64,000 nucleotides of DNA, taken from contig CAZPHH010000006.1 in assembly GCA_964586145.1 (NCBI GenBank), positions 15,337 through 79,336 of the forward strand, given 5' to 3'. This DNA comes from an uncultured Phycisphaeraceae bacterium. Its GTDB lineage: Bacteria > Planctomycetota > Phycisphaerae > UBA1845. Position 1 is the stretch's first letter. Each line of letters opens with the position of its first letter. The notes under the pieces were generated by a model, which searched no databases, was not told the DNA's origin, and saw only the letters and a list, made by a program, of their open reading frames with translations. A program made the translations under genes and the position numbers. Below are positions 1-64,000 of this stretch, piece by piece.

Positions 1-780
1 ATCCGCCGCCTTGCGCGACTTCAGCGTCAGAATCTGCAGGTCGCGGGCGGGGATCTCCTCGTCCAACTGCTCAATGAGGGCCTGGATGATGGCCACGTCA
101 TCCGGGTGGCCCAGGATCAGCAGCCCGGTGCCGACGGTCTCGATCGTGATGTCACCGCCGGTGAGCTGGATCTGGCCGAAGTCGATGGCGCCGCGCGGGG
201 TCGCGGGGGTGGTGGGCGCGCTGCCGAGTGATACTCGCGTCGGCGGGGCCGGTTCCTCCGCTGCAGGGGGCGGCGGCGTCTCGGCGGGCGGGCGTTTTCC
301 CTCGCGGGCCGGCGGTTCCGCCCGATCCGCGCCGCGGGGCGATCGGCCGGCCGGTGCGGCGGGCTTGCCGTCGGGCTTGGGCCCTTCCTGGCCTGCGGCA
401 GGCGCATCGTCGGCCGGCTTGTCTTTGGGTCGGGCACGGGCGGGCTTCTTCGGCGCCGGCGCGGGAGCGGGAGGATCCTCCTGTGCGGGCGTTCCTGCCG
501 TGGACTGCACGGATGACTCCAGGCTGGCCAGCAAGGCTCGGACCTGTTCGGCAAACGGGTCCGCATCCTCGTCGCTGTCGTTGGGCGAACTCGATTCGGC
601 CGGAGCCGGCTGAGCCTTTCGCTCCGCCTGCCGGGCCAGGGCCTCGAGCATCCTCTGCTCCAGAATCCGCTCTGCCGTCAGACCGTCGGCCGGGGCCGGC
701 TCGGTGGCGGGCGGATCGGCATAGGCCCACAGGCTCACCAGCATCAGAACGCTCGTCAGAATCCAGGGGACGCGTTTCAT
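1..780 (-). CDS. Secretin-family protein, N-terminal part (partial, continues past left edge)
   Basis: This ORF is absent from the ORF track because it has no stop inside the window. The reverse complement of 1-780 is one open frame starting at ATG 780-778. It begins MKRVPWILTSVLMLVSLWAYA (signal peptide) and continues with a Pro/Ala/Lys-rich linker. It then reads ...ITIETVGTGLLILGHPDDVAIIQALIEQLDEEIPARDLQILTLKSRKAAD, the same N-domain pattern as the giant ORF upstream. It is the likely carrier of the missing pore domain, but that part is outside the window. Confidence 0.6.
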   Translation of the reverse strand, partial: MKRVPWILTSVLMLVSLWAYADPPATEPAPADGLTAERILEQRMLEALARQAERKAQPAPAESSSPNDSDEDADPFAEQVRALLASLESSVQSTAGTPAQEDPPAPAPAPKKPARARPKDKPADDAPAAGQEGPKPDGKPAAPAGRSPRGADRAEPPAREGKRPPAETPPPPAAEEPAPPTRVSLGSAPTTPATPRGAIDFGQIQLTGGDITIETVGTGLLILGHPDDVAIIQALIEQLDEEIPARDLQILTLKSRKAAD

Positions 781-849
781 AGCGTGTCTATCCTTCCTTG
801 CCGGCGGACCGACGCAACGCCCGACCGACCGCCTCATCCTCAAGGCCGC

Positions 850-1002
850 TTTCCCGACTCCCGGTCCGCATGGCGGACCCTACAGCTTTTCCCGACTCCC
901 GGTCCGCACGGCGGACCCTACTTCATCCTTGTGGGACCGGCTTTCCAGCCGGTCTTTCCCTGTGGGACCGGCTTTCCAGCCGGTCTCGCCAGGGCGCGCC
1001 CT
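850..1002. repeat. Cluster of REP-like hairpin repeats in the spacer between the two secretin-family ORFs
   Basis: Type A hairpins GGTCCGC-NNN-GCGGACC lie at 863-879 and 901-917. Each sits inside a duplicated unit TTCCCGACTCCCGGTCCGCAYGGCGGACCCTAC. Type B hairpins GACCGGCT-TTCC-AGCCGGTC lie at 935-954 and 966-985, inside a duplicated TGTGGGACCGGCTTTCCAGCCGGTC. A 12-nt palindrome AGGGCGCGCCCT lies at 991-1002. Confidence 0.8.
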
Positions 1003-1077
1003 ACAATCTGCAATCGGTCCGCGATCGCCAAATCCATCACCATCTGCGGAGCACACCTTCAGGGTTGCCACCCGGTC

Positions 1078-4000
1078 TTACCGGCGACGTGGCCGGGCGC
1101 CGCCTCGTGTGCCGCTGCCGGACGTATTATCCTCCATGACGCCTTGGAGAACACCCTTGATTTCGTCCGGGCTCATGTTCTTCGGACGAATGATGACGGC
1201 CGTCCGGCCGCCCACCGGCCCCTGCTTCTCGAGGGTCCGGATGAGGTTCTCCACCTCTTCAAACCGGGACCGCGCACCGGCCAGCAGGATGCTGTTCGTC
1301 CGCCGGTCCGCGCTGAGCACCACGCGGTCGGCCTGGGCCTTGCCGCGGCTGGAACTCATGCTTTCCTTGACCTTGGCGTCGGCGTCCAGCAATTCCTGCA
1401 ACATGCTTGCCAGCTCTGTTACATCCACACCGGGCTGAAGCGGCACAACCTTGATGCCCGTCTCCAGGCTCGCGTCCTCCGTGTCGAGCGTGTCGACCAT
1501 CGTCCGGATCAATGACATGTCCGTCGGGTTCGCCCGAACGATAAGCTGGTCTGACGGATCGTCCGCGACGATCACAGGGACCATCTGGGTGGCCGTCGCC
1601 CCCCGGCCGCCCCGGCCTCGCGCGGTGTCGACGAACATCTGGGTGAGGATGGGCTCGATCAGGGACGGCGTAGCGTACTTTAATTTCATGAATTCCGGGC
1701 GGTTACCGCCGTCCAGAATCTCCACGTCAATCTCCGCGATGACCGCCGCGACGCGGTCGAGCTGGTCCTTGCCGCCGGAGACCACAAGCGAGTTCGTAGC
1801 ACTGGAAACGCTGATTCTCACGTCTCCGCTGAGGCCGCCGGCGGCACCGCCGCGGCGTCCGCCAGTACTGCTGCCGGGCTTTTGGAGGTACGTTTCCAGG
1901 ATGCCCTGCATCTCCGTCGCGTCCATGAACTTCAGCGCGAAAGTCCGGATTTCGCCCGGGCCGCGCTCCGGCGTGTCCAACTGCTCCAGGACGGCCATGA
2001 TCTCCTCGAACTCGGTGTCCCTCGCCTTGATCAGAAGAGTGTCCGTGCCGGGGGTATGGGTGATGGAGATGCCGCCGCGTTGGGGCATCCAGGACCGCCG
2101 CCCGCCCCCGCCCCCCTCGGAAAAGACTTCCGTAAGGGTCTGGGCGATGTTGTCCGCATCGCCGTGCTTGATCTGCACGATGCGGACCTGCTGGGCCACG
2201 TCGCTCTTAGTATCCACCTGCTTGACCAGCTCCTCGATCCGCTTCATGTTCTCGGGCGAGGCGGTCACGAAGATGCTGCTGGAGCCCCAGTCCGGCACGG
2301 CTGTCACCTGGTCCCGGGCTGTCCGGCCGCCCCGGAAGGACTGGGTGATCATCTCGGCCACGTCCCAGACCATCCCGTAGGTCAGCTTGAAGGCTCGGAA
2401 CTGCCGGTCCTTCTCCAGGTCGGGCTCGACGTCGAGTGATTCGATGAGAGGAGACAGTTCCGTCATCTCCTTGTCGCTGGCGAAGACCACCAGGGCATTC
2501 GTACCGGGGTCGGCGGAGATGCGCATCTGCTCGCCGCGGCGGGTGCTGACCCGCTGAAACGCCGCGCTGAGCGTGCGGGCGAGGTCTTCGGCGTTGGCGT
2601 GCTCGATCTTGACGACGCGCGTGGCCCGGACCTGGCTGCCCTCCACGTCGACTTCCTTGATGAGCGAGGCCACCTCCGCATGACGCTTGGCCGAGGCGGA
2701 CACGACCACCGACTGCGTGCCGTGCTCCACCACCGCGGTCACCTGGTCTCGCGGGCTGGCCCGGTACTGGCTGTACTGGGCGTTGATGGCGTTGACGATG
2801 CCGCTCGGATCGGCGAACTGCACCGGATAGACCTGGACCGTCCGCTCGGCATCGCCGGTGGGCTTCACGTCCAGGTTTTCCACCATGGCCTGCACCTGCA
2901 TGAGTTCCGCCTCCGTGGCGAACACCAGCAAGGAGTTGGTCCGCGTTTCCGCGAGGATCTGCATGGTGGTATCACCCTGCCGGGCCCGCTGGGTCGCCCG
3001 GAACAGGGTCTGGAGCTTCTGGGCGACCTCATCGGCGTTGGCTTCCTTCAGCGGGATGAGGTGCGTGGTGCGGCTGGTGCCCTCCACGTCAATCTTTCCC
3101 AGCAGTTCCTTGATCTTCGCCTGGTTCTGCGGAGAGGCCGTTGCCACCAGGGCGCTGGTCCCCCACGTGTAGCCGAACGACACCTCATCTTCCGCCCGCT
3201 GCCCGCGGGTGCGTGGGAAGGCGGCGTTCAGGGCGTTGATGGTGGAGCCGGGATCGGCGTACTTCAGGTCGTAGACCTCCACGATGCGCCCGGTCAGGTT
3301 CGTCGGCTCCTGGTCCAGTTGAACGATGATCTGCTCGACCTCCTCGATCTCGGCCGGCGCACCGGACATGATCAGCAGGTTCATCGCGTCGTCCGGCGTG
3401 ACGGTAACCGGCAGTTGACCCGTCCGAGTTCGACCGCCCTTCGCCCCGAGCACCTGGTTCACCGTATTGGCCACGTCCGACGCTCGCGCCTTGTGCATCG
3501 TGTAGAAGTGTGTGACCTTGCCCTGCCCCTTGTCGACGTCCAGCTCCTTGAGGAGGCCTTCGATCCTGGCATGGTTGTCCAGGCTGGCCGTCACGGCCAA
3601 CTGGGTCGAAGAGACGACAGCCGGCATAACTTGGTCCTTCTCAGGAAGGCGTGTGCCTGACACGCGGAACAGCGTGTTGATCGCGTTCGCCGCGGCACTT
3701 GCGTCGATCCACTCAAGCGTATAAGACCGCAGGGTCCGTTCCGTTTGCATCTTGGCCGGCACGTCCAGGGTCGCCACCAGCGTTTTGACCTGCTCCAACT
3801 CCGCCTCGGTGGAGAACACCAGCAGGGAGTTCGTCCGCGAATCGGACATGATCTGCATGGTGGTATCGCCCTGGCGTGTGCGTGTGGTCTGCCGGAAAAG
3901 CTGCTGGAGTCTCTGCGCGACCTCGTCCGCGTTGGCCTCCGTCAACTCGATCGTGTGCGTGGTGCGGCGGGTGCCCTCGACGTCGATCTTCTCGAGCAGT

Positions 4001-7000
4001 TCCTTGATTTTGGTCTGGTTCTGCGGGGAGGCCGTCGCGACGAGCGCACTGGTGCCCCAGGTGTAGCCGAACGCCACCTCGTCCTCCAGCCGCTGCCCGC
4101 GGGTGCGCGGGAAGGCGGCGTTCAGAGCGTTGATGGTGGAGCCGGGGTCGGCATACTTCAGGTCGTAGACCTCCACGATCCGCCCGGTCAGGTTGGTCGG
4201 CTCCTGGTCCAGTTGGACGATGATCTGCTGGACCTCCTCGATCTCCGCCGGCGTGCCGGAGAGGACCAGGAGGTTCATCGCGTCATCGGGCACAACCGTC
4301 ACCGGCAGTTGGCCGGTGCGGGTGCGACCCCGCACGCCGATGATCTGGTTGACGGTGTTCGCCACGTCGGAGGCCCGGGCGTTCTTCATGGTGTAGAACT
4401 GCTGCACCTTGCCCTGGCCCTTGTCCACGTCCAGTTCTTTCAGCAGGTTCGCGATCACCTCGTGGTTGTCCGCACTGGCCGTCACCACCATCTGAGTGGT
4501 GGAGACCACGGCGGTGCTGACCTGGTCGATTTCGGCCATCCGCACGCCGGAGACGCGGAACATGGTGTTGATGGCGTTGGCCGCGGCGCCGGCGTCGAGC
4601 CATTCGAGCGAGTACGTGCGCGACTCCCGCGCGGTGAGCATCCCGGCGCCTTCCTTGTCCAGTTCGGCAACCATCGTCTTGATCTGATCGACGTTGGCCT
4701 GGCTGGCCAGGACGACGATCTGCTTGCTGGAGACGCGCGGCGTCACCGAGACCGTGAGTTCGGCCGGGTTGACGTTCTGCACCTGGGCGTCGCGGTAGGC
4801 TTTCTGCCGGTTCGCGAACTCCTGGGATATCTGCGCGGCCGCGTCGTCCGCGTTCAGGTACGCGAGCTGGATGGTCTCGGTGATCAGCGGAATCGTCGGC
4901 GTGCCGGCGAACTCGTCCAGCTTGTCGATGACCTGGCCCTTGATCTCCTCCTGCTGCTTGCGGGTGCCGCGGACGAGCACGGTGTTCGTGGCGAGGTTCG
5001 CCTCGGCCCGCGGCGGGTCGAGCCCGTCCAGCGTCCTTCCCCCGAAGAGGTTGTTGATGTTCCGCGCCACGTCCGCCGCCTGGGCCCGGGCCAGGTGATA
5101 CACGACCGTCTCGATCGCCACGGGCTGGGCGTCCGGGACGTCAATCGTCTTGAGCACCTCCTCCACCAGGCGGAACGTCGACGTGCCGCCCATCACGATG
5201 ATGGAGTTCGTCCGGGCGTCCGCCGTGGCGCTGAATACGTCCATCTTGGACAGCGCCTGCCGGCTCCCCCCGGCAAGACCGCGTACCATGGCCTGCATCT
5301 GATCCAACACGAGCGTTGCGCGGGCGTAGTTGAGCTTGTAGATCCTCATGTCGATGAGCGTCATCGGCTTGTCGAGGATCTCCACCATCGACTCGATCTG
5401 CGGCATCAGCTCATCCGGCGCCTTGACGAACAGTTGCATGGTGTCGTCGTCACCGACGATGTTCATCACCGCGTCGCGGCCGGTCTGGCCCAGGGCGGTC
5501 TTAAGCTTCTCCGCCAGCACGGTGGGCGTGGCCTCCTTGACGAGGATGACCTTGGGCTTGCTCTCCTCCAGGGCCTTGGTCTTCATGCTCTCGATGCGCT
5601 GCGCGAGCTCCTCACGCAGCTCCACGGGGGCCGCAATAAACAGGGTGTTGGTTTCCGATTCGGCGGTGATGACGACCCTTTTCGCGCCGCCGGCGCTGCT
5701 CCTGGAGGTGTAGGCCGTCCCGAGCGCCTTGGAGACGCGGGTGGCGTCCAGGATGCTCGGCAGCGGGAACTCCATGACCTGGGCGTCGATCTGCTGGTCG
5801 AGCGTTTCGATCAGCTCTTCAATCCGGGGAAAGTCGATGCTCAGGGCGCTGATAACCAGGGCGTTGCCGTCCTCGTCTACAATGACGGTTGGTTCATTCA
5901 ATCCGGACGGATCGAAGCCGCTGGTCGCCTGCCGGCGGCCCGTCGTTCCGGCCTTGAAGAGCCGCTCGAGCTGCGGAGCGATCTTCTTGGCGTCCGCATA
6001 CTTCAGAACGCGGGTCCGCAACTCTCGCTGGGGCACATCCTGGGCTTCCAGCTTCGCCACCAGCTCTTCCACCAGCTTGATGGCCGGTGGGGGGCCCATC
6101 ACCATCAGCGTGTTCGTGGCCGGGTTGCTGGTGAGGTTGATGTCCTCCGCCACGTTGATGCCGGCCTCTTCGGCGCCGGCCATCTCGATGATTTGCTCAC
6201 CCATCTGGGCGGCCGCCGCGGCAGCGGCCGCCGCAGTGGCCCCGCCGCGCGGCGTGGGTCGCGTGCCCCCCGTCCGGCCCCGGCCGATGCCCAGCAGCGA
6301 CTTGAGCAGCGCCTCCACCTCGCCGGCGTTGAGCTTCTTGAGCTCAATGATTTTGAAATCCTCCTGCTTCTCGCTCTTGCGGTCGATGGTGGCCAGCAAC
6401 TTCACGATGCTGGGGAAATCCTGCGTGGCGGCGCGGATGACCAACGTCCGCGTCCGCGGATCGGGCACCACCCGGATGTTGCCGGCCATCGCCGCCATCT
6501 GCTGCTGGAGCATCTGCTGCTGTTGCTGCGCCTGTTGCTGCGCCTGCTGTTCCGGGGTCGGTTGGCCGGGTTCGCCGGGCCGTCGACCGCCCCTTTCCCC
6601 TTCCGGCTGGCCCGGCTGACCGGGCTGACCGGGCTGGCCCGGCTGGCCGCCGGGCTGCTGACCCCGCTGCGTGCGCGGCGTGGGAATTCGCTGCTGAGGG
6701 ATATTGAACATCGCCTCCAGAAGCTGCGCGGCGACTCGCACGTCCACGTACTTCATCCGGTACACGCGAATGTCCGGCGGCAGCGGGACGTCGCCCAGAT
6801 CGGTCCCGAGTTTGTCCAGCATGTCGCGGATGTCCGTCAGGTCCCGGCCAAGCCCTTCCAGGATGAGGACGCCGGTCTGATTGTCGTACCGAATCTTGAC
6901 CGGCACCCGCTCCGGCTCCGTGGTTTCCGCTTCGGCATTCGTCGCGTCTTCCATGGGGACGTCCGGGCCGACCATCGCGCGACGTACGTCGTCGACTGTC

Positions 7001-10000
7001 GCTTGCGGCGAATCGTCAGCCGGCTGGGTGGTCGGCGGCTTCTTCTCTTCGTCGGTGTCGGTCAGGGCTGCCGTCGCGGCCACCAGTACATCGAGGTCGG
7101 CAACCAGGCCGGCCGGCAGCACGCAAGGGAGCGTCTGGCTTTCCTCAATGCCGGACGTGTCCGCCGGACTCAGCGGCGTCACCTGCTCAACCAGGCTCTC
7201 GTAGTCAATGGCATTCGGGTCCGCGGCGTCCACATCAATTGGAACCCCCGGAAACCGGCTTTGCAGAATCAGGGCAATCTCCCTGGCGGACAGGCCCACG
7301 CGGGGAATCGGCACCGCCAGGGTCTTCAACGCGGTCTGTTCCCTGGACGGCTTGTCGATGTACTCCCGGATCCACTCCTCCACCTGCGGGAACGTGCCGG
7401 GATCACCGCGCAAGGTGAGGAGTTTGGTGAATGAGATGTAATCGACCTTGGGACCCTTACCTTCCTCGTAGAACTGGTCGATCATGCCCTCCAGTTGAAA
7501 CACCGCGTCATACGGATCGGCCCACATTAGCTCGATCATCTTGGTGGGAAGATGGTCAGAGCTCGTTGACCCAACCTGCGGCTCTTCCTCCTCCGTTCCT
7601 TCGTACAGCGCATGCAGCGAGTCAATCTGCGCGATCTTGGCCGGGCTGGCCATGACGACCATGGTGCCGCCCCAGGTGTCCGTCACGAGGGCGATGTCCT
7701 TGCCCTTGCGCGGACCGCCCACAGGCGCGAACCAGTCGTCGGTCTTGGGCTTCGGAGGCAGACCCCCGGAGTCCACCAAAGTGAACACGATGTCGGCGAA
7801 GTCTTCCGGGGCACAATTCCGCAACGTGTACACTTTCGTCGACGCCCCCGTGTCCGCTTCCGCATCCAGCAGCCGAATCCAGCCCTCCACCTCGTTCACC
7901 TGCTCGGCGTGGCCGGCCAGTACCAGGGCGTTGCCGCCCGGAGCGGGCAACACGGTCACGTCCTGACCGGATGGGCCCGCCGGCGAAGCGGCCGGCGTGG
8001 GCGTCGGAGGCGAGCCAGGGGCCCCGCCCCTGCGAGCGCCGCCTCGATCCGGCCGGCGGATCGCGGCCGTCCGCGTGCCGCCGCTGAGCATGGCGTTGAT
8101 GGTGTTGGCCATCTCCGTCGCGTCGGCCTTCTCCAGTTTCACCGTGCGGATGACCCGCGGGCCGTCACCCACGCGATCCAGCTCGGCGATCATCATTTCC
8201 GCCTCGGCCATGAGCACGCCCGGGGCAACCACCAACAGCCGGCCCTTGGTCGCGTCGGGCTCAACCAGCAGGCTCGCCTGGGCCGGGCCCTTGCCGCCGG
8301 GCGCCGCCGCCTTGAGCGCCCCCGAGGCGACGGCCTCGGCGTACTTCATGTCCAGAAAGCTCCGGAGCAGTTGGGCGGTCTGGTTCGCGTCGGCATTTTC
8401 CAGCTCGAAGAAGCGTACCTGGGTCGCGTCGCCCGCCTGCGGCACGTCCAGCTCTTCCAGCAGGCCGGCAATCTTGCCCATGGTCTCCGTCGGGGCGATC
8501 ACCAGAAGGCTGTTCCCAATCTCGGCGATTTTGACGTCGCTGCCGGAAACGCTGACCGCCACCGGCGCCTGAGGCTGATTGCCTGGCCGTCGCGGCGGGC
8601 GGCGGACCGGTGCCTGCGGCCCAGCCTGATCCAGGATCAGGGCCTGAATCACGCCACGGGCCTCGGCCGGCGCGATGTACCTCAGCCTGAACGTGCGCTG
8701 CTCCAGGGATGCGTCGATGTCATACCGGGCGACCAGCTCCTCCAGCCGCGTCATCTGGGCCGGCGAAGCGCCCGCGACGAGCACCGCATCGGCGTCGGCC
8801 GCCAGCTTGACGGCCTCGGCCAGCCCCATCTGGGTCAGAATCTGCTGGAGGGTCTCCACGATCTGCTGAGGCTCCGCGTGCGCCACGGGAACCCGCTGCC
8901 ACTCGATCGGGATTTCCGCGTCGGCATCAAGGTCCTGGATGAGCGGCCAGTAGCGATCGTTCCACTCGTCGTCCGAACAGAGGACGTAGAGCATGTTGGT
9001 GCTGTCATCGCCCTGGAACTTCTCTCCGGTTTGCGCGGCGGCGGTTGGGCGACGCGGGGCTTGCCTGCCTCTGCGGGGCGCGGCGGCCGCCGGGGCCGTC
9101 GGGGCTGCCCCCGCGTCCAGGGCCTTGAGCATGTTGGCCACCACGGACGGCCTGGCGTGCCGCAGCCGGGCCTTGTGCAGGGTTTCCTCATCCTGGGCCA
9201 CGTCCAGTTCCCTCAGGATGGTGACCGCCCGTTCGATGTCGGCGGCGGTGCCACCGGCGATGATGACGGACGTGCCCGACGGGTCGGCCACGAAGCGAAG
9301 CCCGCTTCCGTCGCCGTGGATGATGTCAAACAGGGTCTGGGCCTCGGTGACCCGCTTTTCCAGGTCTGTCGTGTTTTCCATTTCCACTCGCCGGTAGGGG
9401 TCCGGCTGCACCACGTCGAACTGGGCGACGAGGTCATGCACCTGCTGCACCTGCTCGTCGTCACCGACGACGATGAGCTGGTTCTGGTCCGGGCGAGGGA
9501 TGATGGTCAGGTTGTCAGCGTTTACGTTCGCCGGAGGCGCGGCCGCTCTGGGCTGGCGGGGCGGGCGGCGCTGCGGCGCCGCGGGCGCACCCGGGGCGCC
9601 GGTGAGGATCGGGTTGGCGATGGAGAGGAAGTCCTCCACGGCAATGTGCTGAAGCTGAATGACGACGGGGGCGAAATCGCGGGACTCGCGAATGTCGATC
9701 AGGGCCAGGAACTCGCGGATTTCCTGGATCTTCTCGGGCACGGCCCGGAACAGGATACGCCGGTTCGCGTCGTCGGCGTACGCGTCGATGGGCCAGGCGT
9801 CCGCCGCCGTGGGCTGAGGGGCGCCGCGCCGGACCTGGGGGCGGTTCACCGCGGCATCGCTGAAGCCGCTGACCATCTGCTTGAGGGTGTTCAACGCCTG
9901 CGTGGCCGGCACGTACCGGACCTCCAGGATTTCCAGCCGGGTCGGGTTGGGCGTCTGCCCGCCTTCGGCGAACTTCTTCACCAGTTCAATGAACTTGTTC

Positions 10001-10800
10001 ACGTCGCGGGCCAGCGCGAAGATGGTGATGGAGTTCGTCTGCTGGAACTGAGACGTCAGGACGTAGTCCGGCAGGAAATCCCGAAAGGGCGTGAGGTCGT
10101 CGATGGTGCCGCTCTCCGGCGTGTAGAGCACCATCACCAGTTCCATCTCGTCGAGATTGGCCTCGCGGTACAGCGACTCCTTGACGTAGATCCGGCCCTG
10201 CGGAAGAAACCGCTTCATGTCCGATACCCGTCGAACCGCGAAGCCGTCCTTCTCCTTCTGGATGTAGTACTGCTGCGGGTGAGCGAACAGAAGGTTGCGG
10301 ACCCGACTCAGCACCCTCTCGTAGTCCAGGACTTCCGTGGTCACGAAATTGACGGGGCCGCCCGGGGGCCGCTCGCCGAGGACGGCCACGCCCGTGGCCC
10401 GCTGGAACCCGTCGATCAGGTCGGCGTACGTGCCGTCCTTGATGCTGAACTCGTACTTCCGCTCCTCCGGCGGCTTGCCCAGGTTGTCCGGGCTGACGAT
10501 CACGCTGTCGGACACCGGGGCGGAGCGCTCGGCGGGCGGACCCATGTAGTCCTGCGGCTCCGGGTTGCGAGGCGCACTCCGCGGGGTTGTGCGCCGCTGC
10601 ACGCCCGTCGAAGAAGTGTTCGACTTGCGAATGTTGCTGGAGGGCGGGTCGGCGCTCGGACCGGCCGGGGCCAGTTGCGCCCAGACCAGGCAGGCCGCCC
10701 AGGCCCAGATCGCGGCAGCCCGTGCCGCCCCGTATGTCGCCGTCTTGTGCGTACTGCTGCGAATCATCGTTCTGTCCTCGCTGTCCGGCGGGATCTCCAC
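1078..10800 (-). CDS. Giant (3240 aa) secreted protein made of ~30 tandem secretin N-domain (Secretin_N-like) modules; no secretin beta-barrel domain
   Basis: This is a single uninterrupted ORF. A more likely start is M12 at 10767 (MIRSSTHKTATYGAARAAAIWAWAACLVWAQLA, signal-like). The module pattern recurs throughout. Examples are VRFFELENADANQTAQLLRSFL, IVEVYDLKYADPGSTINALNAAF, ILAETRTNSLLVFATEAELMQVQAMVENLDV and LSADRRTNSILLAGARSRFEEVENLIRTLE. The C-terminus (...IIRPKNMSPDEIKGVLQGVMEDNTSGSGTRGGARPRRR) lacks any VP.LG.IP.LG.LF-type secretin motif. The gene sits at the end of the pseudopilus operon. Confidence 0.85.
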   Translation of the reverse strand: MEIPPDSEDRTMIRSSTHKTATYGAARAAAIWAWAACLVWAQLAPAGPSADPPSSNIRKSNTSSTGVQRRTTPRSAPRNPEPQDYMGPPAERSAPVSDSVIVSPDNLGKPPEERKYEFSIKDGTYADLIDGFQRATGVAVLGERPPGGPVNFVTTEVLDYERVLSRVRNLLFAHPQQYYIQKEKDGFAVRRVSDMKRFLPQGRIYVKESLYREANLDEMELVMVLYTPESGTIDDLTPFRDFLPDYVLTSQFQQTNSITIFALARDVNKFIELVKKFAEGGQTPNPTRLEILEVRYVPATQALNTLKQMVSGFSDAAVNRPQVRRGAPQPTAADAWPIDAYADDANRRILFRAVPEKIQEIREFLALIDIRESRDFAPVVIQLQHIAVEDFLSIANPILTGAPGAPAAPQRRPPRQPRAAAPPANVNADNLTIIPRPDQNQLIVVGDDEQVQQVHDLVAQFDVVQPDPYRRVEMENTTDLEKRVTEAQTLFDIIHGDGSGLRFVADPSGTSVIIAGGTAADIERAVTILRELDVAQDEETLHKARLRHARPSVVANMLKALDAGAAPTAPAAAAPRRGRQAPRRPTAAAQTGEKFQGDDSTNMLYVLCSDDEWNDRYWPLIQDLDADAEIPIEWQRVPVAHAEPQQIVETLQQILTQMGLAEAVKLAADADAVLVAGASPAQMTRLEELVARYDIDASLEQRTFRLRYIAPAEARGVIQALILDQAGPQAPVRRPPRRPGNQPQAPVAVSVSGSDVKIAEIGNSLLVIAPTETMGKIAGLLEELDVPQAGDATQVRFFELENADANQTAQLLRSFLDMKYAEAVASGALKAAAPGGKGPAQASLLVEPDATKGRLLVVAPGVLMAEAEMMIAELDRVGDGPRVIRTVKLEKADATEMANTINAMLSGGTRTAAIRRPDRGGARRGGAPGSPPTPTPAASPAGPSGQDVTVLPAPGGNALVLAGHAEQVNEVEGWIRLLDAEADTGASTKVYTLRNCAPEDFADIVFTLVDSGGLPPKPKTDDWFAPVGGPRKGKDIALVTDTWGGTMVVMASPAKIAQIDSLHALYEGTEEEEPQVGSTSSDHLPTKMIELMWADPYDAVFQLEGMIDQFYEEGKGPKVDYISFTKLLTLRGDPGTFPQVEEWIREYIDKPSREQTALKTLAVPIPRVGLSAREIALILQSRFPGVPIDVDAADPNAIDYESLVEQVTPLSPADTSGIEESQTLPCVLPAGLVADLDVLVAATAALTDTDEEKKPPTTQPADDSPQATVDDVRRAMVGPDVPMEDATNAEAETTEPERVPVKIRYDNQTGVLILEGLGRDLTDIRDMLDKLGTDLGDVPLPPDIRVYRMKYVDVRVAAQLLEAMFNIPQQRIPTPRTQRGQQPGGQPGQPGQPGQPGQPEGERGGRRPGEPGQPTPEQQAQQQAQQQQQMLQQQMAAMAGNIRVVPDPRTRTLVIRAATQDFPSIVKLLATIDRKSEKQEDFKIIELKKLNAGEVEALLKSLLGIGRGRTGGTRPTPRGGATAAAAAAAAAQMGEQIIEMAGAEEAGINVAEDINLTSNPATNTLMVMGPPPAIKLVEELVAKLEAQDVPQRELRTRVLKYADAKKIAPQLERLFKAGTTGRRQATSGFDPSGLNEPTVIVDEDGNALVISALSIDFPRIEELIETLDQQIDAQVMEFPLPSILDATRVSKALGTAYTSRSSAGGAKRVVITAESETNTLFIAAPVELREELAQRIESMKTKALEESKPKVILVKEATPTVLAEKLKTALGQTGRDAVMNIVGDDDTMQLFVKAPDELMPQIESMVEILDKPMTLIDMRIYKLNYARATLVLDQMQAMVRGLAGGSRQALSKMDVFSATADARTNSIIVMGGTSTFRLVEEVLKTIDVPDAQPVAIETVVYHLARAQAADVARNINNLFGGRTLDGLDPPRAEANLATNTVLVRGTRKQQEEIKGQVIDKLDEFAGTPTIPLITETIQLAYLNADDAAAQISQEFANRQKAYRDAQVQNVNPAELTVSVTPRVSSKQIVVLASQANVDQIKTMVAELDKEGAGMLTARESRTYSLEWLDAGAAANAINTMFRVSGVRMAEIDQVSTAVVSTTQMVVTASADNHEVIANLLKELDVDKGQGKVQQFYTMKNARASDVANTVNQIIGVRGRTRTGQLPVTVVPDDAMNLLVLSGTPAEIEEVQQIIVQLDQEPTNLTGRIVEVYDLKYADPGSTINALNAAFPRTRGQRLEDEVAFGYTWGTSALVATASPQNQTKIKELLEKIDVEGTRRTTHTIELTEANADEVAQRLQQLFRQTTRTRQGDTTMQIMSDSRTNSLLVFSTEAELEQVKTLVATLDVPAKMQTERTLRSYTLEWIDASAAANAINTLFRVSGTRLPEKDQVMPAVVSSTQLAVTASLDNHARIEGLLKELDVDKGQGKVTHFYTMHKARASDVANTVNQVLGAKGGRTRTGQLPVTVTPDDAMNLLIMSGAPAEIEEVEQIIVQLDQEPTNLTGRIVEVYDLKYADPGSTINALNAAFPRTRGQRAEDEVSFGYTWGTSALVATASPQNQAKIKELLGKIDVEGTSRTTHLIPLKEANADEVAQKLQTLFRATQRARQGDTTMQILAETRTNSLLVFATEAELMQVQAMVENLDVKPTGDAERTVQVYPVQFADPSGIVNAINAQYSQYRASPRDQVTAVVEHGTQSVVVSASAKRHAEVASLIKEVDVEGSQVRATRVVKIEHANAEDLARTLSAAFQRVSTRRGEQMRISADPGTNALVVFASDKEMTELSPLIESLDVEPDLEKDRQFRAFKLTYGMVWDVAEMITQSFRGGRTARDQVTAVPDWGSSSIFVTASPENMKRIEELVKQVDTKSDVAQQVRIVQIKHGDADNIAQTLTEVFSEGGGGGRRSWMPQRGGISITHTPGTDTLLIKARDTEFEEIMAVLEQLDTPERGPGEIRTFALKFMDATEMQGILETYLQKPGSSTGGRRGGAAGGLSGDVRISVSSATNSLVVSGGKDQLDRVAAVIAEIDVEILDGGNRPEFMKLKYATPSLIEPILTQMFVDTARGRGGRGATATQMVPVIVADDPSDQLIVRANPTDMSLIRTMVDTLDTEDASLETGIKVVPLQPGVDVTELASMLQELLDADAKVKESMSSSRGKAQADRVVLSADRRTNSILLAGARSRFEEVENLIRTLEKQGPVGGRTAVIIRPKNMSPDEIKGVLQGVMEDNTSGSGTRGGARPRRR
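2839..4623 (-). repeat. Intragenic tandem duplication, two ~891-894 bp (297/298 aa) units of four N-domain modules each
   Basis: Unit 1 starts at SRTYSLEWLDAGAAANAINTMF (codons at 4623 downward). Unit 2 starts at LRSYTLEWIDASAAANAINTLF (3732 downward), an offset of 891 nt. Long stretches are identical, for example QLDQEPTNLTGRIVEVYDLKYADPGSTINALNAAFPRTRGQR and GYTWGTSALVATASPQNQ. The duplication is mirrored in the antisense track ORFs 2858-3172 and 3752-4066. Confidence 0.9.
6603..6647 (-). repeat. Five tandem 9-nt units (CCGGCTGRC) encoding (GQP)5 inside a Gln/Gly/Pro/Ala low-complexity hinge
   Basis: The plus strand reads ccggctggc ccggctgac cgggctgac cgggctggc ccggctggc. The surrounding protein is ...RGQQPGGQPGQPGQPGQPGQPEGERGGRRPGEPGQPTPEQQAQQQAQQQQQMLQQQMAAMAG (about nt 6485-6700). 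Confidence 0.85.
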
Positions 10801-10844
10801 TGGCGTCCCGCCTCAAGGTCTCGGGGCCGGATCGGTCTCGGCGA

Positions 10845-12143
10845 TCACGCCGACGCCGATCGCACAACACCCTCCCCGCGCGCCGTTGGTCCGGCCGTTC
10901 CCATCGGACGGGCGGACGGGGAACCCACGCCCTCGTCCGCGCCGGTGACGGCCGGCGCCGTCTCCACCGCCGGTCCGTCCGGTCCGTTTGTATTCATCTC
11001 GTCCATGCCGTTCGTGTCCGGATCCATCGGGTACTCTTCGTCCTCCGGCGTTTCCGCCGGCTGCGGTTCAAGTCCCCGGTCGGGTTCGTCGTCCGCGCCC
11101 TCGCCGGCATCGTGTCTCGACGGCACCAGGGGTCCGACCGGGTCTTCCAGGGCCTTCAGATTGGCGACGCCGACCAGAACTTCGGGATAGGCAGTCGCGG
11201 TTTCCACCGGCACGCAGTCTGCCAATCGCTCGCCGGTGGGGTAGAAGTATTCTTCTCCGTCCTCTGTACGCGTCACGGCGCCCAGGGGATGCACCCAGAT
11301 GATGGTGCCGCCGTCAAGGTCGTCCCCAATGCCCTTCTGTTCACGCAGCGTGCTGTTTACGCGGCTGCCGATGGTCACGTCGCTCCCCCCGTACCTCCAG
11401 ACCATCGTGATGAACTTCTCATCGCGGAGCGGGTCAAAATTCCGCTGACGCTCAGGGGGTCCCGGGGCTTCCACGTCCACCACGACGACGGGGGGCGGTG
11501 GCGGCACCGGTTGCGGAACCGGCGGCCAGAACGGCGGTTCGGCCATGGCCAGCAGGTCCGGATCGTTGTGCTTGATGATCGCATCGGGAGGCTCGCCCGG
11601 TTTGATCGGACCGGCCGCCTTCATCCGGGGCAGCACGGCGACCTCCAGGTCGGCGTCGATCTTGACTTTGTCCTCCCGAAGCCGGCGGCTGGCCGGCAGG
11701 AGCTTGAGGCTGGTGCACTGCGCCACACTGGGCAGCTCGTGCAGGTTCCGCACAAACCGCAGGGCATCGGGCCACGTGCCCTCGGCGGATATCGAGAACC
11801 GGATCGTAACGATTCCGGTCCGGGGATCGGGGGTGGATCTCGGTGCGACGCGAGGCCGGTCGAGGTTGGAGGCGCCAATCAACTCGTCGAGGCGCGGCTT
11901 GATCTGATGCTCCACGACGCCGGGGTCGGTCGAGCCGGTTCGGTCGACGTATTCCGCGTACCGGGCCTGGTCATCCTGGAACTGGGTTTGAATCTTCTCG
12001 AGGTCTTCCAGCTTCTGGCGGGCGTCGGCGATCCGCGTCGTGTAGTCAAACGCGCGGCGCAGGCCCGGCGCCGCGCGAGAGACGACGATCACGCCCGTCA
12101 CCACCGCAAACCCGATCAGGAGTTTCTTCTCGCTTGCCTTCAT
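10845..12143 (-). CDS. GspM/PilO-like inner-membrane assembly protein with long Pro/acidic C-terminal extension
   Basis: The N-terminus MKASEKKLLIGFAVVTGVIVVSRA forms a TM helix. A coiled coil follows (ADARQKLEDLEKIQTQFQDDQARYAEYV). The gene lies directly after the GspL-like gene. The family call rests on architecture and context only. Confidence 0.5.
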   Translation of the reverse strand: MKASEKKLLIGFAVVTGVIVVSRAAPGLRRAFDYTTRIADARQKLEDLEKIQTQFQDDQARYAEYVDRTGSTDPGVVEHQIKPRLDELIGASNLDRPRVAPRSTPDPRTGIVTIRFSISAEGTWPDALRFVRNLHELPSVAQCTSLKLLPASRRLREDKVKIDADLEVAVLPRMKAAGPIKPGEPPDAIIKHNDPDLLAMAEPPFWPPVPQPVPPPPPVVVVDVEAPGPPERQRNFDPLRDEKFITMVWRYGGSDVTIGSRVNSTLREQKGIGDDLDGGTIIWVHPLGAVTRTEDGEEYFYPTGERLADCVPVETATAYPEVLVGVANLKALEDPVGPLVPSRHDAGEGADDEPDRGLEPQPAETPEDEEYPMDPDTNGMDEMNTNGPDGPAVETAPAVTGADEGVGSPSARPMGTAGPTARGEGVVRSASA

Positions 12144-12158
12144 CGTCCGTCCGTCTTC

Positions 12159-13865
12159 TCAGCCGCGGTCGCCTCGCGTGGGCGGCGTGCCGCCGTTCCT
12201 CCGGGCCAAATCCGGCCGCCCCCGCGTGCCCACCACGGTAATGTCCAGCTTGCCCGACACAGGGTGCGTTCCGTGTGCCGCGGTGCTGGTGGCCCCGAGC
12301 TTCACCTCGTAGTGGCGGCCCGGTGCGCCTTGCACCCGGAACTCCTGCAAACGATTCACCAGCTCCGTCAGGACCTGCGGCACCGTCGCCTTCACCCGAA
12401 GGGTGATCAACTGATCCTTCTGCTGCATGGCGATGTCATCCAGCACCAGTTGGTCGGTGCCTGGCAAGCACGCCAGAATGTCGTGCAGCTCGTCAATCCA
12501 GATGATCTGTCTTTCCTCCAGGTCGCGAACCGCCCCGACCAGGCTGCTCAACTGGTCCATCTCTCTCCGGTTTGAGCGCGCTTCCTCGATCTGCCTCTCC
12601 AGCTCCGCCAGTTGACGCTTCTGCGGCGTGACGGTCTGGAAATACAGAACGCCGGCCGCCGCAAGGAACAGCGCCGCCACGGCGGCCACGATCGGCAGCT
12701 TGCGAAGACGTTGCTCCGTCTTCGTCACCACCTTCTTGGGATGCAGAAAATCAATGTGGTCTTCCGGCCGGGACGTCTGGGCCTCGATCAGCCCCAGCAC
12801 CGCCGCGAAGCCGCAGGCCTCCCGACCCCGATCGCCGTCCCAGCCGAAGTGAACGGCCGGGCTGAACAGCTCGGCGGTCATGTCGAAACGGTCGCGCAGG
12901 GCCTCGGCCAGCCGCTCTTCCAGACCGGTATCGCCTCCGATCACCACGTGGTTGATCGTCACGCCCGGCTCTTCCGAGCGGTACGCCTCGACGGACCGTA
13001 CCACTTCCATCACCAGGGCGTTCAACGCCGCGGACCGTTCGTCACCGCGAGCCGGCGGCGGGCTGCCCGACAGGCGAAGGGACAGTCCCTCATCCGGCGT
13101 CGACGGCGGCTCTGTCCGCGATGCCCCGCGGGCGTGCGGTTCGGACTCCCTCGGCACCGCCACGGAAGCCGCCCGCGTGAACGTGAGTTGGCCGCCGGAA
13201 ATCACGTCGATTTCCGTGAACGTGCTGCCCACGTCCACGAACAGCACCCGCTCGTGGCGACCGGCGTCCAGCACGGCATTGACGGCCAGGCGGTTTGCGT
13301 GGGGCCGCAGGCCGGCCCGCATCAGCTTCAGACCCGCCGCCTTCAGGATGGCCCGGTACGAATCGAGCACGTCCAGCCGCACGGCCGCGACCACGGCGCT
13401 GAGCGTGCCGCGCTCGCCATCGGGCACGGGGGCCGCGTAGTCGACGGCCGCCTGGGACGCCGGGAACGCCAGCTCTCGCTCAAACTGCATGGCGACGACC
13501 CCGGGCAGATCTTCCGGCGCTGCCGGCGGCAGGCCGCGGAGTCGCTTGACCGTCACGCGGTCCCGCGGCAGGCCGATCAGCACGTCGCGGGTCCGGATGC
13601 GCTCGCGGTCCAGAAACTCGCGAAGCAGACCGCCAAAGGCCTGCGGATCGGCCGGCCTGACGTCCGGCGGGATGGCAAGGGACTGGACGCGGAGGATGCG
13701 GCTGCGGCCTTTCCGGACGGCCGCATGCACCACGCGTACGTCGTGATCGTCCCAGTCCAGGGCGAGGAACTGTTTTTCAACGAGCGCTGGCAACACCCAG
13801 TTGCCCTCCTTTCCGTTCATCCTCCAGCCGCAACGGGTATCCGACACCCAGCGGCGTGAGGTCAC
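12159..13865 (-). CDS. PilM-PilN / GspL-like fusion (actin-like ATPase-fold domain + TM + coiled coil)
   Basis: PilM-like motifs are present: LALDWDDHDVRVVHA, VLFVDVGSTFTEIDVISGGQLTFTRAASVA and VVIGGDTGLEERLAEALRDRFDMTAELFSP. A TM helix (LPIVAAVAALFLAAAGVLYF) follows, then a PilN-like coiled coil (QKRQLAELERQIEEARSNRREMDQL). An alternative start is M16 at 13820. Confidence 0.65.
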   Translation of the reverse strand: MTSRRWVSDTRCGWRMNGKEGNWVLPALVEKQFLALDWDDHDVRVVHAAVRKGRSRILRVQSLAIPPDVRPADPQAFGGLLREFLDRERIRTRDVLIGLPRDRVTVKRLRGLPPAAPEDLPGVVAMQFERELAFPASQAAVDYAAPVPDGERGTLSAVVAAVRLDVLDSYRAILKAAGLKLMRAGLRPHANRLAVNAVLDAGRHERVLFVDVGSTFTEIDVISGGQLTFTRAASVAVPRESEPHARGASRTEPPSTPDEGLSLRLSGSPPPARGDERSAALNALVMEVVRSVEAYRSEEPGVTINHVVIGGDTGLEERLAEALRDRFDMTAELFSPAVHFGWDGDRGREACGFAAVLGLIEAQTSRPEDHIDFLHPKKVVTKTEQRLRKLPIVAAVAALFLAAAGVLYFQTVTPQKRQLAELERQIEEARSNRREMDQLSSLVGAVRDLEERQIIWIDELHDILACLPGTDQLVLDDIAMQQKDQLITLRVKATVPQVLTELVNRLQEFRVQGAPGRHYEVKLGATSTAAHGTHPVSGKLDITVVGTRGRPDLARRNGGTPPTRGDRG

Positions 13866-15381
13866 GGTAGTAGATGATCTGGGCCACCGGCCCCCGCATC
13901 TGCAGGGCGGCCTGGATTCGTGAGACGGTGCCCACGTGCGTCGCGAACCCGACGGATTCCACCTCGAACTGGAACCCGCGGGTGGTGACGAACGGAATCA
14001 CCTCGGCCATCGTCTCCTCGTCCACGACGTTGTGGATGAGGAGCCAGGCCGGCGTGCGCTTGGCGGTGGAGTCCAGCGCAGCCCGCTGCGTCACGATGTC
14101 GTCCACCATCTGGGCCGTGAGGTGCGGAACGCAGCGCAGCACCTCCGCCGGCGCGGTGTTCACGTCGATCAGCCCGACCTGCTCCGGCTCAATCCAGAGC
14201 GAGAGGCGGTCCAGAATGCGGTGGAAATCCTCCAGGCCAAACGGGCTCGGAAGCCACTGGCCGCCGCCCTGGGGCACGGGCTTGAGCAGGTCAACCAAGC
14301 TGTACATGGTGGTCATCCGCACCCGCGTTCCGCCGCGCCGGGTGTTCCTACCGCGGTTGCCGGCGGGCTGGGAAGTCGACGGCTCGCCGCCGGTCCCGTT
14401 CGAATTCGCCTCGTCGGAGTAATCCGCGGCCAGGGCGGCGGCGATGAAGTCCAGCTCCTCTTCCGAGAAGTACTCCGCCATATCTTCGCGAATCCCATCG
14501 ATCCCCTGTCCGATGTAGAACCGCGGCTTGTTGTCGTTGGCCGTGTTGTAATCACGCGAGTAGACCGTCATGTACGGATAGAGACCGCGGTTCAACTCGC
14601 CGTCGCCGTCGTCCAGCGGGAACGACAGGTCGCCGTCGTTCTCGTTCGCCGACAGCAGCCCGTTCCGGTCGTAGTCTTCGCCGTACAGAATCTGGCCGGT
14701 GAAGCCGCGGACCATGAGAAGCTCCTCGACCGTGTCAAACGGAGCGTTCTTCGGCCGGTACGGCGGATCCAGCGTGGCGTAGTAGGCGGACTCGGCCCCG
14801 TGCTCACCCGGGATGTCGTCCTCGTCCCGCCAGTCCATCAGGGCGTCCACCAGCTCCTCGACCGGCGCCTCCGGAAAAATCTGTGTGATCAGGGTCCGGA
14901 GCTGGTCGCGGCTGGCGACATTGATGTTCAGTCTGGCCGCCTCGTTCGTCAGTCCGTAGCGAACATTCTGGTCATCCGCCGGATCATCCGCGACAATGCT
15001 GAAGAGGAACGCGGGCCGCCGGTCGTTCTCCACCTCGGTGGAATCGGGCAGGCCCAGCTCCGTGGGCTCCAGATCGCCCCGCCAGACGAGGGCGCGGCGC
15101 AGCTCGTCCGGATTGCTGTACCACGCGTCCGTCTCCAGACGGCGTTCCCGGAGCAGCAGCATGACCCGCTGGATGCCCGCATCCGCCGCCTGGCGGGCCT
15201 GGAACCGGTGAAACGCGCCTTGGGTCACCGCCAGATCGGCGTTCATCTCAAAGGAGAAACTCGCCGCCAGCAGCGCGACAAGCACCAGCACCAGAAGCAC
15301 CACCGGCAGCACGAAACTCCGGCGCACCCGCCCCGCGGGCGGTTGCGTTCGGCAGAAATGGAGGTTCGCACGTGGGCTCAT
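13777..15381 (-). CDS. gspK: GspK-like minor pseudopilin
   Basis: The N-terminal hydrophobic segment RRSFVLPVVLLVLVLVALLAASF lacks Glu+5, which is typical of GspK. Helix-hairpin-helix-like repeats are present, including IDVNTAPAEVLRCVPHLTAQMVDDIVTQRA and LNINVASRDQLRTLI. The gene sits after the J-like gene. Confidence 0.7.
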   Translation of the reverse strand: MSPRANLHFCRTQPPAGRVRRSFVLPVVLLVLVLVALLAASFSFEMNADLAVTQGAFHRFQARQAADAGIQRVMLLLRERRLETDAWYSNPDELRRALVWRGDLEPTELGLPDSTEVENDRRPAFLFSIVADDPADDQNVRYGLTNEAARLNINVASRDQLRTLITQIFPEAPVEELVDALMDWRDEDDIPGEHGAESAYYATLDPPYRPKNAPFDTVEELLMVRGFTGQILYGEDYDRNGLLSANENDGDLSFPLDDGDGELNRGLYPYMTVYSRDYNTANDNKPRFYIGQGIDGIREDMAEYFSEEELDFIAAALAADYSDEANSNGTGGEPSTSQPAGNRGRNTRRGGTRVRMTTMYSLVDLLKPVPQGGGQWLPSPFGLEDFHRILDRLSLWIEPEQVGLIDVNTAPAEVLRCVPHLTAQMVDDIVTQRAALDSTAKRTPAWLLIHNVVDEETMAEVIPFVTTRGFQFEVESVGFATHVGTVSRIQAALQMRGPVAQIIYYRDLTPLGVGYPLRLEDERKGGQLGVASAR

Positions 15382-15390
15382 GATACCGAC

Positions 15391-16218
15391 CTACCGGGCG
15401 CTCTCCGCCTCCTCAAACGACGACGCCTCCCGCGTGATCCTCGATCCGAAGAACGGATCGGCCTGCAGCATCCGCACCATCACCACGTACCGATCCTCGT
15501 ACAGCTCGCGGAGCTGGTAGCCTTCCAGGTTCGCCTCGTCGTCCACGATCTGCAGGCCGCGGTACTCCTCCGGCAGCACCGCCGTATACCCCACCGTGAT
15601 CCGCACCATCTGCGGCAGCGTGTTTCCCCCCTGAATCTCCCACGTGTCCCACCAGGTCGCTCCGTCGTAATACCGGAACTCGATGAACTTGATCTCCGGG
15701 GCGTACAACTCCTCCTTGATCGCCGCGTACTCGTCGGTGCCCTCGTCGCCCTCGATGATCACCGCCTGGTTGAACGTCTGCGTCTCGCGCCGCACCAGAC
15801 CCAGCGGCCGCGGGTTGCCCTCTTCGTCCAGGTTCTCCTCGTCCCACGCGATGTAGTAGCGCACCTCCCGCAGGTCGAACTGCCCGGCCAGCGGCTGATC
15901 CGTGATCTGCCGCCGCCGCATCAGTTCCTTGCTCGGCAGGGTCAGCGTGTAGACCGAGATCGCGTTCTTCATGCCGATCAGACCGGTGCCGTACCCCGTC
16001 GTGTAGCCGGTGGCCGTTCGCACCTCCTCGGCGATTCGGTCCAGCACGACGCGGGCCAGTTGCAGGTCGCGAGTCCGCTGAAGGCCGTCGTCACGGGCGA
16101 CCAGCGACGACGAGTAGAACGAGTAGAGCGTGCTCAGCAGAACGACGAGCAGGCCCGTGGCGATGATCATCTCGATCAACGTAAAGGCGGACCGGGTTGT
16201 CCGGGTTCCACGTCTCAC
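15391..16218 (-). CDS. Minor pseudopilin (GspJ-like), prepilin-type N-terminus
   Basis: The N-terminus is RSAFTLIEMIIATGLLVVLLSTLY, a prepilin cleavage/methylation motif with Ala at -1 and Glu+5. It has a 4-nt stop/start overlap with the upstream gene (16215-16218). Confidence 0.65.
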   Translation of the reverse strand: MRRGTRTTRSAFTLIEMIIATGLLVVLLSTLYSFYSSSLVARDDGLQRTRDLQLARVVLDRIAEEVRTATGYTTGYGTGLIGMKNAISVYTLTLPSKELMRRRQITDQPLAGQFDLREVRYYIAWDEENLDEEGNPRPLGLVRRETQTFNQAVIIEGDEGTDEYAAIKEELYAPEIKFIEFRYYDGATWWDTWEIQGGNTLPQMVRITVGYTAVLPEEYRGLQIVDDEANLEGYQLRELYEDRYVVMVRMLQADPFFGSRITREASSFEEAESAR

Positions 16219-17222
16219 TGCGCCTGAATCTCCTCGCGGCGGGTCCCTCGATCGCCGCCTCGATTGCCCTGCCCCCGGCGTCGGCCGCCGCCGTCCGCCG
16301 GCTCAATGGCGTCGGCGGGCGGTCGTCCTCCGCGACGGGGCGGGCCCGCGCTCGGGTCCCCACCGGAGCCGTCCCGCGCGTCACCGTCCCGAACACCACG
16401 TCCGTCCTCCCCGCCGCGGCGCGGCGGTCCGGGCTGCGGGGGTCCGCCGACACCGTCCGGACCCGGCTGACCCCGACTGCCGGGCGCGTCCGACGGCGCG
16501 CCGGCGCCGTCATCCTCGTCGTCGAAGTCGGCCTCCTCGCCAGCACCGTCCATAAGCTGCCGAAGGTCGTCCGGCAGCATGGGCAACACGTCCTCCAGCC
16601 TCATGCCGAAGGCCTGGAGCAGCGCCGGCAATACCTCGATCAGCTCTTCCAGCGTCAGATCCCGAAACAGGGCCGGATCCAGATCGTAGGGATTGAGCCC
16701 TTCCTGGCCCACGCCGGATAGCTGCTCCGCAAGATTCTCCGCGTCTTCCGCCTTCATGCCGAAGTCGCGGGTCAGGTCGATGCGCGCGGGGGTGGCCCGC
16801 AGCAGATGAACGGTCTGGAGGACCTCCGCGTTGTCGTAGTCCATCTCCTCGTCCACATTCCAGCGGCGCCCGTCGTACAGAATCTGCAACCGGATCGCCG
16901 TGAGCAGAGGGACGCCCGACGGCTCCATGGTCATCCGCCATCCGAACCGGGGAAACAGCTCGCCCCAGTCGCCTTCCACGATGTCATCCGGAACGACCAG
17001 GCCCGTGTCGAGCTCCGCAATCTTCGATTCCGCCAGCAGCAGCGCGGTGTAGTCCCGCTCCATGAGCTGGGAGGCCTGCCGGCCGGTGTGGATCTGCGAC
17101 CCGAGCACCGACAGACCCAGGATCAGCACGCCCAGCGCCACGAGGACCTCCATGAGAACGAAAGTCCGGCGGCGGCAGCGCCGATCGACGGGCCGAAGGG
17201 GATGGGTCGGGTGCGATCTCAT
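16215..17222 (-). CDS. Minor pseudopilin (GspI-like) with ~130-aa Gly/Arg/Asp/Pro-rich C-terminal tail
   Basis: The N-terminus is RRRTFVLMEVLVALGVLILGLSVLG, a pilin-like hydrophobic helix with Glu+5 but Thr instead of Gly at -1. The C-terminal third reads ...GAGEEADFDDEDDGAGAPSDAPGSRGQPGPDGVGGPPQPGPPRRGGEDGRGVRDGDARDGSGGDPSAGPPRRGGRPP.... It has a 4-nt overlap with the upstream gene. Confidence 0.6.
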   Translation of the reverse strand: MRSHPTHPLRPVDRRCRRRTFVLMEVLVALGVLILGLSVLGSQIHTGRQASQLMERDYTALLLAESKIAELDTGLVVPDDIVEGDWGELFPRFGWRMTMEPSGVPLLTAIRLQILYDGRRWNVDEEMDYDNAEVLQTVHLLRATPARIDLTRDFGMKAEDAENLAEQLSGVGQEGLNPYDLDPALFRDLTLEELIEVLPALLQAFGMRLEDVLPMLPDDLRQLMDGAGEEADFDDEDDGAGAPSDAPGSRGQPGPDGVGGPPQPGPPRRGGEDGRGVRDGDARDGSGGDPSAGPPRRGGRPPADAIEPADGGGRRRGQGNRGGDRGTRREEIQAQ

Positions 17223-18028
17223 CTCTTGCGCACCAGGCTTTCCTGAATCTCGATGACGTCGTTCTCCGTCAGCACGCGCTCGTTCAGAAAGTCGCGACGA
17301 AAGACCGGCGGCCAGTTGTTCTCCTCGAGCATGTCCAGCTCCTCGTCCTGGAGCGGCCGCTGCAGCCAGGCCAAACCGCTGACGCCGTCCAGAATCACCT
17401 CGATCACCGGGTACTCCAGCGGGTCGATCTCATCGGCCCGCTCCCCGGCCGACGGCGGGGCGCTGGTCAGAACGAATGTGGCCCATTCCGTGGAGCCGTC
17501 CGGCTCGAAGTAGAGCGGCGGGTACCGCTCGTCCGCCTCGCCCAGCAGGTCTTCCACCAGCATCTCGTGCCGCTCGGTGTCGTTCTTCCGCAGCGACTCA
17601 ACCGTGGGCTTGCCCAGCCGGATCTCGAGGCAGCGCACGCCTTTGCGCAGCACGTCCGACTGGGCCCACGACGCCAGCACGGGAACGAACGTGCCCGGCT
17701 CACTCAACGGCTCGGGTTCCCATTCCACCACGGGCTGACGCGGGTCGTAGACGATGTTCGCGTCGCGAGGCTCGGCCGATTCGCCCTCTTCCAGAAAGCG
17801 GACGCGGTACCGCCGGCCGTCCATGACCGCGTACCCGCGGGTCAGGCGAAGCAGCGACCGCATCTGGTTGGCCGAGTCCGGCAGCCGGGACCGCTCGATG
17901 TCCTGGATCATCGGAGGCAGCACCAGCGCGGAGAGGATTGCCAGCAGCCCGGTGACCAGCAGCATCTCCATCAGCGTGAAGCCGTCCCGGATGTCGTGGA
18001 TCGTACGTCTCATGGCCACCTGCCACAC
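17219..18028 (-). CDS. Minor pseudopilin (GspH-like), canonical prepilin motif
   Basis: The N-terminus is IRDGFTLMEMLLVTGLLAILSALVLP (G|FTLME). An alternative start is M6 at 18013. Confidence 0.65.
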   Translation of the reverse strand: MWQVAMRRTIHDIRDGFTLMEMLLVTGLLAILSALVLPPMIQDIERSRLPDSANQMRSLLRLTRGYAVMDGRRYRVRFLEEGESAEPRDANIVYDPRQPVVEWEPEPLSEPGTFVPVLASWAQSDVLRKGVRCLEIRLGKPTVESLRKNDTERHEMLVEDLLGEADERYPPLYFEPDGSTEWATFVLTSAPPSAGERADEIDPLEYPVIEVILDGVSGLAWLQRPLQDEELDMLEENNWPPVFRRDFLNERVLTENDVIEIQESLVRKR

Positions 18029-18137
18029 TGCCGTCCCCCGGCTCTCTGCGCCCCATGCGGAGGCGAGGGAGAACCCGGATCGGACCCCTCAGGATCGCCG
18101 CGGACCCGCCGGCTTCGGCCTCACGCGAGCGAGCCGG

Positions 18138-18593
18138 CTACTTGTCTCGCCAGTTCTTGATGTCGTCGTCGGTACCGTCCTTGCCGTCCGGTCCCACGCT
18201 CCAGAGGTCATATGACTTCTCGTTGACATCGCCGGGACTCTTGTACCGGTACTCGCGCTTCCACGGGTCGCGCAGGTCCTCCGGACTGCCTTCCAGGTAC
18301 GGGCCCTTCCAGATCTCGCGCTCGCGTTCCTCATCGATGCTGCGGGGCTTCTCGAACAGGGCCGCCAGCCCCTCGTCCGTCTCCGGGAAACTGCCCACGT
18401 CCATCCGGTACCGCCCCAGGGCCGTGGCAATGATCCCGTTGCCCCCGATCGCCGCTCGGGCGATGTCGATTTTGGCCTGGTCACCCGCCGTGATCAGGCT
18501 GGGGACCACAAACGCCGCCAGCAGCGCCAGGATGCCGACCACCAGCAGAATCTCCATCAGGGTGAAACCTCGGTTTCGTCGCACGCGTCTCAT
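18138..18593 (-). CDS. gspG: Major pseudopilin GspG
   Basis: The sequence MRRVRRNRGFTLMEILLVVGILALLAAFVVP carries the G|FTLME motif. The C-terminal DLWSVGPDGKDGTDDDIKNW matches the GspG calcium-loop pattern. The track ORF starts at 18677, but the internal M29 at 18593 gives the canonical short leader. Confidence 0.85.
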   Translation of the reverse strand: MRRVRRNRGFTLMEILLVVGILALLAAFVVPSLITAGDQAKIDIARAAIGGNGIIATALGRYRMDVGSFPETDEGLAALFEKPRSIDEEREREIWKGPYLEGSPEDLRDPWKREYRYKSPGDVNEKSYDLWSVGPDGKDGTDDDIKNWRDK

Positions 18594-18654
18594 GCCACCA
18601 TCTCCTTGCTCTGTTCCTGCGTCACGATCCATTCGCTTCATCGCGAGTACCGCC

Positions 18655-19863
18655 CTACTTGCCCAGGCCCGCCGCACTCATGGTCAGGATCGGGAGCAGC
18701 AGCGCCACCGCAATACACAACACAATCACCGCCATCACCAGCAGCAACAGCGGCTCAATCAACCGCACGCCCAGGTCAATCTGCCGGGCCGTGCGCGTCT
18801 CGTTCGCATCTGCAATCTGGATGAGCACGTTCTCCAGGTTGTTGCTCTCTTCCGCGACCGCCATCATGTCGATGACGTCCACGGGAAACAGTCCGCTCTT
18901 GCCGAGCTGGGCCGCCAGGCCCTCGCCCTTGCGAACGGCCTCGCCCGCCCGCTCCACCTGCTCGGCCAGGATGGCGTTGCCCGCCGAGTCCTTGGAGATG
19001 CTGATCGCCTGCAGAATGGGCACCCCGTTGTGAAGCATGGTGCCCAGAATTCGGCAGAACCGGCAGACGGCGACCAGCGTGACGATCTTGCCCAGCACCG
19101 GGGCCCGAAGCTGAAACTTCGCCCACACCGCTTTGCCCCAGCTCGTCTGGACGAGCGAGTACACGCCGAAGAAGAGGGCCGCAGAGCCGCCGAGGATCAG
19201 CCAGGGATGCCCGCGCAGCACATCCGTGGCCCCGAACACGATGTGAGTCATGAAGTTGTACGACTGCGGGGGGATGTACCCCCGGAGCTGCGGCACAACG
19301 ACCGTCAGCAGAAACGTGACCACGGTCGTGCCGACCAACAGCAGCACCGCCGGATAAATGAGCGATCCGACCAGCTTGTTCCGAAGCTCGTCCTGGCGCT
19401 CCGCGAACATGGACAGACGCGTCAGCACGTCCTCCAGGAACCCGCCGCGCTCTCCCGCCCGCACCATCGCCGCGTGCAGCGACTTGAACACCTGCGGATG
19501 CTGCTCCATCGCGTCCGCCAGCGTCCGACCGCCCGACACGTCCTCGCGAACCTCCTTGAGAATCTCCGTCAGAACCGGGTGGGCATTCTGCCGCGTCAGC
19601 ACGTCCAGGGCCCGCAGCATCGGCACGCCCGCCCGCAGCAGGTCGGCCAACTGGCTGTAGAACACCGTGATGTACCGCAGCTTCACCCGACGACGCGAAC
19701 CGGTCAGCTTCGACTTGCTGACCGCCGTTCCCTCCTCCACCTGGATGGGGAACAGCGCCTGCTCGTCCAGCATGCGCAGCGCAACCTGGTGGTTCTCCGC
19801 GGTCACCACCCCGGTTACCGCCTGCCCGGCTTCGTTCACCGCTTTGTACGTGAAGCTTGGCAT
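18655..19863 (-). CDS. gspF: Type II secretion / type IV pilus platform protein GspF/PilC family
   Basis: The canonical N-terminus MPSFTYKAVNEAGQAVTGVVTAENHQVALRMLDEQALFPIQVEE is present, followed by two GspF repeats and three TM regions. The track ORF extends to 19983, but the extra 40 aa are not GspF-like. Confidence 0.85.
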   Translation of the reverse strand: MPSFTYKAVNEAGQAVTGVVTAENHQVALRMLDEQALFPIQVEEGTAVSKSKLTGSRRRVKLRYITVFYSQLADLLRAGVPMLRALDVLTRQNAHPVLTEILKEVREDVSGGRTLADAMEQHPQVFKSLHAAMVRAGERGGFLEDVLTRLSMFAERQDELRNKLVGSLIYPAVLLLVGTTVVTFLLTVVVPQLRGYIPPQSYNFMTHIVFGATDVLRGHPWLILGGSAALFFGVYSLVQTSWGKAVWAKFQLRAPVLGKIVTLVAVCRFCRILGTMLHNGVPILQAISISKDSAGNAILAEQVERAGEAVRKGEGLAAQLGKSGLFPVDVIDMMAVAEESNNLENVLIQIADANETRTARQIDLGVRLIEPLLLLVMAVIVLCIAVALLLPILTMSAAGLGK

Positions 19864-20036
19864 CCGTTCTCTACCCCGGATTCCCCGGACCCCGATTCGG
19901 GCACGTGCAGACTGTGTGTCGCATTGGAGCGAGTCGGTGTGTTCCCACCCAAGCCACAAGATGTTGTATGGCCGTCGGACCATCCATGGTCATGGCCGCC
20001 GCACTGGCTGAGTTATCGGTCGAAGCACGCACCATT

Positions 20037-20065
20037 ACCCTATCCAAACTAACCACTTACGTCAA
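20037..20065 (-). promoter_or_regulatory. Candidate sigma70-type promoter of the secretion operon
   Basis: The minus strand reads TTGACG (20065-20060), a 17-nt spacer, then TAGGGT (20042-20037). It sits downstream of the M14 gene terminator and upstream of gspF. Confidence 0.35.
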
Positions 20066-20171
20066 CCTGCCACCCCCCGGGCTTCCCATCCGCGCGGAAG
20101 GGGCCGCACGCCGGTGTTTTCTACACGCCCCAACGGGGAAAATTGCAGACGGCGGAAGGTCGGGGACCCCC

Positions 20172-20217
20172 AAAAACAAAGGCCCGGACGGAGCGGGTGG
20201 ACCACCCCGACCGGGCC
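20172..20217 (-). terminator. Rho-independent terminator after the M14 peptidase gene
   Basis: The minus strand reads GGCCCGGTCGGGGTGGTCCACCCGCTCCGTCCGGGCC. The outer stem is GGCCCGG/CCGGGCC and the inner stem is GGGTGG/CCACCC. The hairpin is followed by TTTGTTTTT. Confidence 0.55.
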
Positions 20218-20262
20218 GGATAGGCCGTTTCTCGCGATGCGAGCCGAATGGATCGTGCGGGC

Positions 20263-21048
20263 CTACTTGCCCAGCGCGACCGACTGGGCCGGCTCATGCT
20301 GAATGGCCGCCACCAACGCCTCGCGGTTTGTCGCCCAGCACTCCTCGGCAGGCGCCGGACGCGGTAATTCCAGCGTGATCGTCGGGATCCCCAGCTCACG
20401 GCCCGCCCAGGTGCCGAAGCTGCCCGGCGTGGGGTAGCCGATCGACGGCTTGACCGGGTAGCCGTTGTGGGTCGCCATCAGGGCGGCGACGGCCTCGCCC
20501 GGGCCGTCGAAGTTGTTGCACTGCCGGTTTCGCGAAATCGAATGGATCGAGATGATCAGGCCGGGCTCCAGGTGCCGCACCAGATCGAGCACGATCTGCG
20601 ATTCCGGTTCACTGAGCGACGCCGGGCCGCCGTGGGAGCCGTCCCGGGGATCGCTGGGCACCCAGTTTCCCGTGGGGAAATTGCGGTTCAGATCCACGCC
20701 CCGGACGTTCTTTCTCGTGTCTCGGACGTAGCCGTCCGGATTGACGTTCGGGACCACCACCACGCACCGACCGGCCAGGAGAGTCGGCGAGCCGTTGAGC
20801 ATCGAGACCAGCTCCTCCGCCACGTACACACTCGCCTGCTCGTTCCCGTGGAACCCGCCCAGAACCAGCACCGGCGCGGGCCCGTGGCCGAACGTGAAGG
20901 ATTCGATCGGACGCCCCTCGACGGAGTAGCCCAGCAGCGCCCGCACCGCCGGCAGGGGCGGTGTCTGTCCGGTGTAGGCGGCCGGCCGTGCCTGGATGCA
21001 GCCCACCAGGGCCGCGGTACTCACGATCATGGCTATGCGTCTGATCAT
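20263..21048 (-). CDS. M14-family zinc carboxypeptidase lipoprotein (MpaA-like murein peptide amidase type)
   Basis: MIRRIAMIVSTAALVGC provides a lipobox. Diagnostic motifs are GGFHGNEQAS, VVVVPNVNPDGY, GVDLNRNFP and IISIHS. A GGAGGAAG Shine-Dalgarno sequence precedes ATG 21048. Confidence 0.75.
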   Translation of the reverse strand: MIRRIAMIVSTAALVGCIQARPAAYTGQTPPLPAVRALLGYSVEGRPIESFTFGHGPAPVLVLGGFHGNEQASVYVAEELVSMLNGSPTLLAGRCVVVVPNVNPDGYVRDTRKNVRGVDLNRNFPTGNWVPSDPRDGSHGGPASLSEPESQIVLDLVRHLEPGLIISIHSISRNRQCNNFDGPGEAVAALMATHNGYPVKPSIGYPTPGSFGTWAGRELGIPTITLELPRPAPAEECWATNREALVAAIQHEPAQSVALGK

Positions 21049-21190
21049 CTTCTCGCTTCCTCCCCCCGTTATCGGTCGTTCGCCGGTCCCCTTCCCAACC
21101 AAATCGAGATGCGCCGTGCCGATCCGAAACCGGTCGGCCGGAAGCACCCGAACCACTTGTGGCTACGGCGATTGGCGATGGAAGCGGCGG

Positions 21191-22309
21191 TCACCCGGTG
21201 GCGTCGATCGGATCCACCGGTCGGGTGGTCGTCCGACGCGTTCGGGCCGGCGTGCGCGATGCGGCGGCGGTCGCCTTGCGGGCCCGAGCCTGCACGGTGT
21301 TTTGCGTCGACTCAAAGAAGCTGCCGAGGCTGCGAATCCGCTCGTACCGCTTCTTGAGGATGGTTTCGATCTTGTATCGCTTCAAATCACGAAGCGTGTC
21401 CGTGATGTGCGACTCGAGATTGGCGGCGGCAGCGGCCGGGTCCCGGTGGGCCCCGCCGAACGGCTCCGGAATGATCTGATCCACCAGACCGAGCCGCTTG
21501 AGTTCCTTGGCCGTCAGCTTCAATGACTCGGCCGCCCTTTTGCGCTGCTCGCCGGTGCGCCAGAGAATGGCCGCGCATCCCTCCGGGGAAATGACGGAAT
21601 AGAACGAGTGCTCGAGCATGGCCACACTGTCCCCCACGCCGATTCCCAGGGCGCCGCCGCTGCCCCCCTCCCCGATCACCGCACAGACGATCGGCGTGCG
21701 CAACCGGGACATTTCCATCAGATTCACGGCGATGGCGTACGAGATTCCGCGCTCTTCCGAGCCCACGCCCGGGTAGGCGCCCGGCGTGTCAATCAGGCAG
21801 ACCACCGGGACCCCGTACTTGGCCGCCAGCCTCATCTTGAGCAGGGCCTTGCGATACCCTTCCGGATGGGCGCAGCCGAAGTTGCACGCGATGCGTTCCT
21901 TGGTGTCCTTGCCTTTGTTGTGTCCGACAAGCATCACCTTGTGCGGCCCGATCCGCCCGAACCCGGTGATGATCGCCCGGTCGTCCCCGAAGCATCGATC
22001 ACCGGCCAGTTCACAGAAGTCGCGGACCATCAGGCGGAGGTAATCCGTCAACAGCGGGCGTTGCGGGTGCCGGGCGACCAGAACGGTCTCCCAGGGAGTC
22101 AAGTGGGAGTACATGCGCTTGGTCATGGACCGAAGCCGGGACGTCATTTCCTCGATGTCCTTGGAGACATCGCGGTCCGATTCCTTTTCCCGGCGGCGCA
22201 GCTCCTCAATTTCGGACTGAATGCGCAGGAGCGGCTTCTCAAACTCCAGATAGCTGGACGCCCCCAGGCCGGCGGCGCCCGCCGTTGTCGTATTGGCTTG
22301 GTTACTCAT
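21191..22309 (-). CDS. accA: Acetyl-CoA carboxylase carboxyltransferase alpha subunit
   Basis: Diagnostic motifs are LEFEKPLLRIQSEIEELRR, ARHPQRPLLTDY, GFGRIGPHKVMLVGHNKG, FGCAHPEGYRKALLKMRLAAKYGVPVVCLIDTPGAYPG and EERG. A C-terminal basic extension is present. Confidence 0.9.
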   Translation of the reverse strand: MSNQANTTTAGAAGLGASSYLEFEKPLLRIQSEIEELRRREKESDRDVSKDIEEMTSRLRSMTKRMYSHLTPWETVLVARHPQRPLLTDYLRLMVRDFCELAGDRCFGDDRAIITGFGRIGPHKVMLVGHNKGKDTKERIACNFGCAHPEGYRKALLKMRLAAKYGVPVVCLIDTPGAYPGVGSEERGISYAIAVNLMEMSRLRTPIVCAVIGEGGSGGALGIGVGDSVAMLEHSFYSVISPEGCAAILWRTGEQRKRAAESLKLTAKELKRLGLVDQIIPEPFGGAHRDPAAAAANLESHITDTLRDLKRYKIETILKKRYERIRSLGSFFESTQNTVQARARKATAAASRTPARTRRTTTRPVDPIDATG

Positions 22310-22593
22310 GTGTCGCTCTCAGAACTCCGTTCGGGCCGGCCCGTTGCGGGCCGTTGCCGGAACCACCTGCCCCGCGCCATGTGCCAGAGTCTATCCGCAG
22401 GTGTTCCAGAAATAAAGGAGGATTCGCGGGCGACCGCCATAAGCTCTTGTCTCATGGCCCATTATACGGAAGACTCCCCACTTGTAACCAACCGCCGCTG
22501 CGAAGGTTGCGGCCGTTTCTGGGCGCCAATGGAGAAGTAGGCCTAAGTATCGGTCGTCAAACGGCTTATGGGGATCAAGCGCATGGATGCGAA

Positions 22594-23616
22594 TCAGGCG
22601 TCTCCATACCCGTGCGGGTGCGATCGATGCCACGCCCAGGCGGTTTCGATGATCTCCCGAATGTCCGTGTGCCGGGGCTGCCACTCCAGTTCGGCCATCA
22701 GTTTGCCGGGGTCTGCATAGAGCTCCGGCGGATCGCCCGGCCGGCGGGGCGCGGGCTTGGCGGGGATGGGGTGTCCAGTAACCTCTCGCGCCGCCTCGAG
22801 GACCTGTTTGACGGAGGTGCCCACTCCGGTCCCCACGTTATAGGCGCGAAATTCTCCCGGCTCCTGCGTCTCGATGGCCCGGACGTGGGCGTCGACCAGA
22901 TCGTCCACGTGAACGTAGTCACGGATGCAGGAACCATCCCGGGTGGGATAGTCCACGCCGAAGATCTGGGCGTTCTCCCGCTGTTCGAGGGCAACCTGGA
23001 GAATCACCGGGATCAGATGGATTTCCGGATCGTGGTCTTCCCCAAGACTCCCGTCGGCGGCCGCGCCGCAGGCGTTGAAATACCGCAGGCACGTCACGCC
23101 GAGCTTCCATGCCCTGGCGGAATCCCGCATGGCCCACTCCATCGCCAGCTTGGTGTTTCCGTAGGGGTTGATGGGGGCCTGGGGCATGGACTCTGTGATG
23201 GGAACCGCGGCCGGTATGCCGTAGCACGCGCAGGTGGAACTGAACACCAGGCGCAGAACCTGGTACTTCTGCATGAGGTCCAGCAGCGTGATCGTGTGGA
23301 CCACGTTGTTGCGGTAGTACTTCAGCGGTTCGGCGACGGATTCGCCCACGTTCAGGTATGCGGCGAAGTGAAGCACGCCGTCAAAGCCGGCGTCGCGGAT
23401 GAGGGTCTCGAGCGCCCGGGCATCGGCAAGGTCGCCCAGCACGAACGTGGCCCGCGGATCGACCGCCGCCGCGTGGCCGGCGCCCAGGTTGTCCCAGACG
23501 ACGACTTCGTGGCCGCGATCGCACAGACCCCGTACGCAGAAGCTCCCCACGTACCCCGCGCCGCCGGTTACCAACAACTTCATGGATGCATGCCTTTCCG
23601 CATGAGGTTCGGTCAT
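22594..23616 (-). CDS. galE: UDP-glucose 4-epimerase
   Basis: Diagnostic motifs are MKLLVTGGAGYVGSF, YGNTKLAME (the YxxxK catalytic motif) and DGSCIRDYVHVDDLVDAHV. The start is either 23616 (ATGA overlap with the upstream small ORF) or the ATG at 23583. Confidence 0.9.
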   Translation of the reverse strand: MTEPHAERHASMKLLVTGGAGYVGSFCVRGLCDRGHEVVVWDNLGAGHAAAVDPRATFVLGDLADARALETLIRDAGFDGVLHFAAYLNVGESVAEPLKYYRNNVVHTITLLDLMQKYQVLRLVFSSTCACYGIPAAVPITESMPQAPINPYGNTKLAMEWAMRDSARAWKLGVTCLRYFNACGAAADGSLGEDHDPEIHLIPVILQVALEQRENAQIFGVDYPTRDGSCIRDYVHVDDLVDAHVRAIETQEPGEFRAYNVGTGVGTSVKQVLEAAREVTGHPIPAKPAPRRPGDPPELYADPGKLMAELEWQPRHTDIREIIETAWAWHRSHPHGYGDA

Positions 23617-23894
23617 CCGCCGACCACGTCGTCCAGGCGGGAGAGGCTCGCGATGCCCGCCCAGAGCACGTAGACGCGCTGCCGATTGGGGTTGATGCCG
23701 TCGCGGCTGGCGTCCAGCACGTACAGCTCCTTGGAGGCGTGCCCGTCGCGGCAGTCGTGGACGTCGGCGCCGGCAAGCCAGACGCCGGATTCGGTCGCCT
23801 CCACCAGGGTCCCCAGATACACGATGGGGCCGAACGTATCAAGCACGACACGCTGGTCCACCAACGGCTGCACATCCTGCGGAACGGGACCCAT
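23613..23894 (-). CDS. Small hypothetical protein (94 aa), translationally coupled to galE
   Basis: The sequence is MGPVPQDVQPLVDQRVVLDTFGPIVYLGTLVEATESGVWLAGADVHDCRDGHASKELYVLDASRDG.... It may have a small beta-barrel (Sm-like) pattern. I recognise no family with confidence. Confidence 0.4.
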   Translation of the reverse strand: MGPVPQDVQPLVDQRVVLDTFGPIVYLGTLVEATESGVWLAGADVHDCRDGHASKELYVLDASRDGINPNRQRVYVLWAGIASLSRLDDVVGG

Positions 23895-24003
23895 GGAGCG
23901 CTTCCACCTTCCTTGAACACCCTGCCAGGCACGGATATAGTATGGGCACTGCCTTCGGAGCGTCAACGGCGTTGCCGTGCTCTGCAACCCTGGAGGACAA
24001 GCC

Positions 24004-25071
24004 ATGGCATGGAGAGCCCTACCGAACACCTGGCGACTTTCCGTCGCCGTGCTGCTGCTGAGTCTGTTTGCCGCCGCGGCTCTTGTGCCGGCCGCGGATG
24101 TCGAGGCGGAGTATCAGCGGCGAGTGCAGGCCCTGGCCGCGGACGACGTGGACGGGCACCTCCAACTGGCCCTCTGGTGCAGGGACCAGGAGGCGTGGAC
24201 GCTGCTTCGCAACGAATGCACGCACATTCTGCGCCTGGTTCCCGAACACCAGCAGGCCAGGCTCCTGCTGCAACTGGCCCGGACCAAGCTGGGCCAGAAG
24301 GAGGAAACGCCGTCGGCCGATCCAACCGCTCCCACCGACGGCGCCGGCGCCGCCACGGACTTCGCCCGCGTCGTCACCGACGAGGAGATCCAGACGATGC
24401 GCCGGATCGAACTGGGCCTCGGCCGGCCCGACCGGGTGCAGGTCCGGTTCCTCACGGTTCCGGATGTCGCCAAGACCGCCGACACCGCCTTCGCCGACGA
24501 GTTCTTTGCCGCGAATCGGCAGGAACGGGCCGCATTCATGAAGCGTATCCCTGCGGAACGGGCGTGGTTCATTCTGTCACAGCCGGGCCGTGAGCACGCC
24601 CGGCGCTACGGACCGTACATCCAGATCAACAGTGATCCGGAAGTCTTCGCCGAGTTTGAGCGAGGCGTGCTCCCGGTCATCCAGGCCGGTTGCGCCTCCG
24701 CGCAGTGCCATGGCGGGGAGAACGCCCGGGGCTTCCGCCTGTTCACGGGCCGGCGGCTGTCCAAGAACCAGGTGTACACCAACTATCTGATCCTCAACAG
24801 CTACGCGCAGGACGGGCGGAAAGGCCCGGAGAAGCTGATCGATCGAGCCATGGGACACCATTCGCTGCTGCTGTTCTACGGCCTGAAAAACCCCATGGTA
24901 AACGAGTTGACGCCGGGCGTGCATCCCGTTCCCATCGATCCGGTGTACCGCAGCGACCGAGACCCGAAGTACGAGCGGATCCTCCGCTGGATCAACATGC
25001 TCAGCGTGGTTCCTCCCGAGTACGGGATCGACGTATCCCCGGCGCCACCCGCGCCCCCGGCCCCCAAGTAG
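24004..25071 (+). CDS. Secreted protein with PSCyt-like (planctomycete cytochrome c-like) segment
   Basis: A GGAGG Shine-Dalgarno sequence precedes ATG 24004. MAWRALPNTWRLSVAVLLLSLFAAAALVPA forms a signal peptide. FERGVLPVIQAGCASAQCHGGENARGFRLF resembles the PSCyt1 haem-motif region but with CX4CH spacing. Confidence 0.5.
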   Translation: MAWRALPNTWRLSVAVLLLSLFAAAALVPAADVEAEYQRRVQALAADDVDGHLQLALWCRDQEAWTLLRNECTHILRLVPEHQQARLLLQLARTKLGQKEETPSADPTAPTDGAGAATDFARVVTDEEIQTMRRIELGLGRPDRVQVRFLTVPDVAKTADTAFADEFFAANRQERAAFMKRIPAERAWFILSQPGREHARRYGPYIQINSDPEVFAEFERGVLPVIQAGCASAQCHGGENARGFRLFTGRRLSKNQVYTNYLILNSYAQDGRKGPEKLIDRAMGHHSLLLFYGLKNPMVNELTPGVHPVPIDPVYRSDRDPKYERILRWINMLSVVPPEYGIDVSPAPPAPPAPK

Positions 25072-25089
25072 CGAGCAGCCCGGATACCC

Positions 25090-25803
25090 GTGGGCATCGT
25101 ACAGTGGGCATTGCTGATTGCGGTCGCACTGGCCGGCCTCACCGGGGCCGCCAGCGTGCATCATCAGCGCCGGTTTCGCCGGGACATGGCCCGGCTGGCC
25201 CGGCGCCTGAAGCTGCACTACACTCCGGAGGATCGGCTGGATCTGCTGGCCCGCTTCGACGAGCTCCCGCTGGTGCGGCAAGGGCACAACCGGCGAACCG
25301 GGCACGTGATCACCGGGGCCACGCCGTACGGGTCGGTTACGTGTTTCCGTCTGGCGTACGAGATCGGCTCCGGGGGCCTCCGCGAAGTCCGGCAATGGAT
25401 GCTGGCCGTTCTGGAAACGGAGTGTGACCTGCCTTTTCTCGTGCTCACGCCCGCGGACGACCGGGACGGGGCGACGGACGTGTGGTCGGACCTCGTCTCA
25501 GAAGACGCAACGGAGTGGACGCAGCAGGGCCCGACGCGGGTCTGGAGGCACGTCCTTGATGACACGGCTACTGCGGCATGGCCGTCCGGATGCGCGCCGG
25601 TTGAGCGCACGCTCGCCGTTCTGGCCGACAAGCCGACCGCGTTCGGCTTGGTCTTGCAGGGCTCTCGGATCGCAGCCTGCTCGCCAACGCCGGGGGCGGC
25701 CGGCATCGCGGAGGCGGCCATGGATGTCGTGATCGAGTATGCCCGACGCGTGCGCGATCACCTTGATTCCGTCGGTTCCGACGCGGATGCAGCAACGGAG
25801 TAA
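25090..25803 (+). CDS. Hypothetical membrane-anchored protein
   Basis: The gene has a GTG start. The N-terminal TM helix is [22 protein letters not shown] recognise no family. Confidence 0.4.
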
Positions 25804-27056
25804 TGGAGCAGCACGTGGTATTGAGCCATAACAGCGCAGCGGTTGAATCGGGACCGGCGGATGCGGGCGTGCCGGACGCCCGGGGGCGGTTCGGGGCGTT
25901 TGGCGGGCAATACGTGCCGGAAACGCTCATGGCGGCCGTGCATCGCCTGGAGGAGGCCTATGCGGAAGCCCGGCAGGACCGCGCGTTCTGGCGTGAACTG
26001 GACCACTACCTGCAAACGTACGCCGGACGTCCGAGCCCGCTGTACTTCGCCGCCCGCCTCACGGAACGGCTGGGCGGCGCGAAGATTTACCTGAAGCGCG
26101 AAGACCTCAACCACACCGGCGCCCACAAGATCAACAACACGCTGGGCCAGGCCCTCCTCACGCGCCGCATGGGAAAGAAGCGAATCATCGCGGAAACCGG
26201 GGCCGGCCAGCACGGCGTGGCCACCGCCACCGCCGCCGCGTGCTTCGGCCTGGAGTGCGTGGTGTACATGGGTGCGGAAGACGTGCGACGGCAGAAACTC
26301 AACGTCTTCCGCATGGAGCTGCTGGGCACGCACGTGGTCCCGGTGGAGACCGGCCAGAAAACGCTCAAGGACGCCATCAACGAGGCCATGCGCGACTGGA
26401 TGGCCACCTCCGACAACACGCATTACGTCATCGGAAGCGTCATGGGGCCACACCCGTTCCCGATGATCGTGCGGGATTTCCAGTCCGTCATCGGCCGGGA
26501 AACCCGGGCGCAGGTGATGGCCGCGGAAGGACGACTGCCGGACTACCTCGTGGCCTGCGTGGGCGGCGGCAGCAACGCGGCCGGGATGTTCGCCCCGTTT
26601 GCGAAGGACGAATCGGTTCGGATGGTCGGGGTGGAGGCGGGGGGTGAAGGCGTGGGGACCGGGTTGCACGCGGCCACCCTGGCAGCGGGTCAGCCGGGCG
26701 TACTGCACGGCATGTTCACGTACGTGCTACAGGACGAGGACGGCCAGACCCTGCCCGTGCACTCGTGCTCGGCCGGGCTGGACTATCCCGGAGTCGGGCC
26801 GGAGCATTCGTACTGGAAAGACAGCGGCCGAGCCGAGTACGTCGCCGCCGACGACGGCGAGGCCCTGCGGGCCTTCACCCTGCTCAGCGAAACGGAAGGC
26901 ATCATTCCGGCCCTGGAGCCGGCCCACGCCATCGCCCACGTGGTGAAGCTGGCCCCGACGCTGCCCAGGGACCGGATCATCGTCATCAACCTCTCCGGGC
27001 GGGGAGACAAGGATGTTGTGGAGGCGGCTCGCCTGCTGGGCCGGCAGATCGGATAG
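25803..27056 (+). CDS. trpB: Tryptophan synthase beta chain
   Basis: Diagnostic motifs are [32 protein letters not shown] (PLP lysine), [12 protein letters not shown] and GGGSNAAG. No trpA gene is adjacent. Confidence 0.92.
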
Positions 27057-27157
27057 CGAGAGGACGGACCGCGCCCGCTTGTGCGGAAAGGCCCCGTTAC
27101 GAAGCGTGTGTGCCGGTTTCCATCTGTGATCGGGGACGTTGAGAAACGCACCGTTGC

Positions 27158-28018
27158 GTGGTAGAGTCTTTCGCCATGCGAGTGACTTCTCTGCGAGCAA
27201 TCCTGTGGGTCTGTGCGCCGTGCCCGGCGTTACTGTTGCTCCTGCTCGCCCCCGGCTGCAGCGGGCACCGAAAGCCTCAGAAGCACCCCAGCCTCATCAC
27301 CGAGTCGGACGCAGCGGCCTTCCTCCAGCAGGCGATGGAAGCGCCGAACGCGGACGACCGGCGGGAGGCGATCGTCCAGCTTCGTCGCACGAAATACATC
27401 TCGCAGGACACGGTGGTCCGCGGCCTGTGCGGCGTGGCCGAGACGGACACCAGCAACGTCGTGCGGCGGACGGCCATCGGCGGGCTGGCCCAGTCGGGCC
27501 GGGCCGAGGCCCTGCCGACGCTCGTGGCGATCCTGACCCAGGAAGAGGAACACGACCCGCGCGCGCGGCCCGCCACCGGCACGGTGCGAAGCGAGGCCGC
27601 CGGCGCGCTGTTGTACCTGATCCACGACGGCGTGAACGTCTCCCGGCACGCAACCGCCATCCGCCCCGCGGCAATACAGGCCCTGGCGTCCGATCCGTCG
27701 CGTGAGACGCGGATGCGGGCCGCTGAGTTGCTGGGACACCTGCCGGACCGGGAAACGCTGGACACCCTCGTGTCGGGCCTGGAACAAAGCGACTTCGGCG
27801 TCGTACTGGAATGCGAGCGGTCACTCATGCGAATGACCGGCCACTCGCACAACCACGATCCGCTCGCGTGGCGCGCCTGGCTGGCCGAGGCGTCCGATCC
27901 CTTCGCCGACGCCGGTCGGCTGGACGCGCAACTGGAACGGAGGGAGCCGAACTGGTTAGAGCGAACCTGGGATTCCACGCGCCGTTCGCTCGCGTCGTAC
28001 CGACCCAAGGGACAGTAA
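27158..28018 (+). CDS. HEAT-repeat lipoprotein
   Basis: A signal peptide and lipobox are present (LLLLLAPGCSG). Repeated HEAT-like helices include RREAIVQLRR, VRRTAIGGLAQSGRAEALPTLVAIL, VRSEAAGALLYL and RMRAAELLGHLPDRETLDTLVSGL. An alternative start is at 27176. Confidence 0.6.
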   Translation: MVESFAMRVTSLRAILWVCAPCPALLLLLLAPGCSGHRKPQKHPSLITESDAAAFLQQAMEAPNADDRREAIVQLRRTKYISQDTVVRGLCGVAETDTSNVVRRTAIGGLAQSGRAEALPTLVAILTQEEEHDPRARPATGTVRSEAAGALLYLIHDGVNVSRHATAIRPAAIQALASDPSRETRMRAAELLGHLPDRETLDTLVSGLEQSDFGVVLECERSLMRMTGHSHNHDPLAWRAWLAEASDPFADAGRLDAQLERREPNWLERTWDSTRRSLASYRPKGQ

Positions 28019-28030
28019 TCGAGCCCCGCT

Positions 28031-28990
28031 GTGCGAGCCATCACCTTTGACACGAAACCACGTTTCGTCGGCGACCACCCGGACCCCCGACCGGCGTCCG
28101 GCGAGTGCCTGCTGAAGGTCCACGCCGCGGGTATCTGCTCGACGGACCTGGAAATTCTCCGCGGGTACATGGGCTTCGCGGGCGTGCTGGGGCACGAGTT
28201 CGTGGGCACGGTCGTGGAAGGTCCGGCCCGATGGAAGGGCTCTCGAGCGGCCTGCGAGATCAACTGCGTCTGCGGCCGGTGCGACATGTGCCGGACCGGA
28301 CTGCCCACCCACTGCCGCAACCGAACGACCATCGGCATCGCCGGGCGCGACGGCTGCTTTGCCGACCTCATCGCCGTGCCCGAGCGGAACCTGCATCTCC
28401 TGTCCGACGCCGTCTCGGATGAAGAAGCCGTCTTCGTGGAACCCCTGGCCGCCGCCTACCAGATCATCAAGCAGTGCCCGGTGGATGCGCGGATGACCGT
28501 GGCGGTCGTCGGGAGCGGGCGACTGGGGTTGCTGGCGGCCCAGGTGCTGGCCGGCACCGGCTGCCGGCTTCAGGTGGTCGGCCGCAACCCGCACACGCTG
28601 GAGTTCTGCGAAAAGCGGCAGATCCAGTCGGTGTCCGTGCAAGATCTGGTCCCCCGCAACGATCACGACCTCGTGGTCGAATGCACCGGCGCCCCGGAGG
28701 GCATGAAGATTGCGCTGGCCCTGATCCGCCCGCGCGGCACCATCGTGCTCAAGAGCACCTATGCCGACACCGGGTCGCTGAACCTGGCCCCGGCCGTCGT
28801 CAACGAGGTGAGCATCGTGGGCAGCCGTTGCGGCCCGTTCCCGGAAGCGATCAACGCCCTGGCCCGCAAGGAAATCGAGGTCGGCCTGATGGTCGCCCGG
28901 TCGTACAGGATCGAAAAAGGACTGGAGGCCCTGGAGGCCGCTGCCGATCCCAGGAATATCAAGGTGCTGCTGCGCATCAATCCACGATGA
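28031..28990 (+). CDS. Zinc-dependent medium-chain dehydrogenase/reductase (alcohol/threonine dehydrogenase-like)
   Basis: The gene has a GTG start. Diagnostic motifs are CLLKVHAAGICSTDLEILRGY, GHEFVGTV, the structural-zinc Cys cluster CEINCVCGRCDMCRTGLPTHC and the Rossmann motif VAVVGSGRLG. Confidence 0.8.
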   Translation: MRAITFDTKPRFVGDHPDPRPASGECLLKVHAAGICSTDLEILRGYMGFAGVLGHEFVGTVVEGPARWKGSRAACEINCVCGRCDMCRTGLPTHCRNRTTIGIAGRDGCFADLIAVPERNLHLLSDAVSDEEAVFVEPLAAAYQIIKQCPVDARMTVAVVGSGRLGLLAAQVLAGTGCRLQVVGRNPHTLEFCEKRQIQSVSVQDLVPRNDHDLVVECTGAPEGMKIALALIRPRGTIVLKSTYADTGSLNLAPAVVNEVSIVGSRCGPFPEAINALARKEIEVGLMVARSYRIEKGLEALEAAADPRNIKVLLRINPR

Positions 28991-29045
28991 GCAAGCAGGC
29001 TGTCGGCTGTAGGCGCGGGCATGTGAACGGAGTCGCATACGAATC

Positions 29046-29837
29046 ATGGATGATACACGCGGGTGGCGAATCGAGGAGGTTGGGGGGAGCTCGCTCGCAA
29101 GATCGGCGATGCTGGCCCAGGCGCCGGCGCTGATTCACGGATTCACCCTGGCCGGCTTCAATATGTCCTTGAAATCCGGTCCCGACCCGGCGGGCACGCC
29201 CAGACGGCGTCAGCAACTCTGCCAGGCCCTCGGTCTGGACTTCGCGAAACTCACCGGGGCGGTCCAGGTGCATGGGGCCGAGATCATCCCCGTTGATGAA
29301 ACACTGGCCGGCGCCGGGCGAGACGGCACCGTCCCGCCCGTTCCGCACGTGGATGGATTCGTCACCGACACCCGGGAGATCACCCTGATGGGCATGTCCG
29401 CCGACTGCCCGATTCTCCTGGCGTACGATCCCGCCCGGCCAGCCATCGGCGTCGTGCATGCGGGCTGGCGGGGGACCATCGCGTGCATCGCCCTGCGGCT
29501 GGTGGGGGTCATGGAGCGATGCTTCGGCTCCAAGGCCGCGGATCTGCGCGTGGCCATCGCGCCGTGCGCGGGCCGGGAGGAGTTTGAGGTGAAGGAAGAC
29601 GTGGTCCGCCTGGCCGCCGCACGCTGGGACGGGTACCAGAGGTTCTTCCCGCAGCGAGACGGACGAACGTTCTTTGACCTGCGGAGCACGAACGTCGGGC
29701 AGCTCACCGCCGCCGGCGTCCGTCCGGAACACATCGACGTGGCCGAGATGTGCACGATCTGCGACGAGCGTTTCCACTCCTTCCGCCGCGACGGCGCCGC
29801 CACCGGCCACGCCGCCCTCCTCGCCGCCCTGGTGTAA
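29046..29837 (+). CDS. pgeF: YfiH/PgeF (DUF152) family purine nucleoside phosphorylase / peptidoglycan editing factor
   Basis: Diagnostic motifs are QVHGAEI, DGFVTD, MSADCPILLAYDP, GVVHAGWRGT and CTICDERFHSFRRDG. Confidence 0.8.
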   Translation: MDDTRGWRIEEVGGSSLARSAMLAQAPALIHGFTLAGFNMSLKSGPDPAGTPRRRQQLCQALGLDFAKLTGAVQVHGAEIIPVDETLAGAGRDGTVPPVPHVDGFVTDTREITLMGMSADCPILLAYDPARPAIGVVHAGWRGTIACIALRLVGVMERCFGSKAADLRVAIAPCAGREEFEVKEDVVRLAAARWDGYQRFFPQRDGRTFFDLRSTNVGQLTAAGVRPEHIDVAEMCTICDERFHSFRRDGAATGHAALLAALV

Positions 29838-30015
29838 GCGAAGCCCCTGGAAGGGTCCCTGCCGTCCGGCCTTCTTCAGATGGCGGTAACCCACCAGTCG
29901 GTGGTGTTCCAGCAGGGCGGGTCTGCACGACAGCCGCTGGCGCGGAGAATCACCCCGCACGCCCGCGCCGACGCGAAAGACCGCCGTGCCTCCCCGGCAA
30001 TCCGCGGAGGTTGAG

Positions 30016-32007
30016 TCACCGCATCCAGATCGTGCCGCGGGAGTCGGTGCCGCCGTCGCTGCGCACGTTGGCCCGCAGAATGTACCGGGCGTTCGGGTCG
30101 TGGTCCTCCACGGTCAGGGTGTACTCGATGTCTCTGGATCTCCGACCGGCCGATCCGGGATGCGCGTCTCGGCTGATCTCCTTGTCGTTCTCGAACAGGG
30201 CCGCCCATTCGATGTCCAGCCGGCAATCGCCGCTTTCGTACAGGAACTCGAAGGCGTACGTGCGTGCCTCACGGATGACCGGCGTGACGTCCCACTCCAG
30301 GATCGTGAACTGCTCGGACACCTGCTCGGGCTTCCAGGTGCCGACAGGCATCACCGTGTCCAGCGGGCGGTAGTTCACACCGCGGGCGGTAAGCCGGGCG
30401 GCATGGGCCTGCAGGCGTGACTGGAAGTCCATCCAATCCCGCCCTTCGGCCGGGCTCCAGCCGATTTCCGCGATGGCACAGGCGCGAGGATACGCTTGGT
30501 ATTGCAGGCGCGGATAGTTCGCGATGTGCTCCGCCCAGAGGTTGGCCTGTACGCCGAGAATGTGCTTCGTGAACTGCGGCTCCAGCCCGGCCGGAATCGG
30601 CTCGAAGGTGTACACCTTGTGCAGCGGCAGATACGGGCCGACGAACCGGAACTCGCCGTGGAGCGCCTGATGGTAGTCGAAGTAGCAGTGCGTGGTCGGC
30701 GACATCACCACGTCGTGGCCGGCGCGGGCGGATTCCAGGCCGCCGCCGATCCAGTCCATCAGCATCGCGTTCGGCGCGATGCCGCCCTGCCGGATCTCGC
30801 TCCAGCCCATCAGCCGCTTGCCCTTGGCGTTGAGATGCTTCTCGATGCGGCGAACGAAGTAGCTTTGCAGTTCGTCCTCGTTCTTGAGGTCCTCGGCCTT
30901 CATCCGGGCCTGGCAGTGCGGGCAGACTCGCCAGGCATCCTTGTTGCACTCGTCGCCGCCGATATGCACGACGTCGCCGGGGAACAGCGGAATCACTTCG
31001 TCCAGAATGTCCTGGAGGATCTCGAACGTGCTCTCCTTGCCGGGACAGTACGACCCCTTGTGTTGCACCATTTCCTGTCCATCGGCCGTGCTCGGCGGGT
31101 CGTCACAGGCCAGTTCCGGGTACGCCCGCAAGGATGCCACGCAGTGCCCGGGCATCTCGATCTCCGGCACCACCGTGATGAACCGGTCGGCCGCGTATTG
31201 CACGATCTCCTTCACGTCTGCCTGGGTGAAGAACCCGCCGTACCGCCCCTTCTCGTCGTACGCGGTGCTGCTCTTGGGGTCCAGGTCCCAGCCGATGCCG
31301 TCGCGCCACGCGCCGATCTCCGTGAGCTTCGGATACTTCCGAATCTCTATCCGCCAGCCCTGGTCGTCGTTGATGTGCCAGTGGAGCGTGCTCATCTTGT
31401 GCAGCGCCATCACGTCGATGAAGTCGAGCAGCTCCTGCTTCGTGAAAAAGTGCCGGCTGGTGTCCACCATCAGACCGCGCCATCCGAATCGCGGCTTGTC
31501 CTCAATCCGCACGCACGGAACGGCCCAGGGCGGCGCCGCGCCGTCAACCTTCGCTTGAGCCAGCACGGCCGGCGGCAGCAACTGGAGCACCGTCTGCACG
31601 CCTCGGAACAGCCCTTTCGCCCCCGTCGCCCGCAGCACGACGCCGGCCGGCGTGACCTCCAGCACGTACCCCTCGTCCCCCAATTCCGGCCGGGCCGCCT
31701 GGGTGGTCAGCAGAACACCGGCCGGCACAGGGTCGTCCGAGCCCACCTCGATGACTTTCCACTCCAACCCCGTGCTCCGGCCAAGCGTATCCGCCAGATA
31801 CCGGCCCACCCGCAGCCCGTCGGCCAGGCCCTTTTCGACCGCGATGGGCATCTCCTGGGTCATGGTGAACGACCCCGGCCGGGCCTCCAGGTGAACCGGC
31901 CGCGGGAGGATGTACACCCCCGGCGTTTGGAGCGATTCGCCCCGGGCGGTCAGCCCGCACGCCGCGCCAATCAGAATCGTCAACACGAATGCACTTGCGG
32001 TCCTCAT
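30016..32007 (-). CDS. GH20 beta-N-acetylhexosaminidase with C-terminal beta-sandwich domain
   Basis: MRTASAFVLTILIGAACGL forms a signal peptide. Diagnostic motifs are RGLMVDTSRHFF, LHWHINDDQGWRIEIRKYPKLTEIGAWR and VHIGGDE. The track start at 32067 is probably too long. Confidence 0.85.
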   Translation of the reverse strand: MRTASAFVLTILIGAACGLTARGESLQTPGVYILPRPVHLEARPGSFTMTQEMPIAVEKGLADGLRVGRYLADTLGRSTGLEWKVIEVGSDDPVPAGVLLTTQAARPELGDEGYVLEVTPAGVVLRATGAKGLFRGVQTVLQLLPPAVLAQAKVDGAAPPWAVPCVRIEDKPRFGWRGLMVDTSRHFFTKQELLDFIDVMALHKMSTLHWHINDDQGWRIEIRKYPKLTEIGAWRDGIGWDLDPKSSTAYDEKGRYGGFFTQADVKEIVQYAADRFITVVPEIEMPGHCVASLRAYPELACDDPPSTADGQEMVQHKGSYCPGKESTFEILQDILDEVIPLFPGDVVHIGGDECNKDAWRVCPHCQARMKAEDLKNEDELQSYFVRRIEKHLNAKGKRLMGWSEIRQGGIAPNAMLMDWIGGGLESARAGHDVVMSPTTHCYFDYHQALHGEFRFVGPYLPLHKVYTFEPIPAGLEPQFTKHILGVQANLWAEHIANYPRLQYQAYPRACAIAEIGWSPAEGRDWMDFQSRLQAHAARLTARGVNYRPLDTVMPVGTWKPEQVSEQFTILEWDVTPVIREARTYAFEFLYESGDCRLDIEWAALFENDKEISRDAHPGSAGRRSRDIEYTLTVEDHDPNARYILRANVRSDGGTDSRGTIWMR

Positions 32008-32573
32008 GGGTCTGCACCTCCTGTTAGACTGTCGCAACGTGCGGAGCATAACGGCTTCCGCCCACAACCGCCAACCTGTGTCACGGCTCCGCCTGTGGCG
32101 GATTGAGCCGGTCGGGGAGCCCCGTCCGCTCCTCCGGCACGTCGCCCTCCGCCCCCATCCGGGGGCGAGATAGGGGTGGGGAGCGCGCCTTCATCCACGG
32201 GTTTCGCCCTGATTGTCATCGGGACTCCACCCGCGGCTACCCGCCCCGACCCCGCCGGGGTCGGATTCAATTCGCATCGCGATGAATTCGCACGCTCACC
32301 GAACGGAGCATCCGACGAGATTCCTGACCCGAATGGTTTCGAGGGCAGGCCGTCCTGTGCCTTGACCCAGATGGGTGACTGGCGCCTGCCCGCGGAGGCA
32401 CGAGAGCCAACGTCGTGAAGACCGGTGCGCGTACCGCGCGGTGCCGGCGGAGGTCGGTGCAATCCGGCGTTCGTCCGAAGAAGGAAGAATCGCCTACGGG
32501 AGTTTCTTCGACTTGACGAGCGGGGAGCGAATGGGTGACACCTCTTCCTTCTGACCTGCCTTCTTTGACAAGT

Positions 32574-33112
32574 CTATTTGTCGAGGTTGTTGAGGTATTG
32601 CTCGATTCCCTCCGCCATGCCGGCGTCTGGCGTGACGATCAGCACGCGGTTGAGCGATTCCGGTGCGCCGGCGGACAGTTCCCGCACAATCACGGCCAGT
32701 GCGGCGTCGAAGTTGAACTTTCCGCCGCCCGTGGCCAGCACCGGCAGTGCCAGAGAAGTCGCCGGCGGCGACATCTCGCGAACCCTCTCCAGCGCGCTCC
32801 GGATGCACGCCGCGATGATCTCCTCGGAGGAGTCGTGGAACGCGTCGATCGCCACGCAGTGAATCACGGCCCGGAACGGCAGCGCGCCTGCTCCCGTGCG
32901 CACGGCCGATCCGGCCGGCAGGTATCGCGGGCCGGCCTCTCCGCGAATCGCCCGGATGGCGGCGTGCGCCTCCGCCTGCACCGTCGCCCCCCCCCGCGGG
33001 CATTCACTGCACCGCCCGTCCGGATGGTCAGATTAAGATGCGGGTTGGTTGACGTGCAGATGATCTCAGCCGGTGCGTCGCAGATGTCTCCCTGGAAAAC
33101 GTCGATCTCCAT
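32574..33112 (-). pseudogene. Macro-domain (ADP-ribose-binding/hydrolase) gene interrupted by a frameshift in a G9 run
   Basis: The N-terminal part in one frame reads MEIDVFQGDICDAPAEIICTSTNPHLNLTIRTGGAVNARGGG (from 33112). The remainder in another frame reads (A)TVQAEAHAAIRAIRGEAGPRYLPAGSAVRTGAGALPFRAVIHCVAID...LALPVLATGGGKF.... The frames switch exactly at the C9/G9 homopolymer at 32987-32995. A run of G10 or G7 would restore one ORF. Confidence 0.75.
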
Positions 33113-33931
33113 GGCACTCCATCGTACACGCGGACCGGATGACGACGCAAGGCGCCGATCAGCCTGGAACACTCGCGAAAGATCGAGATGTGAGCAAATC
33201 AGATAGGATTGGTCCGCGGCGCGGACCGTACAGAGAAGAGCGTGCCGCTCTCCGCGCCTTCACCTTCGCCGCCAACAAAAGGATGATTTTTGTGGGCACG
33301 CCGGGCGTTTGACCCCACATATTGCGGACAGTCGCCCGTTTCGATCGATGGTGCCATCATCCTGTCATCAGCGTCCCCGGCTGCGCCTCGCCGACCATCC
33401 TTCCCATACGACTCGCCCCGCTCTTCCGCCCAGCCGTCCGCAGGGCGCGTCCCGGCGCGCCGGCGCCGCCCATCCCCCTCCGCCCAGTCACAAACCGCTC
33501 CCGCGAAGTGTAGCACAAGCCCCCGCACGCCCAAACCCCGCCCCCGCCCCCAAGGACCGCATCCCCAGGCTTGCCGTTTCGCGGCACATCCGGACTCGAC
33601 GTACGCCCTCTCGCCGACGCCCTCCCCACCTCCTCGTCTGCGTCTCACGGAATCGTCGCTGGCCACCGCCGGCGTCATTACTCTTCGTGCCGGAGCCTGC
33701 CCCGGCGCGCCGGGGTGCCTGTCCCCCCTTCCGCCCCCAAGCGAGCGCCCGCCATGTTCTTGCACCAGAGATTGCCGCGCTCAGACAGCTCCCCCCAGCC
33801 CGCAGCAGAGCCTCCGCCCAAGGGAATTGAACCGTGAATCCGCCGCACGGAAGAGAAACCGATGAAGACATCGCTCCGCCTACCCCGGGAACCGAGCTGT
33901 CCGCTGAGAAGCTCGATCCGACCGCCACCGC

Positions 33932-34038
33932 TGTGGGACCGGCTCCCTTTGTGGTACCGGCTTTCCAGCCGGTCAGTCCTGTCTGGTGGGGGACCGGCTT
34001 TCTCGCCATGGCGAGTCGCCTGCGGAGACCAGCCGGTC
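33932..34038. repeat. Second cluster of the type B REP hairpin (plus a type A copy at 33211-33227)
   Basis: A truncated TGTGGGACCGGCT copy lies at 33932. An intact ACCGGCT-TTCC-AGCCGGT hairpin lies at 33956-33973. An interrupted copy runs GACCGGCT (33992-33999) ... AGCCGGTC (34031-34038) and encloses the 14-nt palindrome CTCGCCATGGCGAG (34002-34015). A type A hairpin GGTCCGC-GGC-GCGGACC lies at 33211-33227. Confidence 0.75.
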
Positions 34039-34082
34039 TCGTGGTGGAACACCCCCGCACAGCACCCGACCCCTGCCCCCCG

Positions 34083-34352
34083 TCATCCCCCCTGTCCTGC
34101 ACGGACCCTGTCGATGGCCTCCCGCAGCTCGGGCGGGAGGTACTGCTCATCAATGCCGTCCAACTCGGCTACCGCTTCCACGGCCCGCTGCAGGCGCGTG
34201 CCCACGTCCGCCGCGGAATCCACGAACAACACGGTTCGACCCTTGATGCGACACAGCCCACCGCCTTCACCCCCCAGCGGAGCCAACCGTACCAAAACCC
34301 CCAGCTTATCACAGACGCTCAGAATCTCTTCAAGTTGCGCAGTTTGGTCCAT
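34083..34352 (-). CDS. Small hypothetical protein (89 aa)
   Basis: The internal ATG at 34352 gives MDQTAQLEEILSVCDKLGVLVRLAPLGGEGGGLCRIKGRTVLFVDSAADVGTRLQRAVEAVAELDGIDEQYLPPELREAIDRV. The composition is protein-like, unlike the upstream part of the track ORF. The gene is divergent from the histidine kinase. Confidence 0.45.
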   Translation of the reverse strand: MDQTAQLEEILSVCDKLGVLVRLAPLGGEGGGLCRIKGRTVLFVDSAADVGTRLQRAVEAVAELDGIDEQYLPPELREAIDRVRAGQGG

Positions 34353-34442
34353 TCGTTCGGGTGCCTCTTCAAGTCCGACTGGCCAGGGTGCCGATATCAA
34401 GGGCGACCACCGTATGGTACCTGCCCAATTCCGGAGGTCCAC

Positions 34443-35249
34443 GTGACGCAAGCAATCGCCCACGAGCGATGCCGAAGCGGCGAGTCTGCCGCGCCACCTC
34501 CCCACGCGGATGATGCCGATCACCTGCGCGCCATGCGAGACGAGATGCGCCAGCTCCACCGGCTGACCGTTCTGGGCACCGCGGCCGCCACGATCGCACA
34601 CGAGTTCAACAACCTCATGACGCCCGTGGTGGGCTACGCCAAGTATGCCGCCGACTCGGGCGACATGGAGCTGATGAAGAAGGCGCTGCTGATGACCCTG
34701 AAGCAGACGGCCATCGCCTGCGCCATGAGCGACCGCGTCCTGGGCCTGGCCAGCAACGAAGTCCGCCCCGGCCGTCGGGTGGACGTGCGGGAGCTAATCG
34801 ATGACGCCATCGCCTGCCTCTGCCGGGATCTCTCCAAGGACGGCATTGCGCTGAAGGTCGACGTGCAGGACGGGTTGTTTGTGGAGGCCGTCGCGGAGCA
34901 GTTGCAGCAGGTGCTGTTCAACCTGCTGATCAACGCCCGGGAAGCGCTTCAGGGCACGGCCGGCCGGATCGTCGTTTCGGCGGAACAAACGTCGGACAAC
35001 CACGTGTCGATCGCCGTGCGAGACACGGGCAAGGGCATTGCGCCGGAGCTGCAGCAGCGCATCTTCGAGCCGTTCTTCACCTCGAAAGACTCGAACGGAA
35101 ACGGGCGGCGCTGCGGCGTGGGCCTGGGATTGGCCGTCTGCCGGGACATCGTGCAGGAGAATCACGGTCGCATCCGGGTCGAGAGCGAAGTCGGCGTGGG
35201 GACCACATTCACGATCTCGCTGCCCGCGGCCCCTGCGGCGCACGCATAG
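34443..35249 (+). CDS. Cytoplasmic sensor histidine kinase (HisKA-like + HATPase_c), no obvious sensor domain
   Basis: The H-box is IAHEFNNLMTPVVGY, the N-box is LFNLLINAREAL, the G1 box is VRDTGKGI, the F box is FEPFFTSK and the G2 box is GVGLGLAV. The start is uncertain, either GTG 34443 or ATG 34533. The track start at 33834 runs through REP repeats and is rejected. Confidence 0.75.
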   Translation: MTQAIAHERCRSGESAAPPPHADDADHLRAMRDEMRQLHRLTVLGTAAATIAHEFNNLMTPVVGYAKYAADSGDMELMKKALLMTLKQTAIACAMSDRVLGLASNEVRPGRRVDVRELIDDAIACLCRDLSKDGIALKVDVQDGLFVEAVAEQLQQVLFNLLINAREALQGTAGRIVVSAEQTSDNHVSIAVRDTGKGIAPELQQRIFEPFFTSKDSNGNGRRCGVGLGLAVCRDIVQENHGRIRVESEVGVGTTFTISLPAAPAAHA

Positions 35250-35379
35250 CCTGCCGTCTCATCTTCGCCATTCTGAAGGATGTCTCACACATTGCCGCCG
35301 GCGCGGCGCAAAGACCCCTCCCCACGGACGGAGCACGCACGGGGTTTCGATGCCGTCAAGACCGGGCCGGCGACAACCC

Positions 35380-36342
35380 CTACGGCGCCGCGCAGGGATT
35401 GTGCATCTCGTCCACGTCTTCCTCTTCCTCCAGGGGAACCGCCGGGGTCGGCGTTGTGTACTGCACTTCGCGGTTGTCCGGGACCATGCTGTAGGGGACG
35501 CCGATGTTGACGCCGTATTCCGGCTTCACCCATTCGTCAAAGCTCGTGACCCAGTCGACCTCGTCGCTGTCCAGCAGGTCCTCGTACGGTTCCCACCAGT
35601 CCTTCTTCATTCCGCCCAGATAGGCGTGGGACACGACCATCACACGCTTCGGGTGCTTGTCGAATGTCTCCGCCAGAATCTGCCCAAACTCGGGCCCCGT
35701 GGCCCCGCGTGCCCACAGCGAGTAATCACACAGGCTGCCGCGGCCCATGTCCTCGAACGTCACGTTGCTGACCGAGATGATCTTGCAGTTGTACTCGTCC
35801 GGCTCGTAGATCAGGGCTTCGACGTCACCGATCCCTCGGGCCAGGACGTACTCCACGCCGAGCGCATCCGCCGCCTTCAGCGTGTTCTCGTCATACGCGA
35901 AGTAGCCGCTGCTGAACACACGCATCGGGCGACCCGTTACGCTCTCGATCAAGGTCTTCGCTTCCTGCATGCTTTGGAGCTGCTCCTCGTACGGGATGTC
36001 CCACAGCGGACCGCCGGTGTGCAGGCCCATGATCTCGTGCCCGTGGTCCGCCAGCCAGCGGACATCGTCGGGATAGTCCTCCAAAATCGACATCCGGACG
36101 TTGACGAGCGCCTTCAGCCCTCTCTGTTCCAGCTCATAGGCCCAGTTTCGCAGGCCCTGGATGTCCTCATGAAACTCGATGAGCTGCATGAACGCCTGGG
36201 GTTTCTGCAGGACGGGAGACGGCGTTTCCGTCTGCCCGTTGGTCGGCTCACCCGTCGGCGGGGTGGTCGCGTTGCAGCCCCAAAGCACCGCGCCGGCAAG
36301 GATCGCCGGCACAAACGCCTGATACAACTTCTTCTGCGTCAT
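35380..36342 (-). CDS. Polysaccharide deacetylase-like (CE4-like) lipoprotein
   Basis: MTQKKLYQAFVPAILAGAVLWGCN provides a lipobox. DHGHEIMGLHTGG and SGYFAYDENTLKAADALGVEYVLARG resemble deacetylase-fold proteins. The family call is tentative. Confidence 0.45.
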   Translation of the reverse strand: MTQKKLYQAFVPAILAGAVLWGCNATTPPTGEPTNGQTETPSPVLQKPQAFMQLIEFHEDIQGLRNWAYELEQRGLKALVNVRMSILEDYPDDVRWLADHGHEIMGLHTGGPLWDIPYEEQLQSMQEAKTLIESVTGRPMRVFSSGYFAYDENTLKAADALGVEYVLARGIGDVEALIYEPDEYNCKIISVSNVTFEDMGRGSLCDYSLWARGATGPEFGQILAETFDKHPKRVMVVSHAYLGGMKKDWWEPYEDLLDSDEVDWVTSFDEWVKPEYGVNIGVPYSMVPDNREVQYTTPTPAVPLEEEEDVDEMHNPCAAP

Positions 36343-36358
36343 GGTTGAATCTCCTTCA

Positions 36359-36898
36359 CTACGGCATCTCCTCATCTTCGGGCCCAACCAGTGCGTCCAG
36401 CGCTGCCTTCACCTCGTCGTTGAACCCGGAAAAGGCCCGGTCTTTGAAGAAGATGATGGGCAGGTACCCGAAGGTCGTGGAAACCCCCTCGCTGCCGGGG
36501 TACTCGTCCTCCAGTCGGTGCAACAGGTCTATCTCGCCCGATTCGGTCGTCAGGTGTTCCTCCACGATGAGGGCGGCATGATCCGCCTGCGCTTCCTCCA
36601 GCCACTCCAGGGCCGCCAGACACATCGGGCCGGCGTTGTTGTGAAAGATCAGCAGCGTGTCGGATGAGGTGTCCTGCACGCAGGTATCGTCCACGCAGGC
36701 GAGCCCGTCCGCGCAGGTCCCATCGGCCAGGCAGCCCCCCCCTAATTCTCCGGCCGGAACACCCGTCGGATCCTGCCCGCCGCTTCCGCCATTGCTGAGT
36801 TGGCAGATGACGCAGTCGGCCGGATCGAGCGAGCAGCCGACCCACAGGCCAAAGGCCGCAATTGTGAGCATCCCCGTCAGGCACAGACGCCGAAACAT
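36359..36898 (-). CDS. Cys-rich hypothetical lipoprotein
   Basis: MFRRLCLTGMLTIAAFGLWVGCS provides a lipobox. A Cys-rich stretch follows (CVICQ...CLADGTCADGLACVDDTCV). The C-terminal domain may be thioredoxin-fold-like (LLIFHNNAGPMCLAALEWL). Confidence 0.4.
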   Translation of the reverse strand: MFRRLCLTGMLTIAAFGLWVGCSLDPADCVICQLSNGGSGGQDPTGVPAGELGGGCLADGTCADGLACVDDTCVQDTSSDTLLIFHNNAGPMCLAALEWLEEAQADHAALIVEEHLTTESGEIDLLHRLEDEYPGSEGVSTTFGYLPIIFFKDRAFSGFNDEVKAALDALVGPEDEEMP

Positions 36899-37019
36899 CA
36901 ACTCCGCCCTTTCTTCAGGAACAACCCCAGCCGCCCTCAAGGCGACCAGAACCTCGGACGCCGAGCGTCTCTCCCTATACCACTGCCTTGGTGTGCAGGC
37001 AACGCCGAACCCGTCCGGC

Positions 37020-37955
37020 TCACCAATGCCCCCCGCTGGGCCCGCCGCGAACGGCCATGGCCAGGCTGTACACCTTGTGCTTGCACGTCAGGTACAGCGT
37101 CCGGCCGTCCGGCCCGCCGAACGTCAGGTTCGAGCAGAACTCCGGCACCGGAATGAACTCCAGCATCGTTCCGTCCGGCCGCACCACCCACACGCCGCCC
37201 CGGCCGGTGAAATACAGCCGACCGTGCTCGTCGATCGTCATGCCGTCCGGATCGGCCTGGTCGGGCACGTCCGGGTTGAAGAAGACGCGACCGGCGCCGA
37301 GGGAACCGTCCTCGCCGATGGGATACGCCCGCCAATGCTTCTCGTGGCTGTCCGCCACGTACAGCGATCGGCCGTCGTTCGAGACCACCAGGCCGTTGGG
37401 CAGCGTCATGTCCGAGATTACTTTGCCCACCCGACCATCCGGGGCCAGGTGATACACGCCGCTCTTCGTGCGGGTCTTGAAGTCCGGGTCGCTGAAGTAG
37501 ATGTGGCCGGTGGGGGACTGGCAGACGTCATTCGGCTGGTTCCAGGCGGGATCGGCGGCCAGCGTGACCACTTCCGCCGGTCGAATCCCTCCGGGCGGCA
37601 GCGCCAGTACACGGTGGCCGTACGTTTGCGCGGCCAGCAGTCGCCCATCCTGCGCCAGGAATGTGCCGTTGACACCCTCGGTCCGGTCCATCCAGACGGT
37701 CACGTGCCCGGTGTGCTCCAGCCGGAGCAACTGCTGGCCATGCTCGCCAAACGCGGTGAAGTAGAGCTTTACCTCCGTGGGGCTCCAGGTCGGCCCTTCG
37801 AAGAAGCGGTTGTCGGCGTATTCCTGAACCAGGGTCGCCCCCGGTGCGAGGGTGGTGTGAAGCTCAATGGGTGGCACGTTTGGCCTCCGGCATGCCCCCA
37901 GCAGCGTTAGAACCACTGCGGCGGGAATGATGGCGACGGTCACTCGGGTTTGCAT
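37020..37955 (-). CDS. SMP-30/gluconolactonase/LRE-like beta-propeller lipoprotein
   Basis: MQTRVTVAIIPAAVVLTLLGAC provides a lipobox. Diagnostic motifs are PNDVCQSPTGHIYFSDP, LPNGLVVSNDGRSLYVADS, PDGMTIDEHGRLYF and NLTFGGPDGRTLYLT. The track start at 38231 is too long. Confidence 0.75.
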   Translation of the reverse strand: MQTRVTVAIIPAAVVLTLLGACRRPNVPPIELHTTLAPGATLVQEYADNRFFEGPTWSPTEVKLYFTAFGEHGQQLLRLEHTGHVTVWMDRTEGVNGTFLAQDGRLLAAQTYGHRVLALPPGGIRPAEVVTLAADPAWNQPNDVCQSPTGHIYFSDPDFKTRTKSGVYHLAPDGRVGKVISDMTLPNGLVVSNDGRSLYVADSHEKHWRAYPIGEDGSLGAGRVFFNPDVPDQADPDGMTIDEHGRLYFTGRGGVWVVRPDGTMLEFIPVPEFCSNLTFGGPDGRTLYLTCKHKVYSLAMAVRGGPSGGHW

Positions 37956-38134
37956 GACGTTGCGGATACCGAGTACGAATCGGTTCGTCAAGCGTTCGTC
38001 CGCCAGGTTGCCGGTCCGCGCGCGATGAAAATACCGGACGAGGCCGACCGAATACCGTGGCAGACGAGGTCTCCGTCCCTTCCGGAGGGTGACGTAGCTG
38101 CAATCCGAAACAGCGCGAATAAGAGGATTCACAC

Positions 38135-39031
38135 ATGAGGCGAACAGCGGTACCGGTCCTGATTCTACTGGTGATAGGCGTGGGCGGATGCGTTGTCTCT
38201 GCCGGCGGGGCCGCGCAGGCACGTCGGCCATTCGATCGCACCGCGCCCTGGGGAGACTACGAGCGAATTGACGTTCGATCTCGAAACGGCGCGGTCGATC
38301 TGAAGGTCGGGTCGGGAACGGACGTCACGGTGTCCGGCGAGTTGTACGCTTCGGCGGCCACTCACGACCAGGCGTCACGGCTTCTGGAAGAACTGGACGT
38401 TACCGTGGGGCCGGCCGACGGCGAACCCCGAACGCTCGTCATTGCATTCGATCCCCCGGACTGGGGGCCGCCATACTCGGCCGGGGCGACCATACGAGTC
38501 GTTGTCCCACAGCCGTGCCCCGCCGTGGTGCGGACCCGCAACGGCCAGGTGCGAGCCGTGGGACTGGTCGGCCCGGCGCGGCTGGAGACGAGAAACGGGG
38601 CGGTCGTGGCCGAGGACATTAACGGTGACCTTCACGCCGAGACCGCCAACGGCGCCATCAATGCTCGAACCATCACCGGTGGCTGCGAGCTGCAGACGTC
38701 CAACGGAGACATTCGCGCTCACGACGTCCGGGGCCAGGTGCTCGCGGAAACGTCAAATGGTCGGATCGACGCGAAAATCAGCCCACCGCCCGACGGCCGG
38801 GTAATTCTGCGATCCAGCAACGGCCCCATCGATGCCACCCTGCCCGGTGCAATGACGGCCGAACTGCGTCTGCGCACGAGCAACGGCCGGGCCCAGGCCC
38901 ACTTCGGCCAGACTCCCGTCGAGATTCGGCGACAGAGCCGGACGCAGGTCGAGGCGATTACGAACGGCGGCGGTCCCGGCCGGGTGGAGGCGACGACCTC
39001 CAACGGGGCCGTCACGGTTCGTCTGGATTGA
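38135..39031 (+). CDS. DUF4097-type beta-strand-repeat protein (putative adhesin family)
   Basis: The N-terminus is signal/lipoprotein-like (VLILLVIGVGGCV). Repeated xxNGxIxxxxxxGxxxxxTSNG units are present, including TRNGAVVAEDINGDLHAETANGAINARTITGGCELQTSNGDIRAHDVRGQVLAETSNGRIDA. Confidence 0.65.
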   Translation: MRRTAVPVLILLVIGVGGCVVSAGGAAQARRPFDRTAPWGDYERIDVRSRNGAVDLKVGSGTDVTVSGELYASAATHDQASRLLEELDVTVGPADGEPRTLVIAFDPPDWGPPYSAGATIRVVVPQPCPAVVRTRNGQVRAVGLVGPARLETRNGAVVAEDINGDLHAETANGAINARTITGGCELQTSNGDIRAHDVRGQVLAETSNGRIDAKISPPPDGRVILRSSNGPIDATLPGAMTAELRLRTSNGRAQAHFGQTPVEIRRQSRTQVEAITNGGGPGRVEATTSNGAVTVRLD

Positions 39032-39083
39032 GGACCTCAAGACGACCGGTGCAGGACGCACCGGGGCCACCCTTCGGTGGCAG

Positions 39084-39707
39084 TCAGCCGCGGAAGGTCT
39101 CGCATTCCCCCTCCCCGGGGGCGGACCATACTTCGGCCGTCTTGGGCGAGTGCAGAAGCTCCAGGAAAAAGTGCAGAAGGCGGGCGGTCACCCCCCAAAT
39201 CCGCACGCCCGCCGCCTGGTACTCCAGCCGCCGGGCGATGTCTCTCACGGATTGCCCGACGAAACCCTCCGCGGCGTGAATGCCCACTAGGGTCTGAAGC
39301 GGGATCGGCAGAGTTCGGGCGACTTCCCGAGGGTCGAATGCCGGCGTCCGGCCTCCGGTCCAGCGGACGACGATCACGCCCAGGTCGGCGTCAGACGTGG
39401 CGGTCTGGAAGTGTCCCAGGTACCCCAGAACATCCAATTCCTGCGGGTGGATACCCACCTCTTCGTGCAGTTCCCGCAGGGCGGCGTCGGTGATGCTGCG
39501 ATCCTCCGGCGTTATGTGGCCGCCCGGCAGGGCGATCTGATTCCGCCAGTGGTACCCGGCCGTGTCTGCCTTCTGGATGAACAGGATGTGTGTCTCCCCC
39601 CGATCGAACAGGGGCAGGCACACCGCGCACGGATGCCGAGCGTCCCGCGCCGGGGGGTGGGGGGCGGCGGCCAGTGCGGACCGGAGGTTTTCGTAATTCA
39701 ATGTCAA
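39084..39707 (-). CDS. NUDIX hydrolase (CoA pyrophosphatase-like)
   Basis: The Nudix box is LPGGHITPEDRSITDAALRELHEEVGI. Confidence 0.8.
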   Translation of the reverse strand: MTLNYENLRSALAAAPHPPARDARHPCAVCLPLFDRGETHILFIQKADTAGYHWRNQIALPGGHITPEDRSITDAALRELHEEVGIHPQELDVLGYLGHFQTATSDADLGVIVVRWTGGRTPAFDPREVARTLPIPLQTLVGIHAAEGFVGQSVRDIARRLEYQAAGVRIWGVTARLLHFFLELLHSPKTAEVWSAPGEGECETFRG

Positions 39708-39924
39708 AAAAGGAGTTCCGATCGGTTTTTCCGGGAAGGCCGATGAGGCGGCCCGTCCGGCCTGCAGTTCATTGTACTCCCTGGAATGGTAGATCGGGCA
39801 TCAGTTTCCCGGGCTGAAGGAGATCGGAGCCGGTTGCGTGCGACCGGCTGCAGGGATACAATCCGTGTGAAATCCTGCGATGCGGGAGACTGTCCCGGGG
39901 CTGGAACACTCGGAGTAACATCCC

Positions 39925-40308
39925 GTGGCTGAAGAGTTTGACGGTAAGCGTATTCTGATTGTGGACGACGACGCGGACATTCTGGAGTCCCTCAAGGCAT
40001 TGTTCGCCGAGACGGGTGCGGAGATCCACACGGCGACGGACGGGAGTGCGGCCGTGGACATGGCCGGCCAGAAGGACCCAGACTTGGTGGTTCTGGACGC
40101 CATGCTCCCCAAGATGAGCGGTTTCCTGGTGCTGGAGAAGCTGAAGAAGGGCGGCAGGCGAGGCACCCGGCCGTTCGTCATCATGATCACCGGCAACCAG
40201 GGCAAGCGTCACCAGGCGTTCGCGGAGAGCCGGGGCGTCGACGTGTATCTCAACAAGCCGTTTCGCATGGACCGGCTGATGGAATCCGCCACGAAGCTGC
40301 TGAGCTGA
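39925..40308 (+). CDS. Single-domain response regulator (CheY-like receiver)
   Basis: The gene has a GTG start. Diagnostic motifs are [29 protein letters not shown] (phospho-acceptor Asp), VIMITG and YLNKPF. Confidence 0.85.
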
Positions 40309-40460
40309 CGGCACCCGCCGCGTCGGGTCCGTCCCGGATTTCGGGGCGAGCCACTTGCAAAAGACCGGCTCTCCCGGTACCGTTCGTGCAGAAGAGTGGA
40401 TGGAATGTTCGGAAAGAGAGTGCAGCCGCAGGGTTAGGCAAAAGGAAGAGTGGCTGGCGG

Positions 40461-40730
40461 ATGGTGACCACGTTGGAGTCGAAGACGGAAATCATCAAGG
40501 GTTTCGCGAAGCATGAGAAGGACACCGGCTCGCCGGAGGTCCAGGTTGCGCTGTTGACTTCGCGGATCACGGATTTGAGCGAGCATCTCAAGACGCACAA
40601 GAAGGATCATTCCTCCCGTCGCGGGTTGCTCAAGCTGGTCGGCAAGCGATCCAAGCTCCTCAAGTATCTCAGCGGCACCGATCGCCAGCGGTATCAGGAC
40701 GTCATCAGTCGGCTCGGTTTGCGGAAGTAG
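40461..40730 (+). CDS. rpsO: 30S ribosomal protein S15
   Basis: The 89-aa product from ATG 40461 includes [54 protein letters not shown]. The rpsO-pnp synteny is classical. Confidence 0.93.
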
Positions 40731-40934
40731 CCGGTTCTGTCGGGGTGTTCTGCCCCCATCGTTCACCGCCCCGTTGCCGCACAAGCCGTACATACCCCCC
40801 ATCGGGTGCGCAGCCATGCCCTGCCGGGTGCGGACCATCTTCTTGGGTATTCAGTCATTCTCACCGGCGATGCCGGTGGATATGGAGTTGTTGTCGCCCG
40901 CCGCGCAAACGGCGAGCACGTATTGGATAGCAGG

Positions 40935-43079
40935 ATGGAACAAGACAGGATTGCGATGGAACCGATTGTAGTGCAGCGACAGATCGGCTCGGGCGTGCTT
41001 CGCCTCGAGACCGGCAAGATGGCCAAGCAGGCCGCGGGCGCAGTGGTCGTGACGTATGGTGACACGGTGGTGCTTTCGGCGGTGGTCACGGGCCCCCCAC
41101 GCCCCGGCATCGACTTCTTCCCCCTGACCGTGGATTACCGCGAGAAGATCTACGCCGCGGGCAAGTTCCCCGGCGGGTTCTTCAAACGCGAGGGCCGGCC
41201 GACCAACAAAGAAGTTCTCACCATGCGAAACATCGACCGGCCCGTCCGGCCGCTGTTCCCCTCCGGCTTCAAGGACGAGGTGCTGATCCAGGCCATGGTG
41301 CTCTCGGCCGATCCGCAGGTGGATCCCGACGTGCTGGCGATCAACGCCTCCACGGCCGCGCTCAGCATTTCGCAGATTCCCTTTGACGGCCCGCTGGCGG
41401 CGGTGCGCGTGGGTCGAGTCGAAGGGGCGTTCGTGGTGAACCCAACGGCGGAGCAGCTCGAGCTCAGCGACCTGGACATGATCGTGGCCGGCCATCACGA
41501 AGCCGTGACCATGATCGAAGTCGGCGCGCGGGAGATCAAGGAATCCGACCTGGCCGACGCCATCGAGTTTGGGCACAAGCACGTTCAGGTCATCTGCGAG
41601 GCCATCGACGAGCTCGTGTCCAAGGCGGGCAAGGAGAAGGTCTGGACCCCGCCGGAACCGACGGACGAGCTGAAGGCCCGCCTCCGAGAGACGTACAAGG
41701 CCCGCATTCGCGAGGCCAAGAAGACCCAGGGCAAGCTGGAGCGGAACGATGCCGTCAAGGCCGTCGTGGACGAGGCCCTGGAAACGCTCTGCCCGGAGGA
41801 TGCCGAAGCGCCCGAGTTTGAGCGCAACGTCGTGCGTGATCTGCTCGACCAGATCGAGGCCGAGGTGGTCCAGGAAATGGTCGCGCGCGAGGGCATCCGG
41901 CCCGACGGGCGCGATATGAAGGAAGTCCGGCCCATCTTGTGCGAGGTGGCCGTGCTGCCGCGCACCCACGGCTCGGCCCTGTTCACCCGGGGCGAAACGC
42001 AGGCCCTGGTGGCCACCACCCTGGGCACCAGTCGCGATGAGCAGATCGTGGACGGGCTGCAGGAAGAGTACAGCAAGAAGTTCATGCTGCACTACAACTT
42101 CCCGCCCATTTCCGTGGGCGAGGTGAAGCGCGTGGGGGCGGTCAGTCGCCGCGAGATCGGGCACGGGGCATTGGCCGAACGCTCGCTGGAGGCCGTGCTG
42201 CCGTCGCCGGACAAGTTTCCGTACACGGTGCGGGTGGTGTCCGACATCATGGAGTCGAACGGTTCGAGCTCCATGGCATCGGTGTGCGGCGGGACGCTGG
42301 CCCTGATGGACGCGGGCGTGCCGATCAGCCAGCCGGTAGCCGGAATCTCCATCGGCCGGATGAGCTGCGGAGGCAAGGTCACGCTGATCGTGGACATTCT
42401 GGGTGAGGAAGACCACTTCGGCGACATGGACTTCAAGGTGGCCGGCACGCAGCGCGGCATCACCGGCGTGCAGTTGGACATCAAGATCCGCGGCCTGTCG
42501 CACCCGGAAATCCGCTCCACGCTGGAGCTGGCCCGGGAGGCCCGGCTGGGCATTCTGCGGACCATGCTCAAGGCCATCGACAAGCCGCGGCCGGACATCA
42601 GCGTCTACGCGCCGCGCATCATCACCATCAAGATCAACCCGGAGAAGATCGGCAAGGTCATCGGGCCGGCGGGCAAGGGCATCCGCGGCATCGAGGCGAC
42701 CACCGGGGCGAAGGTGGAGATCGAGGACGACGGCACGGTCAACATCTCGTCGCTGGGCGGCTACGGGCCGGCCGAGCAGGCCCGGGCCATGATCGAGGCC
42801 ATCGCCGAGGAGGTGAAGGTCGGCCGCATCTACACCGGCCGCGTGACCAGCGTGAAAGACTTCGGCGCGTTCGTCGAGGTGGTGCCCGGCCAGGACGGTC
42901 TGTGCCACATCAGCGAGCTGTCGGACGACTACGTGCAGAAGGTCGGCGACGTGTGCAAGGTGGGCGACATTCTGAAGGTCAAGGTGCTGCTGATCGACGA
43001 GCAGGGCCGGGTCAAACTGTCTCGCAAGGCCGCCCTCCGCGAGGAGAAGAAGGAGAGCAAGGAGAGCGTGGAGGCCTGA
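40935..43079 (+). CDS. pnp: Polyribonucleotide nucleotidyltransferase (PNPase)
   Basis: The sequence contains two RNase PH domains followed by KH (KIGKVIGPAGKGIRGIE) and S1 (GRIYTGRVTSVKDFGAFVEV) domains. The start is ATG 40935 or 40956. The track start at 40806 is too long. Confidence 0.93.
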   Translation: MEQDRIAMEPIVVQRQIGSGVLRLETGKMAKQAAGAVVVTYGDTVVLSAVVTGPPRPGIDFFPLTVDYREKIYAAGKFPGGFFKREGRPTNKEVLTMRNIDRPVRPLFPSGFKDEVLIQAMVLSADPQVDPDVLAINASTAALSISQIPFDGPLAAVRVGRVEGAFVVNPTAEQLELSDLDMIVAGHHEAVTMIEVGAREIKESDLADAIEFGHKHVQVICEAIDELVSKAGKEKVWTPPEPTDELKARLRETYKARIREAKKTQGKLERNDAVKAVVDEALETLCPEDAEAPEFERNVVRDLLDQIEAEVVQEMVAREGIRPDGRDMKEVRPILCEVAVLPRTHGSALFTRGETQALVATTLGTSRDEQIVDGLQEEYSKKFMLHYNFPPISVGEVKRVGAVSRREIGHGALAERSLEAVLPSPDKFPYTVRVVSDIMESNGSSSMASVCGGTLALMDAGVPISQPVAGISIGRMSCGGKVTLIVDILGEEDHFGDMDFKVAGTQRGITGVQLDIKIRGLSHPEIRSTLELAREARLGILRTMLKAIDKPRPDISVYAPRIITIKINPEKIGKVIGPAGKGIRGIEATTGAKVEIEDDGTVNISSLGGYGPAEQARAMIEAIAEEVKVGRIYTGRVTSVKDFGAFVEVVPGQDGLCHISELSDDYVQKVGDVCKVGDILKVKVLLIDEQGRVKLSRKAALREEKKESKESVEA

Positions 43080-43105
43080 GGCCCCGCGGGAATGGGTGAA
43101 TCACA

Positions 43106-43146
43106 AACGCCACGGGGCGGCGCAGGGGCCACTCCGTGGCGTTTTT
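43106..43146 (+). terminator. Rho-independent terminator after pnp
   Basis: The stem pairs AACGCCACGG (43106-43115) with CCGTGGCGTT (43134-43143), followed by a T-run to 43146. Confidence 0.65.
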
Positions 43147-43489
43147 AATTGCGAATCGCGGATTGCATATGGACGGCAGCCGACGTACCGTCGTGGGATG
43201 CACATGGGTCCGACGTATTCGCATGCACGATCGGCCGCGTCATCGTCATTCATAGGTGTGAAGGAAGGATGGACGCCCTTCCAACGGGATCAGGCCGTAG
43301 CGGAGGAACCGGCGCTTCGGTTACCATGCCCGACGACCGGGGTGCCGTCCGGCGGCGCCTTAGGACCGCGCGAGCCGAGAAACCTGGGGTGCGGAGCGGT
43401 AGATGCGGGCAGATAACCGGTCGATTGGGCATACATCCTCGTGACAGATGCTCATGCCCGCGGCAGCGGCGGCCCGGGAGACAGGAATC

Positions 43490-44653
43490 ATGCTGAAACT
43501 CGAAAGCCTGACTTTGAACGGCTACAGGTCCTTTGCCTCCGGAACGAATCCTCGCCCGCCGTCTGGAAACGGTATTCACGATGATGGAGGACGGATCGAG
43601 TTTGGTGATGTTACCGTCCTGCTGGGAGCGAATGGTGCGGGCAAAAGTAACGTCATCTCCTTCTTCCGGATGCTGGCGTTTCTTTCGACCGGGGCGTTGC
43701 AGGAGTACATCGGCCGGTGCGGCTACGCGGAATCAATCCTCCACTACGGAGCGTCGCGGACGCCGGTGTTGGAGGCGCGGCTTGAGTTCACGGATAGCGG
43801 CGTGCGAGACGTCTACTCAATGCGACTGGCCGGTGCCTCTCCCGACACTCTGATCTTCTTGGACGAGTCCATCGAATACGCAGCGACGGGTCACGGGAAT
43901 CCTCTGAGGAAATCCCTGGGCAGCGGGCACAAGGAAAGCCGGCTGGAGGAATGTGCGAACGAGGGCGACAATACGTGCAAGTTCGTCCTGAGCCTCCTCC
44001 GCGGTTGCAGGCCCTATCATCTGCACGACACCTCGGACGAGGCGAAGATCCGCAAGGCGGGATACATTGAGGATAACAGATACCTTCGCAGTGATGCAGG
44101 CAACCTCGCTGCTTTTCTCTATGCACTGCGCGACACCAGGCCGGACTACTACCGGCGAATCATCAGTACGATCCAGCAGGCATACCCTCAATTCGGGGAC
44201 TTTCGTCTGGAGCCGTCGGAGCGCAACTTTTCCTACATCCTTCTCAATTGGTTTGAAAGGCACCATCCGGATTACCTGATGGGACCACACCAGTTGCCCG
44301 ACGGGGCGCTTCGCTTCATCGCCCTGGCAACGGTCTTCCTGCAGCCGCCGGAGAAGCTGCCCCGCGTCATCGTGATTGACGAGCCGGAACTGGGCCTGCA
44401 TCCGCACGCGCTGTCGCTGCTCGCGGGCCTGATCGGGAGCGTCACAGAGCACTCGCAGATCATCCTCGCCACGCAATCAGTGCCGTTGGTGTCCCACTTT
44501 GACCTTTCCTGGATCCGGGTCGTGGAACATCGAGAGGGAGCGTCTCACGTTCTCCGATTCGACCGAGAAGCGTTTGCCGACTGGCTCGAAGAGTACTCCA
44601 CGGGCGAGCTGTGGGAGAAGAGCGTGATCGGGGGAGGTCCCCGGCATGAGTAA
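43490..44653 (+). CDS. ABC-type AAA ATPase (AAA_21/AAA_15-like; OLD/AriA-like ATPase component)
   Basis: MLKLESLTLNGYRSF starts the protein. The Walker A motif is LLGANGAGKSN, the signature-like motif is LPDGALRFIALATVF and the Walker B/D-loop is VIVIDEPELGLHP. It has an 8-nt overlap with the downstream DUF4276 gene. The region is visibly more AT-rich than its neighbours. Confidence 0.75.
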   Translation: MLKLESLTLNGYRSFASGTNPRPPSGNGIHDDGGRIEFGDVTVLLGANGAGKSNVISFFRMLAFLSTGALQEYIGRCGYAESILHYGASRTPVLEARLEFTDSGVRDVYSMRLAGASPDTLIFLDESIEYAATGHGNPLRKSLGSGHKESRLEECANEGDNTCKFVLSLLRGCRPYHLHDTSDEAKIRKAGYIEDNRYLRSDAGNLAAFLYALRDTRPDYYRRIISTIQQAYPQFGDFRLEPSERNFSYILLNWFERHHPDYLMGPHQLPDGALRFIALATVFLQPPEKLPRVIVIDEPELGLHPHALSLLAGLIGSVTEHSQIILATQSVPLVSHFDLSWIRVVEHREGASHVLRFDREAFADWLEEYSTGELWEKSVIGGGPRHE

Positions 44654-45332
44654 CGTCTACGTGGTCGTGGAAGGCAAGGGCGAGCAGGGTTTCCTGACAA
44701 AAGTGGTCGCAGCAGCGTTGGTGCGGCGGGGCGTGTATGTGAACGCCGTTCTGGTGGGCAAGCCGGGAAGAAAGGGAGGCGTGAGACGCTGGGCCTCTGT
44801 CAGAAACGACGTCGTTCGATTCCTCAAGATGGACCGCCCGACGTATCCCGTCTTTGTCAGCACCATGTTTGACTAACACCGGATGCCGATGGACTGGCCC
44901 GGACGACAAACGAGCGTCGGGCTTCCCCACAGCCAGAAGGCAGCGCATGTGGAGGTCGCATTGACGGACGACATCACGGCGTCACCGATCGCAGACTTCG
45001 ACCGCCAGCGTTTCATCCCGTATATTCAGATATACGAGTTGGAGTCGCTCGTGCTGGCTGAGCCCAGGGCCGTCGCTACGGAATTCCCGGAAAGGCAGGC
45101 CGAGGTGAATCAGTTGGTCGCGAGCCTCGGCGAGACTGCACCCGAAGAGATCAACGATCATCCCCACTCGGCACCGTCTGTCCGGCTGATCAGGCACGTT
45201 CCCGAGTACGGTGCGCGCAAGGCCTCGGCGGTGGTCAACATCCTCGCGAGCATCGGGCTGGATACGCTCCGGGCAAGATGTCCACACTTCAACGACTGGA
45301 TCACGTCCTTGGAGACCATTGGCACACGATGA
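44646..45332 (+). pseudogene. DUF4276 (Toprim-like) gene interrupted by one in-frame TAA
   Basis: ORFs 44646-44876 and 44883-45332 are in the same frame and are separated only by TAA at 44874-44876. The joined sequence reads ...PVFVSTMFD*HRMPMDWPG..., where the family, as I recall it, has ...TMxDYYGLPxDFPG, so the stop replaces a Tyr. Other family-like motifs are VVVEGKGEQGF, FIPYIQIYELESLVL (Tyr where I recall a His), EINDHPHSAPSVRL and CPHFNDWITSLE. Confidence 0.65.
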
Positions 45333-45435
45333 GTCTGCGGAATGAACCATGCGGCGCTTCGGGATGCGGAGTTTCGGGTGGCGGTATCCACCGCTCCCGG
45401 TTGGCGACGATCCGTCCTGCCCCATTCCGACAGGC

Positions 45436-45981
45436 TCAAGAGCTTGATTCGTCCCCTTTATGCACAACTTTGCCCTTGAGCTCCTCTTTGCGGATGCCGA
45501 GTTCCTCGAAGCTCTGTTTGAAGCCGCGCAGGGTGCCGCATTCCGGGCAGCGGGGCACGGTAAGGCCCTGGAGGCGGTAGCCGCACCGGAGACAGCGGAT
45601 GTCGTCCTCGGTGCCTCTCGCCGATGGCGCCGACCGATCCGGTCTCAGTAACAACACGGCCGCTCGGATCGACAGGATCCCAATCGGAAGCAGCGCGACG
45701 CCGCCCACGATCATGGTCAGCGCGGCCGGCATCCGATGCGTTCGGTCCACCCACAACAGAACCTGCGCCAGCAGCGTCAGCAGGAGGCCGATCATGGCCG
45801 CCGCGCGCAGCACTATCGGCAACGGAGTCGAGACGAGCATCCCCGCAGCGACCGTCCCCCGCGTGGCAAGGATCGCGCCTACCCACACGCTGGCGACCAA
45901 GACCACAAGCCCGTTCAGCATCGCGGCCCGGCGACGTGGGTCACGGGTTTTCGACAGGGTCGGCATGCCGGGTGCCTCCAT
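45436..45981 (-). CDS. Polytopic membrane protein with C-terminal zinc ribbon
   Basis: The likely start is ATG 45981 (MEAPGMPTLSK...). Four hydrophobic helices are followed by CLRCGYRLQGLTVPRCPECG. The track N-terminal extension overlaps the H1-like gene and is its Pro/Arg-rich mirror frame. Confidence 0.55.
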   Translation of the reverse strand: MEAPGMPTLSKTRDPRRRAAMLNGLVVLVASVWVGAILATRGTVAAGMLVSTPLPIVLRAAAMIGLLLTLLAQVLLWVDRTHRMPAALTMIVGGVALLPIGILSIRAAVLLLRPDRSAPSARGTEDDIRCLRCGYRLQGLTVPRCPECGTLRGFKQSFEELGIRKEELKGKVVHKGDESSS

Positions 45982-46060
45982 CGGCAACAGGCGCCGCTCC
46001 TGACGTAAAGTGCGACGATGCGTCCAGCGCGGCGGCAGGAGCCGGCCCGGCGCGCCCGGA

Positions 46061-46666
46061 TCACTTCTTCTTGCGAGGCGCCTTGGGCTTCTTGGCTTTG
46101 GGGGCTTTGGCTGCGGATTTGGCTGGGCCGGGCTTCGCCTTGGCCACCGCCCTGGCTGCCTTGGGGGCCTTCTCGGCGGCGGTGGCCTTGGCCGATGCCT
46201 TCCGGCCGGTGGGTGCTTTCGATTTGGCGGTCGCCGCTTTTTTCGCAACCGGACGCGTCGCGGTTTTGGGCAGGGGTTTGGAGGCGACCGCTTCCACCTT
46301 CTCCACTGGCCGCGGTGGGGTCGGGCGGGCCTTGATCGCGCGGGCTCTTATGTCCTCATCGAGAACGCGAGCCGGCGTCGGCTCCCATTTCTTCTTCACA
46401 CTCGGCGCCGGAGGCACGGAGTCCGTCAGGGGGGTGACCAGCAGTCCCGTGTAATAGCCTTCCTTCTCGAGCCGAGCCAACTGCGCGTCAGCGTCTTTGC
46501 GCTCGACGCACTTGAGCAGCGTCAGAGTCAGCCCGTCGGCATACCCGGTGAGCTTCCAGGCAAACGCCGGCGGCTCCTTCTTCCGCGCCGCGCTGCTGCC
46601 GGACGCTGCGCCTTCGCCTTGCTGTTCCTTTGGCTTAATGTCCGTCTCTTTGGATTCGTCAGCCAC
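46061..46666 (-). CDS. Histone-H1-like Lys/Ala-rich DNA-binding-type protein
   Basis: The gene has a GTG start. The N-terminal globular part reads FAWKLTGYADGLTLTLLKCVERKDADAQLARLEKEGYYTGLLV. The C-terminal ~90 aa read ...KPLPKTATRPVAKKAATAKSKAPTGRKASAKATAAEKAPKAARAVAKAKPGPAKSAAKAPKAKKPKAPRKKK. Confidence 0.6.
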   Translation of the reverse strand: MADESKETDIKPKEQQGEGAASGSSAARKKEPPAFAWKLTGYADGLTLTLLKCVERKDADAQLARLEKEGYYTGLLVTPLTDSVPPAPSVKKKWEPTPARVLDEDIRARAIKARPTPPRPVEKVEAVASKPLPKTATRPVAKKAATAKSKAPTGRKASAKATAAEKAPKAARAVAKAKPGPAKSAAKAPKAKKPKAPRKKK

Positions 46667-46791
46667 GGCTTGGACCTGCTCGCCAGAATAGTCACTAGCA
46701 CCGGCGCCCCAGCGTGACCGCCTGCACCGGGGAGAACGCGGGGCAACCTGCGGGCGACGGCCGGGGGCCCATAAAGGTTCCCCGCTTGCAC

Positions 46792-46865
46792 CGCGCCCGG
46801 GAGGACTCGAACCTCCAACCTGCTGGTTCGAAGCCAGCCACTCTATCCACTTGAGCTACAGGCGC
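46792..46865 (-). tRNA. tRNA-Arg (anticodon UCG)
   Basis: The minus strand reads GCGCCTGTAGCTCAAGTGGATAGAGTGGCTGGCTTCGAACCAGCAGGTTGGAGGTTCGAGTCCTCCCGGGCGCG. The 7-bp acceptor pairs GCGCCTG with CGGGCGC, with one G-U pair. The D arm is GCTC/GAGT. The anticodon stem is GCTGG/CCAGC with loop CTTCGAA (anticodon TCG). The T arm is GGAGG-TTCGAGT-CCTCC. The total is 74 nt and CCA is not encoded. Confidence 0.9.
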
Positions 46866-46927
46866 TTCCAGCGTTCGTTCGATCACGCCTCCCCACCGCC
46901 CCACCCCGCGGCGGACGGCTGGCCCGC

Positions 46928-46956
46928 ATTATAGGGGCCGGCCCGCGCCGTGTCAC
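46928..46956 (-). promoter_or_regulatory. Candidate sigma70-type promoter upstream of tRNA-Arg
   Basis: The minus strand reads GTGACA (46956-46951), a 17-nt spacer, then a perfect TATAAT (46933-46928). It lies about 60 nt upstream of the tRNA 5' end. Confidence 0.45.
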
Positions 46957-47049
46957 CTCCGGCGACCGAGATTGCCGCCACGTCCCGCTTCTGTGCCGGG
47001 CCGCGAGGCGGTAGCATTCAGACTGCCCAGATGACAGGAGGCTGAACCG

Positions 47050-48201
47050 ATGCGTGACGCAGTTGTGCGAAGGTGGGTCAGGGTGGCCGGGATGGGCGCT
47101 CTCATCCTGGCCGGGGCCGCCGTGGCCGAGGAGAACACCATGAGTTCCCGGGCACGCCAACCGCTCCGACCGCCAGCCCTCCGGACGGGCGACACCATCG
47201 GGATCGTCGCCCCCGGGCATCCGCTGGACCGCGACCGGATTGACCGGGCCGTCCGCCGACTCGAGGGCATGGGCTTCCGGGCCTGCGTCATCGGCGACGT
47301 TTACACCCGCCGCGGATACCTGGCCGCCACCGACGCCGAGCGGGCCCAGGCCATCATGGCGGCCTTCCTGGACCCCCAGGTCAAGGCCGTCTTCTGCGGC
47401 ACCGGCGGCTACGGCACCACCCGCATCCTGGAACGGCTGGATTTCGATGCCATCCGCCGCAACCCCAAAATCCTGCTCGGGTTCAGCGACGTCACGGCCC
47501 TCCACCTGGCGATCCACAAGGAGACCGGCCAAGTCACGTTCCACGGTCCGAACCTGATGTGGGGATTGGGCAGCGAAGACCGCAACCTCACGCCGTTCGC
47601 CTCCGTCCATCTCTGGCGCAACCTTTGCGATTCCAATACGTTAGAATCAATTGTCGCCCGTTCGGCCAAGCCCGATTCCAGTGAGCCGGTGCCCGGCTTC
47701 GAAGCCCTGACGCGGCCCACCCCCGACAACCTTCTGCGGTACGACCTGTCCCTCTGCGAGCCGGAGACCCTGGCCCCGACAACCATCCGCCCGGGGCGGG
47801 CGCGGGGACGCCTGGTTGGCGGGAACCTCTCGCTGGTCTGTGCCCTGATGGGTACCCCGTGGCAAATCGAGACGAAGGGGCGCATCCTGTTCCTCGAGGA
47901 CGTCGGCGAGCAACCGTACCGGATCGACCGGTTCCTTCGCCAGCTCAAGCACGCCGGCCTGCTGGACGGCGTCGCCGGCGTGATCCTCGGCCGCTGGCAC
48001 AAGTGCGTCCCGGACAATCCGGAGAAGAGCATGACCCTGGACGAGGTTTTCGCCGACTACTTCAGCGACGCGCCGTATCCCGTGGTCGCGCAGTTCCCCG
48101 TCGGCCACGTGCGGGACAACGCCACGCTCCCGCTCGGCGTCCTGGCCGAGCTCGACGCCACCGCCCTGACCCTCACCCTGCTGGAACCCGCCGTGGAGTG
48201 A
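47050..48201 (+). CDS. ldcA: LD-carboxypeptidase (S66, muramoyltetrapeptide carboxypeptidase)
   Basis: Diagnostic motifs are GDTIGIVAPGHPLD, GGYGTTRIL, LLGFSDVTALHLAI (nucleophile Ser), GGNLSLVCALMGTPW and ILFLEDVGEQPYRIDRFLRQL. A signal-like N-terminus is present. Confidence 0.8.
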   Translation: MRDAVVRRWVRVAGMGALILAGAAVAEENTMSSRARQPLRPPALRTGDTIGIVAPGHPLDRDRIDRAVRRLEGMGFRACVIGDVYTRRGYLAATDAERAQAIMAAFLDPQVKAVFCGTGGYGTTRILERLDFDAIRRNPKILLGFSDVTALHLAIHKETGQVTFHGPNLMWGLGSEDRNLTPFASVHLWRNLCDSNTLESIVARSAKPDSSEPVPGFEALTRPTPDNLLRYDLSLCEPETLAPTTIRPGRARGRLVGGNLSLVCALMGTPWQIETKGRILFLEDVGEQPYRIDRFLRQLKHAGLLDGVAGVILGRWHKCVPDNPEKSMTLDEVFADYFSDAPYPVVAQFPVGHVRDNATLPLGVLAELDATALTLTLLEPAVE

Positions 48202-48224
48202 CGACCCCTCTGCGGCCCGTTGCC

Positions 48225-49643
48225 ATGGCATCCGCCTCGCGGGCCACGTTCTGCGACTGTATCCACTACACTGGTCCGTGCCGTTCGCAGGCCCGAACCC
48301 CGCAATTCCGAGTTCCAACGGTCGAAAGTCTGACGAGTCACGATACACTGCAGGACGGAGCCGACGTGGTGCGAAGCCTTTTTGACCAATACAACGAGCC
48401 CGAAAACCAGTTGACACACGCGCTGGCGTGTTGTCTGAATGAGGACAGGGGTCTTCTTCGCTCCTTTGCAGACTGGCTGGCCCGCCCACGGCCTCCAAGC
48501 CGCTGCACCCTGGAAGTTGTCGAACAAACCCTGCCGGGAGAGGAAGAAGATGCTGAGGAGCCGACGGATCAACAGGGTCTCCCGGACCTGTGGATCCACG
48601 ACCACGGAGAATGGTCCCTGATCATCGAGAACAAGGTACGATCGCCGGTCAACGCCGCTCAGATCAGCCGGCACCGTGCGACAGCGACTCGACGCGGGTT
48701 CATTCAACATTCTCTCATCGTGATTTCACCCGAAACGCCGCCGGATCGTTCGCTGGCGGGGGCACGCCATGTTCGTTGGTCGCAGGTTTACGAATGGTTC
48801 CTCCGGCGGCGGATCGGCTCCGAATGGGCTCGCCGTCTGGTGCATTACATGGAGTCTGTGGAGTCACGCATGACCGCAACCGGCTATCTTGAGAGGGGGA
48901 GTCTCACAACCTTCTCCGGAATTCGCTTCGGTCCGGACAACCCGTGGAGCTATCGCGAGGCCAAACGCCTGTTGCGACTCGCGTTGGATCAACTCCGCGC
49001 CGATCGGCGACTTGTCCGGCTGGGAATGGATCCGTCCGGCGCGGGACGCCCCGCCATCACAGGCAGGGAGGGATCGGCCGTCTGGGATTTCCTTCCACTG
49101 CGATACGCGGCGCGCGCGCAGAATTTCACCGCATATCCTCACCTTACGATGGGCATCCAGAGCACGCGGGTGCTCGTCATTGTGACTGTTCCGAACGGTG
49201 TGAGGGCTCCGTTGCGCCGCAACCTTCTCGCATTGGGCGAAGAAGGCTTCTGTGGGATCGCCATGCAGATCTGCGGGAACCTGGTTCGTTTGTTTCGTAA
49301 GGCCAACGGCGCCAAGCCGTGGGTGGACGTATGTCAGCGGCACTACCCGACGCAGCGTTCCGCTCCGATTGAGGACGCAAGACTCGAATTCGATCTGCGA
49401 ACGGCCGTCCCCCACGGCAGGAGACGCAGGAGTGGAGATGCGGTGAAGTCGCAACCCCAATGGCTCCGTGCCACATACGCTTCGTTGGCGACGAAGCGGT
49501 CCAACCTTCAGGTCGGTTTCGGGGCCGCGTTCTCACTCGATTGCCCCATCCTGCACTCGAAGCAGGCTCTTGATTACTTCTCCGGGACGTGGCTTGCCTG
49601 CGAGCCTCTCTTGAAGGTCCTGTTCTCAGGGAACCGGTCCTGA
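48225..49643 (+). CDS. Hypothetical protein with PD-(D/E)XK nuclease-type motif
   Basis: GLPDLWIHDHGEWSLIIENKVRSPVNAAQISRH matches the hD...ExK core of the restriction-endonuclease fold. The start is uncertain, either ATG 48225 or GTG 48366, which is preceded by GGAG. The region is visibly more AT-rich than the flanks. I recognise no family for the large C-terminal part. Confidence 0.45.
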   Translation: MASASRATFCDCIHYTGPCRSQARTPQFRVPTVESLTSHDTLQDGADVVRSLFDQYNEPENQLTHALACCLNEDRGLLRSFADWLARPRPPSRCTLEVVEQTLPGEEEDAEEPTDQQGLPDLWIHDHGEWSLIIENKVRSPVNAAQISRHRATATRRGFIQHSLIVISPETPPDRSLAGARHVRWSQVYEWFLRRRIGSEWARRLVHYMESVESRMTATGYLERGSLTTFSGIRFGPDNPWSYREAKRLLRLALDQLRADRRLVRLGMDPSGAGRPAITGREGSAVWDFLPLRYAARAQNFTAYPHLTMGIQSTRVLVIVTVPNGVRAPLRRNLLALGEEGFCGIAMQICGNLVRLFRKANGAKPWVDVCQRHYPTQRSAPIEDARLEFDLRTAVPHGRRRRSGDAVKSQPQWLRATYASLATKRSNLQVGFGAAFSLDCPILHSKQALDYFSGTWLACEPLLKVLFSGNRS

Positions 49644-49998
49644 GAACAGGACTTGGCTGAGCCGGGCTGCACGGCTCTGCATCCGGCCGCACTATTTCAC
49701 GCGAACCGAACCTTGCCAATCGGACGTCCCCTTTTCCATCTCTGCTCGCGCACCCATTCGATCGTCGCAACGGCGAAGCGGTTTCAGGCCCGTGAACGGG
49801 CCTGGGACCGAGGGCGGAAGATAGGCACTGCTCAAGAGCAGCGGCACATACACTCATCCGGTCCCTGCAGGACCGGCAGGTTGGGATGGGGCGGCGCGGA
49901 CCCGCGGTTGAGAACCGCGGGCTCATCTCGTCCTGGCCTACGGCCCTTTGGGGGCGGGTTGGGGGCCGATCTACTCATAGTTCCCCACCCCCGCTTGC

Positions 49999-50080
49999 CA
50001 TTCGCAATTCGTCACTCGCAATTCGCAATTCGTCCCGCCAATCGCAATTCATCGTTCGCCATTCGCAATTCGTTCCGCAA
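49999..50080. repeat. Irregular tandem array of a ~12-nt motif (ATTCGCAATTCG and variants)
   Basis: The array reads CATTCGCAATTCGT CACTCGCAATTCG CAATTCGT CCCGCCAATCGCAATTCA TCGTTCGCCATTCGCAATTCGT TCCGCAA. Related single copies lie in other intergenic spots. These are AATTGCGAATCGCGGATTGC (43147), ATCGCGAATCGCGAAT (59061), ATTCAATTCGCATCGCGATGAATTCGCA (32265) and the GAATTCGC arms of the hairpin at 53517-53547. Confidence 0.8.
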
Positions 50081-50246
50081 CTCCCCGCTGTGTTCCTGCG
50101 ACGAGGTACTGATCAAGAGCAGCGGCAAATGGGGGTCCGGAGCACTGCGCGAGAGGCAGTGGCATGCGTTGGGACCGAGACCCTGGACACCGCTGCGCGC
50201 CATCACGGGCAGATTGGAATCACCGTCTGGCAGGGCGGTGTCCCAC

Positions 50247-53200
50247 TCAGTTCGCGATCAGGTTCACCAGGCGGCCTTTGGCCACGATGACGCGGCGGAC
50301 CGTCTTGCCGGCGATGGCGTCGGCCACCTTGGCGTCGGCGCGGGCCAGCGCTTCGATCTGCGCGTCGTCCGCGTCGGCAGGCACGTGGATCCGGCTCTTG
50401 ATCTTGCCGTTGACCTGCACCGCGATCTCCACCGACTCGTCGCGAGCCAACGTCTCCTCGTACGCCGGCCACGCCTCGCCGATCAGTGACTGCTCGTGCC
50501 CCAGCCGCCGCCACAGCTCCTCCGCAATGTGCGGCGCGAACGGGGCCAGCAGCAGCACGAACGGCTCCAGCGCCGTACGCGGTCGCTTGCTCCGCGGCGT
50601 CATGAAGTTCACGAAGTCAAAGAACTTCGCGATGGCCGTGTTGAACTTGAGCTGCTCGATGTCGTCGCCCACGCCCCTGATCGTCTTGTGCAGCACGCGC
50701 AGACATTCGGCGTCCGGCTTCTCGTCCGCCAGGGCGGGCGACAGCCGGCCGGTCTCCTCGTCGATGAACAGCCGCCAGATGCGCGACAGCAGCTTGAACA
50801 GGCCGGGGACGTCCCGCGTGTTCCACGGCTTCGACGCCTCGATCGGACCCATGAACATCTCGTACAGCCGGAACGTGTCGGCCCCGAACTGCCCGATGAC
50901 ATCGTCCGGGTTCACCACGTTCTTCAGCGACTTGCTCATCTTCGCGATGACCGGCCCCACCGGCTCGCCCGTCTGCTTGTGGCGGAACTTGCCCTCGGAG
51001 ACCTCTTCCACCAGGTCCGGCGTGATGGTGGCCCCGCGTTCGTCCTTGAACGCAAAGCCCTGGATCATCCCCTGGTTCACCAGCTTCATGAACGGCTCGC
51101 AGGTGGAGACGCAATCCAGGTCAAACAGCACCTTGTGCCAGAACCGCGCGTACAGCAGGTGCAGCACCGCGTGCTCCGCCCCGCCCACGTACGTGTCCAC
51201 CGGCATCCAGTAGTCGTCGGCCATGCGGTCGCAGAACCGCGAGCTCAGCGTCGGGTTCAGGTAGCGCAGGTAGTACCAGCACGAGCCGGCCCATTGCGGC
51301 ATCGTGTTCAGGTCGTGACGCCACGTCGTCCCGTCCCGCTGCACGGTGACCCAGTCCTTCGCCCGGCCCAGCGGCGGCTCCGGAAGGGCGTCGGAGCCCT
51401 CCGCGACCGGCGTCGGCTTGAAATCCTCCATCGGCGGCAGGGCGACCGGCAGGTCCTTCTCGTCGTACGGAATGATCTCGCCGTCCTCGCCGTGCAGAAC
51501 CGGAAACGGCTCGCCCCAGTACTTCTGCCGGCTGAACACCCAGTCGCGCAGCTTGTAGTTCACCGCCCCCTGGCCCAGCCCGTTCTGCTCCAGCCACTGC
51601 GTGATCCGGGTCTTGGCTTTCGGCGTGGGCAGGTCATTGATCGTGCATACGTCGCGGGGCAGCCCGGCCCCCCCTCGCGGTGGCGAGTTGAGGTTCACGC
51701 CTTCGCCGACGAACGACTCCGCGAAGATCCCCGGATCCTCCGCGAACACGGGCAGGGCCACCTGCTGCAGCCAGCCGCTGTCCCCGTCCAGCAACGCCAT
51801 GGCGTTCTGCGCCGTGATGCCTCCCACGGTGCCCGCCGCAAGCGTGGCCGAGTCCAGCACCTCCTGCCGAAGGCTCGGTCGGCCTTTCCGGGCGCAGTAC
51901 TTCTCGTCGATGGCCCCACGGATGATCTGCTCGTGCAGCCACTCGCCCGGCGGGCGAACCACGGCCACGATCGGCAAGTCAAACGCCTTGGCAAAGTCGA
52001 AGTCCCGCGTGTCGTGCGCCGGGACGGCCATGATCGCGCCCGTGCCGTATCCCATCAGGACGTAGTCAGCCACCCACACCGGGATACGCTCGCCGTTGAC
52101 CGGGTTCAGCGCGTACGCCCCGGTAAACACGCCGGTCTTCTCTTTGGTGTCGGCCGTTCGGTCCAGGTCCGACTTGTGGCGAGCGACCGTGACGTATTCC
52201 TCCACCGAGGCTCGCTGATCCGGCGTGGTGATCTGGTCCACCAGCGGGTGTTCCGGGGCCAGCACCATATAGGTCGCCCCGAACAGCGTGTCCGGCCGCG
52301 TGGTGTACACGCGGATCGTGAACGGCTCCGGCCGGGCCGGGTAGCCGCCCGAGCGCCGCGCGGCCCGCCATTGCCCGGGATCCGGCGTAACCGGCGCCGC
52401 GGCCCCGCCGGAAACCAGCGGGAAGTCCACCTCGGCCCCCGTGCTGCGGCCAATCCAGTTTCGCTGCATGATCTTGATCGGCTCGGGCCAATCCAGCAGC
52501 TCCAGATCATTCAGCAGTCGCTCGGCGTACTTCGTGATGCGCAGCATCCACTGACGCAACGGGCGTCGGAACACCGGGTGGTTGCCGCGTTCGCTGCGGC
52601 CGTCGGACGTGACTTCCTCGTTGGCCAGCACGGTGCCCAGGGCGGGGCACCAGTTTACCGGCACCTCGTCGATGAAGGCCAGCCGCTGGTTGTTGATCGC
52701 CTGCCGCTGCTCGACGGGTGACAGCTCGCTCCACTTTCGGTGCGGCTGTTTCGGGTCGCGCACCAGCTTCAGCGCATCGTCCACGAAGAGCCTTTCGTTT
52801 CGCAGGGCCGCTTCCAGGTCGCTGACGGGCCGGGCCTTTCCCTTGTACGGCCGCCCGGTGTGGTCGGTCCAATCGAACTCGTCGTCGAACCAACTGTTGA
52901 ACATCTGCAGGAAGATCCACTGCGTGTGCTTGTAGTACTCCGGATCGCAGGTGGCGATTTCGCGGTCCCAGTCGTACGAGAAGCCGAACATCTTGAGCTG
53001 CCGCCGCATGTTCTCGATGTTGCGGCGCGTGGTAATGGCCGGATGCACGCCGTGTTCAATGGCGTACTGTTCCGCCGGCAGCCCGAACGCGTCATAGCCC
53101 ATCGGATGCAGGACGTTGAACCCGCGCATCCGCTTGTATCGCGAGTAGATGTCCGTCGCGCAGTACCCCAGCGGATGCCCCACGTGCAGGCCCGCGCCGC

Positions 53201-53375
53201 TGGGATACGGGAACATGTCCAGGACGTAGCACTTGGGCTTGGTGCCGTCGAAGCCGGGATCGCCGGGGTTGGCCACGGCGAAGGACTTGTGCTCTTCCCA
53301 GTAGGCCTGCCATCGGGCCTCGATGGTCCGAAAATCGTAACTACCCGCTTTTCCAGGGGGTTGCGTGTCTGCCAT
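50247..53375 (-). CDS. leuS: Leucyl-tRNA synthetase
   Basis: The protein starts MADTQPPGKAGSYDFRTIEARWQAYWEEHKSF. The HIGH-type motif is PYPSGAGLHVGHPLGY and the KMSKS motif is VIAKMSKSLKNVV. At 1042 aa from ATG 53375 it is longer than typical bacterial LeuS and carries insertions. Confidence 0.92.
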   Translation of the reverse strand: MADTQPPGKAGSYDFRTIEARWQAYWEEHKSFAVANPGDPGFDGTKPKCYVLDMFPYPSGAGLHVGHPLGYCATDIYSRYKRMRGFNVLHPMGYDAFGLPAEQYAIEHGVHPAITTRRNIENMRRQLKMFGFSYDWDREIATCDPEYYKHTQWIFLQMFNSWFDDEFDWTDHTGRPYKGKARPVSDLEAALRNERLFVDDALKLVRDPKQPHRKWSELSPVEQRQAINNQRLAFIDEVPVNWCPALGTVLANEEVTSDGRSERGNHPVFRRPLRQWMLRITKYAERLLNDLELLDWPEPIKIMQRNWIGRSTGAEVDFPLVSGGAAAPVTPDPGQWRAARRSGGYPARPEPFTIRVYTTRPDTLFGATYMVLAPEHPLVDQITTPDQRASVEEYVTVARHKSDLDRTADTKEKTGVFTGAYALNPVNGERIPVWVADYVLMGYGTGAIMAVPAHDTRDFDFAKAFDLPIVAVVRPPGEWLHEQIIRGAIDEKYCARKGRPSLRQEVLDSATLAAGTVGGITAQNAMALLDGDSGWLQQVALPVFAEDPGIFAESFVGEGVNLNSPPRGGAGLPRDVCTINDLPTPKAKTRITQWLEQNGLGQGAVNYKLRDWVFSRQKYWGEPFPVLHGEDGEIIPYDEKDLPVALPPMEDFKPTPVAEGSDALPEPPLGRAKDWVTVQRDGTTWRHDLNTMPQWAGSCWYYLRYLNPTLSSRFCDRMADDYWMPVDTYVGGAEHAVLHLLYARFWHKVLFDLDCVSTCEPFMKLVNQGMIQGFAFKDERGATITPDLVEEVSEGKFRHKQTGEPVGPVIAKMSKSLKNVVNPDDVIGQFGADTFRLYEMFMGPIEASKPWNTRDVPGLFKLLSRIWRLFIDEETGRLSPALADEKPDAECLRVLHKTIRGVGDDIEQLKFNTAIAKFFDFVNFMTPRSKRPRTALEPFVLLLAPFAPHIAEELWRRLGHEQSLIGEAWPAYEETLARDESVEIAVQVNGKIKSRIHVPADADDAQIEALARADAKVADAIAGKTVRRVIVAKGRLVNLIAN

Positions 53376-53509
53376 GCTCACATTCCCATGCTGCCTGGAT
53401 GATAATCTCTCGCGACGTTTCGACAAAACACACAGTGTATCGGTCGCGCCACCGCCGGGCAACCGGGCCGGCCGGTACCACAACCCGTTTTTATCCAGAA
53501 TGTTATGGC

Positions 53510-53547
53510 AAAACCGGAATTCGCTTGCCCCCGGGCGAAGCGAATTC
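53510..53547 (-). terminator. Rho-independent terminator after the ExeA-like gene
   Basis: A 14-bp hairpin pairs GAATTCGCTTGCCC (53517-53530) with GGGCGAAGCGAATTC (53533-53547), with one bulge. On the minus strand it is followed by CGGTTTTGCC. Confidence 0.5.
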
Positions 53548-53676
53548 GACATATCCAATGCCAAGACCTCCTTCTTCCTCCTCCTCCGAGGGAAGCCGCC
53601 AGATCGGGGCGTAAGTCGCGATCTGGCGATTTCCGTTTTTACGGCAGTGAGAATTCGGGCGACCGGTGAGAGTGCG

Positions 53677-55752
53677 TCAGCCGTTGAGCATGCCGGCCAG
53701 ATGTGTCAGGTCGCGGGCGAGGGCCTCGCCCGCCGTGGTGTTGACGGCGGCAGAGACGGTGGAGTCTGACCCGTCCTGCGTATCCCGCATGTCGCCCAGA
53801 GACGTCCGGCTACGCTCGAGGATCAGCCGGAGACGCTCGTTCGTGTCGCGGCGGGCGGAACGGGCAAGCCGATCTGTTCGGGTCCGCGGGGGGTCGGCCG
53901 GGCCGGCCTGCTCGATCTGGCGGACCACCATGCCGACTTCATCGCCGATCCGCTTGGATCGGCCGGCCGTCTTGATGGCCTCCTTCATCGCCTCATCCGC
54001 GATGCGACGGGCGTGGGTGGCGGACTGGTTCATCGTGCCCAGGCGGGCCAGCATCGACTTCTGCGCCTCCGCCATGCGATCCGAAACGGCCTTGAGGGCG
54101 GTCATCTCGTCGGCGAGGTTCGACACGCGACCGTGGGCCCGCGTGGCTCGTTCAAACGCCTTGCGAGCCAGGCGACGGGCGCGGCCAGTCGCGCCGTGCA
54201 GATTCTGAATGGCCGCCGTTTGAGCGTCGCCGCGGCGAATGACGCCGGTCAGCCAGGCTTCGATGTTGTCGATGTGCCGTTCCGTCTCGGCGATCCGCTG
54301 CATGAGCTGACCCACGCGCTCATCCGGTCTCAGAGCGGGCGCGGCCGGCGCGGCCACCGCGGGCGCCGACAGCAGCGCGGCGTCCAGGATGTCGGGAATG
54401 GACTGTCCCGGTTCGCCGACGGCCTGGGCAAACGCGTCGCCGGCGGCCTGGCGAGCCACACGCAGGGCGCGGGCCAGATGCTCCAACCGGACGATTCGCT
54501 GGTCCTGTTCGGCCGACTTCGGCACAAGCTTTTCAATGGCTTCTTCGTACTGACGGCCACTCTCGGCGACATATTTCTGGAGGTGGCCGACCTGGCGGGC
54601 CGTGTCGCTGGCTGCAATTGTGCCTTGCGCAACCTGTTCCTGTATGCCGGCCATCTCCTGTTCGAGTGAGGCCAGCTTATGGGCCACCTCGTCAAGCCCG
54701 GAGGCGGTGGCGGTGGTGGCCGACCGCTGGGCCTCGGCGTGGGCGGCCTGGGCTCGTGCGATCTCGTCCAGACGGGCCAGCGTGGCCTGCCATTCCTCGG
54801 TGGGCACGAGCACGTATCGTGCATCGTGATCTGGCGTCTTTGGCTCGGGGTCCGTGCTCCACGCAGGGTCCTCGTGCAGCGCGGGAGCCGGTTCCGGCGT
54901 CTGGGGCCTGCGGTCCGCCGGCGCGGACGTTCCGGCGGTTCCACCGTCGATGGGCATCATCTGGCGGAGAACGCTCTGCACGAAGCAGCCGTCGACCGTC
55001 GTTCGGTCGGCGGAATAGGCGCTCAGCAGCGCGTTGTCGCAGATGGTGTTGATCAGCCGCGGCAGCCCGCCGGCGTGGTGATGAATGGCCGCCACCGCGG
55101 ACTCGTCGAAGATGTCCGCCGTCGCGCCGGCGACGTGGAGGCGGTGGCGGATGTACGCGCCGCACTGCTCGAGGCTCAGCGCCGGCAGATGGAACGTGCG
55201 GAAGAGCCGCTGTCGCAGTTGCCGCATGTCCGCCGCCTGAAAGCGTGTGCGCAGCTCGGGCTGGCCCAGGATCACGACCTGGAGCAGCTTGGCCTCGTCG
55301 GATTCCAGGTTGCCGATGGTGCGAAGCAGCTCGAAGGCGTCGCGGGGCAGGTTCTGGGCCTCGTCCAGCACGAGAACCACCGGCATTCGCGCGGCAAACC
55401 GGTCCAGCAGAAACGTCTGCAGCGACCGGATGAGCCGGGCGTTGGATTCGTCGCCGCGGACGTCGATTTCCAGCTCGGTGCAGATCAGGTGCAGCAGGTC
55501 GCGGGCCGACTCTACCGCGTGATTGACGGTGGCGAAGGCGATCTGCCCGTCAAAGTGGCGGAGCATGAGCCGGGAGATCAGCGTCTTGCCCGTGCCGACT
55601 TCGCCCGTCAGCAGGACGTATCCCTTTCCTTCGCCCACGGCATAGATGAGGGTCGCCAGCGCTTCCTCGTGATCGGGCATGGGGTAGAAGAAGCGCGGAT
55701 CGGGCGTGTTGTTGAACGGCAGCTCACGCAGGCCGAAATGATTGGCGTACAC
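53677..55752 (-). CDS. ExeA/GspA-like AAA ATPase with ~400-aa coiled-coil C-terminal extension
   Basis: The N-terminus reads MYANHFGLRELPFNNTPDPRFFYPMPDHEEALATLIYAVGEGKGYVLLTGEVGTGKT (Walker A). The Walker B motif is VLVLDEAQNL, followed by GGLPRLINTICDNALL. A long Ala/Gln/Arg/Glu-rich helical region follows, and no TM helix is seen. Confidence 0.7.
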   Translation of the reverse strand: MYANHFGLRELPFNNTPDPRFFYPMPDHEEALATLIYAVGEGKGYVLLTGEVGTGKTLISRLMLRHFDGQIAFATVNHAVESARDLLHLICTELEIDVRGDESNARLIRSLQTFLLDRFAARMPVVLVLDEAQNLPRDAFELLRTIGNLESDEAKLLQVVILGQPELRTRFQAADMRQLRQRLFRTFHLPALSLEQCGAYIRHRLHVAGATADIFDESAVAAIHHHAGGLPRLINTICDNALLSAYSADRTTVDGCFVQSVLRQMMPIDGGTAGTSAPADRRPQTPEPAPALHEDPAWSTDPEPKTPDHDARYVLVPTEEWQATLARLDEIARAQAAHAEAQRSATTATASGLDEVAHKLASLEQEMAGIQEQVAQGTIAASDTARQVGHLQKYVAESGRQYEEAIEKLVPKSAEQDQRIVRLEHLARALRVARQAAGDAFAQAVGEPGQSIPDILDAALLSAPAVAAPAAPALRPDERVGQLMQRIAETERHIDNIEAWLTGVIRRGDAQTAAIQNLHGATGRARRLARKAFERATRAHGRVSNLADEMTALKAVSDRMAEAQKSMLARLGTMNQSATHARRIADEAMKEAIKTAGRSKRIGDEVGMVVRQIEQAGPADPPRTRTDRLARSARRDTNERLRLILERSRTSLGDMRDTQDGSDSTVSAAVNTTAGEALARDLTHLAGMLNG

Positions 55753-56088
55753 AGGATCAGCCCGTCCTTGTCACAGTGTGGGCGTGGACGTCCGGTTGTC
55801 CTGCTGAATATCGGGCTCGGCGGGGGCGCACTTGAGGTATGCGGCGGATCATGCCGCGCGTCACGCCGCGGAACGGGCCCGGGGCAACGTCCGAAAACCA
55901 CAAGGTCCGGTCATTTTCCCGGCATCAAGTTCGTTCAGGTGGTCGGCTCGAAACCCGATAAAACGGGCGTACGTACAGCCGGACCGGTCCGCCGCCGCGC
56001 GGATCGGCCCCGGGGCGGACCGCGGAATGCCCGCGGCCTCCCGCGGTCGGGCGCCTGTCCCGGTCCCGGCAAAACGGAGCGCTGAGCC

Positions 56089-56856
56089 GTGAAACCTACG
56101 CAAACGGGGACGCTGCTGCTGATCGCGCTGCTGTCGGCCTGCGGATGCGCGTCGAACCAGCCGGAGATCCACAACTGGCTCATGGCGTATGAGCAGCCGA
56201 ACTCGTCCTTCGAATACCGGGTCGGCATCCCGGATACCCTGCAGATCACGGCCCCGCGCGTTCCGGAAATCGACGGCGAAACGCAGACCATCCAACCCGA
56301 CGGCAAACTGACGCTTCGTCTCCTGGGCGAGGTGCGCGTGGACGGTATGACCGCCCGCGAAATCGCCGCCAAACTGACGGAACTCCTGCACGAGTACTAC
56401 GAAGACCCGAAGGTGCAGGTGCGGATCGCCGCGTACCGCAGCAAGAAGGTCTACGCCTTCGGACAGGTCGGCAGCGGCCACGGCAGCGGGGGAACGGCCA
56501 ACCAGGGCAACGCCCGGGCGATTCCCTACACGGGCCGCAACACGCTGCTTGACACGCTGGCGGAGTCCGGCCTGAGCTTCATCGCCTGGCGAAGCCAGGT
56601 CAAGGTCATCCGGGCCAACCCATGCGCCGATGGGCGGCATGTCATCACGGTGGACGTGGACAAGATGTTTGCCGAGGGCGACACCAGCCTGAACGTCCTG
56701 CTGGAGCCGGGTGACATCGTCTACGTGCCGCCGACGCCGTTGGGGTGGGTGGGCCTGCGCATCCAGGAAGTGCTGTTCCCGCTGAGCCCGGTCGTGAACG
56801 CCTACGCGCTGCCCGCGGGCCTGATGAATGCGCACGACCAATACAAGGACCGCTGA
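56089..56856 (+). CDS. Polysaccharide export outer-membrane lipoprotein (Wza/Poly_export family)
   Basis: The gene has a GTG start. LLLIALLSACGC provides a lipobox. YRVGIPDTLQITAPRVPEIDGETQTIQPDGKLTLRLLGEVRVDGMTAREIAAKLTELL and PGDIVYVP match the family. Confidence 0.8.
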   Translation: MKPTQTGTLLLIALLSACGCASNQPEIHNWLMAYEQPNSSFEYRVGIPDTLQITAPRVPEIDGETQTIQPDGKLTLRLLGEVRVDGMTAREIAAKLTELLHEYYEDPKVQVRIAAYRSKKVYAFGQVGSGHGSGGTANQGNARAIPYTGRNTLLDTLAESGLSFIAWRSQVKVIRANPCADGRHVITVDVDKMFAEGDTSLNVLLEPGDIVYVPPTPLGWVGLRIQEVLFPLSPVVNAYALPAGLMNAHDQYKDR

Positions 56857-56900
56857 CCCCGACCGCGGGCCCCGAAGGCCCGTCGCACCGTGAGAATGCC

Positions 56901-57800
56901 ATGGGACGCATCGCCGAAGCGTTGAAGAAAGCGGAACGGGAACGGCAGATCGCGTCGACGGAGGGACCGTCGACGCCGACAGCCCCGCGACCGGAAGCCC
57001 CGCCCGAGCCGACCCCGCATCCGACGGCGGCTGCGACGGACGTGCAGCCTGTGCGTCCCGTGCGGTCCGTCTCGGAAGGCATGTCCGAAGCGCTGGTGGC
57101 CTACTACGACTCGTCCTCGATGATCGCCGAACAGTATCGCTCCCTGCGAACCCGGCTGCTGAGCATGAATCCCGGCAATGAGCCCCAGGTGCTCGCCGTC
57201 ACCAGCGCCGTCCCCCGGGAAGGCAAGAGCGTCACCGCGCTGAACCTCGCCCTCATCCTGTCCGAGATCCAGCACCTGCGAGTGCTGGTGATCGACGGCG
57301 ACTTCCGCCGAAGCTCCCTGGCCCGACTGCTGAACCAGCCGGGAGCGCCCGGACTGGCAGATATGCTACGCGGTCAGGCGACCCTGGAGTCGGCCATCCA
57401 GCCCACCGCGATGCCGAACCTGATGTTCATCCCCGCGGGCAAGATGGGTGATCGCAGCGCGGCCGACCTCCTCTCGTCCGAGACGCTGGCCCGCACGTTC
57501 CGCAGGCTCCAGACGCAGTACCAGTACATTATCGTCGATACGCCGCCCGCCACCACGGTGACGGACGTGGGTGTCATCGGCCAGCTCTGTCACGCGGTGG
57601 TCATGGTGATCCGCATGAACCGCACGCCGGGGCCGGTCGTGCGGCGAGCCGTGCGAATGCTCCAGGTGAACAACATTCCCGTGGCCGGCTGCGTGCTGGT
57701 GGGCCGGAACGAACGGAACACGCGATACGGCTACTACTACGGCTACTACCCGTACTACCGGTATTACAACGACTACTACCACCGCGAGCGGGAAGGGTAG
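56901..57800 (+). CDS. BY-kinase (CpsD/CapB-type protein tyrosine kinase) with C-terminal tyrosine cluster
   Basis: The Walker A motif is TSAVPREGKSV, the Walker A' motif is VLVIDGDFRRSS and the Walker B motif is IIVDTPP. The tail reads RYGYYYGYYPYYRYYNDYYHREREG. The start at ATG 56901 (MGRIAEALKKAERERQ) is chosen rather than the track start at 56745. Confidence 0.8.
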   Translation: MGRIAEALKKAERERQIASTEGPSTPTAPRPEAPPEPTPHPTAAATDVQPVRPVRSVSEGMSEALVAYYDSSSMIAEQYRSLRTRLLSMNPGNEPQVLAVTSAVPREGKSVTALNLALILSEIQHLRVLVIDGDFRRSSLARLLNQPGAPGLADMLRGQATLESAIQPTAMPNLMFIPAGKMGDRSAADLLSSETLARTFRRLQTQYQYIIVDTPPATTVTDVGVIGQLCHAVVMVIRMNRTPGPVVRRAVRMLQVNNIPVAGCVLVGRNERNTRYGYYYGYYPYYRYYNDYYHREREG

Positions 57801-57863
57801 GACACGCGCGTCGGCCGGTAACGATCGTCCACGGTGGGCGGCAGGAGGGACGAACGACCGAAT

Positions 57864-59060
57864 ATGATCCGTGATCGCGTCATTGTCTGTCTGGCGAGCC
57901 GGTGGGACTACGACCCCACCAGCAAGCACCAGGTCATGCGCATCCTGGCTCGCGAGAATGACGTGGTCTGGGTGAACCATCGCGCATCCCGGCGGCCGCG
58001 GGTCACGGCGGCGGACGCCGGGGCCGTGGCGTCCACCGTCGGACAGATTCTGCGCGGCGTGCGCCGGGTGGGTCCGCGCATGGTGCAATTCACACCGCTG
58101 GTGATCCCCGGCGCCCGGCGCCCGGTGACGCGGGCGTGGAACCGCTGGCTGCTGGTCCTCCAGGTGCGGCGGGCGATCCGGCACGTGCGGCATTCGGCGG
58201 ACCAGCCGGTGCAGGTCTGGACGTTCGCCCCCGACGGCGAATTCCTGGCCGACGCGCTGCGACCGGAGCGATTCCTCTACTACTGTGTGGACGAGTACAC
58301 CGAGTTCGAGGACCTCGATCGCGACGCTGTGGCCGCCGCGGAGCGACGCGTGCTGGCGCGGGCGGACGTGGTGGTCACCACGTCGCAGCCCCTCTACGAA
58401 TCGAAACGATCCCACAACGCCAACACGCACCTCGTCCGGCACGGCGTGGACGCGGCTCACTTCGCCTCGGCGCTGGAGGAGGGACTGCCCCTGCCCACGG
58501 AGCTGGCGGGCATTCGCGGGCCGATGCTCGGGTTCTTCGGACTGATTCACCACTGGATCGACTGCGACCTGCTGGAGGCGGCGGCCCGGCTTCGACCGAC
58601 CTATTCGTTTGTGCTCATCGGAGAGGACCGGCAGAACCACGCCGGGCTGCGACGCTGTCCGAACGTACACTTGCTGGGGCGGCGCCCGTACGGCTCGCTG
58701 CCGGCCTATTGCCGGGCGTTTTCCGCCGGGCTCCTGCCGTTTGCCCGAACCCGCATGACGCGGAACGTCAACCCGATCAAGCTGCGCGAGTACCTCGCGG
58801 CCGGCCTGCCGGTGGTCTCGACGCCGCTGCCGGAGGCGGAGCGGTACTGGCCGGAGGTCCGGATCGCCGCCGACGCGGAGAGCTTCGCCCGGGCCTGCGA
58901 CGAAGCCGTGGCCGACGCGGTTCCGGAACGTCGACGGGCCCGCAGCCGCCTGGTGGCCGACGAAACGTGGGAGGCCGTGGTCGAGCGCCTGTCGCGCCTG
59001 GCGGACGATGCACCCACGGCGGCCATGCCAGCGCTCGCGGCGCCGGCGATCGCTCCCTGA
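57864..59060 (+). CDS. Glycosyltransferase (GT1/GT4-like, GT-B fold)
   Basis: The C-terminal motif is NPIKLREYLAAGLPVVSTPLPE. The gene sits in an EPS context. The start is ATG 57864 or GTG 57834. Confidence 0.65.
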   Translation: MIRDRVIVCLASRWDYDPTSKHQVMRILARENDVVWVNHRASRRPRVTAADAGAVASTVGQILRGVRRVGPRMVQFTPLVIPGARRPVTRAWNRWLLVLQVRRAIRHVRHSADQPVQVWTFAPDGEFLADALRPERFLYYCVDEYTEFEDLDRDAVAAAERRVLARADVVVTTSQPLYESKRSHNANTHLVRHGVDAAHFASALEEGLPLPTELAGIRGPMLGFFGLIHHWIDCDLLEAAARLRPTYSFVLIGEDRQNHAGLRRCPNVHLLGRRPYGSLPAYCRAFSAGLLPFARTRMTRNVNPIKLREYLAAGLPVVSTPLPEAERYWPEVRIAADAESFARACDEAVADAVPERRRARSRLVADETWEAVVERLSRLADDAPTAAMPALAAPAIAP

Positions 59061-59236
59061 ATCGCGAATCGCGAATGAGACGTCCCCGAGGTTTGCTCCG
59101 GCGGACCGTTTCCTTTGGCACTCCCGCGACGCGATCGTCTCCTCGCCGGTTGCCACGTCCAGCGGTAGTGCGGTTCAGCAATTGCTCCCCCTGACGAACC
59201 GATCTCCATCCATCCGCCGGATTCGCCGGACAAAGG

Positions 59237-59266
59237 GGTGGCGTGACCGTTGCGGGCCACGCCACC
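59237..59266. terminator. Candidate bidirectional terminator hairpin between convergent genes
   Basis: The stem pairs GGTGGCGTG (59237-59245) with CACGCCACC (59258-59266), 9 bp. Flanking T-runs are weak on both strands. Confidence 0.3.
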
Positions 59267-59284
59267 GCCCGTCCGCTTGAGCTG

Positions 59285-60700
59285 CTACAGGCAGCGCATG
59301 AACGCCACCAGATCCTTCTTTTCCTGGTCCGTCAGCTTGACGCCGGTCACGAGGTTGAAGAATTCGACCGTGTCCTCCAACGTCATCAGCCGCCGGTCGT
59401 GCAGGTACGGCGGGGAATCCTTGATGCCCCGCAGCGGGAACGTCTTGATCGGGCCGTCGGCGGATGCCATGCGGCCGTTAATCATGTGCGGCTTGAAGAA
59501 GCGCTCGGCCTTCAGGTCGTGCATCAGGTTGTCGGTGTAGTAGGGGGCGGGGTGGCACTCGCCGCACCGGCCCTTGTCGAAGAACACCTCTTCACCGCGC
59601 AACTCCGAATCCGACGCCAGCTCCGGATCGAGCTTGCCAAACACATCCAGCTTCGGGGCGGGCGGGAAGGCCAGCAATGCCTGGAACTCCGCCATGAAGT
59701 GCACCTGGCTGCCGCGATCGAGGATGTTCACGCCCTTCTTCGTGCCGATCACCGGGTCGCCGTCGAAGTAGGCCGCCCGCTGCTCGAACTCCGTGAAGTC
59801 TTCGATGCTCTTGAGGGCCCGCTGCGAGCCGAACAGCCGCTGGATGTTGACGCCGCGCAGCGGCGGCGTGTCCAGGCCGTGCCGGAACTCCTGCGGCCGG
59901 ATGTCGCCCACCAGGTGCGTGGCCGCGTTCGTGTGGCCGTTGACGTGGCAGTCAAAACAGGTGACGCCGCGGTGCGGCCGCTCCGAGCGGCGGTCTTCCG
60001 TCTGGTTGAACTGCTGCTGTGGGAACGGCGTGACCAGCAGGCGCAGCCCCTCTATCTGCTTGGGGTTCAGGATGCCGTTGAACAGTTCGTAGTAGTTGTC
60101 GATCGTGACCACCTTGCCCTTCGACACGTCGCCCAGGTCCAGCCGCGTGTTCAGATACATCGGCGGCGGATACTCCGGCAAAAAGTGCGTCGGCAGGTCG
60201 TAATCCATGTCGAACCGCGTCAGGTCAATGTCCGTCTGCTTCTTGATCTCGTCGATGTGGTGCTGGGGGAACACCATGCCGCCTTCCGCGTGGTTCGGAT
60301 GCGGCAGCGGCAAAAAGCCCTGGGGCCACAGGCCCTGGTCTTTGATCTGCGCCGGTGTCATCTCCGCCAGCTTCCCCCACGTCACGCCGTCCGGAAGCTT
60401 CACCCGGACGCCCGCCTGCACGGCCTTGCCGCCCGACATGGTGACGCCGTCGGCCGGCCGGTCGGCCAGATCGTACCGCTGCTGCAGCAGGTCCATCTGC
60501 TTCTTCATGACCTCCGGCTTGGCGGCCTTCATGCGAGCCATGGTCTGGTCAAAACTCTCGGTGATGACGACCGGCAAGTAGCTGGACGGCCCTGCCGCCC
60601 AAAGCCGGGCCGCCGGCAATGCCACGGCGAGGGCAATCAGCCCTCCCGCGGCAAGCAGCGCCCAGCGGCTCGCACGCCACTTTGGCCCAAATCCTCTCAT
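59285..60700 (-). CDS. Di-haem cytochrome c peroxidase (CCP/MauG family)
   Basis: A strong GGAGGA Shine-Dalgarno sequence precedes ATG 60700. MRGFGPKWRASRWALLAAGGLIALAVALPAA forms a signal peptide. Two CXXCH motifs are present (GVTCFDCHVNGH and GRCGECHPAPYY), and LDTPPLRG matches the family. Confidence 0.8.
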   Translation of the reverse strand: MRGFGPKWRASRWALLAAGGLIALAVALPAARLWAAGPSSYLPVVITESFDQTMARMKAAKPEVMKKQMDLLQQRYDLADRPADGVTMSGGKAVQAGVRVKLPDGVTWGKLAEMTPAQIKDQGLWPQGFLPLPHPNHAEGGMVFPQHHIDEIKKQTDIDLTRFDMDYDLPTHFLPEYPPPMYLNTRLDLGDVSKGKVVTIDNYYELFNGILNPKQIEGLRLLVTPFPQQQFNQTEDRRSERPHRGVTCFDCHVNGHTNAATHLVGDIRPQEFRHGLDTPPLRGVNIQRLFGSQRALKSIEDFTEFEQRAAYFDGDPVIGTKKGVNILDRGSQVHFMAEFQALLAFPPAPKLDVFGKLDPELASDSELRGEEVFFDKGRCGECHPAPYYTDNLMHDLKAERFFKPHMINGRMASADGPIKTFPLRGIKDSPPYLHDRRLMTLEDTVEFFNLVTGVKLTDQEKKDLVAFMRCL

Positions 60701-60791
60701 GATGGTTTCCTCCTTTTTCACGTGGACTTCACGTTTCTGCTGTATCCGGCGATTCACTTCCCATTTCCTGCGCCCGGACCGCGGCGAATCC

Positions 60792-62210
60792 TCATACGTG
60801 CCCGATGTCCGTGTGAGACGAAATCTCCGTGTTGACCGTACACAGGTCGCTTGCGTCCAGGCCATGCACGTCGTTGCGACCGGTGAGCCGGGCAAACGCC
60901 TTCAGCTCCTCGTTGCAGACGTGCAGGTAGTTCGCCAGTCGCTCGGCGGACTGGTCCACGTCGAGCCGTTCGCGCAGGGCCGGGTCCTGTGTGGCGATGC
61001 CCACCGGGCACTTGCCGGTGTGGCAGACCCGGTACTGCTGGCACCCGCACGCCATCATGGCCGCCGTGCCGATGGCCACCGCGTCGGCGCCCAGGGCCAG
61101 GGCCTTGGCAAAGTCGGCCGACACCCGCAGGCCGCCCGTGATCACCAGCGACACGTGGTCCGCGCCTTCCTTGTCCAGGTACGTCCGTGCCCGGTGCAGG
61201 GCGAAGAGCGTCGGCACGGAGGTGGCCGCCTTGATGAACTTCGGCGCAGAGCCGGTGGCCCCGGGCCGGCCGTCGATCGTGATGTAGTCCGGCTCGGCGG
61301 ACAGGGCGAACGCCAGGTCCTCCTCGATATGCCCGGCCGCCAGCTTGATCCCGATCGGCTTGCCGCCGGACGTCTCGCGCAGCCACGCCACCCGGGCCTT
61401 GAGGTCCTCCCGGCTGCGGATGTCGGGAAACCGCGCCGGACTGGTGATCGCCTGGCCGGCGGGAAACCCGCGGATGCGCGAAATCTCTTCGGTGACCTTC
61501 TCGGCCGGCAGGTGGCCGCCCATGCCCGGCTTGGCCGACTGCCCGATCTTGATCTCGATTGCGTCCGCCGCCCGCAGGTTCTCGTCCGTCAGGCTGTACC
61601 GGTTGGGCACGTACTCGAAGACGTACCGGTACGCCGCCGCCAGCGATTCCGGCAAAATGCCGCCTTCACCGGAGCACATGGCCGTTCTCGCTGCGGCGCT
61701 GCCCTTGGCCATGGCGATCTTGACCTCCCTGGACAGCGCCCCGAACGACATGTGCGTGACGTAGACGGGCATCTCGATGACCAACGGGTGCGCGGCCCGC
61801 GGCCCGATGACCGTTTGCGTGTTGACCGGCTCGTCTTCGTTGAGCGGCAGCCGGGCGAGCTGGGCGCCCCGGATCAGGATGTCGTCCCACGAGAACACGG
61901 CCTGGGTGGACCGCATGGGTTCACTGATGGACTTTCCCGTCGCGGCCATGCGATGAATGTCCGCCATGTGGACTTCCCGCTCGTCGGACGATCGCGTCCA
62001 CCGGGCGAGGTATTCGCCGGCCGGCGGGGGGCCGGTTTCCGCCGTTTCCGCCGGGGCGGAATCCAGCGGGTGGAACTCGGACTTCCCTGCGCCGCAGAGC
62101 GGGCATTCCCAGTCGTCGGGCAGTTGATCCCAGGGGACGCCCTCTGCGGCCTCATCGTAGACGTAGCCGCAAACCGCGCATTCCCAGCGGCGGGCGGTGC
62201 TGCTGCTCAT
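60792..62210 (-). CDS. Rubredoxin-domain :: glutamate-synthase-domain-2-like FMN oxidoreductase fusion
   Basis: The N-terminus WECAVCGYVYDEAAEGVPWDQLPDDWECPLCGAGKSEF is a rubredoxin CxxC...CxxC knuckle pair. The body carries MSFGALS, IKIGQSAKPGMGGHLP, YITIDGRPGATGSAP, VITGGLRVSADFAKALALGADAV and CHTGKCPVGIATQDP, the GltB FMN-domain family pattern. Confidence 0.8.
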   Translation of the reverse strand: MSSSTARRWECAVCGYVYDEAAEGVPWDQLPDDWECPLCGAGKSEFHPLDSAPAETAETGPPPAGEYLARWTRSSDEREVHMADIHRMAATGKSISEPMRSTQAVFSWDDILIRGAQLARLPLNEDEPVNTQTVIGPRAAHPLVIEMPVYVTHMSFGALSREVKIAMAKGSAAARTAMCSGEGGILPESLAAAYRYVFEYVPNRYSLTDENLRAADAIEIKIGQSAKPGMGGHLPAEKVTEEISRIRGFPAGQAITSPARFPDIRSREDLKARVAWLRETSGGKPIGIKLAAGHIEEDLAFALSAEPDYITIDGRPGATGSAPKFIKAATSVPTLFALHRARTYLDKEGADHVSLVITGGLRVSADFAKALALGADAVAIGTAAMMACGCQQYRVCHTGKCPVGIATQDPALRERLDVDQSAERLANYLHVCNEELKAFARLTGRNDVHGLDASDLCTVNTEISSHTDIGHV

Positions 62211-62281
62211 CGGTCGCTCCTTGCGTCTCGCGAACCGCGCGCAAATCCGCAGCGCGGATCAAACCGTCGCCACCGATCCAT

Positions 62282-62779
62282 CTACACCTGCACGAACTTC
62301 TCCGCTTTGGCGCCGCAGATCGGGCACGCGGCGGGCGGGCGGCCCAGCTCGATGTGGCCGCAGATCGGGCAGAGGTAGAACTCGGTCTCCGTCAGGTCCT
62401 TGCCGGCCTTCACCGCTTCGAGGGCCATCTGGTAGAGCTTCGCGTGGACCGCCTCGGTCTTTGCGGCGAATGTGAACATGCGCTTGGCCTTGTGCCCTTC
62501 CGCCTCCGCCTGACTCACCATGGGCGGATACATCTCCTGGAATTCGTGCGTTTCGCCGTCGATGGCCGCCCGGAGGTTCTCCGCGGTGGTTCCGATGCCG
62601 CCCATGGCGGCCAGGTGCCCCAGGGCGTGGATGGTCTCCGCCTCGGCGGCCGTGCGGAAGAGCCGGGCCACGTTGGCGAACCCGTCCTTCTCGGCCTGCT
62701 GGGCAAACGCCGTGTACTTGCGGTTGGCCTGGCTCTCGCCGGCAAACGCCTCCTGAAGGTTGTCCTGTGTCGTTGCCAC
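62282..62779 (-). CDS. rbr: Rubrerythrin
   Basis: Diagnostic motifs are NLQEAFAGESQANRKYTAFAQQAE, EAETIHALGH and the C-terminal rubredoxin-like CPICGHIELGRPPAACPICG. The preferred start is GTG 62779, which is preceded by an AAGGAG Shine-Dalgarno sequence. The track start is 62818. Confidence 0.88.
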   Translation of the reverse strand: MATTQDNLQEAFAGESQANRKYTAFAQQAEKDGFANVARLFRTAAEAETIHALGHLAAMGGIGTTAENLRAAIDGETHEFQEMYPPMVSQAEAEGHKAKRMFTFAAKTEAVHAKLYQMALEAVKAGKDLTETEFYLCPICGHIELGRPPAACPICGAKAEKFVQV

Positions 62780-62957
62780 GAAATCGTTCTCCTTTTCGAT
62801 TACGGTCAAGAGAGACACGGGCCGGCCGGCCGGATGGATAGCCGGGCCCCTCGTTGTGTTCTGTTACGGCTCATGCGCCGATGCCCGCGTTGCCGGAAGC
62901 CCGGACAGGCGCCGCACCATTCCCGGACGGTGAAGGTTTCTGTTGTCGTTCGGTCCC

Positions 62958-63479
62958 TCATGGACGCTTCCTTCTTCGGCGGATCGGCCCCGATGCCCGG
63001 CGTGTCTGCTTCGCGGGAGACGCCGCACCCTTCCGGCTTCGCTTTCGGCGACACTCCGGGCAGATGCCGCGGAGGTGAACGTGGAATTCCCGGATCTCGA
63101 AACCCTGCGTGCTCACGTCCGGCAGCGCCAGGGCGTTCAGCTTCTCGTCTTCCAGATCCAGGATGCGCTCACAGCGGAGGCACACCAGGTGGTGGTGCTG
63201 GTGAATCTTCGGGTCAAACCGCACGGTGCCCCCCGCGTGACAGAGCTTGGTGATCACGCCGATTTCCACCAGCGTGTCCAGGACGCGGTACACCGTGGTC
63301 AGGGACACGCCCGGAATCCGGCGCTTCACCAGGTCGTACACCTGGTCGGCCGTTGGGTGGTCCTCCCGGTCCAGCAGGGCCTCGAAAATCGTCCGCCGCT
63401 GCACGGTCCGCGACAGGCCGTGCTGCCGGCACAACGCCTCGAAGTACTCCACCCGCGCCTGTTTCTGCTGACGTTTCAC
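62958..63479 (-). CDS. Fur-family regulator (PerR-like by context)
   Basis: A winged-helix region is present (TVQRRTIFEALLDREDHPTADQVYDLVKRRIPGVSLTTVYRVLDTLVEIGVI). Metal-site motifs are HHHLVCLRCERI and CPEC, and a basic tail follows. The preferred start is the GTG (VKRQQKQ...) preceded by GAAGGA. The track's TTG start at 63533 is actually the -35 box. Confidence 0.8.
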   Translation of the reverse strand: MKRQQKQARVEYFEALCRQHGLSRTVQRRTIFEALLDREDHPTADQVYDLVKRRIPGVSLTTVYRVLDTLVEIGVITKLCHAGGTVRFDPKIHQHHHLVCLRCERILDLEDEKLNALALPDVSTQGFEIREFHVHLRGICPECRRKRSRKGAASPAKQTRRASGPIRRRRKRP

Positions 63480-63504
63480 GGCCGATCCTTCTGGCCCCTT
63501 TGGA

Positions 63505-63533
63505 AAACTACACCAAATGATAATCCTTGTCAA
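63505..63533 (-). promoter_or_regulatory. Sigma70-type promoter with embedded Fur/PerR-type box
   Basis: The minus strand reads TTGACA-AGGATTATCATTTGGTG-TAGTTT, that is -35, a 17-nt spacer and -10. TGACAAGGATTATCA overlaps the -35 and spacer and matches the 7-1-7 Fur-box pattern TGATAATNATTATCA at 12 of 14 positions. Coordinates may be off by 1. Confidence 0.5.
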
Positions 63534-63719
63534 ATACAGAAGCCGTGGGGGAACGCCGCCCCTCGCGGCAGCGTTCGACCGGCGCCTAAGGACCGTTCTG
63601 TCTCACTCCTGCAACCCCTTGTCGCAGGAATGTGCATATTTCCAGTGGGACAAAAAGGGGGCGGCATGAACAAGCACCCGCTTGCCCATGCCGCCTCATG
63701 TCGCCGTTGAAATGGGAAG

Positions 63720-64000
63720 CTACTTCGCCGGTTGGGTTGCCCCGGGCACGGGCGGAGGTGTTGTCTGGGCCGCCGCCTTCCCGCCACTGTTACCCGTCAG
63801 ATTCCCCGCGATGTTCTGCGTCAGGTTCCGCAGGTCGATGCCCAGCACGCTTTCCACGGTCGCCAGCGATTCGCTGAGGATCCGCGCCCGGCCCAGGGCG
63901 CCGCCGGCGATCGCCCGGCCTTCGCCGCCGTCGATCACCGTGATGTTGTCCAGTCGCACGTTGGCCACCGTCTTGGTGATCTCCCGCACCACGTCGGGCA
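63720..64000 (-). CDS. C-terminal fragment of an SPFH/flotillin-like protein (partial, continues past right edge)
   Basis: The frame stays open to the window edge. ...PDVVREITKTVANVRLDNITVIDGGEG... resembles the flotillin C-terminal ...PLSNIDKITVID.GG... pattern as I recall it. A Gly/Pro/Ala tail follows. Confidence 0.4.
   Translation of the reverse strand, partial: PDVVREITKTVANVRLDNITVIDGGEGRAIAGGALGRARILSESLATVESVLGIDLRNLTQNIAGNLTGNSGGKAAAQTTPPPVPGATQPAK

Follow-up and report, generated by a model that had tools for sequence, protein, structure and literature searches.

A giant pore-less secretin-family protein as the probable inner chain of a two-chain secretin in a Phycisphaerae-related planctomycete

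What could a bacterium do with a secretin-family protein that carries some thirty ring-building domains and no pore? The periplasmic part of textbook secretins is regarded as matched in length to the periplasm, with three or four N rings, or six in the record-holder Thermus. A far longer array is encoded in a 64,000-nt stretch of DNA from an uncultured Phycisphaeraceae bacterium (hereafter the window, i. e., the whole stretch that was analysed), in which a sequence-only reading had described a single uninterrupted 9.7-kb ORF. Translation bears out this description, as the frame is open without interruption at 1078..10800 on the minus strand and yields 3,240 aa if counted from the GTG. An in-frame ATG at 10767 (MIRSSTHKTATY...) is the equivalent of the start used in the orthologues P0001 and P0002 and is thus most likely the start of the gene, with a likely product of 3,229 aa. 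The main features of this giant are:

1078..10767, minus strand: gene for the giant secretin-family protein without pore, 3,229 aa when started at ATG 10767 (ORF open from GTG 10800)
10663..10767, minus strand: putative Sec signal peptide, aa 1 to ~35 (basic n-region, AAAIWAWAACLVWA, AQLA), read by eye from the translation
10198..10479, minus strand: N0-like domain, aa 97-190 (family profile against the PDB)
9943..10170, minus strand: first N1-like beta-alpha-beta-beta-alpha domain, aa ~200-275 (conserved N-terminal module A2)
1210..9933, minus strand: Secretin_N array of 33 full units, aa 279-3186 (30 stretches by Pfam, 33 units by its own repeat HMM)
2851..4620, minus strand: tandem duplication of a four-unit block, aa 2050-2341 and 2347-2639 (DNA self-comparison and BLAST offset against P0001)

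A chance ORF in high-GC DNA was considered and ruled out by the coding-type GC3 of 0.87 (GC1 0.67, GC2 0.45; similar to neighbouring genes) and by dN/dS values of 0.20-0.24, obtained at dS ~0.5 against three relatives with ~2,900 codons compared.

The repeated units had been taken for Secretin_N domains (PF03958) in an ORF without a pore domain, so that many Pfam matches to the former and zero to the Secretin pore (PF00263) were to be expected; 30 stretches (E 9e-248) and none (at E up to 1), respectively, were found. Likewise, a pore HMM built from relatives matches the partner proteins described below and not the giant ORF. With a repeat HMM trained on the giant's own units, 33 full-length units are delineated, in keeping with the ~30-33 counted by eye, and an acidic insertion of ~110 aa (aa ~1145-1333) breaks up at least one additional unit. 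Another unit bears a Gln/Pro-rich insertion, and low-complexity DNA is located at 6520-6648 (TRF). Most units are separated by linkers of 2-7 residues. The best NCBIfam match is the GspD model TIGR02517, which aligns to 18 stretches of the giant with only the N-domain part of the model. As judged from its sequence, the giant is thus a protein with ~34 Secretin_N ring-building domains in all.

Misassembly is common in repetitive genes, and the window carries four units more than its closest relatives, which have 29 units and lack the four-unit duplication. Conceivably, the array was expanded or collapsed during assembly, or a sequencing error at the junction misjoined or divided the ORFs. The units are, however, only ~20 % identical to each other at the protein level (median), and even the sole recent duplication (67-93 % identity between duplicated units) is 77 % identical at the DNA level (2859-3158 versus 3753-4052, at a spacing of 894 nt), which is easily resolved by short reads. 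Moreover, the giant-plus-partner layout, or else the conserved tail with its stop, recurs in at least seven independent assemblies, and the 297-nt spacer between the two genes has its own translation signals. An artefact is hence exceedingly unlikely.

At both ends, the giant holds more than had been noticed. The description as a protein of only N-domains is correct as far as the Secretin_N array and the missing pore are concerned, but it overlooked an N0-like domain at the N-terminus and a half-domain at the C-terminus. The former emerged from a profile of the aa 97-190 region, aligned from 22 family members and searched against the PDB, for which ten of eleven matches were secretin N0 regions (best E 3.6e-4), including those of XcpQ (5mp2/4e9j, E 3.6e-4), PilQ (4ar0), LspD (7pmp), and GspD (5wq7). 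An earlier, narrower profile of this region also matched secretin N0 in the PDB, and the profile region coincides with the stretch of the family member P0036 that Pfam calls type_II_gspD_N0. The Pfam N0 model itself gave no match in the window's giant, nor in N-terminal modules run sequence by sequence, and the N0-like domain thus appears to be present at the profile level only. For the N1-like domain that follows, the fold pattern was read from the sequence, and weak Secretin_N matches were obtained in two of twelve family members.

The C-terminal half-domain has a complementary counterpart in the next gene of the operon, the 5' part of which is still visible at the edge of the window:

1126..1221, minus strand: C-terminal half N-domain of the giant, beta1-alpha1 (GPVGGRTAVIIRPKNMSPDEIKGVLQGVMED), shared by every pore-less member of the family; strand plus helix in AF2 models
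1081..1125, minus strand: Ser/Gly/Arg-rich basic C-terminal tail of the giant (NTSGSGTRGGARPRRR), from conservation among pore-less homologues
781..1077, minus strand: spacer between the two genes, in which tandem hairpin repeats occur as two pairs (850-921 and 935-985) and a Shine-Dalgarno-like stretch (AAGGAAGGA) precedes the partner ATG
1..780, minus strand: partner secretin gene, 5' portion only, with 260 aa up to the edge of the window (putative signal peptide by eye, acidic and Pro-rich linker, then N-domains)
46..195, minus strand: first folded element of the partner, half N-domain beta2-beta3-alpha2 (DITIETVGTGLLILGHPDDVAIIQALIEQLD), repeat-HMM positions 34-70 (AF2 composite)

The suggestion that this next ORF encodes a separately exported secretin-family protein holds up well. 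The N-termini of both giant and partner show a typical n/h/c signal pattern (judged by eye), and the partner fragment shares 80 % identity across 259 aa with the N-terminus of its counterpart at the orthologous locus L001, which has 14 Secretin_N domains and PF00263. As the pore-bearing part of the window's partner lies outside the window, its pore is inferred from orthologues. In five of five complete orthologous loci, the gene after the giant encodes a secretin of 1,500-1,827 aa with 10-14 PF03958 N-domains and PF00263. From N to C, these complete partners consist of a putative signal peptide, a Pro-rich linker, a half domain beta2-beta3-alpha2, the N-domains, and the Secretin pore. The labour is divided, with the N0 profile matching the giant only and the pore HMM matching partners only. 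The idea of a stand-alone pore-less protein is accordingly to be replaced, since the giant appears to be one part of a split secretin, namely that with N0, while the part with the pore is encoded by the next gene in the orthologous loci. In the window and in the five orthologous loci, the two ORFs are separate and the partner has its own putative signal peptide; the spacer, 297 nt here, varies between 105 and 307 nt. No sigma-70-like promoter and no intrinsic terminator were found when the spacer at 781..1077 was scanned.

The split between giant and partner falls within a domain. The half-domain tail recurs in conserved form across 65 pore-less members, and the basic character of the extreme C-terminus is kept in the initial set of 14 pore-less homologues as well as in the majority of ~50 additional members. 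Against the repeat HMM, the tail weakly matches the front part (about positions 3-23), and the partner head, conserved in five of five partners, matches solely positions 34-70. Joined into a composite, both cover positions 6-70 and outscore either half, although the tail contributes only 3.5-7 bits. The corresponding AF2 model, computed for covalently joined tail and head with a shallow alignment of natural fragments from single-ORF relatives (A4), has a pLDDT of 73 and the order beta-alpha-beta-beta-alpha. Its closest PDB folds are the secretin N-domains of EscC, InvG, GspD, XcpQ, and PilQ (TM 0.54-0.63 over 76-84 of 86 columns); a first chimera had also held the preceding domain, which blurred the TM-scores by inter-domain geometry. 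HMM positions, AF2 composite, and family conservation thus identify the two ends as complementary halves of one N-domain. The split point falls in the alpha1-beta2 loop, the same loop in which other units of the giant accommodate large disordered insertions. That the two halves also couple by rebuilding one N-domain is an idea we slightly favour.

The same arrangement recurs in uninterrupted form. Giant and partner together are colinear with secretins that occupy one ORF of 4,000-5,100 aa; over their whole length, the partners can be aligned to the last 1,500-1,700 aa of P0017 and P0015 (31-37 % identity), and the alignment of the giant to P0017 extends to residue 2437 of the latter. The single-ORF giants (P0015-P0061) comprise 2,905-5,121 aa with 25-49 Secretin_N units and stem from MAGs of Phycisphaerales/Phycisphaerae, other Planctomycetota, and Verrucomicrobiota. 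They share the N0-like start and, in the case of P0017, the operon position with the window's giant, but have the pore attached on one ORF. Tail and head half-domains occupy the homologous internal position in 15 single-ORF giants, and a signal-peptide-like stretch is retained at the junction in 11 of the 15 nearest ones.

The existence of these relatives and a split point inside a domain might also be explained by decay, that is, by a nonsense mutation that broke an ancestral single-ORF secretin and left the giant as a non-functional remnant, with only the pore-bearing part at work. Among sequences sharing the N-terminal module, however, the split form is the majority (65 versus 15) and is conserved over 27 to 71 % identity together with the tail motif. 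The dN/dS of the giant given above likewise argues against decay, and so does the partner, which brings a Shine-Dalgarno-like site, an ATG, and a putative signal peptide of its own. The sole N0 domain, moreover, resides on the giant, so that the partner alone would be unable to dock canonically. Altogether, decay is very unlikely. Nor is the architecture unique: 65 pore-less members of at least 2,000 aa were collected, and the N-terminal module alone finds matches in 258 clusters at 50 % identity. A scan of GTDB representatives with a single protein returned only two close Phycisphaerae MAGs, which places the source among the planctomycetes.

Upstream of the giant, the operon continues with the following genes:

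10848..12143, minus strand: gene X, 432 aa, with TM helix, PilO/GspM-like region, Pro-rich linker, and beta-rich C-terminal domain (by eye)
12162-13865, minus strand: PilM_2/GspL-like gene (Pfam)
13780-15381, minus strand: GspK (Pfam T2SSK_1st)
15394-16218, minus strand: GspJ-like (Pfam T2SSJ, weak)
16218-17222, minus strand: ORF without family assignment (Pfam)
17222-18028, minus strand: GspH-like (Pfam GspH, weak)
18141-18677, minus strand: GspG (Pfam T2SSG)
18658-19983, minus strand: GspF (Pfam T2SSF)

The proposed location at the end of a pseudopilin/T2SS operon is therefore supported by the GspF, G, H-, J-, and K-like genes, with the upstream T2SS genes spanning 12162..19983 on the minus strand, the giant as last-but-one gene, and the partner as the last. 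Pfam identified no GspI in the operon, and no GspE, GspC, or GspO was identified in the annotated part of the window. Gene X, conserved in position in all loci compared, gave neither a Pfam match nor a sequence match in the PDB; its GspM/GspC-like reading was made by eye, and it is a candidate for the inner-membrane platform partner of N0.

A type IV filament apparatus instead of a protein-secreting T2SS, in which the N-domain array would guide or sheathe a fibre on its way through the envelope, comparable to Thermus PilQ or to the pili that emerge from planctomycetal surface structures, could account for several of these features. The platform protein matches PilM_2 and not GspL, no GspC or GspE was seen adjoining the operon, the nearest structural counterpart with numerous N rings belongs to the T4P secretins, and pili as well as unusual uptake structures are discussed for planctomycetes (PMC12673574). 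On the other hand, the operon encodes GspG-, GspH-, GspJ-, and GspK-type pseudopilins next to GspF, of which GspK is characteristic of the T2SS, the best NCBIfam model is GspD and not PilQ, and AMIN domains are absent. A pilus machine is thus distinctly unlikely and would, in any case, alter the cargo but leave the split-secretin architecture unchanged.

How does this pair compare with characterised secretins? In GspD of T2SSs (P. aeruginosa XcpQ, ETEC and V. cholerae GspD), N0, Secretin_N domains, and pore follow in the same N-to-C order as across the gene pair, and GspD operons share the GspF, G, H, J, and K partners. GspD, however, is a single polypeptide of 650-750 aa that combines N0 with three N-domains and the pore, whereas the giant system distributes ~49 N-type domains (inferred with an orthologous partner) over two polypeptides with a total of ~4,900-5,000 aa. 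Multiplied beta-alpha-beta-beta-alpha N rings that lengthen the periplasmic part, some with long loop insertions, are also found in Thermus thermophilus PilQ, the six stacked N rings of which span a wide periplasm (PMC5745081). In this case, six rings (N0-N5) are formed by a single 757-aa chain in a complex 350 Å long, as part of a type IV pilus and DNA-uptake machine, while the giant system has ~8x as many units on two genes. A precedent for splitting is the mitochondrial T2SS of jakobids and heteroloboseans, in which GspD is divided into separate polypeptides, some consisting of only the N- or only the C-terminal half of an N-domain, and in which GspD and GspDN1 interact in yeast two-hybrid assays (PMC8134430). 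Like giant and partner, mitochondrial GspD and GspDN1-3 thus represent a secretin on separate polypeptides including half Secretin_N domains. GspDN1-3 are, however, eukaryotic single small N-domain proteins with dispersed genes, as opposed to arrays adjacent in an operon, and the split sites cannot be said to correspond.

Together, these data suggest that the giant is probably the inner-membrane-proximal, pore-less chain of a two-chain giant secretin in a T2SS-type machine of a Phycisphaerae-related planctomycete; for the split-secretin architecture as such, the case is strong. With an orthologous partner, the pair appears to comprise ~49 ring domains, ~8x the largest secretin studied so far. 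In the proposed mechanism, both chains would be exported by Sec, the partner would insert into the outer membrane as the usual 12-15-mer, and the giant would oligomerise with the same symmetry. Gene X and the PilM_2/GspL-like protein would serve as the inner-membrane platform on which the N0 ring of the giant docks, and the two half domains would rebuild one N-domain and so join the chains in register. The outcome would be a continuous tube of ~49 N-type rings, ~0.15-0.2 µm in length if ~3-4.5 nm per ring are assumed as in known secretins, through which the pseudopilus (GspG-K) would act.

The long conduit, as the earlier reading had put forward, is our best mechanistic guess, but a single linear ring stack is by itself somewhat doubtful. 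The full proposal, with ~49 stacked rings, a length of 0.15-0.2 µm several times that of any known secretion channel, and chains joined non-covalently by split-domain fragment complementation, is rather doubtful and offered tentatively. A tube of ~0.15 µm would be far longer than the ordinary periplasm. The very wide periplasm invoked as rationale is not established for Phycisphaerae, for which a 2025 review of the phylum reports internal membranes, as elaborated in other planctomycetes, to be apparently absent (PMC12673574).

The two-chain secretin could be real without forming one stack, the ~34 N-domains of the giant serving as flexible periplasmic tether or scaffold, folded-back or multilayer sheath, or cage around the channel, by which the outer-membrane pore could be tied to the platform or the cell wall with no need for a 0.15 µm tube. 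Besides the misfit of a 49-ring stack with a normal periplasm, such an arrangement would agree with the long disordered insertions in several units and with a unit number that ranges from 13 to 54 among relatives and is altered by block duplication, which a scaffold should tolerate better than a channel of fixed span. The mostly 2-7-residue linkers, in contrast, resemble those of stacked secretin N rings, all characterised Secretin_N domains form rings (PMC5745081), and the combined chain has N0 at one end and the pore at the other, like a linear channel. We therefore consider a non-stacked form unlikely.

The searched literature contained nothing relevant on giant or multi-N secretins in Planctomycetota/Phycisphaerae, no publication on a split giant secretin, and no experimental study of the single-ORF giants; secretins and T2SS are also unmentioned in the 2025 review (PMC12673574). 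A preprint on 'giant genes' deals with Omnitrophota proteins, not secretins.

Compared with the N-ring numbers of textbook secretins, this family extends to 25-50 or more N rings, here shared by two genes and split at a conserved point within a domain. If the rings stack, they would set a new scale for trans-envelope conduits and raise the question of how a pseudopilus or substrate crosses ~0.15 µm. Stacking would also reveal something unrecognised about the Phycisphaerae envelope: a long stacked conduit would imply a very deep periplasm that has gone unrecognised, an invaginated inner membrane where the machine sits, or else a novel N-domain arrangement. A long two-chain conduit would moreover contain a natural split-domain 'coupler' in an envelope-spanning machine. 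If the rings do not stack, a second, non-channel use of Secretin_N domains would emerge. Stacked or not, the split half-domain junction represents a concrete, testable assembly device, and the at least 65 pore-less members together with the single-ORF forms are enough for comparative and structural work. Present annotations of these proteins ('hypothetical protein', 'GspD', or 'secretin N-terminal domain-containing protein') conceal the split-giant architecture.

On the minus strand of the window, an open reading frame runs without interruption from a GTG at 10800 to 1078 (3,240 codons), and the 9.7-kb ORF described in the sequence-only reading is thus present. As the closest homologues start at the position equivalent to an in-frame ATG at 10767 (MIRSSTHKTATY...), its product (hereafter the giant) is taken as 3,229 aa, and all residue numbers refer to this form. 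A chance ORF is ruled out by its codon-position GC content (GC3 0.87, GC1 0.67, GC2 0.45), which resembles that of the flanking genes, and the long opposite-strand ORFs lying over it are shadows typical of 66% GC DNA. Comparison with three relatives (dN/dS 0.20-0.24 at dS ~0.5) shows that the giant is under purifying selection.

Pfam matched Secretin_N (PF03958) in 30 separate stretches of the giant (E 9e-248) and found no Secretin pore family (PF00263) at E up to 1, the outcome that had been predicted from sequence, and the NCBIfam GspD model gave 18 matches, all through its N-domain section only. From residue 279 to 3186, a repeat HMM derived by iteration on the giant itself resolved 33 full-length units, close to the roughly 30-33 counted earlier by eye; most are only 2-7 residues apart. 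What looks like a gap at 1145-1333 can be read as one more unit, with an acidic insertion of ~110 residues in its alpha1-beta2 loop. A second, Gln/Pro/Gly-rich low-complexity insertion lies within one N-domain loop at residues ~1375-1415 (window 6520-6648, GQPGQPGQPGQP...QQAQQQAQQQQQ), where the DNA consists of short tandem repeats with periods of 9 and 12. With a median pairwise identity of 20%, the units are judged to be old. The array shows a single recent event, in which a block of four units (aa 2050-2341 and 2347-2639; 77% DNA identity, spacing 894 nt) was duplicated in tandem; it accounts for 33 units here vs 29 in the homologues P0001 and P0002. An assembly artefact is ruled out on the same grounds, since divergent old units and a single recent duplication at 77% identity leave nothing in the giant to mislead an assembler.

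The giant lies in an operon together with genes of the kind found in type II secretion systems (T2SS):

Features of the operon in the window
18658-19983, minus strand: GspF, upstream of the giant (Pfam)
18141-18677, minus strand: GspG, upstream of the giant (Pfam)
between GspG and the PilM_2/GspL-like gene, minus strand, in order: GspH-like pseudopilin, unassigned ORF, GspJ-like pseudopilin, GspK
12162-13865, minus strand: PilM_2/GspL-like protein, upstream of the giant (Pfam)
10848-12143, minus strand: X, 432 aa, after the PilM_2-like gene and before the giant
1078-10767, minus strand: the giant, 3,229 aa
downstream of the giant: spacer of 297 nt with two pairs of hairpin repeats and a AAGGAAGGA site
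from ATG 780 out of the window, minus strand: partner ORF (translation)

The spacer repeats are tandem (window 850-985), comprising GACCGGCTGGAAAGCCGGTC twice and a 34-nt unit containing GGTCCGCC.TGCGGACC twice; the first hairpin recurs once more at 33955-33974. These repeats resemble REP-type elements, and mRNA stability or the ratio at which giant and partner are expressed could be influenced by them.

Relatives were collected by a search of ~5.8 billion proteins. P0001-P0014 (2,560-3,545 aa) carry PF03958 only and, where named, derive from Phycisphaerae or Planctomycetes MAGs; P0015-P0061, from Phycisphaerales, Planctomycetota, and Verrucomicrobia MAGs, are mostly 4,000-5,100 aa long, with numerous PF03958 domains and PF00263. 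In all five complete loci of pore-less relatives (giant identity to the window 67% in L001, 39% in L005, and ~28-31% in L006, L008, and L009), the order is GspK, PilM_2-like gene, X, giant, partner; the split giant secretin is not unique to this genome. The partners in these loci are 1,500-1,827 aa long (at least 1,686 aa in L001, where the gene reaches the contig end) and carry PF03958 and PF00263, with 14 Secretin_N domains and one Secretin domain assigned by Pfam in L001. In the window, the partner fragment begins with a clear signal-peptide-like start, followed by an acidic, then Pro-rich linker and N-domain sequence. Because its 259 visible residues and the beginning of the L001 partner share 80% identity, the pore missing from the giant almost certainly lies on this next gene, just beyond the window edge. 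In three distant loci, the partner is followed by a small ORF of 180-183 aa without a Pfam match (L005 22118-22669, L008 22011-22562, L009 21051-21593; the corresponding ORF has 236 aa in L007); it could encode a pilotin or accessory protein.

In canonical secretins, the N-terminal docking domain N0 touches the platform of the inner membrane, and the pore is located in the outer one. Residues ~95-280 of the giant form a conserved module for which Pfam, run on the module alone, gave no match; in the PDB, its profile matched N0 of P. aeruginosa XcpQ/GspD and nothing else (E 0.007). A broader profile (residues 97-190, 22 sequences) reached a best E of 3.6e-4 and also matched N0 of PilQ, LspD, and another GspD, N0 regions making up 10 of 11 matches. 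Of 63 homologues, 61 match it at the N-terminus, among them P0036, where the matching stretch is named type_II_gspD_N0 by Pfam. The N0 profile matches the giant but no partner, the pore HMM the partners but not the giant; at the level of these profiles, the two ends of the secretin are shown to lie on different polypeptides.

The split itself appears to fall inside a domain. All 14 pore-less proteins first found, and nearly all of ~50 further members, share a C-terminus consisting of an invariant GP, a strand-helix segment (GPVGGRTAVIIRPKNMSPDEIKGVLQGVMED in the window), and a Ser/Gly/Arg-rich tail, its last residue in the first 14 being Arg or Pro. As judged from sequence, the strand-helix segment is the first half of an N-domain (beta1-alpha1). 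Conversely, all five partners and the window fragment start with a signal peptide and a Pro/Gln-rich linker of 40-270 residues, and then enter beta2-beta3-alpha2 (DITIETVGTGLLILGHPDDVAIIQALIEQLD in the window), which the repeat HMM covers over positions 34-70 only. Joined, giant tail and partner head match positions 6-70 of the 73-position HMM and score 26.5 bits vs 19.5 bits for the head alone, with similar gains for three other pairs. An AlphaFold2 model of the 86-residue composite (covalently joined, alignment from natural single-ORF relatives) has the order strand-helix-strand-strand-helix (pLDDT 73, 84-87 in structured blocks; pTM 0.60). Its best PDB matches are the secretin N-domains of EscC, InvG, GspD, XcpQ, and PilQ (TM 0.54-0.63 over 76-84 of 86 columns), and an earlier single-sequence model, which also contained the unit before, agreed in secondary structure. 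The model indicates compatibility of the two halves, not binding.

Giant and partner are colinear with the single-ORF forms. Over their full length, the partners match the final 1,500-1,700 residues of P0017 and P0015 (31-37% identity), and in P0017, which occupies the giant's operon slot, the giant's C-terminus aligns up to residue 2437 and the partner head from ~2522. Among the single-ORF relatives, 15 have their best tail match 1,300-2,000 residues before the C-terminus, i.e. one partner-length, and the head half-domain follows 90-320 disordered residues later in those inspected; these positions place the split in the alpha1-beta2 loop of one particular N-domain. In 11 of the 15 (P0015, P0016, P0017, P0025, P0037, P0050, P0052, P0159, P0167, P0174, P0203), the loop still holds a signal-peptide-like stretch, whose hydrophobicity ranks near the top of all windows in the protein; some of these stretches have an in-frame Met and a site resembling AxA (e.g. 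P0159, MRNNTMLASCLALAVLAQA/PAEA), and AGGA and TTG precede the stretch in P0017 (L007, ~17300-17440). Such 'fused' ORFs may still give two chains, by internal initiation or cleavage.

A full HMMER scan with the N-terminal module against 1.84 billion cluster representatives returned 258 clusters at E <=0.001 and 101 at <=1e-30; only two GTDB species representatives, both Phycisphaerae MAGs, are close to the window. The collected sequences of >=2,000 aa comprise 65 pore-less ones with the C-terminal tail (2,221-5,437 aa; 13-54 units with a median of 24), 15 single ORFs that bear the junction, and 40 further single-ORF giants (25-48 units). The largest seen is the pore-less P0157 (5,437 aa), which has 54 complete Secretin_N units and a tail motif placed 8 residues before the C-terminus, showing that unit number is very plastic (13 to 54 in pore-less members).

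Taken as a pair, giant and partner would work like a GspD secretin, with all defining parts present; in GspD, however, the pore domain is on the same chain, a defining feature that the giant ORF lacks. For this reason the giant is not simply 'a secretin' but the N0/N-domain chain of a split one, an architecture in which we place high confidence. The sequence-only reading accordingly stands for the PF03958 units without a pore, and is revised in that the pore is placed on the next gene and the giant becomes half of a split secretin. The closest precedent for such splitting is the mitochondrial T2SS-derived system, in which GspD lacks the N-terminal region, and GspDN2 and GspDN3 are the C-terminal and N-terminal half of an N-domain, respectively (PMC8134430). 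In the literature searched, which covered part of the journals, no paper was found on bacterial split secretins or on secretins with tens of N-domains; a giant secretin divided between two genes is structurally extreme and appears undescribed.

To our knowledge, Secretin_N domains form stacked rings in every solved secretin, and by analogy the giant would oligomerise into such rings. Its N0 would dock on the platform, for which X and the PilM_2-like protein are candidates, and the tail and head halves would rebuild one domain, aligning giant with partner, a coupling in which our confidence is moderate. One N1-like domain, 33 units, the interrupted one, the composite, and 14 from the L001 partner sum to ~49-50 N-type domains, the top of the range of single-ORF giants (25-49). 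The Thermus PilQ complex, with a secretin domain and six rings, is 350 Å long (PMC5745081). Extrapolated at ~3-4.5 nm per ring, the full stack would measure ~0.15-0.2 µm, which is the main difficulty of the proposal. Enlarged periplasms have been described for Planctomycetales and Pirellulales; as internal membranes appear absent in Phycisphaerae according to a 2025 review (PMC12673574), a single linear stack is held with lower confidence and stays tentative.

X had no family match by Pfam and no PDB sequence match, and its position is kept in every locus (430-746 aa). Read by eye, it has a TM helix, a stretch resembling PilO/GspM, a linker rich in Pro, and a C-terminal domain rich in beta structure. 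It is a candidate for a functional counterpart of GspC/GspM and in that role would contact the N0 ring. The gene before GspF encodes a peptidase and is not GspE (M14 in the window, 20266-22309, minus strand, and in L002; M64 in L007). The ORFs scanned in the window, L002, and L007 included no T2SS ATPase, which is therefore probably encoded elsewhere. The chromosomal context is ordinary, given the housekeeping genes for PNPase, accA, GH20 hexosaminidase, and LD-carboxypeptidase; the leucyl-tRNA synthetase gene (50250-53564, minus strand) encodes 1,105 aa, unusually long for a bacterial LeuRS.
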